Shown: positions 1-32,905 of the stretch, one piece after another
Layout: every line of letters starts with the position of its first letter
Position numbering within the stretch: position 1 is the stretch's first letter
DNA from: an uncultured Bacilli bacterium
GTDB taxonomy: Bacteria > Bacillota_I > Bacilli_A > RF39 > UBA660
Assembly: GCA_947630415.1 (NCBI GenBank)
Contig: CANRHM010000003.1
Coordinates: 1-32,905 of the forward strand
Direction of reading: 5' to 3'
Length of the DNA stretch: 32,905 nt
The notes under the pieces: model-generated
Seen by the model: the letters and a program-made list of their open reading frames with translations, nothing else
Databases searched by the model: none
What the model was told of the DNA's origin: nothing
Program-made: the position numbers and the translations under genes

Positions 1-255
1 TCTTTCATCTCCTGCATATAGTATGACTTATTTCCTTAAATTTTATACAATGACTTTTTCAAGAATTATTTACAATTTTTTCATAAGCACTTTACAACTA
101 GAACCGAAGTAATCTGTTATTTATTTTCTCTATAACAAAAATTTATATTATCACTTTATCTAGTAAAGATTTTAAATTTATAAATATATTGACAAGCAAA
201 AGATTTTAATATTAATATTTAATTAGATGATACCAATTACTATGATGGAGGAAAT

Positions 256-1281
256 ATGAATAAGATTAAAATTAATATGCTATCGATGGCCGATCAAGTG
301 GGAGGTCAAGGTGTAGGAAGTGCTTATTTAGAACTTTTAAATTTACTTAAGAAAAAAGGAAAAAAAGATTTTGAAATTGTTGTTAACAAAGGAACGAAAT
401 ACGATATTCTCCATGCCCATACAGTGGAACCTAGAAATCTTTTTAAAATGCTTTTAACCAAAGGAAAAACCGTTTGCTATGTGCATTTTCTACCCAATAC
501 TTTGGATGGTTCTATTCATCTTCCAAAACCCATCTTTGCGATTTTTAAAAAGTATGTACTCTATTTTTATAAAAAAGCAGACTATTTAGTGGTCGTCAAT
601 CCTTCTTTTAAAAAAGAAATGATTTCACTTGGCTTAAAAGAAGAAAAAATATTCTACATCCCCAACTTTGTTTCAACTAAAAACTTTTATCCTAAAAAAC
701 AAGATAAAGAAAAATTAAGAAAGAAACTAAATTTACCAGAAAAAGCCTTTATTATCTTAGGAGCAGGACAAGTGCAAACTAGAAAAGGTGTCCTTGACTT
801 TATCGAAATTGCCAAGAAAAGAAAAGATGATCTCTTCCTCTGGGCAGGAGGCTTCTCTTTTGGTAACATCACCGATGGTTATGAAGAACTAAAAAAAGTC
901 ATGGAAAATCCACCAGAAAATGTACGTTTTCTAGGTATTATTCCACGAAATGAAATGAACGATTTATATAACGCTGTGGATCTTTTACTAGTTCCTTCCT
1001 ATAATGAACTTTTCCCTATGACCATTCTAGAAACGGCTAGTACCAATACGCCTTTTGTTTTAAGAGACTTAGAGTTATATGAAGAAATCTTATTTAACAA
1101 ATATCCAAAAGCTCATGATAATAAGGATTTTATCGAAGCCATAGACACTTTAAAAAAGAATCCTAAAGAATATCAAAAACAAGTGGAGTATACCAAAGAA
1201 ATAGCTTCCTACTATAGTGAAGACGCCATCTATAAAAAATGGAAGAAGTTTTATACGGATGTCGTAAATGATAAAAAATAA
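256..1281 (+). CDS. cpoA: GT4 glycosyltransferase, CpoA-like diglycosyl-diacylglycerol synthase
   Basis: N-terminal INMLSMADQVGGQGVGSAYLEL resembles streptococcal CpoA; GT-B signatures RKG and PSYNELFPMTILE (EX7E); GGAGG RBS at 247-251. Confidence 0.8.
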   Translation: MNKIKINMLSMADQVGGQGVGSAYLELLNLLKKKGKKDFEIVVNKGTKYDILHAHTVEPRNLFKMLLTKGKTVCYVHFLPNTLDGSIHLPKPIFAIFKKYVLYFYKKADYLVVVNPSFKKEMISLGLKEEKIFYIPNFVSTKNFYPKKQDKEKLRKKLNLPEKAFIILGAGQVQTRKGVLDFIEIAKKRKDDLFLWAGGFSFGNITDGYEELKKVMENPPENVRFLGIIPRNEMNDLYNAVDLLLVPSYNELFPMTILETASTNTPFVLRDLELYEEILFNKYPKAHDNKDFIEAIDTLKKNPKEYQKQVEYTKEIASYYSEDAIYKKWKKFYTDVVNDKK

Positions 1282-1313
1282 ATATTTATCTTTGCTTTAT
1301 AATAGGTGATGAT

Positions 1314-1820
1314 ATGGAAGAAAAAGTAATTCAAAAGTTCAATACCTATTTTCCTATGTTTGCTGATTTTAATTTAGAAGGAACAAGTTACATTGTAGGA
1401 GGATTCCTTACCAGTATTCTCTTGAATGAAGAAATACACGATTTAGATATTGTTATCTTAAATGGTAATAAAGCAAATATAAAAGAAAACTTAGATAAAG
1501 AACATCTCTCCTACCACGAAAATTATTTTCATGGTTATAAAGTACAAATAGATGCTAAAATCATCGACATTTATCCAACCTCTAACTTAAAAGAATGCTA
1601 CCAATACAATATCGAAGGATTATTCTTTGATATTGATAAAAAAGAGTTTGTTGAAACCACTTTTATGGAAGCTTTAACCGAAGGAAAGTTAAAAGAGTTA
1701 AATCCCCATAACCGTGGTAAAAACAGAAACGAAAGAAAAGAAAAACTAGAAAATCGGTTTCAAAAACTATTAACGTTAAAAGAAGAAAATCAATTACCCA
1801 ATATAAAACCCTTTAGATAA
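1314..1820 (+). CDS. Small class II nucleotidyltransferase-like protein (poly(A) polymerase/CCA head domain only)
   Basis: YIVGGFLTSILL...DLDIVI matches motif A (GG...DxD); YNIEGLFFD aligns with the FTINAMAYD segment; only 168 aa; AGGTGA RBS. Confidence 0.6.
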   Translation: MEEKVIQKFNTYFPMFADFNLEGTSYIVGGFLTSILLNEEIHDLDIVILNGNKANIKENLDKEHLSYHENYFHGYKVQIDAKIIDIYPTSNLKECYQYNIEGLFFDIDKKEFVETTFMEALTEGKLKELNPHNRGKNRNERKEKLENRFQKLLTLKEENQLPNIKPFR

Positions 1821-1840
1821 ACGCTAAAGGGTTCTTTTTT
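1807..1840. terminator. Intrinsic terminator between convergent genes
   Basis: Stem AACCCTTTAG(1807-1816)/CTAAAGGGTT(1824-1833) followed by a T-run on +, short A-run on the other side. Confidence 0.75.
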
Positions 1841-2129
1841 AATTGTTTAATAAATCTAAGTTTTGTACATCTTCATTAATTTTATCAATGGTATCTTTAG
1901 AACAAGTTGCAAGGAAATGCATTATCGTATTGGGATTATCGTAGAAAAGATCAACTTTATAAAGAAGGATTTCTTTTAAATTGTGTATTCCTACCGATAA
2001 GAAATGATTAAGTATTTCTTCCACGCGTTCTTGATTAGTCGATAACTCCAAGATATCTCGTTCGGTAAGTTCTTCTTTTAAAGTCTCTAAATCTTCTTCT
2101 GATAAATTATAGTTTAGAAGGTATTTCAT
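1839..2129 (-). CDS. Hypothetical 96-aa acidic helical protein
   Basis: ATGA overlap with the upstream gene; GGAGG RBS inside the end of that gene. Confidence 0.75.
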   Translation of the reverse strand: MKYLLNYNLSEEDLETLKEELTERDILELSTNQERVEEILNHFLSVGIHNLKEILLYKVDLFYDNPNTIMHFLATCSKDTIDKINEDVQNLDLLNN

Positions 2130-3955
2130 TTATGGGATCCTCCTTCTGTAGGAGCATAAATAGGTCCTACACATCCTTTTAAAGTCTGATACTCATTTTG
2201 TGTTACATAACTACCTTTGGTAATGCAATACATGAGTTTATCTTCTCCAGGAGCCATCTTATTTAAAGCACTATAGTATCTTAAGACCTTTGGTCTAGAG
2301 ATCGTTAGAGTACCAAACTTATAAACATAATCATTTCCTGGAACACGATAATTTTCTTCTAAATATTGAATTTCAGCATCTTTAAAGATTTCTTCGGAAT
2401 AAGTACCATTTTCATCTTCTTGAATTATACTATCGTACGTTGAAGCAAGTGGAGCCATATCTTCCATCGACATAAACGAAGTAAGGCGAATCGCTTCCAA
2501 ATACTTGTGTCCATAGCCAAAGTGGCGAACAAAGAAGTCCTTGCTAAGATTTCCTTCACGTGAATCTGAGAAAAGTTTTCGATAATAATCTACTTCCGAT
2601 AACTCGCTCTTTAACTGATGAGCAAGTGTTAACGTATCTTCCGTCATAGTGACAATACTAGAGGAATGATAACGAACATACTCCGAATAAAAACGGGGCA
2701 TAGTACTAGGTCCATGAAGTAATCCCGCTTCAATTAATTTATCTAAATGAAGTGCTAAATTATGGGAAGAATAAGCGGTTACCACTGGTGGTTTGATAGG
2801 AGATCCTTCAAAGAAACCATATGATGCAAGTATTTTATAATTTTCAAGCACTTGCTTATGAGGTGTCTTTAACGTATTTAATCCTACTCCACGTTTTAGT
2901 GATACATCATAACCTTGTTCAGTTAAGAACTTCTCATTATCAATCATATCTTGATAACTAGCATCAAATAAGTAACGATAGAATATGATTTTATCTGCAC
3001 CTTTACGCGTTCTTATTACATCACCAGGATTAATCCATACTCTTGGAGAATCAAAGAAAACATCTTCAAAATGACCATCTTTCTTCATTCTTTCAATTTG
3101 CTCTTGTACCGTTTGTCTCGATCCATAAGCAAAAATAGTTAATAAAGAAGCAGGACTAAATCGATTTAAGAGAGGACCTTTACCATCATCAAAAGATTCC
3201 CTCTGTAATAAAGAAAGAACATCTTCTATTTGGTTTGTATCTAAAAGGGGTGTCATCACAGCAGCATAATCATCATATAACTTATCTACTTCCTTAGGAA
3301 GTCCATGGGCATGAAAACAATCGAGCACTTCTTCTCTACTAAGTCCCTTTACATCGCGACCTTTATCGTTATATCTTTTTATTTCAATTAAGAGACTTTT
3401 TTTATCATTAAAAGAAAGTTTTGGATCGTCCATCGCATTTAAGAAAAGTTCAAATTCATCTTGTGTAAAACGATCTGTATTATCTTTATCTTTATATTTT
3501 CCTAGTAATTGTTGATAATTATCTTGTTCCTCTACTAAAGGTCCGTCATCATCAATAACGTCTTTTCTTGCTTCCATTTTATGGGTAATAGTAGTCTCGG
3601 CTTCTTGTAACTGATGCTTAAAAGTAGCAAGGAATTTTTGTTGTTTTGAAGATAAATCCATCTTTAAAGCATTCGATAAAATACCTTCGTAGACAAGACC
3701 AATAATACGTAAATTTTCTTGGCAAGCCTTTAAATCCATCGCATCATTTAGCACATAACGTTCCAACAAGGTAGAAATAGCATTAATATCAAACAAACGC
3801 ACATTGCTTTGATCTTGTTCTAATTTTGAAAGAAATTCTAAACAAGATGCCTTATCTTCTTCTAATTCTTTGGTAATCTGATTTTCTTTTTGAGCTTGCT
3901 TTATTTTTTCATTCAATTCATTTACTTTTGCTTGTAATAAATCTTGTAAATGCAT
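2126..3955 (-). CDS. Hypothetical 609-aa protein, N-terminal coiled coil, C-terminal helical-repeat-like region
   Basis: Long ORF with an RBS-like AGGTAGGA upstream, tightly packed with neighbours; no family recognised with confidence. Confidence 0.85.
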   Translation of the reverse strand: MHLQDLLQAKVNELNEKIKQAQKENQITKELEEDKASCLEFLSKLEQDQSNVRLFDINAISTLLERYVLNDAMDLKACQENLRIIGLVYEGILSNALKMDLSSKQQKFLATFKHQLQEAETTITHKMEARKDVIDDDGPLVEEQDNYQQLLGKYKDKDNTDRFTQDEFELFLNAMDDPKLSFNDKKSLLIEIKRYNDKGRDVKGLSREEVLDCFHAHGLPKEVDKLYDDYAAVMTPLLDTNQIEDVLSLLQRESFDDGKGPLLNRFSPASLLTIFAYGSRQTVQEQIERMKKDGHFEDVFFDSPRVWINPGDVIRTRKGADKIIFYRYLFDASYQDMIDNEKFLTEQGYDVSLKRGVGLNTLKTPHKQVLENYKILASYGFFEGSPIKPPVVTAYSSHNLALHLDKLIEAGLLHGPSTMPRFYSEYVRYHSSSIVTMTEDTLTLAHQLKSELSEVDYYRKLFSDSREGNLSKDFFVRHFGYGHKYLEAIRLTSFMSMEDMAPLASTYDSIIQEDENGTYSEEIFKDAEIQYLEENYRVPGNDYVYKFGTLTISRPKVLRYYSALNKMAPGEDKLMYCITKGSYVTQNEYQTLKGCVGPIYAPTEGGSHK

Positions 3956-3963
3956 AAATCATC

Positions 3964-4164
3964 CTACCTTTCCATTAAAAGTCGATATGTTCTTAAATAG
4001 AAGGAAAAATCACTATGACGTCTTTGAAAACGACTAATAAATTCATTCAAACTAAGTCCTAAATCAAAAGCAAGATCTTCCATATCGATTTTCTTATCTT
4101 GAATTAAGGTTAAGCAATCGGAACGAATGTCTAAAAAAAGTTGATCTAATTTATCGCGTATCAT
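3964..4164 (-). CDS. Small Cro/XRE-like HTH protein
   Basis: IDMEDLAFDLGLSLNEFISRF fits an HTH pattern; AGGAGG RBS and ATGA overlap with the upstream gene. Confidence 0.55.
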   Translation of the reverse strand: MIRDKLDQLFLDIRSDCLTLIQDKKIDMEDLAFDLGLSLNEFISRFQRRHSDFSFYLRTYRLLMER

Positions 4165-5678
4165 AATTCGATTCCTCCTTTAGGAAGAAGAGCTTTATCC
4201 ATTTCTTCTCTTATAATTGGTGCTTGGCTTAAAGTAGTTGCATCTTTCTCTTTAATTTTGGTAACAAGACTATTAATTTCTCTATCGTATCGTTTTGATA
4301 TATAAATGGCTTGATCAAAGATTTCTCCCGCTGGTGCAAAGGTAAGAATAACAAGGGAATCATTTCCTGCTTTCGTATAACAGCAAGCCATATTAGAAGA
4401 TCTTACCACGTACATATCATAATCAGTTTTTAGTTTCTTTTGTACTTTCGTATGTCTATTAGACATTTCAGGATCTTCTATACCTCTTTCCAAGCGATCC
4501 ATTAATAATTGAATTCGTTTCTTTTCACTAGCATTAAAATGAGTTAAATCGAAACAAGGACTATTCTTATCTAGTAAGAAGAAAATCTTAGATGCGGTAG
4601 GATGCGCCTCTTCCTGTTTACTAGCATTGTATTCATCAACAGAGTCTTTGACTTCATGGAGAAGACCTTCCGTCTCATCTAAATAAAGACTAGCTTCTTC
4701 ATAAACATCTTGATTTTGCGTTTCATTAGCAAAGACCGTTTGAAGTTCCTCTTTATACATTGATAACTCAAGTAATTGTACCATCAAGCGTTCTTCGACA
4801 TAAGAGAAACTAGAAGTATCAATTTCTCCCGTATCATCAGTCATCTTCATCTCTTTTTCACATGCAGCTAAGTTTTTTGCTAATTCTATTTCTTTTTCGC
4901 TTTTTCCTTGGTAAAGATAACTATATTGACTAAGGTAATCATTAATTTCCTTACTTAAAGCAGTATACCTTTCCCGAAGTGGTGCAAATAAATCTTGCTT
5001 TGGTTCTTCAGTAGGTACTACTTCTTCATGAGGGACCTCCACGATAACAGGAGCAGGAACCTCTTGAGATTCCATCACTGTAATAGGTTCTACCTCTACT
5101 TTTTTTGGTTCTACAGCCTGAACCACCGGTTCAACTGTTTTAGTTTTTGATGATTCAGGAGATGTTTTTTTCTTATGATTTGCTTTTACACAACTATCCC
5201 AAGCTTCTTTAGTTAAAACTGCAAGTTGATCTTCCTCTTCTAAACCACTTTGATCCAAAAGCGTTAAAAAATAATCAAAATCGTATTGTTCACGTCTTAG
5301 AACAGCACCAACTTTTTCTAATTCAGCTTCAACTCTATGAACCTGATCTTCTCCCTTACTTTCCAATACTACTCTTTTCTTAAAATAGTCATTTTTGGTA
5401 ATGGAATCAAGAGCCATTTGTACTTGTTCTGCATCCATGGCATCATGTGCTAAAAAGAAATCAATCACCCGAATGGAATTATCCAAATTGGGATCTAGTA
5501 AAAGAAGTCCTTCTCTGGCCTTTAAAACATTTTGGGCAGTTGGTGCATCTTCTAGTACCGTCATTTGTGAAAGTTTTCTTAACCGATCATTTAGTTGTGC
5601 TTTTTCTTGTTCTAGTTTTTTCCCTACACCTTGAACATAGGAATCAAACTTATTAATTGAAGTTACCTCTACTTGCAT
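4161..5678 (-). CDS. Hypothetical 505-aa coiled-coil protein with Pro/Glu/Val linker and possible C-terminal RelE/ParE-like fold
   Basis: Long ORF, GGGGTGA RBS, own promoter; low-complexity linker at aa ~170-228; C-terminal helix plus three short strands (MYVVR, ACCYTK, SLVILTF). Confidence 0.8.
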   Translation of the reverse strand: MQVEVTSINKFDSYVQGVGKKLEQEKAQLNDRLRKLSQMTVLEDAPTAQNVLKAREGLLLLDPNLDNSIRVIDFFLAHDAMDAEQVQMALDSITKNDYFKKRVVLESKGEDQVHRVEAELEKVGAVLRREQYDFDYFLTLLDQSGLEEEDQLAVLTKEAWDSCVKANHKKKTSPESSKTKTVEPVVQAVEPKKVEVEPITVMESQEVPAPVIVEVPHEEVVPTEEPKQDLFAPLRERYTALSKEINDYLSQYSYLYQGKSEKEIELAKNLAACEKEMKMTDDTGEIDTSSFSYVEERLMVQLLELSMYKEELQTVFANETQNQDVYEEASLYLDETEGLLHEVKDSVDEYNASKQEEAHPTASKIFFLLDKNSPCFDLTHFNASEKKRIQLLMDRLERGIEDPEMSNRHTKVQKKLKTDYDMYVVRSSNMACCYTKAGNDSLVILTFAPAGEIFDQAIYISKRYDREINSLVTKIKEKDATTLSQAPIIREEMDKALLPKGGIEL

Positions 5679-5721
5679 ACGTTCACCCCATCTATCTTAT
5701 AGTCTCTATTATTCTAAGGTA

Positions 5722-5750
5722 ATTATAGCAAAAAAAAGAGGCTTCGACAA
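5722..5750 (-). promoter_or_regulatory. Sigma-A promoter for the 505/66/609/96-aa operon
   Basis: Minus strand TTGTCG-17 nt-TATAAT with extended TG. Confidence 0.65.
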
Positions 5751-5774
5751 TCACTTTTATGGATTTTTATTACG

Positions 5775-5806
5775 AAAAAAAGAAGTCCCTTTCACAAGAA
5801 CTTCTT
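5775..5806 (-). terminator. Intrinsic terminator of the AAA+/vWA operon
   Basis: Minus strand AAGAAGTTCTT-GTGA-AAGGGACTTCTT followed by a U-run, directly at the stop of the 319-aa gene. Confidence 0.65.
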
Positions 5807-6764
5807 ATTCCTTTATAAGTTGTTTATAATTGTCTTTAAATTGGGCTTCTGCCTTTTTAACATCGATCTTATCTTCTAAGTTTAAGTAACTAATAACACT
5901 TCTAAAGTCACTGGCCAAATCGTGTCCCATAATTCCCATACGATCTGGTTGATCAAAGAAAAGATCATTTTTGTTTAAATGAAGAGCACGTCTTATAAAT
6001 CTTTCTGAGCAAGTACAACCATAATTATCGCCCCAATAGGATCTTTGCACATCCATTGTTTCTAGAACACGGAACAAAATACGGCGACAAAACTCAACGC
6101 GACAAGAAGTCTTGTAAAGAGCTTCTAGATTGAGAGCGGAAGATTGTCTTTTGATGCCCACGGCAATTTGAATGAGTTCATTTCCTTCTTCGGATAACTC
6201 AAACGCATTAATTCCTACTTTGTAACCAGACTTTTCAAGTGCTTTTACCACATTCGTTAAAATAATCGCACGATTAAGCACTTGACTTTTTGAAGTCATG
6301 TGATTATAAGAAAGACTCGTATGAATCTGTACAAACTTAGGTCGTTTCACTCTTCTTCGGTCTTCATAACACAAAGGATCACCTCTAATATAAGAAGGAA
6401 CAATTAAGAATCCTCCTTGAAGGGATTTTACCGTTTCATAGGTATGAAGATTATGAACATTATCTTTCGATAAGTTTTTTTGAAGTGTTAAAAACTCCTG
6501 ATACCCTGGATCAACTGGTCCAATTAAATCTTCAAGTGCTTTTTTATAAGGTTTCCCTGCAAAATCGTAATCATTGGTTTCACTAGCAAGCTTATGAAAC
6601 ACACTTTCATTTATGGAAGGATTACTTTTTAAGTAACGATACAAGGAATCGAGCGAACTAAAGCGTGCTAAATAAAGACGATAACGTTCCCCATTTACTT
6701 CCAACACTTGAGGTGGAAACATACACTCTGGATAGTTAATATAATTCTGTGGATATTCTGCCAT
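5805..6764 (-). CDS. Degenerate vWA-like partner of MoxR/CobS-type ATPase
   Basis: FVQIHTSLSYNH...RAIILTNVVKALEKSGYKVGINA resembles vWA beta1/alpha1/beta2 with a degenerate MIDAS; directly downstream of the AAA+ gene. Confidence 0.55.
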   Translation of the reverse strand: MAEYPQNYINYPECMFPPQVLEVNGERYRLYLARFSSLDSLYRYLKSNPSINESVFHKLASETNDYDFAGKPYKKALEDLIGPVDPGYQEFLTLQKNLSKDNVHNLHTYETVKSLQGGFLIVPSYIRGDPLCYEDRRRVKRPKFVQIHTSLSYNHMTSKSQVLNRAIILTNVVKALEKSGYKVGINAFELSEEGNELIQIAVGIKRQSSALNLEALYKTSCRVEFCRRILFRVLETMDVQRSYWGDNYGCTCSERFIRRALHLNKNDLFFDQPDRMGIMGHDLASDFRSVISYLNLEDKIDVKKAEAQFKDNYKQLIKE

Positions 6765-6778
6765 AAGAATGCACTTCC

Positions 6779-9040
6779 TTATTTTTCTTTTCCTTTTTCA
6801 CAGTAGTAAATAAATCTTTTTGCTAGTTGCTTTTCTGAAACACGGCTTAGTGGTGCAGAACTTTGTTCAAGCGTTATTTGACCGGAAATATCGTAATAAC
6901 TTCTAAACTGTCTTGATAAATAATCAAGGTAATCTGGTCCTTTTGTTTGAATGAATTTTTGGCGAAGCACTTCATCCGCGGTTTTACTATTGTGTTCAAT
7001 GTACCTAGCGATGGCTTCGGCATCTCTTGTAGAAGCAATTCCAGAAACGGAAGATTTACCCTGTCTTCTAGCCCACGAATCACAAGCCTTTCTAAAGTTA
7101 GCAAAAATATGATACCAGTTGGTATGTTCTCCAAAGAGACGTTCTTCCACGCCGTTATCGTATTTAAATTCAATAGGCGTCATACGTTCCAAAACACTTT
7201 CATCGAGCTTTCCACGAGATGAGAATTCTTCACTTTCTCCTTCTCCATTTGTATTACCTGCTGCCATCATTCTAAAGTTAGGACTCATCGGTACAATCAT
7301 ATCTTCACCAAATGTAACATAAACCTTTTTGTTAGGATTTTGAATAACTTCAAGTGAACTTGAATAGATGCCATTCAAAGAAACAATCGAATCCGCATCT
7401 CCATTATCAAGTTCATCGTAACCTAAGAGTTTTCCATACGTAGTTGCCACAAAGGTTGGGGTTGCTCTATATCTTCCTTGTGGATCATTATAACCAATAA
7501 TACTATAATTACCGGTAATCTTTCCATTATCGATATAATCAAGTCCTAAAAGAGAAGCAACTTGACGCATCAAATGTGTTTTTCCACATCCAGAAGGTCC
7601 CCATAAGTAAACCCAATCGCCTTCCATTACACAACGAATGACTTCATCCGTTAACTCATGGAACAATTCTCCTTTTTCAAATCTTTCCTTCTTCAAAGCC
7701 ATTATTTTATCAAAACGTTTATTAAAAGAAATGGATTCATCAAAAGCTGGAAGAATTCCTTTATTCGTACTTTCTACTGGAATGGTTACATTAGGTCCCA
7801 TCGGAACAATTAAACGACTATTTCCAGATACATAGGTTCCTTTTTCTTTAGATGTTACTTTCTCCGGAGCACTAGTTACGACTACAGTTTGTTTTTGTAA
7901 AGACTCAATTTGAGCCATCATTTCTTTGATTTGTTTTTCTTGGTTCACTGATCCCAATAATTTTTGTAGTTTTTCATCGTTACTAAGATAATCTTTTAAG
8001 GTATCTAAGCTACTGTTAGCAGCATCCTGTAGTCTTATAAGTTCCGAAGTCGTAGTCGATTGTAGGGTACTAGCAGCAAGACGAAGATCACGCATTTTAA
8101 CAGATGCTTCTTCTAATAATTTATTAAATACTTGATCGCTACTGGATTTGAAAGATTCTTGAAGAGATAACAAATATTGATCTAATTTCTCAAGCATTTC
8201 TTTTCGGGCTTCACCTACTTTTTGATTCATTGAGCGAACGGCACCATCGGCATAATTACTGATGGTTTTTTTACCCAACTCCACACAGCCATCAATGATC
8301 TTTTTACCTTCCGTTGTAAGGGCGTCAATTCGTTCTTGGAAGGTATCGATGTTTTGATCCATCGCTTCTAATTTTTCAATCAAACCTTGTGCTTTTTCAG
8401 CTTCAGCTGAAATATTGGCTAAGGTCTTTTCTCCAACCGGATAGATACCTACTCGTTTTTTTACTTCGGTCAACCTTTTATCGTGATAGACAGAAACCGA
8501 TCCTAATTCCGTTTCAAGTCCATTCATAAAAGCAATAAGTTCATTTTTTAGCACAGTTGGATTAATACAGTAAGGACTTACTTCACAAGCATAAGACACA
8601 ATCTCTTGGTATTGTGATTTTAATGTCTCATTACTTAAAATAAGCCTTACAATTTGAATATAATCAAGACGATTATTAAACAAGGCATAAAGTTTCTTAT
8701 CAAGAACACCTTCACTAATCTCTCTAAAATCGTAAGCAATAAAGTTATTGATAATCATTTCTTTAATTGCACTATATTCCTTGGTTTCCATTCCTTGTGG
8801 AAGTAAGAAATGAACGGTATCAAGAACGCGATCAAACGTATTTGAAAAATCAGCATCATCCTCATAATTTTCTTGTAATAGTCCCAATACGACACGTTCT
8901 AAAAATTCATACTCAAAAAAGTCGTTATTGCGTTCTTTATTTTTAATACCCTGTACATAAGTAACTAAAGCTCTTTGCACCCCATAAGAGACATCCGATC
9001 TATTAATTGCTCGAATTAAATTTTTATATTGTTCTTCCAT
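6779..9040 (-). CDS. MoxR/CobS/CbbQ-clade AAA+ ATPase with long N-terminal helical and coiled-coil extension
   Basis: Walker A GPSGCGKT, Walker B LLGYDELD, sensor-1 NFRMMAAGNT, arginine-finger region LDESVLER; start moved to ATG 9040 (AAGGGTGA RBS). Confidence 0.85.
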   Translation of the reverse strand: MEEQYKNLIRAINRSDVSYGVQRALVTYVQGIKNKERNNDFFEYEFLERVVLGLLQENYEDDADFSNTFDRVLDTVHFLLPQGMETKEYSAIKEMIINNFIAYDFREISEGVLDKKLYALFNNRLDYIQIVRLILSNETLKSQYQEIVSYACEVSPYCINPTVLKNELIAFMNGLETELGSVSVYHDKRLTEVKKRVGIYPVGEKTLANISAEAEKAQGLIEKLEAMDQNIDTFQERIDALTTEGKKIIDGCVELGKKTISNYADGAVRSMNQKVGEARKEMLEKLDQYLLSLQESFKSSSDQVFNKLLEEASVKMRDLRLAASTLQSTTTSELIRLQDAANSSLDTLKDYLSNDEKLQKLLGSVNQEKQIKEMMAQIESLQKQTVVVTSAPEKVTSKEKGTYVSGNSRLIVPMGPNVTIPVESTNKGILPAFDESISFNKRFDKIMALKKERFEKGELFHELTDEVIRCVMEGDWVYLWGPSGCGKTHLMRQVASLLGLDYIDNGKITGNYSIIGYNDPQGRYRATPTFVATTYGKLLGYDELDNGDADSIVSLNGIYSSSLEVIQNPNKKVYVTFGEDMIVPMSPNFRMMAAGNTNGEGESEEFSSRGKLDESVLERMTPIEFKYDNGVEERLFGEHTNWYHIFANFRKACDSWARRQGKSSVSGIASTRDAEAIARYIEHNSKTADEVLRQKFIQTKGPDYLDYLSRQFRSYYDISGQITLEQSSAPLSRVSEKQLAKRFIYYCEKGKEK

Positions 9041-9041
9041 G

Positions 9042-10358
9042 TTATTTATCACCCTTTACTAATTTTTTCATTTTGGCTTTATTTAAAAAATCGCTAGCAT
9101 CAATGACTTCTTTTGAATCGACGGATACTAAAGATGCTTGTTTCAATCCCTCAAAACCTTCCTTACTTTCTCCTAAATGATAAAAGTAACGATTTTTAAG
9201 TTTTCCTTCATAGTAACCATTTCGTTTTAAATCGCTATCTAAAAAGTGCGTCTCTAATAAATAGAGATGATCTTTCTCCGATAAAGAAACGCCAATTACA
9301 CTTTTATCGACTTCATCTAAAACAACTTCTAAAGAATTCATCCCGGTTGTTCGATTTCTTCTATAGATTCTAGCATAATGTTCCCGTTCTAAAAAATGTT
9401 CTTTACTAGATGCTAAATAAAGATTATGAATTGTAATCATCTTTTCATCTTGGGTTACTTCATCAATCGAAGTAGCAAGTCCAAAAGAAGCCTTCCAAGG
9501 AAGTAAAAACCAAGAGAAGTTTGGCGTTTGGTATACGAAGTCAGGTAATATAGGCTTATCTACTTTTTCCAAATCGTGATTTTCATAACGAATAATGACC
9601 TCGTCTTTCTTAACTTCATACGTCGATTTAATCATGTCTTTTGTAACAAAATAATGAGCGATTGAAGTCATATTCAAAAAAGGAAAACTGGTCTTAACTT
9701 CGATAGCATCGTATTTAAATTCCAAATCCAAGGTAACTGGTGATAACGCATTCGTATTCCCCAGTTCAAAGTGATAAAAAGAATCACTTAATTTCGTCGC
9801 TAATAAAGGAACAAAATGTTCTATTCCATCAACTTTAGCCGACAATAAATACTGTTCTTGATAGCCACGAAAGATAGAAGAAAATTGCACCACTTGATCG
9901 GTCACTTGATATAACTTTTCTACGTGATAAAAGACGATATCCATCAAAGGAGAAAACTCATCTTCCAAAAAAAGAAGGCTTCCGTCATATCCTTTTTTTC
10001 CTTCAAAAAAGTGATATATCTTATCTTTTTCTCCAAGCAAACCACTATCAAGTACCTGTTTAGTGTGTTCATCGATGTCAATTCCTTGATATAAATGGAA
10101 AGGATCGGTAAGACTATTTTCATAAACCTGATTCTTTTCATCGTGATAAACCTCGACTACTTTCTTTACATACTCATTAAAGTATTCATCTTTAGCCGTA
10201 TAAGAAAGTTGTTTCCCTCCATCATACGTAATGGAAAGAACAGGAACAACTAAGGCTTTATTGGACTTATCTTGAATAACATCCCATAACTTTATAGACT
10301 CTAAGTTACGAATGTTATAAATAGCAATCAATTCTTCGTCCATACTTTTTAACTGCAT
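9042..10358 (-). CDS. Hypothetical ~438-aa protein, first gene of the AAA+ operon
   Basis: Long ORF; likely start ATG 10358 after a G-rich RBS; stop 1 nt before the AAA+ start; no family recognised. Confidence 0.8.
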   Translation of the reverse strand: MQLKSMDEELIAIYNIRNLESIKLWDVIQDKSNKALVVPVLSITYDGGKQLSYTAKDEYFNEYVKKVVEVYHDEKNQVYENSLTDPFHLYQGIDIDEHTKQVLDSGLLGEKDKIYHFFEGKKGYDGSLLFLEDEFSPLMDIVFYHVEKLYQVTDQVVQFSSIFRGYQEQYLLSAKVDGIEHFVPLLATKLSDSFYHFELGNTNALSPVTLDLEFKYDAIEVKTSFPFLNMTSIAHYFVTKDMIKSTYEVKKDEVIIRYENHDLEKVDKPILPDFVYQTPNFSWFLLPWKASFGLATSIDEVTQDEKMITIHNLYLASSKEHFLEREHYARIYRRNRTTGMNSLEVVLDEVDKSVIGVSLSEKDHLYLLETHFLDSDLKRNGYYEGKLKNRYFYHLGESKEGFEGLKQASLVSVDSKEVIDASDFLNKAKMKKLVKGDK

Positions 10359-10478
10359 CTTACCTTCCCCCCACATCTAGTTTTCTATCCTATCATAAAA
10401 GCACCTTTATTTCAAGAAAAATCAGTATCCAAAAGCATATTTTAAAAACCTAACTAATAGGATAAAACAGGTGATTGT

Positions 10479-11816
10479 ATGAATAAAGAATCTAAATTAT
10501 TTCTTCTACTCTTTATAGGACTTTTATCTTCTGTTTTAATAGGCTCCGTTATTTTAAGAAATAGGAGTCCTAAATTAAATACTCAAAAGGAACTTACCGC
10601 GACCGTCATGGCTTTTTCGGAAAACACTGTAACCGTCAAAGATGAAAATGATGTAGTTTATACGTTTGGCATATTAAAACAAGATAACATCGAAGTGGGA
10701 AGTACCATCAAGCTCTCCTATGAAGGAAACTTTATCGATGGTGTAATTGCTTCTTCTTACGAAGTAATTCCTGTTGAAAGTACTCCTAATACAGGTCTAT
10801 TCAAAGACTATTATAAGTTGGCCCAGGAAAAACTAGATACCCTATCACTAGACCAAAAAATAGGTCAATTATTCCTTGCTAGGTACGAAGATGTAACTAG
10901 TGAAACTCTAAAAACCTATCCTGTAAGTGGCTTTATCTTCTACCAAAAAGATTTTACCGATAAGACCAAGGAAGATGTATTAAAAAGAAGTAATGACCTA
11001 CAAAAACTAAGTACCATTCCCCTTCTATTAGGAGTCGATGAAGAAGGTGGGGATGTCGTTCGTATCAGTAGTAATCCGCTTCTAAGAAAAACACCTTTCA
11101 AGTCTCCTCAAGAACTTTATGAAGAAGGAGGATTTCCTCTCATTCAACAAGATACCATCGAAAAGAATAAACTCTTAAAAGAACTAGGTCTTAATCTAAA
11201 CCTAGCCCCTGTCGTAGATGTATCCACTGACCCCGGTGATTATATTTATAAAAGAACCATTGGACTAGGTACCAAGGACACCGAAACCTATGCCGAAACC
11301 GTGATTAAAGCAAGTAAAATGTCGTCTATTTCCTACACCTTAAAACATTTTCCAGGATATGGAAATAATCAAGATACCCATGAAGGGTCTTCTACCGATG
11401 AACGAGATTATGAAGAAATCATAGCACGAGATATTCCTCCATTTAAAGCAGGTATTAATGCAGGTGCTGAAGCCGTATTAGTAAGTCATAACATTGTAAA
11501 AAGTATTGATGGAGATAATCCTGCATCTCTATCCAAAAAAGTACATGACCTTTTACAAGACGAACTTGATTTTACAGGAGTTACCATCACAGATGATCTA
11601 GCTATGAGTGCTCTAGATGAAATAGAGGATAAAGAAATTAAAGCCATTCTTGCAGGAAACGACTTATTAATTACTTCCAACTATAAACAAAGTTTTACCA
11701 ACATCAAAGAAGCAATTAACAACAAAGAAATAACTACCTCTCAACTAGATTCCCATGTCTTAAAAGTATTAGCTTGGAAATACTACAAAGGACTCCTCTT
11801 AATCAATCAAAAATAA
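10479..11816 (+). CDS. Membrane-anchored GH3 beta-N-acetylhexosaminidase (NagZ-like)
   Basis: N-terminal TM helix; GH3 motifs VDEEGG, NLAPVVD, KHFPGYG..DTH, ITDDL. Confidence 0.85.
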   Translation: MNKESKLFLLLFIGLLSSVLIGSVILRNRSPKLNTQKELTATVMAFSENTVTVKDENDVVYTFGILKQDNIEVGSTIKLSYEGNFIDGVIASSYEVIPVESTPNTGLFKDYYKLAQEKLDTLSLDQKIGQLFLARYEDVTSETLKTYPVSGFIFYQKDFTDKTKEDVLKRSNDLQKLSTIPLLLGVDEEGGDVVRISSNPLLRKTPFKSPQELYEEGGFPLIQQDTIEKNKLLKELGLNLNLAPVVDVSTDPGDYIYKRTIGLGTKDTETYAETVIKASKMSSISYTLKHFPGYGNNQDTHEGSSTDERDYEEIIARDIPPFKAGINAGAEAVLVSHNIVKSIDGDNPASLSKKVHDLLQDELDFTGVTITDDLAMSALDEIEDKEIKAILAGNDLLITSNYKQSFTNIKEAINNKEITTSQLDSHVLKVLAWKYYKGLLLINQK

Positions 11817-11853
11817 TTGCTATTTTAATCAACATTCGTTATACTTCTAATAG

Positions 11854-12309
11854 GTGATGCAAATGAAAAAAATAATCACATTCCTACTTATAATCTTACT
11901 CTTAACAGGTTGTCAAAATAAAGATCAAGTTCGCTGGGAAAAAGAGATAAAAAATCTACAAGAAACCGCTATCCAAGATAGTTCTAAAAAAATTTATCAA
12001 GAAGACATAACCGAAGCGATTACTTATTTAAAACAACATATTCTTAATCCCATAAACAATAGAGAGGTAGCCAAAAAGATCATTTATTATAGTACTTATT
12101 TAACAGAACTAGGTAATAAAAAAGAAGAAAACAAAGATCACATCATAACAAAAGTAAGTAGTCAAATACAAGACTATATCACATCTCTTTACAAAGAAAA
12201 AACAACCAACAAGAATGCCTTAATTCTATCAAAGGGAAATGTACTAGTTAGTGAATTACTCCAAATAAAAGAGGAAGACATCTCTTCCTTCATAACAGAA
12301 AACGGATAA
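11854..12309 (+). CDS. Putative lipoprotein
   Basis: MKKIITFLLIILLLTGC lipobox; true start may be ATG 11863. Confidence 0.75.
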   Translation: MMQMKKIITFLLIILLLTGCQNKDQVRWEKEIKNLQETAIQDSSKKIYQEDITEAITYLKQHILNPINNREVAKKIIYYSTYLTELGNKKEENKDHIITKVSSQIQDYITSLYKEKTTNKNALILSKGNVLVSELLQIKEEDISSFITENG

Positions 12310-12329
12310 TACAAAACATTATCCGTTTT
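12299..12329. terminator. 12-bp perfect hairpin between convergent genes (bidirectional terminator; possibly also a DGR target hairpin)
   Basis: AAAACGGATAAT(12299-12310)-7 nt loop-ATTATCCGTTTT(12318-12329). Confidence 0.65.
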
Positions 12330-12348
12330 ATTATGTTTAATGAGAAGT

Positions 12349-14118
12349 CTATATTTCTGCATTGACTAGTACAAGGCGGAACGAGTAGGTGGCGTACGCA
12401 GAGCCAAAGGTGTAGTAGTAGTAGAACACTCCAGCACTCGAGCTATGGAGATAGTAGCCGCCGCGGATGAACCACGGGGTCGTAGAGCTTACAAAACTAT
12501 AGGTATTACTATACCATCCTTTGGTTTCTGATAAAGCATGTCCATAACATTCACCATTCTGTGTACATGAGGTAGCAAAGTTAGTTGTATATAAATCATA
12601 ATACTTGGCATCTGGTATTAGATTAGTTTCTCCACTTGTCTTAAATCCGGAACTTTTTATTGTTGGTTTACCTGTAGCATCATCTTTTAGTGCACCCATT
12701 ACATATTCAAGTGCCCCACCACTCATATCATATACTCCTGTGATGTTTCCAGTCGTAGATGCTTTTTGTCCTGCTTCAGTATTATATGTATTTGCACAAC
12801 CAGAATCTTCACTTGCATTTGCTGTTGCTCCTGCTATTCCTGTTGTATAACTTGAACAGTTATTGATATATACTTCTTCCCCGTCATTTCCATATTTTCC
12901 ATACTCACTTTGTGATAGGTAGGCTACTGCTCCCCACTCACTATTCTTACTCATATGGGTATCGATACTTCCATCACTACTAAATCCATATTCAGTAGTA
13001 TTCTTGGCCATATTTTGTGATATTGTGAATGCTGTTGAAACTCGGATTCCTCTCCATGAGGTTACACTTGGCTTTATTTGTGGCGTTAATGTGGTTAAAT
13101 CACATCTGGTATTAACATCACCACTAGTTGATGGTGTACAGTTCTGTTCTTTATTACTAGTTTCAAATTTTCCATACCAGAATCCTTCTAATTGTTCTCC
13201 TCCAAAATCAAAGGCTGGATGTACTATATAATTGTCTTCATCTGCTAAAGTTAGATCTTTACTTATAAATTTTATTTTTATTTCTCCTGGATTTAAATAT
13301 TTTGGAGAAGAGGAACTTCCACTATTTGTTCCTCCTGCTGTTTTTATATCTACATAATCATATTCGTATCTCGGTATCCATACCCACATCGTATTGATAT
13401 CTTCTATATCTATTTTTTCTCCTACTTCTGCTTCTACATAATCACTTCTTTGTTGTGTTCCTGTTTCTTTTACTGTTACTGCATTTGCCCATTCTTGATT
13501 ACAATAATTATACCAACTCTTATCATTATTTGTACTATCTGCTTTGACCCATGAACTTTTGCCTTGATCCCATTTTACTGGAATCATTCCCTCTACTAAT
13601 TTTGGCACATTTGGTTGAGGCATATCTTCACATGATAATGCTTCATAAGTTCCTGTTATTTTTGTTTCACCTTCATTTAAAGCTAATTCTTTATTACTTA
13701 ATCCACATCTTCCATTTAAAGTTACGGTTTCAGAACTTGTTCCATTATTCTTTAATTTTAAAGTATAAGTTAACGTTGTTCCTGTGGCTAAATTTTGTAA
13801 TTCTATTTCACTTTCATTGCTACTTGCCGATAATACTTCGATGTTATTACTTCCACTATAGGTGATTATAGAATGAATATCTACTAAACTTTGATTCGTA
13901 AAAGTGACAGTTATCTCTTTTTCTTCTCCTCCTTGTAAAGTTACTTGATTGTTTTCTAAGTCGTTACTTTGAATGGGGCAAGAGACATCGCCTACGATAA
14001 TATTAAGTGCTCCTTTCTTTTCTGTACTTGTGGTAAATAATGCATAACTAAAACCGATGATCCCTGTAATCATTAATAACATTACAAAACTAAGCATCAT
14101 CTTAGTTCTATCTTTCAT
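12349..14118 (-). CDS. Secreted/surface protein with SipW/TasA-type signal peptide and C-terminal CLec (FGE-sulfatase-like) domain; putative DGR target
   Basis: N-terminus ...GIIGFSYA|LFT...NIIVGDV; CLec-fold motifs GVYDMSGGALEYV, PWFIRGG and terminal SFRLVL. Confidence 0.8.
   Translation of the reverse strand: MKDRTKMMLSFVMLLMITGIIGFSYALFTTSTEKKGALNIIVGDVSCPIQSNDLENNQVTLQGGEEKEITVTFTNQSLVDIHSIITYSGSNNIEVLSASSNESEIELQNLATGTTLTYTLKLKNNGTSSETVTLNGRCGLSNKELALNEGETKITGTYEALSCEDMPQPNVPKLVEGMIPVKWDQGKSSWVKADSTNNDKSWYNYCNQEWANAVTVKETGTQQRSDYVEAEVGEKIDIEDINTMWVWIPRYEYDYVDIKTAGGTNSGSSSSPKYLNPGEIKIKFISKDLTLADEDNYIVHPAFDFGGEQLEGFWYGKFETSNKEQNCTPSTSGDVNTRCDLTTLTPQIKPSVTSWRGIRVSTAFTISQNMAKNTTEYGFSSDGSIDTHMSKNSEWGAVAYLSQSEYGKYGNDGEEVYINNCSSYTTGIAGATANASEDSGCANTYNTEAGQKASTTGNITGVYDMSGGALEYVMGALKDDATGKPTIKSSGFKTSGETNLIPDAKYYDLYTTNFATSCTQNGECYGHALSETKGWYSNTYSFVSSTTPWFIRGGYYLHSSSAGVFYYYYTFGSAYATYSFRLVLVNAEI
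12367..12495 (-). other. Putative DGR variable region (VR)
   Basis: 67/120 G+C over 12371-12490 (hand count) in an AT-rich gene; non-scaffold codons nearly all NNC/NNT; ends TCGTTCCGCCTTGTA (SFRLV). Confidence 0.75.
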
Positions 14119-14146
14119 TCAAATCACATCCTTATTATCTATTTCT

Positions 14147-14174
14147 ATTATAAAACTACCCCCCCCCATGTCAA
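14147..14174 (-). promoter_or_regulatory. Consensus sigma-A promoter with G9 homopolymer in the spacer (putative phase-variable promoter)
   Basis: Minus strand TTGACA(14174-14169)-T-GGGGGGGGG-TAGTTT-TATAAT(14152-14147); 16-nt spacer. Confidence 0.85.
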
Positions 14175-14196
14175 CTTTTTGTTAATTTCTTCTCAT

Positions 14197-14218
14197 AAAA
14201 AAAGAGGAGTATTCCTCT
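14197..14218 (-). terminator. Intrinsic terminator after the ftsEX-M23 operon
   Basis: Minus strand AGAGGA-ATAC-TCCTCT then a T-run, at the M23 gene stop. Confidence 0.65.
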
Positions 14219-15416
14219 AACGTGTGTACCAAGTCGTATAGGTTTTACTTGGAAAATTAATTACACTCTCGGCTCCTTTAAATCCACTGTTGTAACTTCG
14301 ATTTACAAAACTTACATAATTATCCCACTTACCACAATTGCTATCACTGAAGAGTCTACATGGCCATACCTCTAGATGTAAGTGAACTCCAAAGGCATAC
14401 CCCGTATCGCCCATGTAGCCTACAATCGTATTGGAATTAACTTGCATTCCAACATAGATATTGGAAGCATATCTACTAAGATGGGCATATAACGCTGAAT
14501 AATACGTTCCATTTATGGTACGATACTGAATGACTAAACATAAAGCTCCATTATTATCGTGGTAAATGTTCGTAATCGTTCCATTACCAATCGAATACAA
14601 AGCCGTATTTTTTCCTGTAGAACTACCAATATCGATTCCTCTATGGAGACTTCCCCAACGGTAGCCTATAAAACTAGTAACATATCCCGTTTTTATTGGT
14701 CTTAAGAAAACGGCATTACTACTAGTTACTGCACAATCTCTTCCAATTACTTGGTTACGAGAAGTACATCCTTGTTTCTTATAGTAATCGACTAATAACT
14801 TCTTATCACGCACTTGTTCTTCAAGGCTTGGTGATAATCCTTCAATTTCAGCAATCGAAACATTTAACTTTTTAATTTCTTCGTTTAAGCTAGCGACTTT
14901 CTTTTCATATTCTTCTTGCTTATTTTTAAGTTCCGTTTTCCGGTCTTCATTCTTTTTAATTAAATCATTTAATTCATTAATAACATTATCGTTATAGGCT
15001 GTAATTTGTTCTACTACCGAATAACGATAGATAAAATCCGTAATGGTATCTCCTCCAAAGACATATTCCATGTAGAGATTTTCTCCTTGACTCATTTGCA
15101 AATAAGCAAGAAGAGATTTGGTTTCTTCTTGTTTTTCTTCGATTTCTTTATTGGATTCAACAATTTCTTCTTGCAACTCCACCGACTCTTCACTCATCTT
15201 TTGCATACTATTTTTTAATGATTGAATCGTCGAGTTGTTGGTATCGACCTGATTTTCTTTATCATCGATCAAGGCTTGATTTTTTCGTAATTCTTCTTGC
15301 GCTTCTGCTAACTCATCGAGGTAGTCTCCATAAGTCACTTCTTCTGCTAAAACAGACATTGGAAATGAAGCAAAGAGAATAGCAATAACAAAAAGGGAAA
15401 TAACTTTCTTTTTCAT
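14217..15416 (-). CDS. Secreted coiled-coil M23 peptidoglycan peptidase (PcsB/CwlO/EnvC-like architecture, FtsEX partner)
   Basis: Signal peptide, long coiled coil, M23 zinc motifs HRGID and HLH, YAHL; TAATG overlap with ftsX. Confidence 0.9.
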   Translation of the reverse strand: MKKKVISLFVIAILFASFPMSVLAEEVTYGDYLDELAEAQEELRKNQALIDDKENQVDTNNSTIQSLKNSMQKMSEESVELQEEIVESNKEIEEKQEETKSLLAYLQMSQGENLYMEYVFGGDTITDFIYRYSVVEQITAYNDNVINELNDLIKKNEDRKTELKNKQEEYEKKVASLNEEIKKLNVSIAEIEGLSPSLEEQVRDKKLLVDYYKKQGCTSRNQVIGRDCAVTSSNAVFLRPIKTGYVTSFIGYRWGSLHRGIDIGSSTGKNTALYSIGNGTITNIYHDNNGALCLVIQYRTINGTYYSALYAHLSRYASNIYVGMQVNSNTIVGYMGDTGYAFGVHLHLEVWPCRLFSDSNCGKWDNYVSFVNRSYNSGFKGAESVINFPSKTYTTWYTR

Positions 15417-16315
15417 TATACTTTTAGATACCTCCTTACCGCATGGTAACTTCCAATGGTACCCACAATGATACCTAATAGAATAATTACCCCAGCCACA
15501 TAGAAGATAAAGGGTTCAGGTTTAATAAGTTGAATAAGTGGTGAAAATAAATTACCTTTAAAATAATTGTAAAAAGCAACATATCCATAGGTTAAGCCTA
15601 AAACTGGAACAATACTTCCTAATAGTCCTAAAATCATTCCTTCAATAACAAATGGTAACTTGATGGAAAAATTACTTGCTCCAACTAGTCGCATAATGGA
15701 AATCTCTCTTTTTCTTGAGAAAATCGTAAGTTTAATCGTATTAATGATTAAGAATACCGTTACAATGACTAAGGCAATCACGATTCCATAGGCAATCTTT
15801 TCAATGACACTAAAGGTGCCTACCAATTGTTCTACTGTTCCTTCACCATAACTAACTACCGCTACTTTATCAATTTTTTTAATTTCTTCCACAGTGGAAT
15901 TGATATTTTCTAACTTGGTTACTTTAACTAAATAACTATCACGTAAAGGATTATCTTTACTATCCCATTCACCCATCGTCTGCTTAAAAATCTCATCCGA
16001 ATCCATCATTTCTTGTTTAGATTCTTCTTTCGATTTAAACGTAATTTCTTCGATATTATCTAATCGTTCAATTGCACTTTTTACTTTGGCTACATCACTT
16101 TCGGTAGCATCATTTTCAATAAAGACCACCATCGTTACATCTTGTTTAATAACTTCCGTAAAATGATCCACATTCAAAGAGGCAATTAAAGAAACGGCTA
16201 CAATGATTAACGTAATCGTAATACACGAAATCGAAGCCATGGATAAAGAGAAATTTCGAAATACACTTTTAAAAGCATCGCGAATACTTCTAAATAACAT
16301 TCTAAAAAACTTCAT
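15416..16315 (-). CDS. ftsX: Cell division permease FtsX
   Basis: TM1 + extracellular domain + 3 TMs; INTIKLTIFSRKREISIMRLVGA motif; follows ftsE. Confidence 0.95.
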   Translation of the reverse strand: MKFFRMLFRSIRDAFKSVFRNFSLSMASISCITITLIIVAVSLIASLNVDHFTEVIKQDVTMVVFIENDATESDVAKVKSAIERLDNIEEITFKSKEESKQEMMDSDEIFKQTMGEWDSKDNPLRDSYLVKVTKLENINSTVEEIKKIDKVAVVSYGEGTVEQLVGTFSVIEKIAYGIVIALVIVTVFLIINTIKLTIFSRKREISIMRLVGASNFSIKLPFVIEGMILGLLGSIVPVLGLTYGYVAFYNYFKGNLFSPLIQLIKPEPFIFYVAGVIILLGIIVGTIGSYHAVRRYLKV

Positions 16316-16339
16316 TTACATCGGTCCTTTCTCTTAAAG

Positions 16340-17047
16340 TTAAAAGGAGTTGGCTGCCTCTTTTGCATACGTTCCTTTTTCGTAATCGGAAATTAATCTT
16401 CCTTCTTTTAAAACCACTACACGTTTCTTCATTTTGTTTACGATTTCTTTATCGTGTGTAGCCATAATAATCGTTGTTCCTAAAGTCTTATTGATATCTT
16501 CTAAGACTTTCATAATTTCCATACTCATCGTAGGGTCTAAGTTTCCTGTAGGTTCGTCGCAAAGAAGAAGTCTAGGATTATTGACAATCGCTCTTGCAAT
16601 GGCAACACGTTGTTGTTCTCCTCCTGATAATTGATCAGGATAGTTTCGAATCTTTCCTTTTAATCCTACTAACTCTAAGGCTTGTAACGTTTTCACTTTA
16701 ATAACGTCTCCCTTAGTACCAATCACTTCTAATGCAAAAGCCACATTTTCATAAACGGTACTTTTGGGAAGCAAACGATAATCTTGGAAAACGATTCCTA
16801 ATTTTCTTCTCAATTTATACACTTTGCGATTTCTTAGTTTAGCAACATTGAGTCCACCTAAAATAATTTCTCCCCGAGTGGGTTTTTCTTCTCGATAAAG
16901 CATCTTGATTAGTGTACTTTTACCACTTCCAGATCCACCAATAACAAAGACAAAATCACCTTTTTTAATTTTAAGATTCATATCGTATATAGCCGTAACT
17001 CCATTTTTATATTGTTTAGTCACGTCTTTAAGTCGAATTAATTCCAT
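16340..17047 (-). CDS. ftsE: Cell division ATP-binding protein FtsE
   Basis: Walker A GGSGSGKS, VFQDYRLL, LSGGEQQRVAIARA, DEPTGNLD; start moved to ATG 17047 (GAGGTG RBS). Confidence 0.95.
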   Translation of the reverse strand: MELIRLKDVTKQYKNGVTAIYDMNLKIKKGDFVFVIGGSGSGKSTLIKMLYREEKPTRGEIILGGLNVAKLRNRKVYKLRRKLGIVFQDYRLLPKSTVYENVAFALEVIGTKGDVIKVKTLQALELVGLKGKIRNYPDQLSGGEQQRVAIARAIVNNPRLLLCDEPTGNLDPTMSMEIMKVLEDINKTLGTTIIMATHDKEIVNKMKKRVVVLKEGRLISDYEKGTYAKEAANSF

Positions 17048-17122
17048 AGAGCACCTCAATTCAATTTATGGGTTATAAATAATTATATCATAGAAAATCG
17101 TCTTTTGTCGTTTTCTATCCCA

Positions 17123-18034
17123 TTATTCTTGGGTAATTTCTTCCAAGTTTAAGAGTTCTCTTTTGACCGAAGACTCATATGCATCAATTACTACAAAGAA
17201 ACTATCGGGGTCAATCTGCTTTACACCATTTGTCAGTTTAAAATAATCACGAGTGGGAATAACCGTCATTAAAACATGTTTCTTTTTCTCTAAGAAACCA
17301 CCCTTAACATTGAAAACCGTAACACCGGCATCTAACTCTTTTAAAATGAAAACCTTGACCTTTTCTTCTTCTGACGTAATGATATAGAAAGTTTTAGACT
17401 TGGAGATTCCTAAAAGAACTTTATCCATAACAATACTACTAACATAGAGAACAATGACTGAATAAAGGCCAATGGTAATACCAAAACAATAACTTCCTAT
17501 GATAATAACAATTAAGTTAATAATCATATTGACTTTACTGATACTAATTTTAAATTTTTCATAAATGATTTGACTTACAATCGTAAGACCTCCACTATTG
17601 AAGCCAACCTTGTAACAAATCCCATTGGTAAGTCCACTAAAAATACCAATGAATAACGATAATAGAATAAGATCTTTATTACCCACCATAATATATTCGC
17701 CAATATCTTTTGTCCATTCAACAAAAAGCGGAAAAACGAAAGTAGCAATAACCGCTCCTCCCGTTTTTTCAGGTCCCAACATGAAAAGACTAACGATTAG
17801 TAAAACAAAGCAAAGTACAAAAATCGTTGTTGCAGGAGATACATGAAATAGATGTTCAACAATCATGGCAACACTTCCATTTCCACCTGAAATAAGATGA
17901 GTTGGAAGTTGTAAAAGATTAAACATAACGGCATTGACAAAAAGCGCACCACAGAGAATAAGTGAACGGATAATCAAATGCCTCGATTTCATTTTAGGAG
18001 CCGTTTTCTCTTCTTCCTTTTTAAAAAACTTCAT
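17123..18034 (-). CDS. YitT-family membrane protein
   Basis: Multiple TMs, GFNSGGL motif, C-terminal GVTVFNVKGG...DPDSFF domain; start moved to ATG 18034 (GGAGGT RBS). Confidence 0.85.
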   Translation of the reverse strand: MKFFKKEEEKTAPKMKSRHLIIRSLILCGALFVNAVMFNLLQLPTHLISGGNGSVAMIVEHLFHVSPATTIFVLCFVLLIVSLFMLGPEKTGGAVIATFVFPLFVEWTKDIGEYIMVGNKDLILLSLFIGIFSGLTNGICYKVGFNSGGLTIVSQIIYEKFKISISKVNMIINLIVIIIGSYCFGITIGLYSVIVLYVSSIVMDKVLLGISKSKTFYIITSEEEKVKVFILKELDAGVTVFNVKGGFLEKKKHVLMTVIPTRDYFKLTNGVKQIDPDSFFVVIDAYESSVKRELLNLEEITQE

Positions 18035-18035
18035 C

Positions 18036-18923
18036 TTAAGCACCTCCAGAAACCTCATAAGCATCACTTGCTACAAAGAAAGCCGATGGATCGATCTGGA
18101 AAATACCTTCTTTTAATTTAAAGTATTCGTTTGTGGGAACCACACACATCAACACTTTTTGTTTTTCTTTGGTATATCCTCCTCTTGCATCAAAAATAGT
18201 TACTCCATGATTTAAATAAGTTAAAATATATTCTTTGATTTCCACATCTTTTTCGGTAATAATGTAGAATGCTTTAGAACTTGAAATACCTAGAATCACT
18301 TTATCCGTTAAAATACTGATAATATACAAAACGATGATACCATACATAAGTCTTGTAACACCAAAGAAGAAAACACTACTGAAGACGATTAAGCCATCGC
18401 TTAACAACATCGCATTTCCTAAACTCATGTGCGCATATTTTGAAACAATTTGGTTGATGATATCCGTTCCACCAGTCGTAAATCCCGCTTTAAATATGAG
18501 TCCTGCACCAAGACCATAAAGCACTCCTCCAAAAAGAGCAAGCAATAACACCTGAGAAGTATCTACTGTAACATAATTACCAATCGTAGAAGTTAGTTGA
18601 ACAGCAAGTGGAAAGAGTAAAGAACCTAGAATCGATCCTTTGGTCTTTTCCCATCCTAAAGTAAAGTAACTAACTACTAATAAAATAATCGAACCCACTA
18701 AAATAAAGAAGGAAGGTTCAATATTCCATAAACTTTTAAAGATGATAGAAAGTCCACTTAAACCTCCAAAAACAATATTATTAGGAAGTAAAAACAAGTT
18801 GAAAGCAATGGAAGCAATAACAATACCAACGACTAACTCAATATAACGACGAATGATTTTAGTACCGTTAACTTTCTTTATAATTTCATCGGTTTTAGGT
18901 TTCTTTCTTCCAAATAATCTCAT
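18036..18923 (-). CDS. YitT-family membrane protein
   Basis: GGLSGL, GFTTGGTDI, HGVTIFDARGGYT, DPSAFF motifs; ATGA overlap with prfB. Confidence 0.9.
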   Translation of the reverse strand: MRLFGRKKPKTDEIIKKVNGTKIIRRYIELVVGIVIASIAFNLFLLPNNIVFGGLSGLSIIFKSLWNIEPSFFILVGSIILLVVSYFTLGWEKTKGSILGSLLFPLAVQLTSTIGNYVTVDTSQVLLLALFGGVLYGLGAGLIFKAGFTTGGTDIINQIVSKYAHMSLGNAMLLSDGLIVFSSVFFFGVTRLMYGIIVLYIISILTDKVILGISSSKAFYIITEKDVEIKEYILTYLNHGVTIFDARGGYTKEKQKVLMCVVPTNEYFKLKEGIFQIDPSAFFVASDAYEVSGGA

Positions 18924-20018
18924 ACATTTACCTCCTTCAAATAACTTTCAATAAATAGATCAAGGTCGCCATCTAAGACTTTGGAAACATTGCTGGTCTC
19001 AACCTTGGTTCTTGCATCTTTAACAAGGGAATACGGGTGAAGTACATAACTTCGGATTTGTGAACCAAAGTTGATAGAAGCGACTTCTCCTTTTAATTCT
19101 TTCTTTTCTTGTTGTTGTTTTTCCATTTCTAAAAGTTTAAGTTTGCCTTTTAAGATGGTAAGAGCTCTTTCTCTATTTTGTAACTGACTTCGCTCATTTT
19201 GACAAGTAACTACAATTTTCGTGGGAAGATGGGTAATACGTACGGCCGAATCTGTCGTGTTAACGTGTTGTCCTCCAGCACCTCCCGAACGATAAACATC
19301 TATTTTTAAATCTTTGGGATCAATTTCAATATCGATACTATTATCAATTTCAGGCGTTACTTCAATAGAAGCAAAGGAGGTATGTCGTTTATTATTAGCA
19401 TCAAATGGAGACAAACGTACTAAACGATGAACTCCTCGTTCACACTTTAAATAACCGTAAGCATAACTTCCTTTAATTAGAAGAGATGCCGATTTAATAC
19501 CTACTTCTTCCCCTTCTTGATAATCTAGTACCTCAATCTTGTATCCTTTCTTTTCAGCATATCTTGTGTACATTCTGTATAACATCATAGCCCAATCACA
19601 AGCTTCTGTTCCCCCTGCTCCAGAATGTACTTCTAAAATACAATTATTTTGGTCATACGGACCACTTAGTAAAAGAAATAACGATAACTCTTCGAGTTTT
19701 TTTTCCAAAGATGGAAGTGTTTCTTCGATAGAAGAAAGAATCTCACTATCCTCTTCTTCCATTAAATTAAACAAATCTAAATTATCTCCAATTTCCTTTT
19801 TTAATACGGTTATTTTTTCCGTAATATTTCTTAAACTAGACAATCTATCAATAACTTCTTTGGCCTCTTCTTGATGATCCCAAAAAGAAGCTTCATTCAT
19901 CTTTGCTTCTAAGTTTTTTTCTTCTTCTAATTTAGAATCAATGTCAAAGTGACCTCCATAAATCGCCAATTTCTTTTTGTAATTTCTCAAGTTGTCTCTT
20001 CATTTCATTTTTATCCAT
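18920..20018 (-). CDS. prfB: Peptide chain release factor 2 (programmed +1 frameshift, ~365 aa)
   Basis: SPF and GGQ motifs; ATG 20018 gives MDKNEMKRQLEKLQKEIGDLWRSL then CTT TGA C, continuing +1 as DIDSKLEE. Confidence 0.97.
19943..19957 (-). promoter_or_regulatory. RF2 autoregulatory +1 frameshift site
   Basis: Minus strand GGAGG-TCA-CTT TGA C: internal SD 3 nt before the shifty codon. Confidence 0.95.
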
Positions 20019-20094
20019 TTTTATCCCATTCCTTTTATTTATAACTAATTTTATTATATCATAGCCCCATCTAAAACCACAAATAACTTCGAAG

Positions 20095-20118
20095 AAAAAA
20101 GAGAAATCTCTTTCTCTT
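20095..20118 (-). terminator. Intrinsic terminator
   Basis: Minus strand AAGAGAAA-GAGA-TTTCTCTT followed by Ts, at the stop of the 431-aa gene. Confidence 0.65.
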
Positions 20119-21412
20119 AAGCTTCTTTAGGTTCTCTATAAGTTTGTTTAATATTGTATTTAACATCTGGTAAAGCCGCTACCTCTTCGATGGTATGAAC
20201 ATCGTATCCCCTACTTTGTAATAAGGAAATAAGTTCTTCTTCTGATAAATATTCTTCACTTAAACGATCCCACTCAATTTCGCCATTAAGATTGGTAAGC
20301 GGAACAATCTCTACTTTAATACGTGTTTCAATTTCTCTTGTTCCATCTTTAAATGGTTTAGTATCAGGGACTACACGAGTATACTCACTCCAAGCACTCC
20401 AAACCTCACTATCATCAATGCGTTTGGCATTAGGAGATGGTTTAGAAGGAAGAAGATCACTTCTCTCCATCTTTTCAACACGATAGTATTTGCTAGCATA
20501 CGTCTTGGTTTCTTCATCACGTTTTGCACCTTGAACAGGAGCCGTTAAATAATACGTAATTTCTTCATCGCGATTCGTAGTACCTGATGGATAATAATAT
20601 TTAGGTCCATCATCGTTTTGAATATACCATTTATAAGCAAAATTTTGAGATACTTCTTTAAATGGATAAAGTTCATTTGGACTTTCTTTATAGTATTCTG
20701 TAACTAATTCCGTATTGGATTTATCTTGTGGATAATAGAAACGAACATCTCCTTGGTAAGCCCAATTCTTATCACGGTAACGATAATAGGTCGTTTGTTT
20801 TACGATTTTATAATTGGTATAAGGTACTTCATCTAACCACATGGTTTCTTTTTCACCCACGGTGGTTTTATCGGTATTTAACTTTTCAGCTTGATAAGAG
20901 AAATTTACCTTGGCATTCATTTTCCCTAAAATATCTTGTTCATTGACTAAAGGCTTTTCTTCTCCATAGGCAACCGTTGAAGTATTGTTTTCACATTGCA
21001 TACTAACTTCAAAATGATAATTACCACTTTCAAGTTTACATACTTTAACCATACTTACATCTTTATCACACTTTTTATAATAGTTGATATCGGATATTAA
21101 TTTTTGTTCTTGTATAGTTTGTAAGGCTACCGTTGTACAACTTCCATTAGAAGATGGTAACTTCGTTGGATCAAACTCAAAATATGTTTTTGCACTCGCT
21201 AAAAAATAATCTTGTGCAAGCGTTGATCCTGGTTGCTCAAAAGGATCAATTTTACTCACTTCATACGCATGCATTCCAAATACAGCTATCAAACCAATTG
21301 CAATAACGGAAATGATAACAAGTGCTATACGATAACGTTTAATCGTCTTTTTACTTGAATATTGATTTGGATTTTCATAATCGGTAATATTTTTATATTC
21401 GTTATTATCCAT
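20117..21412 (-). CDS. Membrane-anchored extracellular protein, pilin-like N-terminal module and Tyr/Trp-rich C-terminal region
   Basis: Single TM (IALVIISVIAIGLIAVFG), four Cys in the first extracellular domain, YYRYRD/WSAWSEY/YYP motifs; AGGAGG RBS. Confidence 0.7.
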   Translation of the reverse strand: MDNNEYKNITDYENPNQYSSKKTIKRYRIALVIISVIAIGLIAVFGMHAYEVSKIDPFEQPGSTLAQDYFLASAKTYFEFDPTKLPSSNGSCTTVALQTIQEQKLISDINYYKKCDKDVSMVKVCKLESGNYHFEVSMQCENNTSTVAYGEEKPLVNEQDILGKMNAKVNFSYQAEKLNTDKTTVGEKETMWLDEVPYTNYKIVKQTTYYRYRDKNWAYQGDVRFYYPQDKSNTELVTEYYKESPNELYPFKEVSQNFAYKWYIQNDDGPKYYYPSGTTNRDEEITYYLTAPVQGAKRDEETKTYASKYYRVEKMERSDLLPSKPSPNAKRIDDSEVWSAWSEYTRVVPDTKPFKDGTREIETRIKVEIVPLTNLNGEIEWDRLSEEYLSEEELISLLQSRGYDVHTIEEVAALPDVKYNIKQTYREPKEA

Positions 21413-21488
21413 AAATTCCTCCTACTTTCCTACTTTAACTATATCATGCCAAAAGAGGCTATTTCAAGCAAAAGAAAAAGAAAATCGC

Positions 21489-21617
21489 TTATTTACGTCG
21501 ATTTTTTTCTAAATAAAGATTCTCTTTGGTAAAAGAATAACATTCTAAAGTAAAATCTAATAGAGGATTAGCATTTAAATTATTTTCAATATAGATGATA
21601 TTATTAATAAAATGCAC
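21489..21617 (-). CDS. Possible 42-aa small ORF or gene remnant
   Basis: AAAGAAGGA RBS then GTG; MHFINNIIYIENNLNANPLLDFTLECYSFTKENLYLEKNRRK*; below the ORF-track cutoff. Confidence 0.3.
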   Translation of the reverse strand: MHFINNIIYIENNLNANPLLDFTLECYSFTKENLYLEKNRRK

Positions 21618-21637
21618 ACTTTTTCAGTTCCTTCTTT

Positions 21638-22234
21638 CTATTTTATAAGCATCTTAGTTATCTTGCTTTCTAAATCACTTCTTCTTTCTTGATTCGAATC
21701 TATCACAAAATAAGAAGACATTATACGAGGAATAATTTTAAAAGTTTCCCCTTCTATTTCCATTTCATAATAGGGAACTTGCTTACTTTTTAAAACAAAT
21801 TCATCTAACACATTATAAAAAGAAGTTCCTTCTTCAAACTTTAAAAAAAGAGGTCTATAACTAGGATTAGACGAATCTAAAAAATAAGGATTTCCTTGAT
21901 GAAAGAAAAGAATTACATAAGTACATCTATCAACTAGATCATCAAAAGATATAAAACCAAAATCAATAAGAACATTCCCGTTAGTATCATAGGTATTATC
22001 GCCTATGACATTACAAATGAATTTCTTTTTTTCTTTTTCCTGAAACCAATCTTTTAATCCATAAAAGATAGCACTTTCATCGTAATACTTTTTATCAATT
22101 CCTACTTCAAAAGGAATTAAGTATGCTAGAAAAGGATCTATTGGAACCACAAATTTTGAAGAAGGCGCAATCGACTGCATGCTCTTAGGTTTCAAATAGG
22201 ATCGTAATTGGTCGATTCCTTTAATGCTTTCCAT
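21638..22234 (-). CDS. Hypothetical protein
   Basis: 198-aa ORF with AAGGAG RBS, 14 nt downstream of the previous stop. Confidence 0.7.
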   Translation of the reverse strand: MESIKGIDQLRSYLKPKSMQSIAPSSKFVVPIDPFLAYLIPFEVGIDKKYYDESAIFYGLKDWFQEKEKKKFICNVIGDNTYDTNGNVLIDFGFISFDDLVDRCTYVILFFHQGNPYFLDSSNPSYRPLFLKFEEGTSFYNVLDEFVLKSKQVPYYEMEIEGETFKIIPRIMSSYFVIDSNQERRSDLESKITKMLIK

Positions 22235-22248
22235 ATATAAAACTCCTT

Positions 22249-22641
22249 CTAAAATTTCTTTTGTAATACTTTATCAATAAGTACAATATCTTTCTGGTCT
22301 TTTTCTCTATTTAAATATTGTTTTAGTTTTTTTACATCTTCTAATTTCTGAACTGGAATGCCTTCAATTAAATCAAAAGAAGGAGAATATAAATTGGAAC
22401 CAAAATTAATAGTATTATCGATATAATATAAACAATTGCCATCAGGTAGAACCCGCTCTAAAGTACAAGAATAATGCGTAAGCAAATACCTAAAATAAGA
22501 TTTAGTAACTGAAATATCAATATCTCTTGTTGTCTCTTTAACCCTTAAAAGAACGAGTGCTGCTCCCGAAATCACTAAATATTCATTTGGGTCAAAGGCA
22601 TACTGACGTAAAATAGTTAAAATTTGATTTCGATCAAACAT
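22249..22641 (-). CDS. Small Pol-beta-superfamily nucleotidyltransferase-like protein
   Basis: LVISGAAL...TRDIDI (G...DxD) and C-terminal REKDQKDI (RxKDxxD). Confidence 0.65.
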   Translation of the reverse strand: MFDRNQILTILRQYAFDPNEYLVISGAALVLLRVKETTRDIDISVTKSYFRYLLTHYSCTLERVLPDGNCLYYIDNTINFGSNLYSPSFDLIEGIPVQKLEDVKKLKQYLNREKDQKDIVLIDKVLQKKF

Positions 22642-22755
22642 TTTATTCCTTCTTTCTCTAGTTATGTCTTTCTATAATACGCTTTTAAGTTAAATTAAGC
22701 AAGAAACAAAAAGACTTTAAACAAAAGTTAAGGCCTTTATAAAGTCTATTTACAA

Positions 22756-23418
22756 TTACTTCTTCATTAAGATTTTTTCTTTTTGAGATAAATAATCCTT
22801 TTCACTAACTAAGTGATATTTTAAACAATCTTCTAATGAAGCTAGTTCTTGTCTTTTGGCTGTTTCTACTTCATTTTTCCAAAAACGTTCTTCTTCTAAC
22901 ATCGCTTTTATAGCCTCATCTTGTCCTTTTTTGATGCACAAATCAAAAAACTTGTACCTTGTATTATAATATCGATCTTGAAAATCATTAATGAATCTTT
23001 TTCCTCTTACAACTTTATTTTCTTGTTCAAAAGTAGCTTGTTCACTCAAAGGAATAGTGACCGTTCTTGTGGCATCTTCTAAGTCAAAATAAACAGAAAC
23101 CATATGTTCCTTATCTTCGTCATAATACGGCTTTCCAAATATTTCCTCGTATCTTTTAATAGATAGATCTATAGCCCAAAACCAAATGTGATTAGTCTCA
23201 TCAAGTGCACCACTTCCATACTTTTTAATCAATTTAGAAATTACATCTTTATAACAATTATCCACTCCAATATAAGATCTTTGTAACTCTAATAAGTACT
23301 TGTAACGTTTTACAATAGGATTTTCTTCTAATTCTTTAATCTCTTCAAAATCACTTTGTATAAGTCTTCTTTCCTCAGTATATTCTTTTCTTATTTGTTC
23401 TAATTCTTCTTTTTTCAT
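22756..23418 (-). CDS. Hypothetical protein with SHOCT-like C-terminus
   Basis: AGGAGG RBS; last residues LASLEDCLKYHLVSEKDYLSQKEKIL resemble a SHOCT motif. Confidence 0.7.
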   Translation of the reverse strand: MKKEELEQIRKEYTEERRLIQSDFEEIKELEENPIVKRYKYLLELQRSYIGVDNCYKDVISKLIKKYGSGALDETNHIWFWAIDLSIKRYEEIFGKPYYDEDKEHMVSVYFDLEDATRTVTIPLSEQATFEQENKVVRGKRFINDFQDRYYNTRYKFFDLCIKKGQDEAIKAMLEEERFWKNEVETAKRQELASLEDCLKYHLVSEKDYLSQKEKILMKK

Positions 23419-23476
23419 AATCCAAAACCTCCTATTTTCCCCTCTTACTTATAATAACTCAAAAATTAAATAATTT

Positions 23477-24523
23477 CTATTTTTTATATTTATTAAGAAG
23501 CTCATAAATATATTTATAATATTCTTCTTTATGCATGGTATATGTTTCTATAATTTTATTTGCTGTCTCATAAGCTTTTGCATAGTCTTTCTTGGTAATA
23601 AGTCCTTTGTCATAAACTTCTTTCAATTCATCCTCATCCATTATAGTAGGTTCATATTCATTAGGAATACAAACATCTAGTTTCATATCCACAAAATAAG
23701 GATTTTCCGGATCACTAAAATCATTCATTTTTGTTATATCAAAATAACTTTCAATCAATTGATCTTGATCATCAAACATAACGGTTAACCACCAATTTTG
23801 ATCTTTAGGGGCAAATATCAATTGTTTAAAATGATTATCTGCAATTTTTACTTTTCCAATAGGAGAATCAACTACTAAAGGAGAAGATACCTCAATGATA
23901 CTTAAATAACAAACTTTACCTTCAAAAAATTCATTCTTGATATCTTCAACTTTGGTTTCCTTTTTTAAAATTCTTTTCCAATCATTTCTTTTTAAATCTT
24001 TAAAACCAAACTTGATAGAATTATCAAATCTGATTCTAGTTAAATATTGACGATCCGTTTCTCCAACAATGAAAGCTCCACAGTTAAGTTGAACTTTTAA
24101 TGATGCTGGATTATCTTTATTAAAAGATAAATAAACTTCATCTTCGGATATTAGTTCTCTACACTTATCAATAGCAAGTTCTAATCCTTTTGTTGCATAG
24201 CCTTTTCCTCTCATATTAGGTAAAATGCCATATCCAATATGTCCTGGTCCTTTTTTTAAATAATCATTCAAATAATGTCTTATTTTAAAAAGACCAACAA
24301 TCTCATCATCCCATAAAAAGAAATAAGTATCCGGTACATGCCCTTCTTCTAATTCTAATCCTTCCGCATTTTTTAATAATTTAGGAATAACTTTTTCTCT
24401 TAATTCTTCCTTGGTAATATCATGATATTTGTTTTCAAAACCATTTTCATTAAACGGGATTGCCTTAAATGCCTTATATTCTTCCTCAATATCCTCATAG
24501 TTTATTTTCTTTAAATAAAGCAT
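23477..24523 (-). CDS. GNAT acetyltransferase fused to DUF402 domain
   Basis: GHIGYGILPNMRGKGYAT and NPASLKV (GNAT); WWLTVMFD..YFDI..FVDMKLDV..IMDEDEL (DUF402); start moved to ATG 24523. Confidence 0.8.
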   Translation of the reverse strand: MLYLKKINYEDIEEEYKAFKAIPFNENGFENKYHDITKEELREKVIPKLLKNAEGLELEEGHVPDTYFFLWDDEIVGLFKIRHYLNDYLKKGPGHIGYGILPNMRGKGYATKGLELAIDKCRELISEDEVYLSFNKDNPASLKVQLNCGAFIVGETDRQYLTRIRFDNSIKFGFKDLKRNDWKRILKKETKVEDIKNEFFEGKVCYLSIIEVSSPLVVDSPIGKVKIADNHFKQLIFAPKDQNWWLTVMFDDQDQLIESYFDITKMNDFSDPENPYFVDMKLDVCIPNEYEPTIMDEDELKEVYDKGLITKKDYAKAYETANKIIETYTMHKEEYYKYIYELLNKYKK

Positions 24524-24537
24524 ATGATTACCTCCCA

Positions 24538-24864
24538 TCACATATTGTTATTAGTTAGCTCTTCATCTATCCAATTTAGATAATCTTTACTAGTGCTTGT
24601 AATATCAAACACAGCAAATTCAAAACATTCATAACTATGTATAGAGCTAATTACTTTGTAAATCTTTTTTTGAAATTCCTTTTTGGTCGTCATTTGAAGT
24701 AAATACTCCTTTGATACTTCTCTTTGTTGATGATAGTTCCAACTACTTTCACTTTCAATGATATGGCAACTGACCACGACTTTCATGTCTAATAATTTTT
24801 TAACAATGTTATCAATTTCATCTATATTGTTACTGGCCGTTTCAATCATACAATATTTAGTCAT
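24538..24864 (-). CDS. cutA: CutA divalent-cation tolerance protein
   Basis: 108 aa; HSYECFE and YLNWI correspond to CutA HPYEVPE/YLxWI; conserved Cys in VVSCHI. Confidence 0.8.
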   Translation of the reverse strand: MTKYCMIETASNNIDEIDNIVKKLLDMKVVVSCHIIESESSWNYHQQREVSKEYLLQMTTKKEFQKKIYKVISSIHSYECFEFAVFDITSTSKDYLNWIDEELTNNNM

Positions 24865-24921
24865 AATAATCTCACCTATAAAAATTATATCATAATATCA
24901 AAAAGATAAAAATAATAGGGA

Positions 24922-25359
24922 TTATATTTCAAGTTCCATAACTACATGAACAATTCCTTCTTCTAAGAAATCATTGGAAACCACTTTAAATCCAAATTTT
25001 TCATAAAAACCTATGGCATGTTTTTGAGCATCCATACATATTTTTTTGCAATTCATTTTTTCTTTAATCGATTGCAAACTTTGTTCCATCAATTCTTTAC
25101 CTACACCATTTCCATGTTTTAAAGTTAAAACTCTACCAATTTTAACAATCGCTTTATGTTCATCCTGATAAAATGCTCTAAGATAGGCTACAACCTTATC
25201 ATCCTTCATAAAAAAGCAATGTAAACTATCATAATCAATGTCATCCATATCTTGATAATGAATATTTTGTTCCATAACAAAAATTTCTGATCTTGCTTTT
25301 AATATTTCATATATTTCTGTAGCGGATAATTCATTAAATTTTTTGGATATTAAATTCAT
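24922..25359 (-). CDS. ElaA-like GNAT acetyltransferase
   Basis: KKFNELS..EIYEILKARSEIFVMEQ, IGRV, AQKHAIGFYEKFGF, FLEEGIVHVVM; start moved to ATG 25359. Confidence 0.85.
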   Translation of the reverse strand: MNLISKKFNELSATEIYEILKARSEIFVMEQNIHYQDMDDIDYDSLHCFFMKDDKVVAYLRAFYQDEHKAIVKIGRVLTLKHGNGVGKELMEQSLQSIKEKMNCKKICMDAQKHAIGFYEKFGFKVVSNDFLEEGIVHVVMELEI

Positions 25360-25417
25360 ATATTTTCTCCTTACCAATTATTGTTTATTTCACTTAAACT
25401 TATAAAAATAATATTAA

Positions 25418-25924
25418 TTAAGATAATATAAAGGCAACAGTATTGCAAACAACAGCAATAAAGAACAGTACTCCTGTTAATAAATCTGTTTTATCTTTTC
25501 TTACTTTATAGCGACTTAAAAAAGTAACACAGTTATAAGCACATAGTAAACTAACTAAAGAGGAAGAAGGAATGTTTTTAAAAGTTGAAATAATTACTAA
25601 GATAATAAAGAATAAAGTCATGCCTATAATTCCATATTTCATAGATTTTAAATTTACTAATTCTGTTAATTTGATGACATTTTCTTCGCTCTTTTTTTCC
25701 ATATCCTTTTTTTCTATCGTTTCTCCAGCAAGTATATCATTTACACTCACTTCTAATATTTCACTAAGTGGTTTAAGTAGAGACATATCCATTAAACATA
25801 GTCCTCTTTCCCACTTGCTTACAGCATTTTTAGTAATACCTAGTTTTTCTGCTAGTTCTTCTTGTGTCAATTTTTTTAATTTTCTTTGGTTAGCAATAAA
25901 TTTGCCAATTTTTTCTTGATTCAT
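25418..25924 (-). CDS. XRE-family HTH regulator with C-terminal membrane helices
   Basis: LTQEELAEKLGITKNAVSKWERG HTH; three hydrophobic segments at the C-terminus. Confidence 0.9.
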   Translation of the reverse strand: MNQEKIGKFIANQRKLKKLTQEELAEKLGITKNAVSKWERGLCLMDMSLLKPLSEILEVSVNDILAGETIEKKDMEKKSEENVIKLTELVNLKSMKYGIIGMTLFFIILVIISTFKNIPSSSLVSLLCAYNCVTFLSRYKVRKDKTDLLTGVLFFIAVVCNTVAFILS

Positions 25925-26176
25925 ATTTTTTCTCCTTCCAAGAAGAACTGTAACATTTAAATATTATTTTTTAAACATACTAAAAGTTTACTTTTAAAAT
26001 CATTTGTTTTGCTAGATATTATATCACTTTCAGATAGTATTTGATGGCACCTTAGACAAAGAGGTAATTTTATAAATAGTATTTTACTATTTCAACACGG
26101 AATCAAAGTAAATCTATTATATGGAAATTCATCAATTTTAATTCTGTAAGATTCCACGGAATTAAACTTTTCATTA

Positions 26177-27187
26177 TTAACTCTCTTTTTTTTGTACTTT
26201 TTTACTAATATCTTTTAATGTTTCTAAATACGCTTTTTCCACAGGACTAATTTCTTTTACTTGATACTTTTTATATTCACTTTTTGCTTTTTGTATTGCT
26301 TCTTCATGGCTTATAGCACCAGCGCCTATTAATTTACTTTCCCCTGTTGCAGATAAAATAGAATCTAGTTCTCTTATATAATCTTCCATATACATTTGTT
26401 TATGCCTAATTGCTTGAATTTCAGCAAAATCAAAATATCCTGATACCAAATTATTTAAAACTTTTAATTCTTCTTCTGTTAAATAATTTTTAGCAATAAC
26501 TACATCACTCATAACAGGAATATCCCCTCTGAAGGTTTTAAGTCCCATAAACGGTTTTTCGGAATCTGCTCTTTCATAAATTAATTCGGAGGCAGTATGA
26601 CCATGAGTAGCAAAATGAAGTTTATTTTGGACCATTTTAAAAAACTCAATCGACTTTTCATCTTTAGGATCATAATCAACTGCTGTTGCATATAAATCTA
26701 AAACTTGTCGATAAAGAACTTTTTCAGAAGATCGGATATCCTTTATTCTAGCAAGTAATTCTTTCCAATAATTGCCACCAGCATTGCCTTTAAGACGTTC
26801 ATCATCTAATGTGAATCCTTTTATCATATATTCTTTTAATCTTTCAGTAGCCCACTTTCTAAAATTAGTAGCTATTTTAGATTTAATACGATATCCTAAA
26901 GAAATGATCATATCTAAATTATAATATTTGACCTTTCTTTCTACATTTCTACTTCCTTCGCTTTGAACTGTCAAGAATTCCTTGACAGTTGAATTTTCAT
27001 CTAATTCTTGCTCATTAAATATATTTTTTATATGTAAACTTATATTTTGTTTGGTTGTTTTATATAATTCAGCCATTTGCTGTTGAGATAACCAAACAGT
27101 TTCATTCTCTAGTTTTACATCGATTTTAGTCTCTCCATCCTCTGATTGATAAATAATAATATTGTTAGAAATTTCATTATTATACAT
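26177..27187 (-). CDS. RhuM-family protein
   Basis: ETVWLSQQQMAELY, YNLDMIISLGYR, FRKWAT..LKEYMIKGF.LDDERL, IRSSEK, AKNYL motifs. Confidence 0.9.
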   Translation of the reverse strand: MYNNEISNNIIIYQSEDGETKIDVKLENETVWLSQQQMAELYKTTKQNISLHIKNIFNEQELDENSTVKEFLTVQSEGSRNVERKVKYYNLDMIISLGYRIKSKIATNFRKWATERLKEYMIKGFTLDDERLKGNAGGNYWKELLARIKDIRSSEKVLYRQVLDLYATAVDYDPKDEKSIEFFKMVQNKLHFATHGHTASELIYERADSEKPFMGLKTFRGDIPVMSDVVIAKNYLTEEELKVLNNLVSGYFDFAEIQAIRHKQMYMEDYIRELDSILSATGESKLIGAGAISHEEAIQKAKSEYKKYQVKEISPVEKAYLETLKDISKKVQKKES

Positions 27188-27262
27188 ATATACATCTCCT
27201 TAAATTGAACAAAATAATTTATTAAAATAATCATACAAAATAAATGTTTTTTCCTTTACATA

Positions 27263-28287
27263 CTATTTGTTTTCTATTTGCTTTGTTTCACTTAATAATC
27301 TATCAAAATCGGATACATAGTTTCTATCTTGTATAACTTTATATTTTTCATATTCAATTTCTGCTTTTTCTACTGCTTGTTTATGAGAAACTGTTCCTTT
27401 TCCTTCTAATACATCATAATGAAAAACTTTTATTGCATTTTCAACTTCTTTTTTCCAATCATCCATATACATTGCAATATTTCTTTCGGCATTATTTTCG
27501 GCTATATCTAAAAATAAATTTACTAAATTATTCAAATTTTTAATTTCTTTTTCATCTAAATAATTTTTGGCAATAGTAATATCTGATTAAGTATCTTCCC
27601 ATCAGGTGATTTATCCCAATTGGTAAGACCCATATTTTCTTTTGTAGAATCAACTCTATTATAAACTATTTCCGCAGCTGTATATCCAGTTATAGCGTAA
27701 TGAAATTTATTTTGAATCGTTTTATAAAATTCCATTGCTATTTCACTATTTTTATCATAATCTATTGAACATTCTGCAAAAATATCTGTAACTTTTTGAT
27801 AAAACATTCTTTCACTTGTACGAATTAATTTAATTCTTTCAAGTAATTTTTGAAAATATTCTTGATCTTTTTTATTGGCTTTCATGAACCTTTCGTCATT
27901 TAAAGCAAATCACTGAACCATATAATCCTTAATAATTTTATTTGCCCAAGTTCTAAATTTAATTGCTTTTTTAGAATTAACTCTAAATCCTATGGAAATA
28001 ATCATATCAAGATTATAATACGGATAAACTCTTTTAACTTTACGAGTTCCTTCATTTTGAACTTGTGCAATTTTTGCACAAGTTGAATTTTCATTTAATT
28101 CTTCATCTTTATAAATATTATTAATATGTCTAATAATACCGCTTCTATCGATGCTAAATAAATTTGCTAAAGCTTCCGTATTTAACCAAACATCTTCATT
28201 TTGAAGTAATACCTCTACTTTAGTATTTCCTTCCTCATCAATATAAAATAAAATATTTCTTTCATTTCCAATTAATTTATCTTTCAC
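27263..28287 (-). pseudogene. RhuM-family pseudogene (nonsense codon plus 1-nt frameshift)
   Basis: Three track ORFs form one RhuM: in-frame TGA at 27912-27910 where the paralog has Gly (KGF), and CTT AA TCA GAT at ~27590 where one extra A restores KILKSDITIAKNYL. Confidence 0.85.
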
Positions 28288-28718
28288 AATTACACCTTCT
28301 CTAAAATTTAAAAAATCATACTCAAATATTATGATTGGATATTTCTCTTATATATTCGAAAATGATAAAATTGATAATTCTTCATATCATCATCCTCTAA
28401 CACCAACTTATCATACATACGTTTTAAGGTCAATTTATTTTTAATAATTTTTTTATTTATTTTTGTCCTATGAAAATAGATTATTTTTCTTAATTAAAAT
28501 CTTTGATTATTGTTAATTTGTAACAATTTATTTTTTTCCAAAAGTATTTTCCAAGCAAATTCCTAGTATATAAAAAATGTCAACAAAAATGTTAACATTT
28601 TCACAAAATTGTGACTACTTTTTTTAATAATCCTATAACTAAATTAATTGCACTCATTATTTCATCATAATTAAAAAGCATTTAAAATAAAATTTCAATA
28701 TATATAAAATTTTTTCTC

Positions 28719-30512
28719 TTAAATACATGGATGTGGACAATCACTACATTTATATACTTCTCTTTTTTTAACCAATTTTAAACTTTTATTTTGATTTATT
28801 ACAACTGGTTTTTCCAAACCCTTACATAGTGAAACATCATCTAAATATCTATCCATAGACATAATTTCTAAATGATTTTTTACTAATTGCCATCCCTTTT
28901 CAGTCATGATATGAACAGGAATTCTTATTCCAACTTGAGCTATTGCATTCGGTTCAATGTACTCTTTAATATATTTAGAAGCACAAGACCATATAATATC
29001 GGCATTTTTTAACATTGTTAATGCCGTAGACTCATTTATTCCAGTTGAACATAAACCAAATTTATAGATAGTTATATCATCTTTCTCTAATTCTTTAAGT
29101 TTTTCCATGAATTGATTGTCTTGAGCTGCTAAAGTAACCGCAATACTCTTATAGCCCATTTTTATTGCTTGTTTTACTCCTTCAATTTGATTTATTTCGC
29201 CCGTATATGGAAATACTGGAATAATTCCAGCATCTTTTGCAGTCTTTACTATTTTATCAGATGGACTGGTGTAAAATAATCCTGTCATTCTTTTAACTGC
29301 ACCCTGAGTATTAGAATCATTTGTTGTAATTATGGTCCCTAAATTATTTGATACTATAACCGCGGCATCTAACATCCCAGATTTAAAGCCTGAAGAAATT
29401 GTTTCACTTGCCCCAAACAAGACATTTGCCTCACAAGAATTAAGAGGACGACTCGTATCAAAATATCCAGTTTTAATTACTATTTGATTAATCAATTCAC
29501 ACATTAACTTACTTTGTTTATCGCTATCGCTAACATCTAAACTACTTATTAATTTTTCTGCTAATTCTCCCCCAACTTCCTTTAAAAGTTTTACCATAAG
29601 CGGACAATATTTAATTGGGATTGGTGTTGCTTTAACAGCAGTTAAATTACCATTTATTTTTTGAAGAATTACATAACTGCCAAACATTCTTGTGATATGC
29701 ATTTCTCTTTCAGAATAAAAATCTCTAATAATAGAATTTATATGCTGAGCGATTTGAAAGTTTTTCCAATTATTCCAATCATTAAGATATATGTTTAATT
29801 GATCATTTATAATTTTTATATCTAAAATCTCTGTATTAAAGTGTAGTCCAAAGTTAAATTTTTCTTCATTAAATCTAGTCACAAAGTATTCTACTAAACC
29901 TCCTTGCTGAAAATAGTTATAATAATCTAAGTCTTCCTTCTCCATATCAAAGTATTTTTCGACGTGAGGATTTTTTAAAGGAATAGAGTACATAAATACA
30001 CTTCCAATTTTAGAATAAAAATGTTTTAAAGTCCCACCTAAAATTTCGGTATCTTCTACATTTGTTTTATATAAAGGGATATTATCATTATCAGTTTTTA
30101 AAATCTCTGAAGTATGTTTATGTTTCTGATAATAATCAAGAATTTTAGTTTTTAAAGCATTTTCATATTTTAAACAGTTATCATCATTATATAATTTGTA
30201 ATCAATGTAATCCTTTCTTGATTGATTGACAGCATTTTCATAATCATAATCCATTAATAAGTAATAATAAATACCAATTCGATCCCTTGCCTCATAAGCT
30301 GGAATAATGGTCTCAATTGATACTCCACTCTTTATAATTTCTTGATCATTAAATCCTAACTTTCGATAAATGTCAGTAGCATCGGGTACAAAACCAAATT
30401 TCCAAAAATCAATAAGTAAAGCTTCATTTGTTTTATCAGTAAAACTACCATCTGCTGTTACGTATCCTTTTTTTGTTTCCAAAATATATTTAAGTCCATC
30501 ATGACTTGCCAT
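28719..30512 (-). CDS. Fusion of an unknown N-terminal domain with a DUF2099 (methanogenesis marker protein 8-like) domain
   Basis: C-terminal ~330 aa carry YCPL, FGASE, DAAVIV, QG..RMTGL..TSP, INQIEGVKQAIKMGYKSIAVT, ADII.SCASK; start moved to ATG 30512 (GAAGGA RBS). Confidence 0.75.
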   Translation of the reverse strand: MASHDGLKYILETKKGYVTADGSFTDKTNEALLIDFWKFGFVPDATDIYRKLGFNDQEIIKSGVSIETIIPAYEARDRIGIYYYLLMDYDYENAVNQSRKDYIDYKLYNDDNCLKYENALKTKILDYYQKHKHTSEILKTDNDNIPLYKTNVEDTEILGGTLKHFYSKIGSVFMYSIPLKNPHVEKYFDMEKEDLDYYNYFQQGGLVEYFVTRFNEEKFNFGLHFNTEILDIKIINDQLNIYLNDWNNWKNFQIAQHINSIIRDFYSEREMHITRMFGSYVILQKINGNLTAVKATPIPIKYCPLMVKLLKEVGGELAEKLISSLDVSDSDKQSKLMCELINQIVIKTGYFDTSRPLNSCEANVLFGASETISSGFKSGMLDAAVIVSNNLGTIITTNDSNTQGAVKRMTGLFYTSPSDKIVKTAKDAGIIPVFPYTGEINQIEGVKQAIKMGYKSIAVTLAAQDNQFMEKLKELEKDDITIYKFGLCSTGINESTALTMLKNADIIWSCASKYIKEYIEPNAIAQVGIRIPVHIMTEKGWQLVKNHLEIMSMDRYLDDVSLCKGLEKPVVINQNKSLKLVKKREVYKCSDCPHPCI

Positions 30513-30624
30513 AAAAATCCTTCTTTCGTTATAAAATTTTTCCCTTTTCAATTGCATTATAAAACAATTTATGATATAAGTATAATATATATTTTTTATA
30601 TTAATTATAAGGGGAATTTATATT

Positions 30625-31512
30625 ATGAATATTAATTATGAATCTTACAAAATTTTTTACTATGTTGCTATGGAGGAAAGTATATCGAAAGCTGCAAATA
30701 AATTACATATTTCCCAACCTGCCGTTACATGGCAAATAAAGTCATTAGAAAATCAATTAAATATAGCTTTATTTACACGAACTAAAAAAGGGGTTTTACT
30801 AACCGAAGAAGGTAAAGTATTATTTGAATATGTAAAACAAGGTGTTGAAAGTTTTACTAATGGCGAAAACATGTTGACTAATATTAAAAATTTAGATTAC
30901 GGTACAATATCGATTGGTGCTAGTACAACTGTAAGTAAATATGTTTTAATGCCATACTTAGAAAAATTTCATGAAAGTTATCCTAACATAGAGATAAAAA
31001 TAATAAATGCTTTAACAGAGAATTTAATAAAAGACCTTAGAAAGGGCAATTTAGATATGCTTGTACTTAATTTGCCTATGAGCGAAACAAAAGATTTAAA
31101 AATTCAAAAAGTTATGGATGTTCAAGACATCTTTGTAGGAAATAAAAAATACTATGAATTAACGAAAGGTAATATTCAATTGGAAGAATTAAATAATTAT
31201 CCTTTGTTGTTTCAAAAAAGTCCATCAAATACTAGAACGTTCCTTAATAACTATTTAAATAAAAATAATATTAAATTAATACCAAAAACAGAAATAGTTA
31301 GCTACAATTTAATTATGGATTTTGTTAAAAGTGGATTTGGAATAGGATATGCAACAAGAGAATTTGTTAAAGAGGATTTAAATAAAACTTTATTTGAAAT
31401 AAAGGTTACACCTACTATTCCATCAAGATATATCGGTATTGCAACGCTTAATAAAACTATACTAAATTATAGTGCTCAAAAATTAATAACCCTCATGATA
31501 ACAAATCGCTGA
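30625..31512 (+). CDS. LysR-family transcriptional regulator
   Basis: SISKAANKLHISQPAVTWQIKSLE..LFTRT..LTEEG HTH; 295 aa; divergent from the DUF2099 gene. Confidence 0.95.
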   Translation: MNINYESYKIFYYVAMEESISKAANKLHISQPAVTWQIKSLENQLNIALFTRTKKGVLLTEEGKVLFEYVKQGVESFTNGENMLTNIKNLDYGTISIGASTTVSKYVLMPYLEKFHESYPNIEIKIINALTENLIKDLRKGNLDMLVLNLPMSETKDLKIQKVMDVQDIFVGNKKYYELTKGNIQLEELNNYPLLFQKSPSNTRTFLNNYLNKNNIKLIPKTEIVSYNLIMDFVKSGFGIGYATREFVKEDLNKTLFEIKVTPTIPSRYIGIATLNKTILNYSAQKLITLMITNR

Positions 31513-31539
31513 TAATTTAAGTTTATTATTTTATGTAAT

Positions 31540-31665
31540 GCAAATAAATCCTCCTCTGATTTTAGATTTTGGTTGGCAGACCATTTTCTATTATATCAAA
31601 GGAGGATTTACTTTTCTTTTAACGCTATTGCTTCTTCAGCTCTCACCCGCATAGCGGGTGGTTTT
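31540..31665 (-). mobile_element. IS200-like left-end remnant without transposase
   Basis: Hairpin CACCCGC-ATA-GCGGGTG (31644-31660) plus a 16-bp inverted repeat (31545-31560/31595-31610, 1 mismatch) that sequesters a GAGGAGG RBS, a layout recalled from Firmicute IS200 tnpA leaders; no tnpA follows. Confidence 0.5.
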
Positions 31666-31692
31666 ACTATGTTCCTATCCTGGAACATAAAT

Positions 31693-31718
31693 AAAAAAAC
31701 CAGCACGAATGCTAGTTT
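31693..31718 (-). terminator. Intrinsic terminator downstream of fic
   Basis: Minus strand AAACTAGCA-TTCG-TGCTGGTTT plus further Ts (UUCG tetraloop). Confidence 0.7.
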
Positions 31719-31979
31719 ATAATGTAATTATAAAATGTTTAATTGAAACCCCTTGATTTTACGGGGTTTTTGGCATTTTGGGAACAAATTGAATTTTTTG
31801 CATACATTTTGTGCATGTTTTTCGATAATACAGTCAATGGAACATCAGTATTTATAGTATTATCTGTATTATCATTATTTCCAAACATAAACATTTATTT
31901 TATAGAAGTTCCTACTATTTTTAGAAACTTTTCTATTATAAATGATTACAAAACCATTGCGTATCTATTTATAATTATT

Positions 31980-32591
31980 TTATTTAGTATCAATACCTTT
32001 CATAGTATAAGTATTATAACCTTCATATTGATAACTAGCATCAATACCTTTCATATAAACTTCTCTATCATCTATTTTATCAGTCAATGCTTTTTCAATC
32101 AATAATTTGATTTCTGTATCTTTAATAGGACTTCTTTCCATTGCTAATAAATATTCTTCTTTTGAAACTTTGGACCAATCAACTACTTTGTTTAACTCTT
32201 TCTTTAAAATCAAATCTAACCATATTCTTGTGCTTCTTCCATTTCCTTCACGAAAAGGATGAGCAATGTTCATTTCTATGTATTTTTTTATAATGTCTTC
32301 CAAAGTATTTTGAGGCATTTTATCTATTTTCAATAATATGTCTTCTAAATACATAGCGGAAGCGAATCTAAAATTTCCTTTAGCTAAGTTTTCAGTCCTT
32401 ACTTTACCGGCAAATTCATAAACATCTTCAAATAAATATTTATGAATTTGAGATAAACCATTAAAAGTTCCAATTTCAAATTCATTAATCTTATTACTAT
32501 CAAATAATTCTAAAGCTTTGATTTTGGTAATTCTCTCTTCTTCCTTAGATAGTTCTATTTCATTGGTAATACCTAGTTTGTTCTGTAGCAT
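31980..32591 (-). CDS. fic: Class III Fic AMP-transferase (C-terminal autoinhibitory helix)
   Basis: Catalytic HPFREGNGRSTR; inhibitory SYQYEG ((S/T)xxxE(G/N)) near the C-terminus; start moved to ATG 32591, 5 nt after the secA stop. Confidence 0.9.
   Translation of the reverse strand: MLQNKLGITNEIELSKEEERITKIKALELFDSNKINEFEIGTFNGLSQIHKYLFEDVYEFAGKVRTENLAKGNFRFASAMYLEDILLKIDKMPQNTLEDIIKKYIEMNIAHPFREGNGRSTRIWLDLILKKELNKVVDWSKVSKEEYLLAMERSPIKDTEIKLLIEKALTDKIDDREVYMKGIDASYQYEGYNTYTMKGIDTK
31989..32055. repeat. 16-bp direct repeat, 51-bp period, inside the fic 3' end
   Basis: ATCAATACCTTTCATA at 31989-32004 and 32040-32055; encodes MKGID twice. Confidence 0.85.
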
Positions 32592-32596
32592 TAGAC

Positions 32597-32905
32597 CTAT
32601 CTCCCATGACAATTCTTATACTTCTTGCCGCTTCCACATGGACAAGGATCATTTCTTCCTACTTTTTTAACACGTTTAGGAGTTGCCTTTTTATCGCTCT
32701 TATCTTCGTTCGTAAGTTTTTCTTTAACTACCTCTTTACGTTCAATATTTTGTCTTACTTCAGCACGTACTAAGAACGTGGTAATATCTTTATCAATTCT
32801 TTGTTGCATTTGATCAAAGAGTTCAAATCCTTCCATCGTATAAGCACGCAATGGATCATCTTGTCCATAACCACGAAGACCAATACCTTCTCTTAAATGA
32901 GAAAG
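32597..32905 (-). CDS. secA: Preprotein translocase SecA, C-terminal part (5' end outside window)
   Basis: [27 protein letters not shown] and SEC-C motif [19 protein letters not shown]; frame open to the window edge. Confidence 0.95.

Follow-up and report, generated by a model that had tools for sequence, protein, structure and literature searches.

A poly-G promoter and a candidate DGR variable region in one cassette for a putative surface adhesin of uncultured gut Bacilli

We found a single-gene cassette in an uncultured Bacilli bacterium that joins a homopolymer tract in the promoter with a candidate variable region of a diversity-generating retroelement (DGR) at the C-terminus of the encoded 589-aa protein, P0001. 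The window, that is the whole stretch of DNA analysed, comprises 32,905 nucleotides (assembly GCA_947630415.1, contig CANRHM010000003.1, positions 1 to 32,905). We consider it on balance probable that P0001 belongs to a large multigene family in uncultured gut Bacilli of low GC content, made up of modular surface adhesins that vary in both expression and sequence and are displayed at the cell surface. A further 43 family members occur in 36 loci of related uncultured Bacilli MAGs, a single MAG accounting for at least 23 of these, and the dispersed family that a sequence-only reading of the window had envisaged is thereby borne out. By tblastn, P0001 matched nothing in the phage and plasmid collections, so that nothing in these sets points to an origin on a phage or plasmid.

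The cells would, under this explanation, create variation at two levels. At the level of expression, gain or loss of a single G by replication slippage would alter the promoter spacer, which is 16 nt long here and would become 17 nt with G10; such a change could reset promoter strength in a heritable and reversible manner, paralog by paralog. At the level of sequence, the last ~40 codons of the head would serve as DGR variable region (VR), as may be expected from the pairs of template repeat (TR) and VR seen in relatives. This region would be rewritten from a TR elsewhere in the genome, via an RNA and a reverse transcriptase (RT) that makes errors at adenines when copying it. The protein would then be exported by Sec, a SipW-like peptidase would presumably remove the leader after GFSYA, and the conserved mature N-terminal strand and an Ig-like sandwich might form a stalk or assembly module on which the variable head is exposed at the cell surface.

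The cassette combines mechanisms that are each already known, DGR hypermutation and slipped-strand phase variation. Our searches found no literature that joins 'diversity-generating retroelement' and 'TasA', nor, judged by part of the titles, any combined DGR and phase-variation cassette. An exchangeable TasA-like or prepilin leader, one stalk with unrelated heads, and TRs without an adjacent RT are likewise undescribed as far as these searches reach. Both layers in more than 20 copies per genome would provide a commensal with a vast, rapidly searchable surface-binding space with two axes of variation, namely the choice of heads to be expressed and the target of each head. The hosts of this large family, uncultured gut Bacilli, are poorly known. 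More speculative, and in our view doubtful, is a genome-wide combinatorial surface variation in these bacteria through a portable display cassette, which would consist of a poly-G phase-variable promoter, a TasA/SipW-like or type IV prepilin-like leader and stalk depending on lineage, and interchangeable heads, the commonest of them hypermutated in trans by a DGR, with TRs beside individual targets and away from the RT. If true, with 20 or more independently switchable and mutable loci per genome, such a system would be a bacterial parallel to the repertoire-based diversity of antigen receptors.

The cassette and its promoter

Terminator, G9 promoter, 589-aa gene and hairpin follow one another on the minus strand within 12299..14218, each at the position where it was first noted, and the description of a self-contained single-gene unit stands. 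The features are:

14203..14218, minus strand: intrinsic terminator of the upstream M23/PcsB-like gene (6-bp stem, 4-nt loop, T7 tail)
14147..14174, minus strand: sigma-70-type promoter TTGACA-16 nt-TATAAT, 12/12 consensus; the same element recurs at 26 further sites in related loci
14159..14167, minus strand: G9 homopolymer in the promoter spacer, candidate slipped-strand switching site; sole G/C run of at least 7 in the window
14129..14133, minus strand: Shine-Dalgarno-like AAGGA, 10 nt before the ATG
12349..14118, minus strand: gene P0001, open reading frame of 589 aa, stop codon included
14041..14118, minus strand: leader, aa 1-26, with basic n-region, hydrophobic helix and GFSYA; helix at aa 2-23 in the AlphaFold2 model
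13624..14040, minus strand: N-module, aa 27-165, with an N-terminal strand segment modelled at low confidence (aa ~27-44) and an Ig-like beta-sandwich (aa ~45-160), from AlphaFold2, Foldseek and Pfam
12352..13611, minus strand: C-type-lectin/FGE-like variable-protein domain (the head), aa ~170-589, from Foldseek and a weak Pfam FGE-sulfatase match
12364..12498, minus strand: candidate DGR VR, aa ~541-585, PWFIRGG...SFRLVLV; GC-rich, rich in NNC codons and hypervariable among homologues
12299..12329, no strand assigned: hairpin (12-bp stem, 7-nt loop), 19 nt past the stop codon of the 589-aa gene

The upstream neighbour is the M23/PcsB-like gene (14217..15416), and because the terminator directly after it intervenes, the cassette is shielded from ftsE-ftsX-M23 read-through. 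The hairpin at the other end is a bidirectional terminator, common to the P0001 gene and a convergent lipoprotein gene (11854..12309). A search for Rfam families in the whole window yielded none.

The -35 (TTGACA, 14174-14169) and -10 (TATAAT, 14152-14147) hexamers form the sole 12-of-12 sigma-70-type promoter within 11700-14700. Their 16-nt spacer reads T + G9 + TAGTTT, which places a homopolymer of at least 8 between a recognisable -35 and -10; shuffles of the window lead one to expect 0.09 runs of at least G8, and the observed count was reached in 0 of 100 shuffles. All 26 G/C runs of at least 7 in the window and the 36 related loci (476 kb) lie inside one conserved promoter element: 22 directly upstream of a gene with a GFSYA-type leader and three at contig ends, and in the remaining case a group II intron stands between promoter and gene. 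Each family promoter carries a tract of G8-G10 between -35 and -10, most often G9 (20 of 26), as read from consensus contigs of MAGs, which hide heterogeneity within the population.

The spacer of the window-type element measures 16 nt in 17 of 20 copies, 17 nt in two (both among the 19 CANQIE01 copies) and 14 nt in one, and that of a second promoter type 20 nt in five copies and 19 nt in one. True length variants with identical flanks occur among both (17 nt in L007 and L029, 14 nt in L034, 19 versus 20 nt within L014). Two other loci have altered tracts by substitution, AG8 in L002 and G10 replacing the T in L035; since these changes leave the 16 nt intact, they look like the outcome of selection on promoter spacing. 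In another MAG the same G9 stands within a 20-nt spacer, which is longer than a sigma-70 promoter should tolerate.

Phase variation by a homopolymer in the promoter spacer is known from Neisseria porA/opc, Bordetella fim and the vlp genes of Mycoplasma hyorhinis, which each have their own copy of one conserved promoter. The P0001 family resembles vlp in the position of the G tract between -35 and -10 and in the individual copy of one conserved promoter that each surface-protein gene possesses. It differs from porA/opc, fim and vlp in that one gene couples the tract with a DGR-type VR and in the 19-20-nt spacer of some lineages, and switching is here a prediction from the sequence.

The head domain and its template repeats

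The AlphaFold2 model of full-length P0001 (pLDDT 85.8) and its Foldseek matches reveal both parts that had been proposed, a beta-rich module of ~140 aa and a C-type-lectin-type domain. Top PDB match of the head is TaqVP (5vf4), a DGR variable protein of Thermus aquaticus (E 1.6e-8, probability 1.00), followed by formylglycine-generating enzyme (FGE) and Mtd, and Pfam gives a weak FGE-sulfatase match. The model thus supports a C-type-lectin/FGE-like fold of the DGR variable-protein type for the head, which has more than 7884 homologous proteins in the database. PDB sequence searches with the family profile and with the relative P0049 returned 0 matches.

P0001 shares this predicted head fold with TaqVP and Mtd (Bordetella phage, 1yu3), and TvpA and LdtA are further DGR variable proteins of C-type-lectin/FGE fold. 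As in TaqVP and Mtd, an RGG...FR-type scaffold at the extreme C-terminus bears the VR, and adenine-specific differences between TR and VR are known from relatives of P0001. Sequence identity to TaqVP is 15%, with no PDB match at the sequence level, and the head differs from those of TaqVP and Mtd in its size of ~420 aa with large insertions. The family is also unlike these proteins in having the head fused to a leader and stalk of TasA-like or prepilin type, in its copy number (23 or more in one MAG), and in TRs that lie beside the target gene with no adjacent RT.

The composition of the candidate VR stands out from the rest of the gene. The last ~125 nt have a GC content of 52-55% versus 31% in the window, C occupies the third codon position in 58% of codons of aa 548-585 versus 9% of the remaining codons, and Tyr is encoded by TAC in 7 of 8 codons of that segment versus 2 of 27 elsewhere in the gene. 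Hypervariable positions are interspersed in a conserved scaffold, PW.xRGG...AGVF...G...SFRLV. The equivalent region pairs with a TR in two related loci, L017 and L022, and mismatches there accumulate at template adenines: 12 of 34 A versus 0 of 34 C, 3 of 33 G and 0 of 30 T in L017 (3 of 97 non-A positions), and 28 of 45 A versus 1 of 37 C, 1 of 29 G and 1 of 37 T in L022 (3 of 103 non-A positions). VRs on other contigs of the MAG to which L022 belongs (L020, L027) align to the L022 TR as well, with mismatches in excess at A. The cassette of L017 carries a G9 promoter, of the variant with a 20-nt spacer, together with its cognate TR.

The TRs (L017:11427-11557 and L022:1551-1698, in the MAGs CANQDB01 and CANRAQ01) are located 137-186 nt past the stop codon of the gene; beyond them, L017 and L022 share no conserved sequence. 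Their neighbours are housekeeping genes (RecD2/YrrC, and GlmS with ComEA and ComEC), and no RT is adjacent. No DGR RT was found in 443 kb of related loci, where a YxDD pattern search over ORFs gave 11 candidates, of which all except a 1192-aa ORF of L021, that is ten, were put to Pfam. The sole RT in these loci, L016:7927-9228, was rejected as DGR RT, being a group II intron maturase (TIGR04416, 344.6 bits). It retrieved only itself below E 0.01 by phmmer among 771 ORFs, and a six-frame RT motif scan produced one match, which is not an RT. The window contains neither TR nor RT for P0001, as the original proposal of a remote DGR had assumed; diversification by a DGR is supported by the TaqVP-like head fold and the adenine-specific mismatches of the relatives.

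VR repertoires of single MAGs are not uniform. The VR scaffolds of the CANQIE01 MAG differ at synonymous sites and several of its VRs are AT-rich, so that a single TR is not enough for all paralogs, and part of the VRs may be relics. In CANQDB01, only one of eight VRs closely matches the local TR.

The leader, the N-module and display

The leader of P0001 consists of MKDRTK, a hydrophobic core and GFSYALFTT, followed by GALNIIVGDV, and cleavage probably occurs after GFSYA and before LFTT. Its motif G[GSTF][ST][YF]A.F is kept in all 22 genes that stand behind a poly-G promoter. The N-module forms the N-terminus of 233 protein clusters, across which a motif after the helix, SYA.FT...EK.G..NI.AG.L, is conserved. 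Half of the scanned N-module clusters (25 of 50) have Pfam-recognised domains of several kinds after the module, and the same leader and stalk carry other heads such as DUF285/PARCEL, BspA-LRR, ALK_LTK_GRD and Flg_new.

The N-domain is modelled with a pLDDT of 86.8, and values drop to 39-44 over aa 21-40 in the full-length monomer model. Foldseek found nothing in the PDB for this domain at E 1e-3 or better; the TasA fibre 8aur_A appears at rank 29 (E 0.055, TM 0.39/0.28) amid generic beta-sandwiches, and Pfam points to ASH (29.5 bits) and CBM_56 (25.7 bits). The N-module thus appears to be a generic Ig-like sandwich, with no specific TasA match. The GFSYA/LFTT leader and NIIVGDV, from which the idea of a SipW/TasA-type N-terminus arose, are present. 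P0001 itself matches neither PF12389 (camelysin/TasA) at E up to 1 nor, with aa 1-78, the SipW-cognate leader family TIGR04088 at E up to 10. Among relatives, P0049 exceeds the PF12389 cut-off (24.9 bits versus 22.5, over aa 16-103); L024:2399 attains 14.5 bits, and P0050 and P0103 reach 15.7-15.9 bits with TIGR04088, under the cut-off of 19. The search for a peptidase, which that idea called for, gave no signal peptidase gene (SipW or other) in the window and no SxSMxP motif in any of 771 ORFs (476 kb, window plus related loci).

In the SipW-dependent matrix fibre proteins TasA, CalY and BsaA (PMC11580942), a small-residue/aromatic motif closes the leader and a conserved N-terminal strand follows, as in P0001. 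The latter differs in its N-domain of ~115 aa with a generic Ig-like sandwich, in the missing matches to PF12389 and TIGR04088 and in the lack of a nearby sipW, and its polymerisation is a prediction.

A prepilin N-methylation leader (G|FxxxE) is absent from P0001 and present in all five distant members tested (L021, L027, L028, L032 and L036; TIGR02532/PF07963). Because these distant relatives carry the same head on type IV prepilin leaders, display in filaments is suggested for the family, and incorporation into a filament seems the most likely mode of display for P0001 too. A surface filament with a DGR-mutated ligand-binding tip is known from gut bacteria and embodies the same concept as the P0001 cassette. 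That system belongs to another phylum and uses another filament system and export route, and its description contains no homopolymer promoter layer, phase variation, invertible element or type IV component.

Alternative explanations

The observation behind the sequence-only reading is real and its interpretation partly supported, and each of the three steps (switching, diversification, display) has a competing explanation. The G tract could be a fixed regulatory element, protein-binding or structural, without any slippage switch, and expression of the family would then be regulated instead of stochastic, which we regard as possible rather than probable. The prevalence of G9 and of the 16-nt spacer, the spacing kept despite substitutions in L002 and L035, and the retention of the tract in 19-20-nt spacers, where a change of 1 nt in either direction gives no good sigma-70 promoter, agree with such an element and weaken the notion of a slippery promoter. 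The length variants with identical flanks (L007, L029, L034, L014) argue for slippage, homopolymers of at least 9 are intrinsically unstable, and a MAG consensus would conceal the very heterogeneity that a switch creates. A similarly limited chance is given to the VR being a relic of a family that once used a DGR, with this copy no longer diversified and its diversity now supplied by duplication, recombination and ordinary mutation. This would suit the lack of TR and RT in the window and near most paralogs, the single VR in CANQDB01 that is close to its TR, and the many CANQIE01 VRs that differ at synonymous scaffold sites and lack GC-rich, NNC-codon character. The window VR, however, preserves its bias towards third-position C in a 31%-GC genome, where mutation pressure should erode it if homing had ceased long ago, and at the 3' end it is similar to those CANQIE01 VRs that form a GC-rich subgroup.

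Both layers of variation may still act if the adhesin forms no fibre and is simply membrane-anchored or secreted, with the helix as uncleaved signal anchor or ordinary signal peptide and the Ig-like sandwich as a mere spacer, an arrangement that we likewise consider rather unlikely. It is compatible with the generic structural matches of the N-module, with the failure of P0001 to match PF12389 or TIGR04088 and with the absence of a SipW-like gene from window and loci. The four short homologues of the N-module among close relatives are truncations and not stand-alone subunits, as their contigs measure only 528-1638 nt. Filament incorporation is favoured over this arrangement by the motif shared across the 233 clusters, which exceeds what a cleavage site needs, by relatives that reach the PF12389 cut-off, and by the occurrence of the same head on type IV prepilin leaders elsewhere.

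Many other short N-module matches run on into a head domain and are likewise truncated. Some clusters among the feature matches have proteins of 157-159 aa and 69-93 members; they are a lead only, and would speak for a fibre.

Cassette anatomy and promoter

The single-gene unit proposed from sequence alone (terminator, G9 promoter, gene and hairpin) is real and lies where it had been placed, on the minus strand, with the following parts:

14218-14203, minus strand: intrinsic terminator, which ends the upstream ftsE-ftsX-M23/PcsB-like operon
14174-14169, minus strand: promoter -35, TTGACA; with the -10, the sole 12-of-12 sigma-70-type promoter of the region
T + G9 (14167-14159) + TAGTTT, minus strand: promoter spacer
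14152-14147, minus strand: promoter -10, TATAAT, with a 16-nt spacer to the -35
14118 to 12349, minus strand: ORF of P0001, the 589-aa product
12299-12329: hairpin with a 12-bp stem, common to the window gene and the convergent lipoprotein gene

The G9 tract is the only G/C run of at least 7 nt in the window, for which shuffling gives an expectation of 0.09 G8 runs per shuffled window. We found 26 such runs in the window and 36 related loci (476 kb), and each belongs to the same conserved element, in which a G tract separates TTGAC. from TA[TG]AAT. For 22 of these tracts, an ORF with the leader motif G[GSTF][ST][YF]A.F follows at a distance of 40-154 nt. Three tracts are at contig ends, one of them (L032:6057-6142) ahead of the beginning of a prepilin-type ORF, and at locus L016 a group II intron separates the promoter from its family gene (whole region 7238-9362, RF02005 at 7438-7655, maturase ORF 7927-9228). 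The window promoter is almost identical to promoters of the MAG CANQIE01, with only about 41-57% identity between the encoded proteins. Locus L017 combines a G9 promoter with its cognate template repeat (TR) in one cassette, and is the clearest example of a two-layer design of promoter and DGR.

Among 20 copies of the window-type element, the spacer measures 16 nt in 17, 17 nt in two (L007, L029) and 14 nt in one (L034); elements of the type found in the MAG CANQDB01 have 20 nt in five copies and 19 nt in one, and the L032 promoter has 19 nt. At L002 and L035, changes in tract length are substitutions that leave the spacer at 16 nt. The spacers of 14, 17 and 19 versus 20 nt show that genuine slippage-type variants exist, which is consistent with a phase switch. 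The window promoter is of the same type as the classical homopolymer-spacer promoters, whose phase variation is exemplified by Neisseria, Bordetella and Mycoplasma. A simple phase-switch model accounts neither for the prevalence of a single length nor for the spacers of 19-20 nt, which exceed what an ordinary sigma-70 promoter tolerates. These long spacers are flanked by good -35 and -10 hexamers at L009:97, L014:966/9240/15061, L016:7238, L017:9276 and L032:6057.

Head fold and DGR signatures

The AlphaFold2 model of P0001, built with 109 homologues as input, has a pLDDT of 85.8 and comprises:

aa 2-23: N-terminal helix
aa 22-42: low-confidence segment
aa ~45-160: beta-sandwich
aa ~170-589: large domain

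The expected C-terminal CLec domain was confirmed by Foldseek, in which the top PDB match of the model, and the closest structure to the head, is TaqVP (5vf4; E 1.6e-8, probability 1.00), the DGR variable protein of Thermus aquaticus, followed by formylglycine-generating enzymes and Mtd. Further DGR variable proteins are TvpA and LdtA. Pfam gave a weak FGE-sulfatase match on the head, and a PDB sequence search with the family profile gave no match. The final ~125 nt of the gene have a GC content of 52-55% versus 31% for the window. Within aa 548-585 (PWFIRGG...SFRLVLV), third-position C reaches 58% versus 9% across the remaining gene, and TAC serves for 7 of 8 Tyr codons versus 2 of 27 elsewhere, a pattern that would be expected of derivation from AAC-type template codons. 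Fold and family behaviour together indicate that the head is a DGR variable protein.

In two relatives, the DGR variable region (VR) is present a second time shortly behind the stop codon (L017:11427-11557, L022:1551-1698), at a distance of 137-186 nt from stop codon to TR, and mismatches between the copies are nearly confined to adenines of the second one.

Mismatches by template base in the two TR/VR pairs
L017: A 12/34, C 0/34, G 3/33, T 0/30
L022: A 28/45, C 1/37, G 1/29, T 1/37

The L022 TR also aligns with the VRs of L020 and L027, which lie elsewhere in its MAG on different contigs, with a mismatch excess at A. The A-biased mismatches and these matches across contigs show that the family is genuinely targeted by DGRs and that some of the targets are remote. 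The two TRs are flanked by housekeeping genes (RecD2/YrrC; GlmS, ComEA, ComEC). Neither the window nor the 36 loci contain a DGR reverse transcriptase (RT); the sole RT of the loci is the maturase of a group II intron (L016:7927-9228; TIGR04416, 344.6 bits; Rfam RF02005), and phmmer with this RT as query detected no second RT-like ORF in window and loci. VR scaffolds in CANQIE01 differ at synonymous sites among copies, some VRs being AT-rich, and in CANQDB01 only one of eight VRs closely fits the TR found in that MAG. These results speak against a simple picture: either multiple TRs must exist or many family copies must be relics. Since neither TR nor RT was observed for the window gene itself, it is fold, composition and family that suggest its diversification by a DGR.

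Leader, stalk and display

The sequence-only reading had considered that the N-module (aa 27-165), the Ig-like stalk behind the leader, might be TasA-like. Its beta-sandwich fold was recovered (pLDDT 86.8 when modelled alone), and the specific likeness was not: Foldseek against the PDB returned only generic Ig-like sandwiches, none with E 1e-3 or better, and placed the TasA fibre 8aur at rank 29 (E 0.055). Leader and first strand are conserved well outside the family, and 233 representative clusters have an N-terminus that matches the first 170 aa. Among 50 clusters scanned with Pfam, the heads were ALK_LTK_GRD (16), Flg_new or Flg_new_2 repeats (10), DUF285 (PARCEL; 2) and strong BspA-type LRR_5 (2), counts that overlap because some clusters have more than one head type; 23 had no Pfam match. 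The unrelated heads carried by this stalk in clusters P0122-P0268 also include F5/8 type C. Behind its poly-G promoter (from 966), the gene L014:1134-2633 joins a DUF285 head to an N-module 60% identical over 235 aa. One promoter, leader and stalk on unrelated heads suggest that the stalk is a portable display module.

SipW/TasA-type leaders are the closest to that of P0001, but P0001 itself matches neither the camelysin/TasA nor the SipW-cognate leader model, and the proposed SipW/TasA-type identity was not sustained. The relative P0049 scores 24.9 bits with the former (cut-off 22.5), relatives reach 15.7-15.9 bits with the latter (cut-off 19), and no signal peptidase gene was seen in the window or related loci. 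In all five distant members tested (L021:9599, L027:9668, L028:966, L032:375, L036:3533), a type IV prepilin leader (GFTLIE) replaces the TasA-like one. The protein could be a plain adhesin, membrane-anchored or secreted; the occurrence of one head with two filament-type leaders leads us to favour display on a filament. BsaA, a TasA-like protein of Clostridium perfringens, reportedly forms oligomers through donor-strand exchange and needs type IV pilus genes in part for its secretion (PMC11580942). DGR-diversified pilus adhesins have been described for Bacteroides type V pili in a preprint whose available text does not mention phase variation (10.1101/2024.11.15.621889), and a survey names a GspG-type pilin domain as one of the rare domains that bear a VR (PMC11661182). 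In the library searched, we found no paper joining 'diversity-generating retroelement' with 'TasA', and we regard the multiplied cassette as a combination of known mechanisms.

Family distribution and other window features

The predicted dispersed cassette family exists: more than 7884 database proteins match, a lower bound because scoring covered 8000 candidates. In the 36 loci, which stem from one scan of representative genomes and from MAGs all titled 'uncultured Bacilli bacterium', phmmer detected 45 additional family ORFs, or 43 genes and fragments after merging of two frameshifted genes, with at least 23 members in CANQIE01, 9 in CANQDB01 and 7 in CANRAQ01. That each of the merged genes (L012:182-2160, L018:8350-10367) is broken into two ORFs reflects either pseudogenisation or a fault of the assembly. 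Outside the family, a 603-aa protein of CANQIE01 (L033:5640-7451) likewise starts with a prepilin leader.

Elsewhere in the window, an intact RhuM-family gene (26177-27187) adjoins a second copy split into three ORFs (27263-27535, 27556-27885, 27910-28287; whole region 26177-28287), the two copies being direct repeats (71-79%, spacing 1094 nt). The minus-strand block at 2126-10376, with an AAA_5 ATPase (6779-9052), a DUF7192 protein (5805-6764) and four ORFs without family match (1839-2129, 2126-3955, 4161-5678, 9042-10376), might be a defence-type island. At the window end (31980-32905), a Fic/DOC-domain ORF (31980-32612) adjoins a small SEC-C-motif ORF (32597-32851).

Follow-up and report, generated by a model that had tools for sequence, protein, structure and literature searches.

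A remote variable region, very probably served in trans by a diversity-generating retroelement, in an uncultured gut Bacilli bacterium

Introduction

The gene P0001 of an uncultured Bacilli bacterium ends in a GC-rich segment which a preliminary description, made from the letters alone, had read as the variable region (VR) of a diversity-generating retroelement (DGR). This raises the questions of whether such an element wrote the segment, from which template repeat (TR), and whether rewriting may still take place. The segment at 12376-12477 of the minus strand is very probably the VR of a remote, trans-served target of a cellular DGR, the cassette of which is carried by contig C130. Following established DGR biology, a complex of reverse transcriptase (RT) and Avd would reverse-transcribe the TR RNA with random misincorporation opposite adenines, and the cDNA would take the place of the homologous segment at the C-terminal end of the target gene; rewriting would reach up to ~18 codons of the face with which a CLec-fold domain binds its ligand, with the scaffold codons staying exact copies of the TR.

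Sequence data

The window, that is, the whole 32.9-kb stretch of DNA analysed (contig C3), belongs to a 1.28-Mb metagenome bin (hereafter G000) of 140 contigs that is 91% complete. Reads came from four runs of one sample in one study, a rabbit gut metagenome that may be the one from which the window was assembled; they were used as assembled contigs, each run with 0.10-0.17 of the sampled words, aligned at 80% likeness.

Results

The GC-rich end of the target gene

12349..14118, minus strand: target gene P0001, 589 aa (open reading frame and translation)

The jump in GC content at the end of this gene was recovered exactly as first described (67 of the 120 nt at 12371-12490), as were the last codons and the gene length. 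Across the window, 120-nt windows have a mean GC of 0.311 (sd 0.056) and a maximum of 0.567 at 12369-12488, the sole stretch with GC of at least 0.55; genome-wide, 0.1% of 120-nt windows reach 0.55. An outlier in the window and rare in the genome, the GC-rich feature is thus real, correctly placed and far beyond chance. A segment with GC of at least 0.55 is found in 25 contigs, and in 17 of them it falls at a TR-like site.

A template repeat differing at adenines

The partner repeat anticipated in the preliminary description, differing from the tail essentially only at adenines, is present in the same assembly at C130:181-301, upstream of an RT gene, and defines two features in the target gene:

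12368..12488, minus strand: full TR-homologous stretch, matching C130:181-301 (ungapped blastn, 121 nt, 24 mismatches)
12376..12477, minus strand: VR core of 34 codons, from PWF to SFR, matching the TR at C130:192-293 with adenine-biased differences

The TR is non-coding and Asn-rich and reads PWFIRGGNYNNSSNAGVFNFNNNNGNANSNNSFR, to which the template predicted beforehand, PWF.RGGN.NN..NAGVFN.NNNNGNANNN.SFR, corresponds almost exactly. In the ungapped alignment of the core, 17 of the 30 TR adenines differ, as against three of the 72 non-adenines (Fisher p 8.9e-9), and adenine sites account for 85% of the mismatches; one more non-adenine difference lies in the 11-nt 5' extension. For DGR TR-VR pairs, passages of Yan et al. 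2019 (PMC6642488) give a rule of under four non-adenine differences; the core, with three, falls within it, and the core together with the extension has four. The preliminary estimate of 15-18 variable codons agrees with the TR, in which 17 core codons have adenine in one or both of their first two positions and one AAC stands just upstream; the amino acid differs from that of the TR at 15 core codons in the window.

All 13 Asn codons of the TR (AAC or AAT) are altered in the VR, each with the third base of the TR (C or T) retained. Third codon positions agree between VR and TR at 33 of 34 codons, and residues that are the same in both use the identical codon at 18 of 19 positions; the third-position agreement of P0001 with its nearest paralog, on C37, is 71%. 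Judged from these sequences, the gene had already split from that paralog when the TR was copied into its VR. Among the 19 complete TR-like VRs of the assembly, that of P0001 is the cleanest.

Protein-level constraint on the CLec scaffold, combined with ordinary gene conversion among paralogs, might be held to produce such a tail with no role for a retroelement, since the family is large (29 C-terminal-domain matches), its scaffold residues are conserved and conversion between paralogs is plausible in principle. This explanation is nevertheless highly improbable: at silent sites the non-coding TR lies closer than any paralog, and the differences sit on TR adenines. Furthermore, protein constraint cannot explain the retention of the third base at every Asn codon. 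The reading as a DGR target is supported by an adenine-specific TR-VR pair that is accompanied by a cassette of MutS-like gene, avd and RT.

The cassette and its linkage to the window genome

On C130 the end of an adjacent target gene is followed by the TR, a MutS-like gene (MSL), avd and the RT gene. The MSL product matches Pfam MutS_I (PF01624, E 4.7e-8, 33.7 bits against a cut-off of 20.6), while Avd is recognised by NCBIfam DivGenRetAVD (NF033474, 80.3 bits, cut-off 80) and Pfam bAvd (PF22296, 72.9 bits, cut-off 40) and gave no match in a search of its sequence against PDB. The RT, a 353-aa open reading frame 1 kb downstream of the TR, scores 64.9 bits on RVT_1 (cut-off 29.6) and contains YMDD and IGNYTSQYF; the SQ motif is a mark of DGR RTs. 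Its best PDB match, 8ub7_A, is a 328-aa 'Reverse transcriptase' chain, which we take to be bRT, with an E value (2e-47) that is 35 orders of magnitude below that of the group II intron RTs (2e-12). A group II intron maturase (429 bits, cut-off 300) is the one further RT of the assembly. No HRDC domain was matched by Pfam in the cassette reading frames scanned, and no Rfam family reached its gathering score in either the window or the C130 locus.

Against a phage collection, the RT reaches no more than 41% identity with any phage RT. Its relatives stand in records titled 'uncultured Bacilli', 'Tenericutes', 'Acholeplasma sp. CAG:878' and 'Candidatus Fimihabitans', organisms that presumably belong to the order RF39. 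The contig with TR and RT is 3.1 kb long and lies in the same bin as C3, and C130:19-521 is 92% identical to a TR locus within a 77-kb chromosomal contig of the sister genome G001; the shared bin and this chromosomal locus together suggest that the cassette is physically linked to the window genome.

As first described, the gene was an orphan served in trans with no RT or TR in the window. For the window this holds, RVT_1 being matched only on C62 and C130 and the sole TR-like match in C3 being the VR itself; for the genome the word orphan had to be given up, the gene belonging to a family of 19 TR-like VRs.

A template copy outside the assembly, in place of the TR on C130, might also serve the VR. 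Two of the three non-adenine differences in the core (239 G>A and 277 G>C) are shared with a VR on C19, and at least nine further VRs have non-adenine differences in common with one another, a hint that other templates exist. Moreover, the genome G004 has two RT cassettes, a relative has nine tandem TR units, and the assembly, incomplete and fragmented as described above, leaves room for a further copy. Against this, the TR on C130 already accounts for 69 of the 72 non-adenine positions, and blastn at word size 7 found no second TR in the assembly. Service by another template is therefore considered unlikely, and the cassette on C130 is retained as the probable source.

A family of dispersed targets

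Besides the 19 TR-like VRs, the window genome has 29 C-terminal-domain matches, and its relatives have up to 43 paralogs; the family occupies at least 3.8% of the 1.28-Mb assembly. Only about five VRs have at least 75% of their mismatches at adenines when compared with the single TR found. Entropy over 103 homologs averages 3.47 bits at the TR-Asn positions, 1.62 at other VR positions and 1.45 at residues 160-547. In one related genome an array of nine tandem TR units was observed.

In G001 the genes flanking the syntenic locus share 81-95% of their nucleotides per 100-nt bin with those of G000; the syntenic gene is cut by a contig end, and its 100-nt bins are 43-76% identical, apart from the last one, at that contig end, with 20%. 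Its VR has a higher AT content; of the non-adenine positions, 28 of 72 differ from the G000 TR and 27 of 71 from the TR of its own genome. The MSL, avd and RT genes are absent from the TR locus of G001.

The 3' anchor and present activity

12374..12385, minus strand: GC-rich 12-nt stretch, C TCG TTC CGC CT, identical to the TR and 3' of the last variable adenine (TR alignment)
12349..12373, minus strand: AT-rich tail codons (..VLVNAEI) and stop, with homology neither to the TR 3' end nor to ..GGAGCGTA(A/G)
12300..12330, no strand assigned: AT-rich hairpin between two convergent genes (sequence, and fold of the 140 nt downstream of the VR)

The 12-nt stretch is the only candidate for a remnant of an IMH-type 3' anchor. 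Beyond it the 3' side of the VR matches the TR at seven of 17 positions, whereas in the adjacent (cis) target, at C130:1-50, identity to the TR extends over 29 nt past the last variable adenine; in passages of Wu et al. 2018 (PMC5758913) TR-VR identity on this side is described as 20-40 nt. The VR ends eight codons before the stop codon, and the ending ..GGAGCGTA(A/G), common to most other variable regions of the genome, is absent from the P0001 tail. In the 140 nt folded downstream of the P0001 VR no GC-rich hairpin was found; such hairpins follow the VRs on C130, C109 and C7. The AT-rich hairpin at 12300..12330 is most simply a two-way terminator, unlike the GC-rich hairpin after some other VRs.

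The VR may accordingly be a fossil, written by a DGR in the past but fixed once its 3' recognition sequence had decayed beyond targeting. The short 3' identity (12 nt as against 29 nt in the adjacent target), the AT-rich tail and the missing GC-rich hairpin speak for this, as does the apparent dispensability of the RT module in the lineage, given its absence at the G001 TR locus where the syntenic VR has decayed. On the other hand, the silent sites have scarcely decayed at all in a genome of 32% GC, agreeing far better with the TR than with the nearest paralog, which argues that the last rewriting was recent. Also, most other remote TR-like VRs of the genome leave TR homology at the same point, after TTCCGCCT, so remote targets of this element may ordinarily have a short anchor. 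A fossil is thus a possibility of some substance, though it is held to be the less probable state. Since the 3' anchor is short, the chances that the P0001 VR may still be rewritten today are put at roughly even.

From the metagenome runs, short pieces cover 12388-12555 at a depth of 2-6, with paralogs among them; a piece of 115 nt lying over the VR shows 22 differences and unaligned flanks and is therefore unassignable to P0001. The protein collection held no near-identical ortholog of P0001, the best non-self match being the C37 paralog at 69%.

The predicted protein

14029..14118, minus strand: residues 1-30, putative signal peptide or membrane anchor, in which GFSYALFT comes after a hydrophobic helix (model helix at residues 2-22)
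13714..14028, minus strand: residues 31-135, Ig-like beta-sandwich (Pfam ASH and CBM_56 scores; beta strands in the model)
12361..13251, minus strand: residues ~290-586, CLec/FGE-sulfatase-like domain with approximate boundaries (weak Pfam match, Foldseek)

From the N to the C terminus, P0001 consists of a hydrophobic helix, an Ig-like domain, a middle region and a CLec/FGE-like domain with the variable region at its end. The Ig-like domain scores 29.5-34.5 bits on Pfam ASH (cut-off 27) and 25.7-27.3 bits on CBM_56 (cut-off 27), the latter above cut-off only if the first 160 residues are scanned alone; FGE-sulfatase matches residues 391-498 weakly (E 0.013) and below its cut-off. A PDB sequence search with the family profile gave no match at E of 1 or less. 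The CLec fold named in the preliminary description is borne out by the AlphaFold2 model (pLDDT 87.3, pTM 0.77), for which the best Foldseek matches in PDB are the DGR variable proteins TaqVP (5vf4; E 5.3e-9, probability 1.0, TM 0.45 normalised on the target, 15% sequence identity) and Mtd (1yu3), followed by FGE (1y1h).

P0001 had also been described as secreted, for which putatively exported is the fitting term; this reading draws on the N-terminal hydrophobic helix and on a motif that also occurs in the gene neighbours of a SipW-type peptidase. The GFSYALFT-type motif recurs, as an FSYAF-type motif, in small proteins flanking that peptidase on C1, which scores 96-98 bits on TIGR02228 (cut-off 51.85) and 76.9 bits, below the cut-off of 190, on the SipW equivalog. 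NCBIfam signal-peptide models gave no match to P0001 at E of 0.1 or less. P0001 would be exported and displayed as a variable binding protein.

Membership of the N-terminal domain in the TasA/camelysin group was also considered. The TasA fibre is a weak Foldseek match to the model (probability 0.96, TM 0.13/0.27), but Peptidase_M73 was absent from full-length and N-terminal Pfam scans; as Pfam gives no support, this is kept as a lead only.

A poly-G promoter

14147..14174, minus strand: promoter-like site composed of TTGACA, T, G9, TAGTTT (16-nt spacer) and TATAAT, with the G run at 14159-14167 (sequence)
14135..14205, minus strand: conserved leader and promoter block of the gene family (26 matches in its own genome at 85-100% identity)

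Nearly every family member, P0001 included, was observed to have a conserved promoter with a run of G8 to G10 between the -35 and -10 elements. The leader and promoter block is 88-98% identical to many copies in G001. Among the 23 G000 sites of this pattern the run is G8, G9 or G10 and the spacer 14 nt (one copy), 15 nt (four), 16 nt (17) or 17 nt (one); in the 21 G001 copies the G runs are 6-10 nt long and the spacers 14 nt (one), 16 nt (18) or 17 nt (two). Genome-wide, 24 of the 28 G/C runs of at least 8 nt lie in this exact promoter context, as compared with about one expected from composition. In five relatives the strict pattern gave four sites in G001 and none in the four other genomes, an undercount, because the -35 hexamer varies (TTGACA, TTGACG, TTGACC) among the 20 G001 sites inspected.

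A homopolymer between -35 and -10, differing in length among copies, is the arrangement of a slipped-strand phase-variable promoter, and the poly-G promoter is a candidate phase-variation switch on the strength of its sequence. A 1-nt deletion at 14159 occurs in one contig of run X1, at a place where the summed depth comes from many paralogous promoters.

Comparison with known systems

Cassettes of the MSL type appear as 'Architecture D', with 16 examples, one of them in Legionella, in part of the text of Wu et al. 2018 (PMC5758913). They resemble the present one in combining a small MutS-domain-I protein with avd and RT and in having the TR upstream; the host here, however, is a gut Bacilli lineage of ~1.3 Mb, and the TR-like targets are far more numerous. 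The Treponema denticola DGR, with TvpA-type targets, resembles it in that one cassette is accompanied by several dispersed genes ending in CLec-fold VRs. It differs in its accessory gene, HRDC as noted in excerpts of Wu et al. 2018 (PMC5758913), where MSL and Avd are found here, and in scale, the window genome having 19 TR-like VRs and 29 domain matches. The same source, as far as its relevant sections go, gives seven as the survey maximum of non-adjacent DGR targets, and extracts of a 2024 survey of MAGs give up to 6 targets per MAG (PMC11661182). Atypical TRs with dozens of 'VR' copies, mostly with non-adenine changes, are mentioned in passages of Yan 2019 (PMC6642488), so high copy number alone is not unprecedented.

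The DGR of Bordetella phage BPP-1 (Mtd, Avd, bRT) likewise has adenine-specific TR-VR differences, Avd and a C-terminal CLec-fold VR with a GC-rich end, and its Mtd is among the Foldseek matches of the P0001 model. In contrast, the present element is cellular and not phage-borne, its target is remote and an MSL gene is present. BPP-1 has a long IMH and an adjacent GC hairpin, neither of which is evident at the P0001 VR. Thermus aquaticus TaqVP (5vf4), the best structural match, lacks counterparts to the extra N-terminal Ig-like domain and the large middle region of P0001. In cyanobacterial DGRs, as described in parts of PMC7517822, targets have been duplicated within the genome into dispersed CLec paralogs, some of them still TR-homologous, which is also the situation here; those paralogs carry N-terminal kinases or proteases in large genomes, whereas putatively exported Ig-plus-CLec proteins in a 1.28-Mb genome are seen here.

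Phase-variable promoters with a homopolymer in the spacer offer a further parallel. In the vlp genes of Mycoplasma hyorhinis a poly-A tract between -35 and -10 is phase-variable. For Neisseria nspA, a poly-A of this kind is reported to be phase-variable (PMC6389960). The shared features are a long homopolymer in the spacer of a surface-protein multigene family and copy-to-copy differences in its length; the present promoters differ in that a single spacer length, 16 nt, prevails in 17 of 23 G000 and 18 of 21 G001 copies. A literature search gave no report of a poly-G promoter combined with a DGR, and a search for DGRs in RF39 gave no paper, though relatives may stand in the supplementary tables of surveys.

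Conclusion

The retroelement belongs to an established class, the MSL-type DGRs with remote targets; what sets it apart is its unusual scale. The DGR target could be recognised from raw sequence alone, with its template predicted almost residue for residue, and a working-looking DGR with many remote targets is placed in a group of uncultured, small-genome gut Bacilli. That so much of the genome is devoted to the family speaks for a central role of variable surface recognition in the lifestyle of these organisms, in parallel with proposals for other small-genome lineages with DGRs. A wider proposal, put forward tentatively and on balance doubtful, is lineage-wide antigenic or adhesive variation, in which one MSL-Avd-RT module would rewrite the CLec tips of dozens of dispersed surface-protein paralogs, each switched independently by its promoter poly-G, and some relatives would employ template arrays of up to nine TR units. 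If true, two layers of programmed variation would be stacked, namely which genes are on and what each product binds, and the poly-G promoters and multi-TR arrays provide testable leads on how a single retroelement may be shared among many genes.

The GC-rich 3' end of the target gene and its template repeat

The target gene of the window encodes a protein of 589 amino acids, the tail of which had been described from the sequence alone as an orphan variable region (VR) of a diversity-generating retroelement (DGR), served in trans.

12349..14118, minus strand: target gene ORF, 589 aa, translation ending in TTPWFIRGGYYLHSSSAGVFYYYYTFGSAYATYSFRLVLVNAEI before the stop codon

The tail codons quoted in the preliminary description match those of the ORF exactly, and the GC-rich tail is confirmed, with 67 of 120 bases being G or C over 12371-12490. 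Over the 32.9-kb window, the GC content of 120-nt segments averages 0.311 (sd 0.056) and peaks at 0.567, at 12369-12488, the only site reaching 0.55 or more; genome-wide, a value of 0.55 is reached by 0.1% of such segments. Segments with a GC content of at least 0.55 were observed in 25 contigs and in 17 of these the segment sits at a BLASTN site resembling the template repeat (TR) described below.

The assembly, in which the window is contig C3, comprises 1,281,657 bases in 140 contigs (90.85% complete, 0.59% contamination, 32.4% GC). When used as a DNA query, the tail of the gene gave many matches within its own genome, and the expected partner repeat differing at adenines and lying by a reverse transcriptase (RT) gene was found in the same assembly, on the contig C130, where window positions 12488..12368 align to C130:181-301 without gaps. 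The comparison was made over a core of 102 nt (TR 192-293 against window 12477..12376). Mismatches affect 17 of the 30 TR adenines but only 3 of the 72 other bases (Fisher p 8.9e-9), and an extension of 11 nt at the 5' side adds one adenine and one non-adenine difference. All 13 Asn codons of the TR are altered in the window VR, each with the third base of the TR retained, AAC being changed to TAC, CTC or ACC and AAT to CAT, AGT, TTT or TCT; overall, the amino acid is altered at 15 codons of the core. The non-adenine differences are GGG to GGA, TTC to TAC and AGC to GCC (second base). Among the adenine substitutions in the window VR (12376-12477), 10 of 17 are A-to-T, giving rise to seven TAC (Tyr) codons; A-to-G predominates in other VRs of the genome, such as those on C100 (18/20) and C7 (17/23).

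Third positions of the VR and the TR agree in 33 of 34 cases, with the same codon at 18 of the 19 identical residues, as against an agreement of only 71% between the window gene and its nearest paralog (on C37). Because the silent sites thus match the TR rather than the paralog, the window VR was copied from the TR after the window gene split from its closest paralog. Copying from TR to VR is a prediction of mutagenic retrohoming and is beyond the reach of constraint at the protein level.

Organisation of the retroelement

C130 is a contig of 3,139 nt, carrying the following features in this order.

C130:1-50: end of the adjacent target gene, 50 nt, terminating in GSFRLVLAP and a stop codon
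C130:52-86: GC-rich hairpin, about 50 nt past the target-gene stop codon, likewise found after the VRs on C109 and C7
C130:181-301 (as aligned by BLASTN): TR, non-coding, Asn-rich, translating as NPWFIRGGNYNNSSNAGVFNFNNNNGNANSNNSFRLVLAP
C130, after the TR: MutS-like (MSL) protein, 156 aa, MutS domain I (Pfam PF01624, E 4.7e-8)
C130, after the MSL gene: accessory protein Avd, 136 aa, NCBIfam DivGenRetAVD 80.3 bits (cut-off 80) and Pfam bAvd 72.9 bits (cut-off 40)
C130, after avd: RT, 353 aa, RVT_1 64.9 bits, containing IGNYTSQYF and YMDD

The closest PDB relative of this RT is the 328-aa chain 8ub7_A (E 2e-47), named by its depositors only as 'Reverse transcriptase' and which we take to be the Bordetella phage bRT, followed by group II intron RTs (2e-12). 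A search with RVT_1 identified two RTs in the assembly, on C62 and C130; since the former (C62:558-1865) is a group II intron maturase (TIGR04416, 429 bits, cut-off 300) unrelated to DGRs, C130 carries the sole RT of the DGR type. The adenine-specific TR-VR pair, together with a cassette encoding Avd and RT, supports the earlier interpretation of the window gene as a DGR target.

The 3' end of the VR and the sequence behind it call for caution. On the 3' side of the last variable adenine, the window VR shares 12 nt with the TR (C TCG TTC CGC CT), followed by 7 matches in 17, and the gene then ends in an AT-rich tail (VLVNAEI and stop); the adjacent target on C130 (1-50) retains 29 nt of 3' identity. 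A GC-rich sequence of 20-40 nt common to TR and VR on this side is described by Wu et al. 2018 (PMC5758913). Most other remote VRs part from the TR after TTCCGCCT; therefore, a short 3' anchor may be normal for the targets of this element. In the GC-rich hairpin that C130, C109 and C7 carry behind their VRs, the stem varies among copies through compensatory changes (GCGCCCACCCC/GGGGTGGGCGC versus GCGCTCGTCCT/AGGACGAGCGC), and no T-run follows. Downstream of the window VR this hairpin is missing, the only hairpin there being AT-rich and terminator-like.

Fold and N-terminus of the target protein

An AlphaFold2 model of the window protein, built from an alignment of 103 sequences (pLDDT 87.3, pTM 0.77), was compared with the PDB using Foldseek. 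The first match is the DGR variable protein TaqVP (5vf4; E 5.3e-9, probability 1.0), followed by Mtd variants (1yu3 and others), with the formylglycine-generating enzyme ranking lower and the TasA fibre a weak match. By sequence, Pfam recognises an Ig-like domain at the N-terminus (ASH, 29.5-34.5 bits, cut-off 27) and matches FGE-sulfatase only below threshold (E 0.013). Mean column entropy among the 103 homologues is 3.47 bits at the 13 positions corresponding to TR Asn codons, 1.62 bits at the 21 other VR positions and 1.45 bits over residues 160-547.

The N-terminus consists of a hydrophobic helix followed by GFSYALFT, and the NCBIfam signal-peptide models gave no match to the protein. An FSYAF-type motif also occurs in small proteins flanking a SipW-type signal peptidase on C1 (TIGR02228, 96-98 bits, cut-off 51.85), and the small genes of this locus (C1:798-4280) show tblastn similarity to the N-terminal part of the DGR-target family. 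These similarities provide a lead that the window protein may be exported by the route of the SipW-type peptidase.

Poly-G promoters and a RhuM-family locus

The region upstream of the window gene contains two features.

14135-14205, minus strand: conserved upstream block, 26 occurrences in the genome
14147-14174, minus strand: promoter-like site TTGACA-T-G9-TAGTTT-TATAAT

Including that of the window, 23 such sites with G(8-10) were identified in the genome, upstream of nearly all the family members, with spacers of 14 (one site), 15 (four), 16 (17) and 17 nt (one). Among the 28 G/C runs of at least 8 nt in the genome, 24 lie in exactly this context, about one being expected from composition, and three of the remaining four lie in variants of it. 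A G9 variant is situated at C1:4680-4688, near the gene of the SipW-type peptidase. The sister genome (G001) has 21 sites (G6-G10), 18 of them with the 16-nt spacer. The poly-G promoter is a candidate slipped-strand phase-variation switch, proposed only as a hypothesis because a single spacer length dominates.

At 26177-28287 (minus strand), the window also contains a RhuM-family gene that is intact (336 aa) and, behind it, three short ORFs, which match successive parts of the same Pfam profile (180-250, 67-158 and 1-58) and look like a second RhuM-family copy in pieces.

Distribution of the target family

In addition to the partial adjacent VR, 19 complete TR-like partners of the C130 TR were identified in the assembly, all at the 3' ends of ORFs, of which six are complete and 13 truncated by contig ends. 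Adenine and non-adenine mismatches to this TR number 17 and 3 in the window VR, and 17/5, 18/6, 19/6 and 20/6 down to 20/36 in others; in about five VRs at least 75% of the mismatches are at adenines, as judged against the C130 TR alone. Identical non-adenine differences recur within groups of VRs, which hints at further templates, past or unassembled.

For the C-terminal domain, 29 matches were counted in the genome of the window, 43 in G001 and 43, 20 and 14 in three other relatives (G011, G004 and G003, respectively). The domain was found in 12 of the 41 genomes searched, all belonging to one family (11 of its 24 other members searched), and the RT in 11 of the 41. Together, the pieces of the target family account for no less than 3.8% of the assembly (49 kb). 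A closed relative of 1.3 Mb has eight dispersed paralogs and its own TR. In a large protein collection, 7,847 of the 8,000 scored candidates match the window protein at E <=1e-10, with no named protein among the 120 matches listed. The maxima mentioned in the accessible text of earlier surveys are eight targets in tandem and seven that are non-adjacent (Wu 2018, PMC5758913) and six targets per MAG (PMC11661182); atypical TRs with dozens of copies, changed mostly at non-adenines, are mentioned in that of Yan 2019 (PMC6642488).

The sister genome and tandem templates

Between the window and G001, identity is 98% for the neighbouring PcsB-like protein and 81-95% for the flanking DNA, but only 43-76% per 100-nt bin for the syntenic family gene. 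In the G001 gene, the VR has a GC content of 0.47, against 0.57 in the window VR, and non-adenine differences at 28 of 72 positions from the TR of the window's genome and 27 of 71 from the TR of G001 itself. The latter lies within a chromosomal contig of 77 kb, with a target gene on one side and yabP/yqfD on the other, at a locus 93% identical to that of C130.

G001:C2:54000-62000, approximately 4700-5130 of this locus: adjacent target, hairpin, TR and a spacer of about 210 nt, corresponding to C130:19-521 (92%)

The homology ends at C130 position 521 and passes straight into yabP/yqfD, the MSL-avd-RT genes being absent from the locus; a search of the G001 assembly (93% complete) with the C130 RT found no DGR RT. 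Absence of these genes together with a diverged syntenic VR fits RT-dependent refreshing of VRs, as judged from two genomes only. In a related MAG (locus L047, 5-3282), the MSL-avd-RT genes are preceded by a tandem array in which a 367-nt unit is repeated 8.8 times, each unit with a distinct non-coding TR-like sequence, the units differing mostly at Asn/variable positions. Two further loci, L037 (5 matches) and L030 (3 matches), resemble this array.

The analysis supports both the preliminary observation and its interpretation. The element is of a known kind, a cellular DGR of the MSL type whose CLec targets are remote, and its unusual feature is its scale. It is a new member of this kind, from an uncultured gut lineage of Bacilli, presumably RF39, and the window VR may still be rewritten today.

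Follow-up and report, generated by a model that had tools for sequence, protein, structure and literature searches.

The gene for a predicted secreted DGR-type variable protein in an uncultured gut Bacilli lineage lies behind a sigma-A-type promoter that has a run of nine guanines in its spacer. We consider it likely that this run is a slipped-strand contingency tract, bringing about phase variation or level variation in the expression of the gene. The principal support is comparative, and comes from the G runs found at genes of the same family in related MAGs.

A G9 tract in the spacer of a consensus promoter

The sequence that we have analyzed, referred to throughout as the window, is a 32.9-kb stretch from a single assembly with a GC content of 31.1%. 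Reading of both strands and a consensus scan place the promoter on the minus strand. In the direction of transcription, the -35 hexamer TTGACA (14174-14169) is followed by a single T (14168), the run of nine guanines that is the proposed site of slippage (14167-14159, C9 on the plus strand), the sequence TAGTTT that forms the 3' part of the spacer (14158-14153) and the -10 hexamer TATAAT (14152-14147). The hexamers are thus separated by a 16-nt spacer, and the arrangement TTGACA-T-G9-TAGTTT-TATAAT set out in the original prediction is found exactly at 14174..14147. The -10 box had been placed about 30 nt upstream of the ATG; the measured gap between the -10 hexamer and the start codon (14118-14116, minus strand) is 28 nt. 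A ribosome-binding site AAGGA (14133-14129, minus strand) lies 10 nt before the ATG, and the start at 14118 is confirmed by the conserved N-termini of homologs.

The promoter stands out clearly from its surroundings. A scan of positions 9000-22000 gave a 12/12 match to consensus at this promoter only, the runner-up sites scoring 10/12, and in that interval promoter-like sites show no general enrichment (51 found, compared with 53.8 +/- 8.7 in shuffled sequence). The exact pattern TTGACA-N15-19-TATAAT occurs once in the window, against a mean of 0.08 in shuffles, with at least one occurrence in 8 of 100 shuffles. The run is indeed the longest G/C homopolymer of this AT-rich window, as had been noticed before: the C9 of the plus strand is the sole G/C run of seven or more, and the next longest is a C6 at 10367-10372. 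A word of eight guanines is expected 0.09 times in the window, and the observed count was reached in none of 100 shuffles. We therefore confirm that the promoter with its G9 tract is a real feature, far from chance expectation.

Directly upstream of the -35 hexamer there is an A-rich stretch (14175..14190, minus strand) that the window shares, in an alignment of 19 promoter modules made by eye, with paralog promoters from a related MAG (accession prefix CANQIE). A 16-nt word covering the A-rich stretch and the first four bases of the -35 hexamer has a single exact occurrence in the window. This stretch may play the role of an UP-like element. An Rfam search of positions 11500-15000, with E up to 1, gave no match to a structured RNA, and blastn of the promoter region against a plasmid collection gave no match.

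The gene encodes a predicted C-type-lectin variable protein

The gene downstream of the promoter (12349..14118, minus strand) encodes a protein of 589 aa with an N-terminal hydrophobic helix, an Ig-like beta-sandwich at about residues 27-160 and a C-terminal domain. Sequence comparison gives little indication of its nature. Pfam returned weak Ig-like matches over residues 32-130, a search of NCBIfam with the 589-aa protein gave 0 families and a sequence-profile search of the PDB gave no match (best E 0.77). An AlphaFold2 model, built on 80 family sequences, has a mean pLDDT of 84.1 and a pTM of 0.74, and predicts that the C-terminal ~400 aa adopt the C-type-lectin fold of a DGR variable protein like TaqVP. 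The best fold matches in the PDB are three chains of TaqVP, a DGR variable protein from Thermus aquaticus (5vf4), with E 9.4e-8 to 3.7e-7 and probability 1.00, at a TM of 0.45-0.46 on the target and 16% identity. Mtd variants of Bordetella phage match the model more weakly (1yu3, E 2.8e-3; 1yu0, E 1.7e-2).

The family to which the protein belongs is very large, with at least 7884 proteins at E <= 0.001 among 8000 candidates scored; tblastn of the 589-aa protein against a phage collection gave no match. In an alignment of 15 members the N-terminal third is divergent and the core is strongly conserved, while over the C-terminal ~45 residues a fixed scaffold alternates with positions that differ in almost every sequence. 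Taking the model together with this pattern, the G9-bearing promoter is predicted to drive the gene of a secreted DGR-type variable protein.

Relationship to diversity-generating cassettes

The original prediction called the gene a DGR target. Near its 3' end there is a VR-like segment (~12371..12496, minus strand) with a GC content of ~46%, compared with 31% for the window, that can be aligned to the VR/TR scaffold of two related loci, L077 and L075. Where the TRs of both loci have A, the window segment has a base other than A at 22 of 38 columns, while it differs at 12 of the 69 columns where both TRs share a base other than A. The gene thus bears the mark of adenine-directed diversification.

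The two related loci carry their cassettes in cis. The DGR cassette of L077 (3644-8411), which is chromosomal and complete, comprises the VR of the family gene, the TR, bAvd and RT, and sits between tilS-ftsH and mscL. The last 142 nt of the family gene (6272-6413) are repeated 258 nt downstream with 83% identity, and beyond this TR lie an ORF resembling bAvd (E 1.4e-12) and one for a reverse transcriptase of the RVT_1 type (E 5.2e-18). The promoter of the target gene has a G10 run between TTGACA and TATGAT, with a 19-nt spacer, so that here a tract-bearing family gene co-occurs with what is, judged from its sequence, an active-looking DGR cassette. L075 (1861-4350) has a VR, a TR 262 nt downstream and, further downstream, an RT motif pair; the 5' end of this locus is cut by the start of the contig. 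In both loci the mismatches between the VR and its own TR are concentrated on TR adenines, at 19 of 40 adenines but 3 of 86 other bases in L077, and at 19 of 38 adenines but 1 of 88 other bases in L075. The share of mismatches falling on TR adenines is therefore 19/22 and 19/20, respectively. A further locus from the MAG of L077 (L064) may be a second target of the L077 DGR; it is 76% identical to the L077 TR, with mismatches also on bases other than A and a different 3' end.

Within the window itself neither a TR nor an RT was detected. A repeat search and low-stringency blastn with the 3' end of the gene found no repeat, blastn with the two real TRs of L077 and L075 found VR-like gene ends and no TR in the window, and neither Pfam applied to the 33 ORFs nor a six-frame search for the motif pair found an RT. 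If the gene has a TR and an RT of its own, these lie outside the 32.9-kb window. The description as a DGR target holds for the fold, the VR-like 3' end and the existence of homologs with cis cassettes, but not for the cassette components of the window, and with these absent the label derives from homology. On that basis the window gene is probably a DGR target.

G runs precede most complete copies of the family gene in related MAGs

Relatives were collected in one scan of a species-representative genome collection (one genome per species) using the family alignment. The 79 loci analyzed derive from the best 80 of 600 confirmed stretches, and amount to 537,728 nt with a GC content of 31.2%. All come from MAGs titled uncultured Bacilli, Tenericutes or Clostridia, many of them of rabbit-gut series, and more than 20 are from the single MAG CANQIE. 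The neighbors of the window gene (M23 peptidase, FtsX, lipoprotein and GH3) are listed in none of the 79 loci; weak FtsE-like ABC matches are present in two.

These loci contain 35 G/C runs of eight or more, comprising two of G8, 17 of G9, 15 of G10 and one of G11. All 35 are runs of G on the sense strand of the family gene, and C runs never exceed six. The spectrum of G runs across the 79 loci is bimodal: 440, 64, 5 and 0 runs are found at lengths 4 to 7, followed by 2, 17, 15 and 1 at lengths 8 to 11. A first-order Markov model of the same loci leads to an expectation of ~1.0 G run and 0.14 C runs of eight or more.

The original prediction had suggested a search for the same tract upstream of paralogous CLec genes, and the result is positive. 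Using tblastn we located 82 copies of the family gene in the 79 loci (84 HSP clusters, two genes being split in two each), of which 29 are cut at the 5' end by the end of the contig or locus and 53 are complete. A run of G8-G11 lies immediately 5' of the gene in 32 of the 53 complete copies in these related MAGs, bearing in mind that copies within one genome share ancestry and hence are not independent. The other three tracts precede the starts of paralogs that run off the end of the locus, and one of these repeats the module of locus L025. Thus one family carries essentially all the tracts in 537 kb. The tract is absent from 21 of the 53 complete copies, two of which have less than 100 nt of upstream sequence, and the tract-free copies include every complete copy in eight MAGs. 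The excess of G8-G11 runs is strong, strand specific and family specific.

The tracts occur in seven sequence contexts

Seven different sequence contexts can be distinguished among the 79 loci, five in promoter spacers and two in 5' coding sequence. In the five promoter contexts the run lies between -35-like and -10-like hexamers, at positions that differ from one context to another.

The context of the window, which we call module A, is shared with 18 of the 19 complete CANQIE copies. It has the form TTGAC[A/C/G]-T-Gn-TAGTTT-TATAAT within a conserved block of ~60 nt, beyond which the flanking sequences are unrelated. Conservation is much higher in the block than in the coding sequence (best protein identity 59%). 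Comparing the window with the 18 copies of this one MAG, indels are confined to the G run. A 16-nt spacer is present in the window and in 16 of the 18 CANQIE copies, the remaining two (L009 and L010) having 17 nt (G10); the combination of G9 with a 16-nt spacer occurs in the window and in 14 of the 18 tract-bearing CANQIE copies. In two copies the length of the run has changed by substitution with retention of 16 nt, giving A+G8 in L011 and, with loss of the following T, G10 in L022.

The four other promoter contexts come from four other MAGs, and in these the run immediately follows the -35 or immediately precedes the -10. Their best hexamer pairs give spacers of 18-21 nt, with an ambiguous assignment of the hexamers, and so the idea that the promoters stand one step from the optimum is not valid everywhere. 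One locus (L069, ~3040-3060) has an interrupted run, GGGGTGGGG, in a module that is shared with L025 and L063, where the G9 tracts (two and one, respectively) are uninterrupted. The interrupted run may be a locked variant of the switch.

In the coding-type contexts, found in the MAGs CANQIV and CANAXT, the run is preceded by an ATG and followed by a prepilin-type N-terminus (Pfam N_methyl, E 2.5e-6). Each of these seven tracts (six G10 and one G8) is out of frame by exactly one step, and in the five copies that can be assessed the ORF downstream of the tract is open for 584-1199 codons. A search of the protein database with one coding-type copy listed at least 120 hits, of which 26 N-termini were inspected. 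Six of the 26 have precisely the in-frame sequence that a G9 run is predicted to encode (...NMSRGGVLYT... and close variants, leading into the prepilin motif), one is without the run and 17 start at internal methionines. Given the seven out-of-frame copies and the in-frame forms in the database, both frame states exist in nature among close relatives, the two forms being different paralogs or strains rather than proven alleles of one locus.

A number of other observations were made on these relatives. The public gene calls for P0121 and P0123-P0138, which are close to the coding-type copies, start at internal methionines and the prepilin N-terminus is missing, probably due to out-of-frame poly-G in those assemblies. 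The family is therefore systematically mis-annotated. In another MAG two paralog promoters (L051, ~1370-1400 and 3380-3415) have no G run; instead they have a T run, T7 in one and T9 in the other, between TTGACA and a TATCAT-like -10, perhaps a poly-T counterpart of the G-run arrangement. Two tract-bearing copies (L003, 182-2154, and L007, 3287-5295) have a frame that is broken in mid-gene, their ORFs ending about 900-1000 nt before the homology does. These breaks could reflect pseudogenes, assembly errors or a further switch.

Putative flanking terminators and neighboring genes

The family gene is flanked upstream by an M23/PcsB-like peptidase gene and downstream by genes for a GH3 hydrolase and a lipoprotein. 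By Pfam these are chromosomal housekeeping genes, as are the other neighbors, prfB, two YitT-family genes, ftsE and ftsX.

It had been proposed that a terminator at 14197-14218 insulates the gene from the upstream operon. A terminator-like hairpin is indeed present at that position on the minus strand (14218-14197), with a 6-bp stem and a 4-nt loop (14218-14203) followed by T's to 14197, and it overlaps the stop codon (14219-14217) of the peptidase gene. The hairpin is weak, at -7.2 kcal/mol with z -0.48, and 49 of 200 shuffles fold equally well. With a stability no better than that of shuffled sequence, insulation is doubtful. Read-through from the ftsE-ftsX-peptidase genes could provide transcription that is independent of the tract. 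At the other end, a hairpin with a 12-bp stem (12299-12329) lies between the stop of the family gene and the convergent lipoprotein gene (11854-12309), and the family gene therefore looks monocistronic. This hairpin is probably a two-way terminator that closes the unit.

Further features of the window were noted in passing. The prfB gene has a classical programmed +1 frameshift site (19944-20017, minus strand); a short ORF runs from an ATG at ~20017 to CTT TGA C (~19950-19944), preceded by a GGAGG-like stretch, and the post-shift frame is the 356-aa ORF listed from a TTG start. The site shows in addition that the organism reads TGA as stop. An intact RhuM-family gene (26177-27187, minus strand) adjoins a second copy that is split into three ORFs (27910-28287, 27556-27885 and 27263-27535) corresponding to successive parts of the Pfam model; in the region 26177-28287 DNA stretches of the two copies are 71-79% identical with a spacing of 1094 nt. 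Between 2126 and 10376 on the minus strand five genes with little or no annotation have a layout like that of a defence island. They encode proteins of 609 aa and 505 aa, a DUF7192 protein, a 757-aa AAA_5 ATPase and a 444-aa protein whose gene overlaps that of the ATPase by 11 nt. A defence role was considered for these genes and set aside, PADLOC giving a weak mad8 match alone (E 8e-5), to the AAA_5 ATPase. The run at 10367-10372 (G6 on the minus strand) falls within the first codons of the 444-aa ORF, or within its RBS region should translation in fact begin at the second ATG.

Discussion

The phase-switch reading of the G9 tract has strong comparative support, and we regard it as partly supported. 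On this mechanism slippage of the polymerase during replication would add or remove a G, shifting the distance between the -35 and -10 hexamers to 15, 16 or 17 nt for G8, G9 or G10. The strength of the promoter would follow the length of the spacer, in a heritable and reversible manner. We infer both the slippage at this locus and the effect of spacer length on its transcription. By analogy with other organisms G10 would be high, G9 intermediate and G8 low; in the porA gene of Neisseria the ranking usually quoted is G11 high, G10 medium and G9 low. The length of the run differs between otherwise conserved copies, in a comparison that is between paralogs and species and not within a population, and the length of a homopolymer in an assembly may be off by one. 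The window copy belongs to a large family of paralogs in uncultured gut Bacilli. Most of these would carry a poly-G switch of their own, located in the promoter spacer for some and in the 5' coding region for others, and at least some of the proteins would also be diversified at the C-terminus by a DGR. With a switch for each member, a population could express different subsets of these proteins. Among the assembled copies, most promoters depart from the 17-nt optimum and every coding-type tract is out of frame, and this fits with most members being low or off in most cells.

The recurrence of 16 nt in module A is equally expected if there is a constraint on that spacing. With 16 of 18 copies and the window at 16 nt, the spacing could be constrained rather than drifting, and this bears on an explanation in which the G run is a fixed cis-element, for example the site of a regulator or a spacer that sets the properties of the promoter, selected for its length and involving no switching. 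The repeated G9 with a 16-nt spacer, the two substitution variants that keep 16 nt and a promoter module that is far more conserved than the coding sequence would all be accounted for in this way. Yet the run takes differing positions in the five promoter contexts and is inside the coding sequence in two others, and a single binding-site role is therefore unfit as an explanation. The homopolymer itself is the sole feature common to all contexts, all lengths from 8 to 11 occur, and the coding-type copies exist in both frame states with ORFs that are otherwise intact. We judge it unlikely that the run is a fixed element of this kind.

The same module could alternatively have been duplicated along with its genes, the tract being a passenger with no effect on expression, which would be set by read-through or other signals. 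In favor of this are the origin of the module copies within one genome as paralogous duplicates, the weakness of the upstream hairpin and the 21 of 53 complete copies that do without a tract. But uninterrupted runs of G8-G11 should decay at 31% GC, and 35 have been kept where about one is expected, with no runs of length seven and none on the antisense strand in the 79 loci. Moreover, the unrelated flanks of the seven contexts argue for repeated retention or recruitment, and we find the passenger explanation improbable. Given that homopolymers are prone to error and that the window derives from one assembly, the run or its exact length might be an artefact of sequencing or assembly; the presence of the G run in independent assemblies from at least seven other MAGs makes this very improbable. 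The existence of the run is secure, and it is the exact count alone (9 versus 10) that is open to error.

Returning to the contingency tract, a broader scheme of two-tier surface variation is possible, which we put forward tentatively. Each genome of these uncultured gut Bacilli would encode DGR-type C-lectin paralogs by the dozen, with TasA-like or prepilin-like N-termini for export and an individual poly-G switch for every paralog. The poly-G would have been recruited repeatedly, in the promoter spacer or the 5' coding region, and one or a few DGR cassettes would rewrite the ligand-binding tips. Slippage would then pick the paralogs that are displayed, and retrohoming would pick what they bind.

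Switches that depend on a homopolymer in the promoter spacer are textbook examples in a few pathogens, and to our knowledge they have hardly been described for uncultured commensal Firmicutes. The switch itself is of a known type; the novel part is the family-wide pairing with DGR-type proteins. If the tract switches, then two mechanisms of hypervariation act on one expanded family, one on the choice of paralog and the other on binding by the tip, and this would bear on how gut commensals vary their surface in the face of phages, immunity and changing ligands. In practical terms, sense-strand G8-G11 runs in AT-rich MAGs are a marker for such genes, with the warning that gene callers truncate the out-of-frame copies. 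Our literature search found no paper linking a DGR target with homopolymer phase variation, and the terms 'phase varia' and 'homopolymer' occur 0 times in the main text of two DGR surveys (bioRxiv 10.1101/2024.11.15.621889; PMC8144416).

Comparison with known systems

The predicted protein resembles TaqVP (5vf4) and Mtd (1yu0/1yu3) in having a variable-protein fold with a hypervariable C-terminal scaffold. It differs from those systems in that the window has no TR or RT, the identity to TaqVP is 16% and there is no sequence-level match in the PDB.

For the promoter, homopolymers between the -10 and -35 are reported to vary the expression of porA, fetA and opc in Neisseria (PMC2791445). As in those genes of Neisseria meningitidis, where the run is poly-G or poly-C, the homopolymer analyzed here separates the -35 from the -10 in a sigma-70-type promoter that serves a surface protein gene, and the locus shares with the porA/opc type its anatomy, the over-representation of the tract and the differences in length between copies. 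In Neisseria the length of the run sets the spacing and through it expression, as is predicted for the tract here. The differences are that the host is not a proteobacterial pathogen but an uncultured gut Bacilli lineage of low GC content, that about 20 paralogs per genome carry one and the same module, and that the product is a DGR-type variable protein.

In the vlp system of Mycoplasma hyorhinis each gene of a surface lipoprotein family has poly-A in its promoter spacer, giving combinatorial ON/OFF expression. In both systems the surface proteins are encoded by a multigene family, the lineage is Firmicute-derived and low in GC, and every gene has a spacer homopolymer of its own. They differ in that the tract here is poly-G and not poly-A, the products are DGR-type proteins of CLec fold rather than repeat lipoproteins, and some of the relatives use a tract in the coding region.

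Campylobacter and Helicobacter have poly-G contingency genes, with runs of ~8-11 in or before genes for surface structures. There, as here, G/C runs of ~8-11 stand out from an AT-rich background, and tracts are both intergenic and intragenic. The phylum and the gene family are different, and in the present case one family carries essentially all of the tracts. For an AT-rich background, the Campylobacter-type poly-G contingency genes are the closest analogue.
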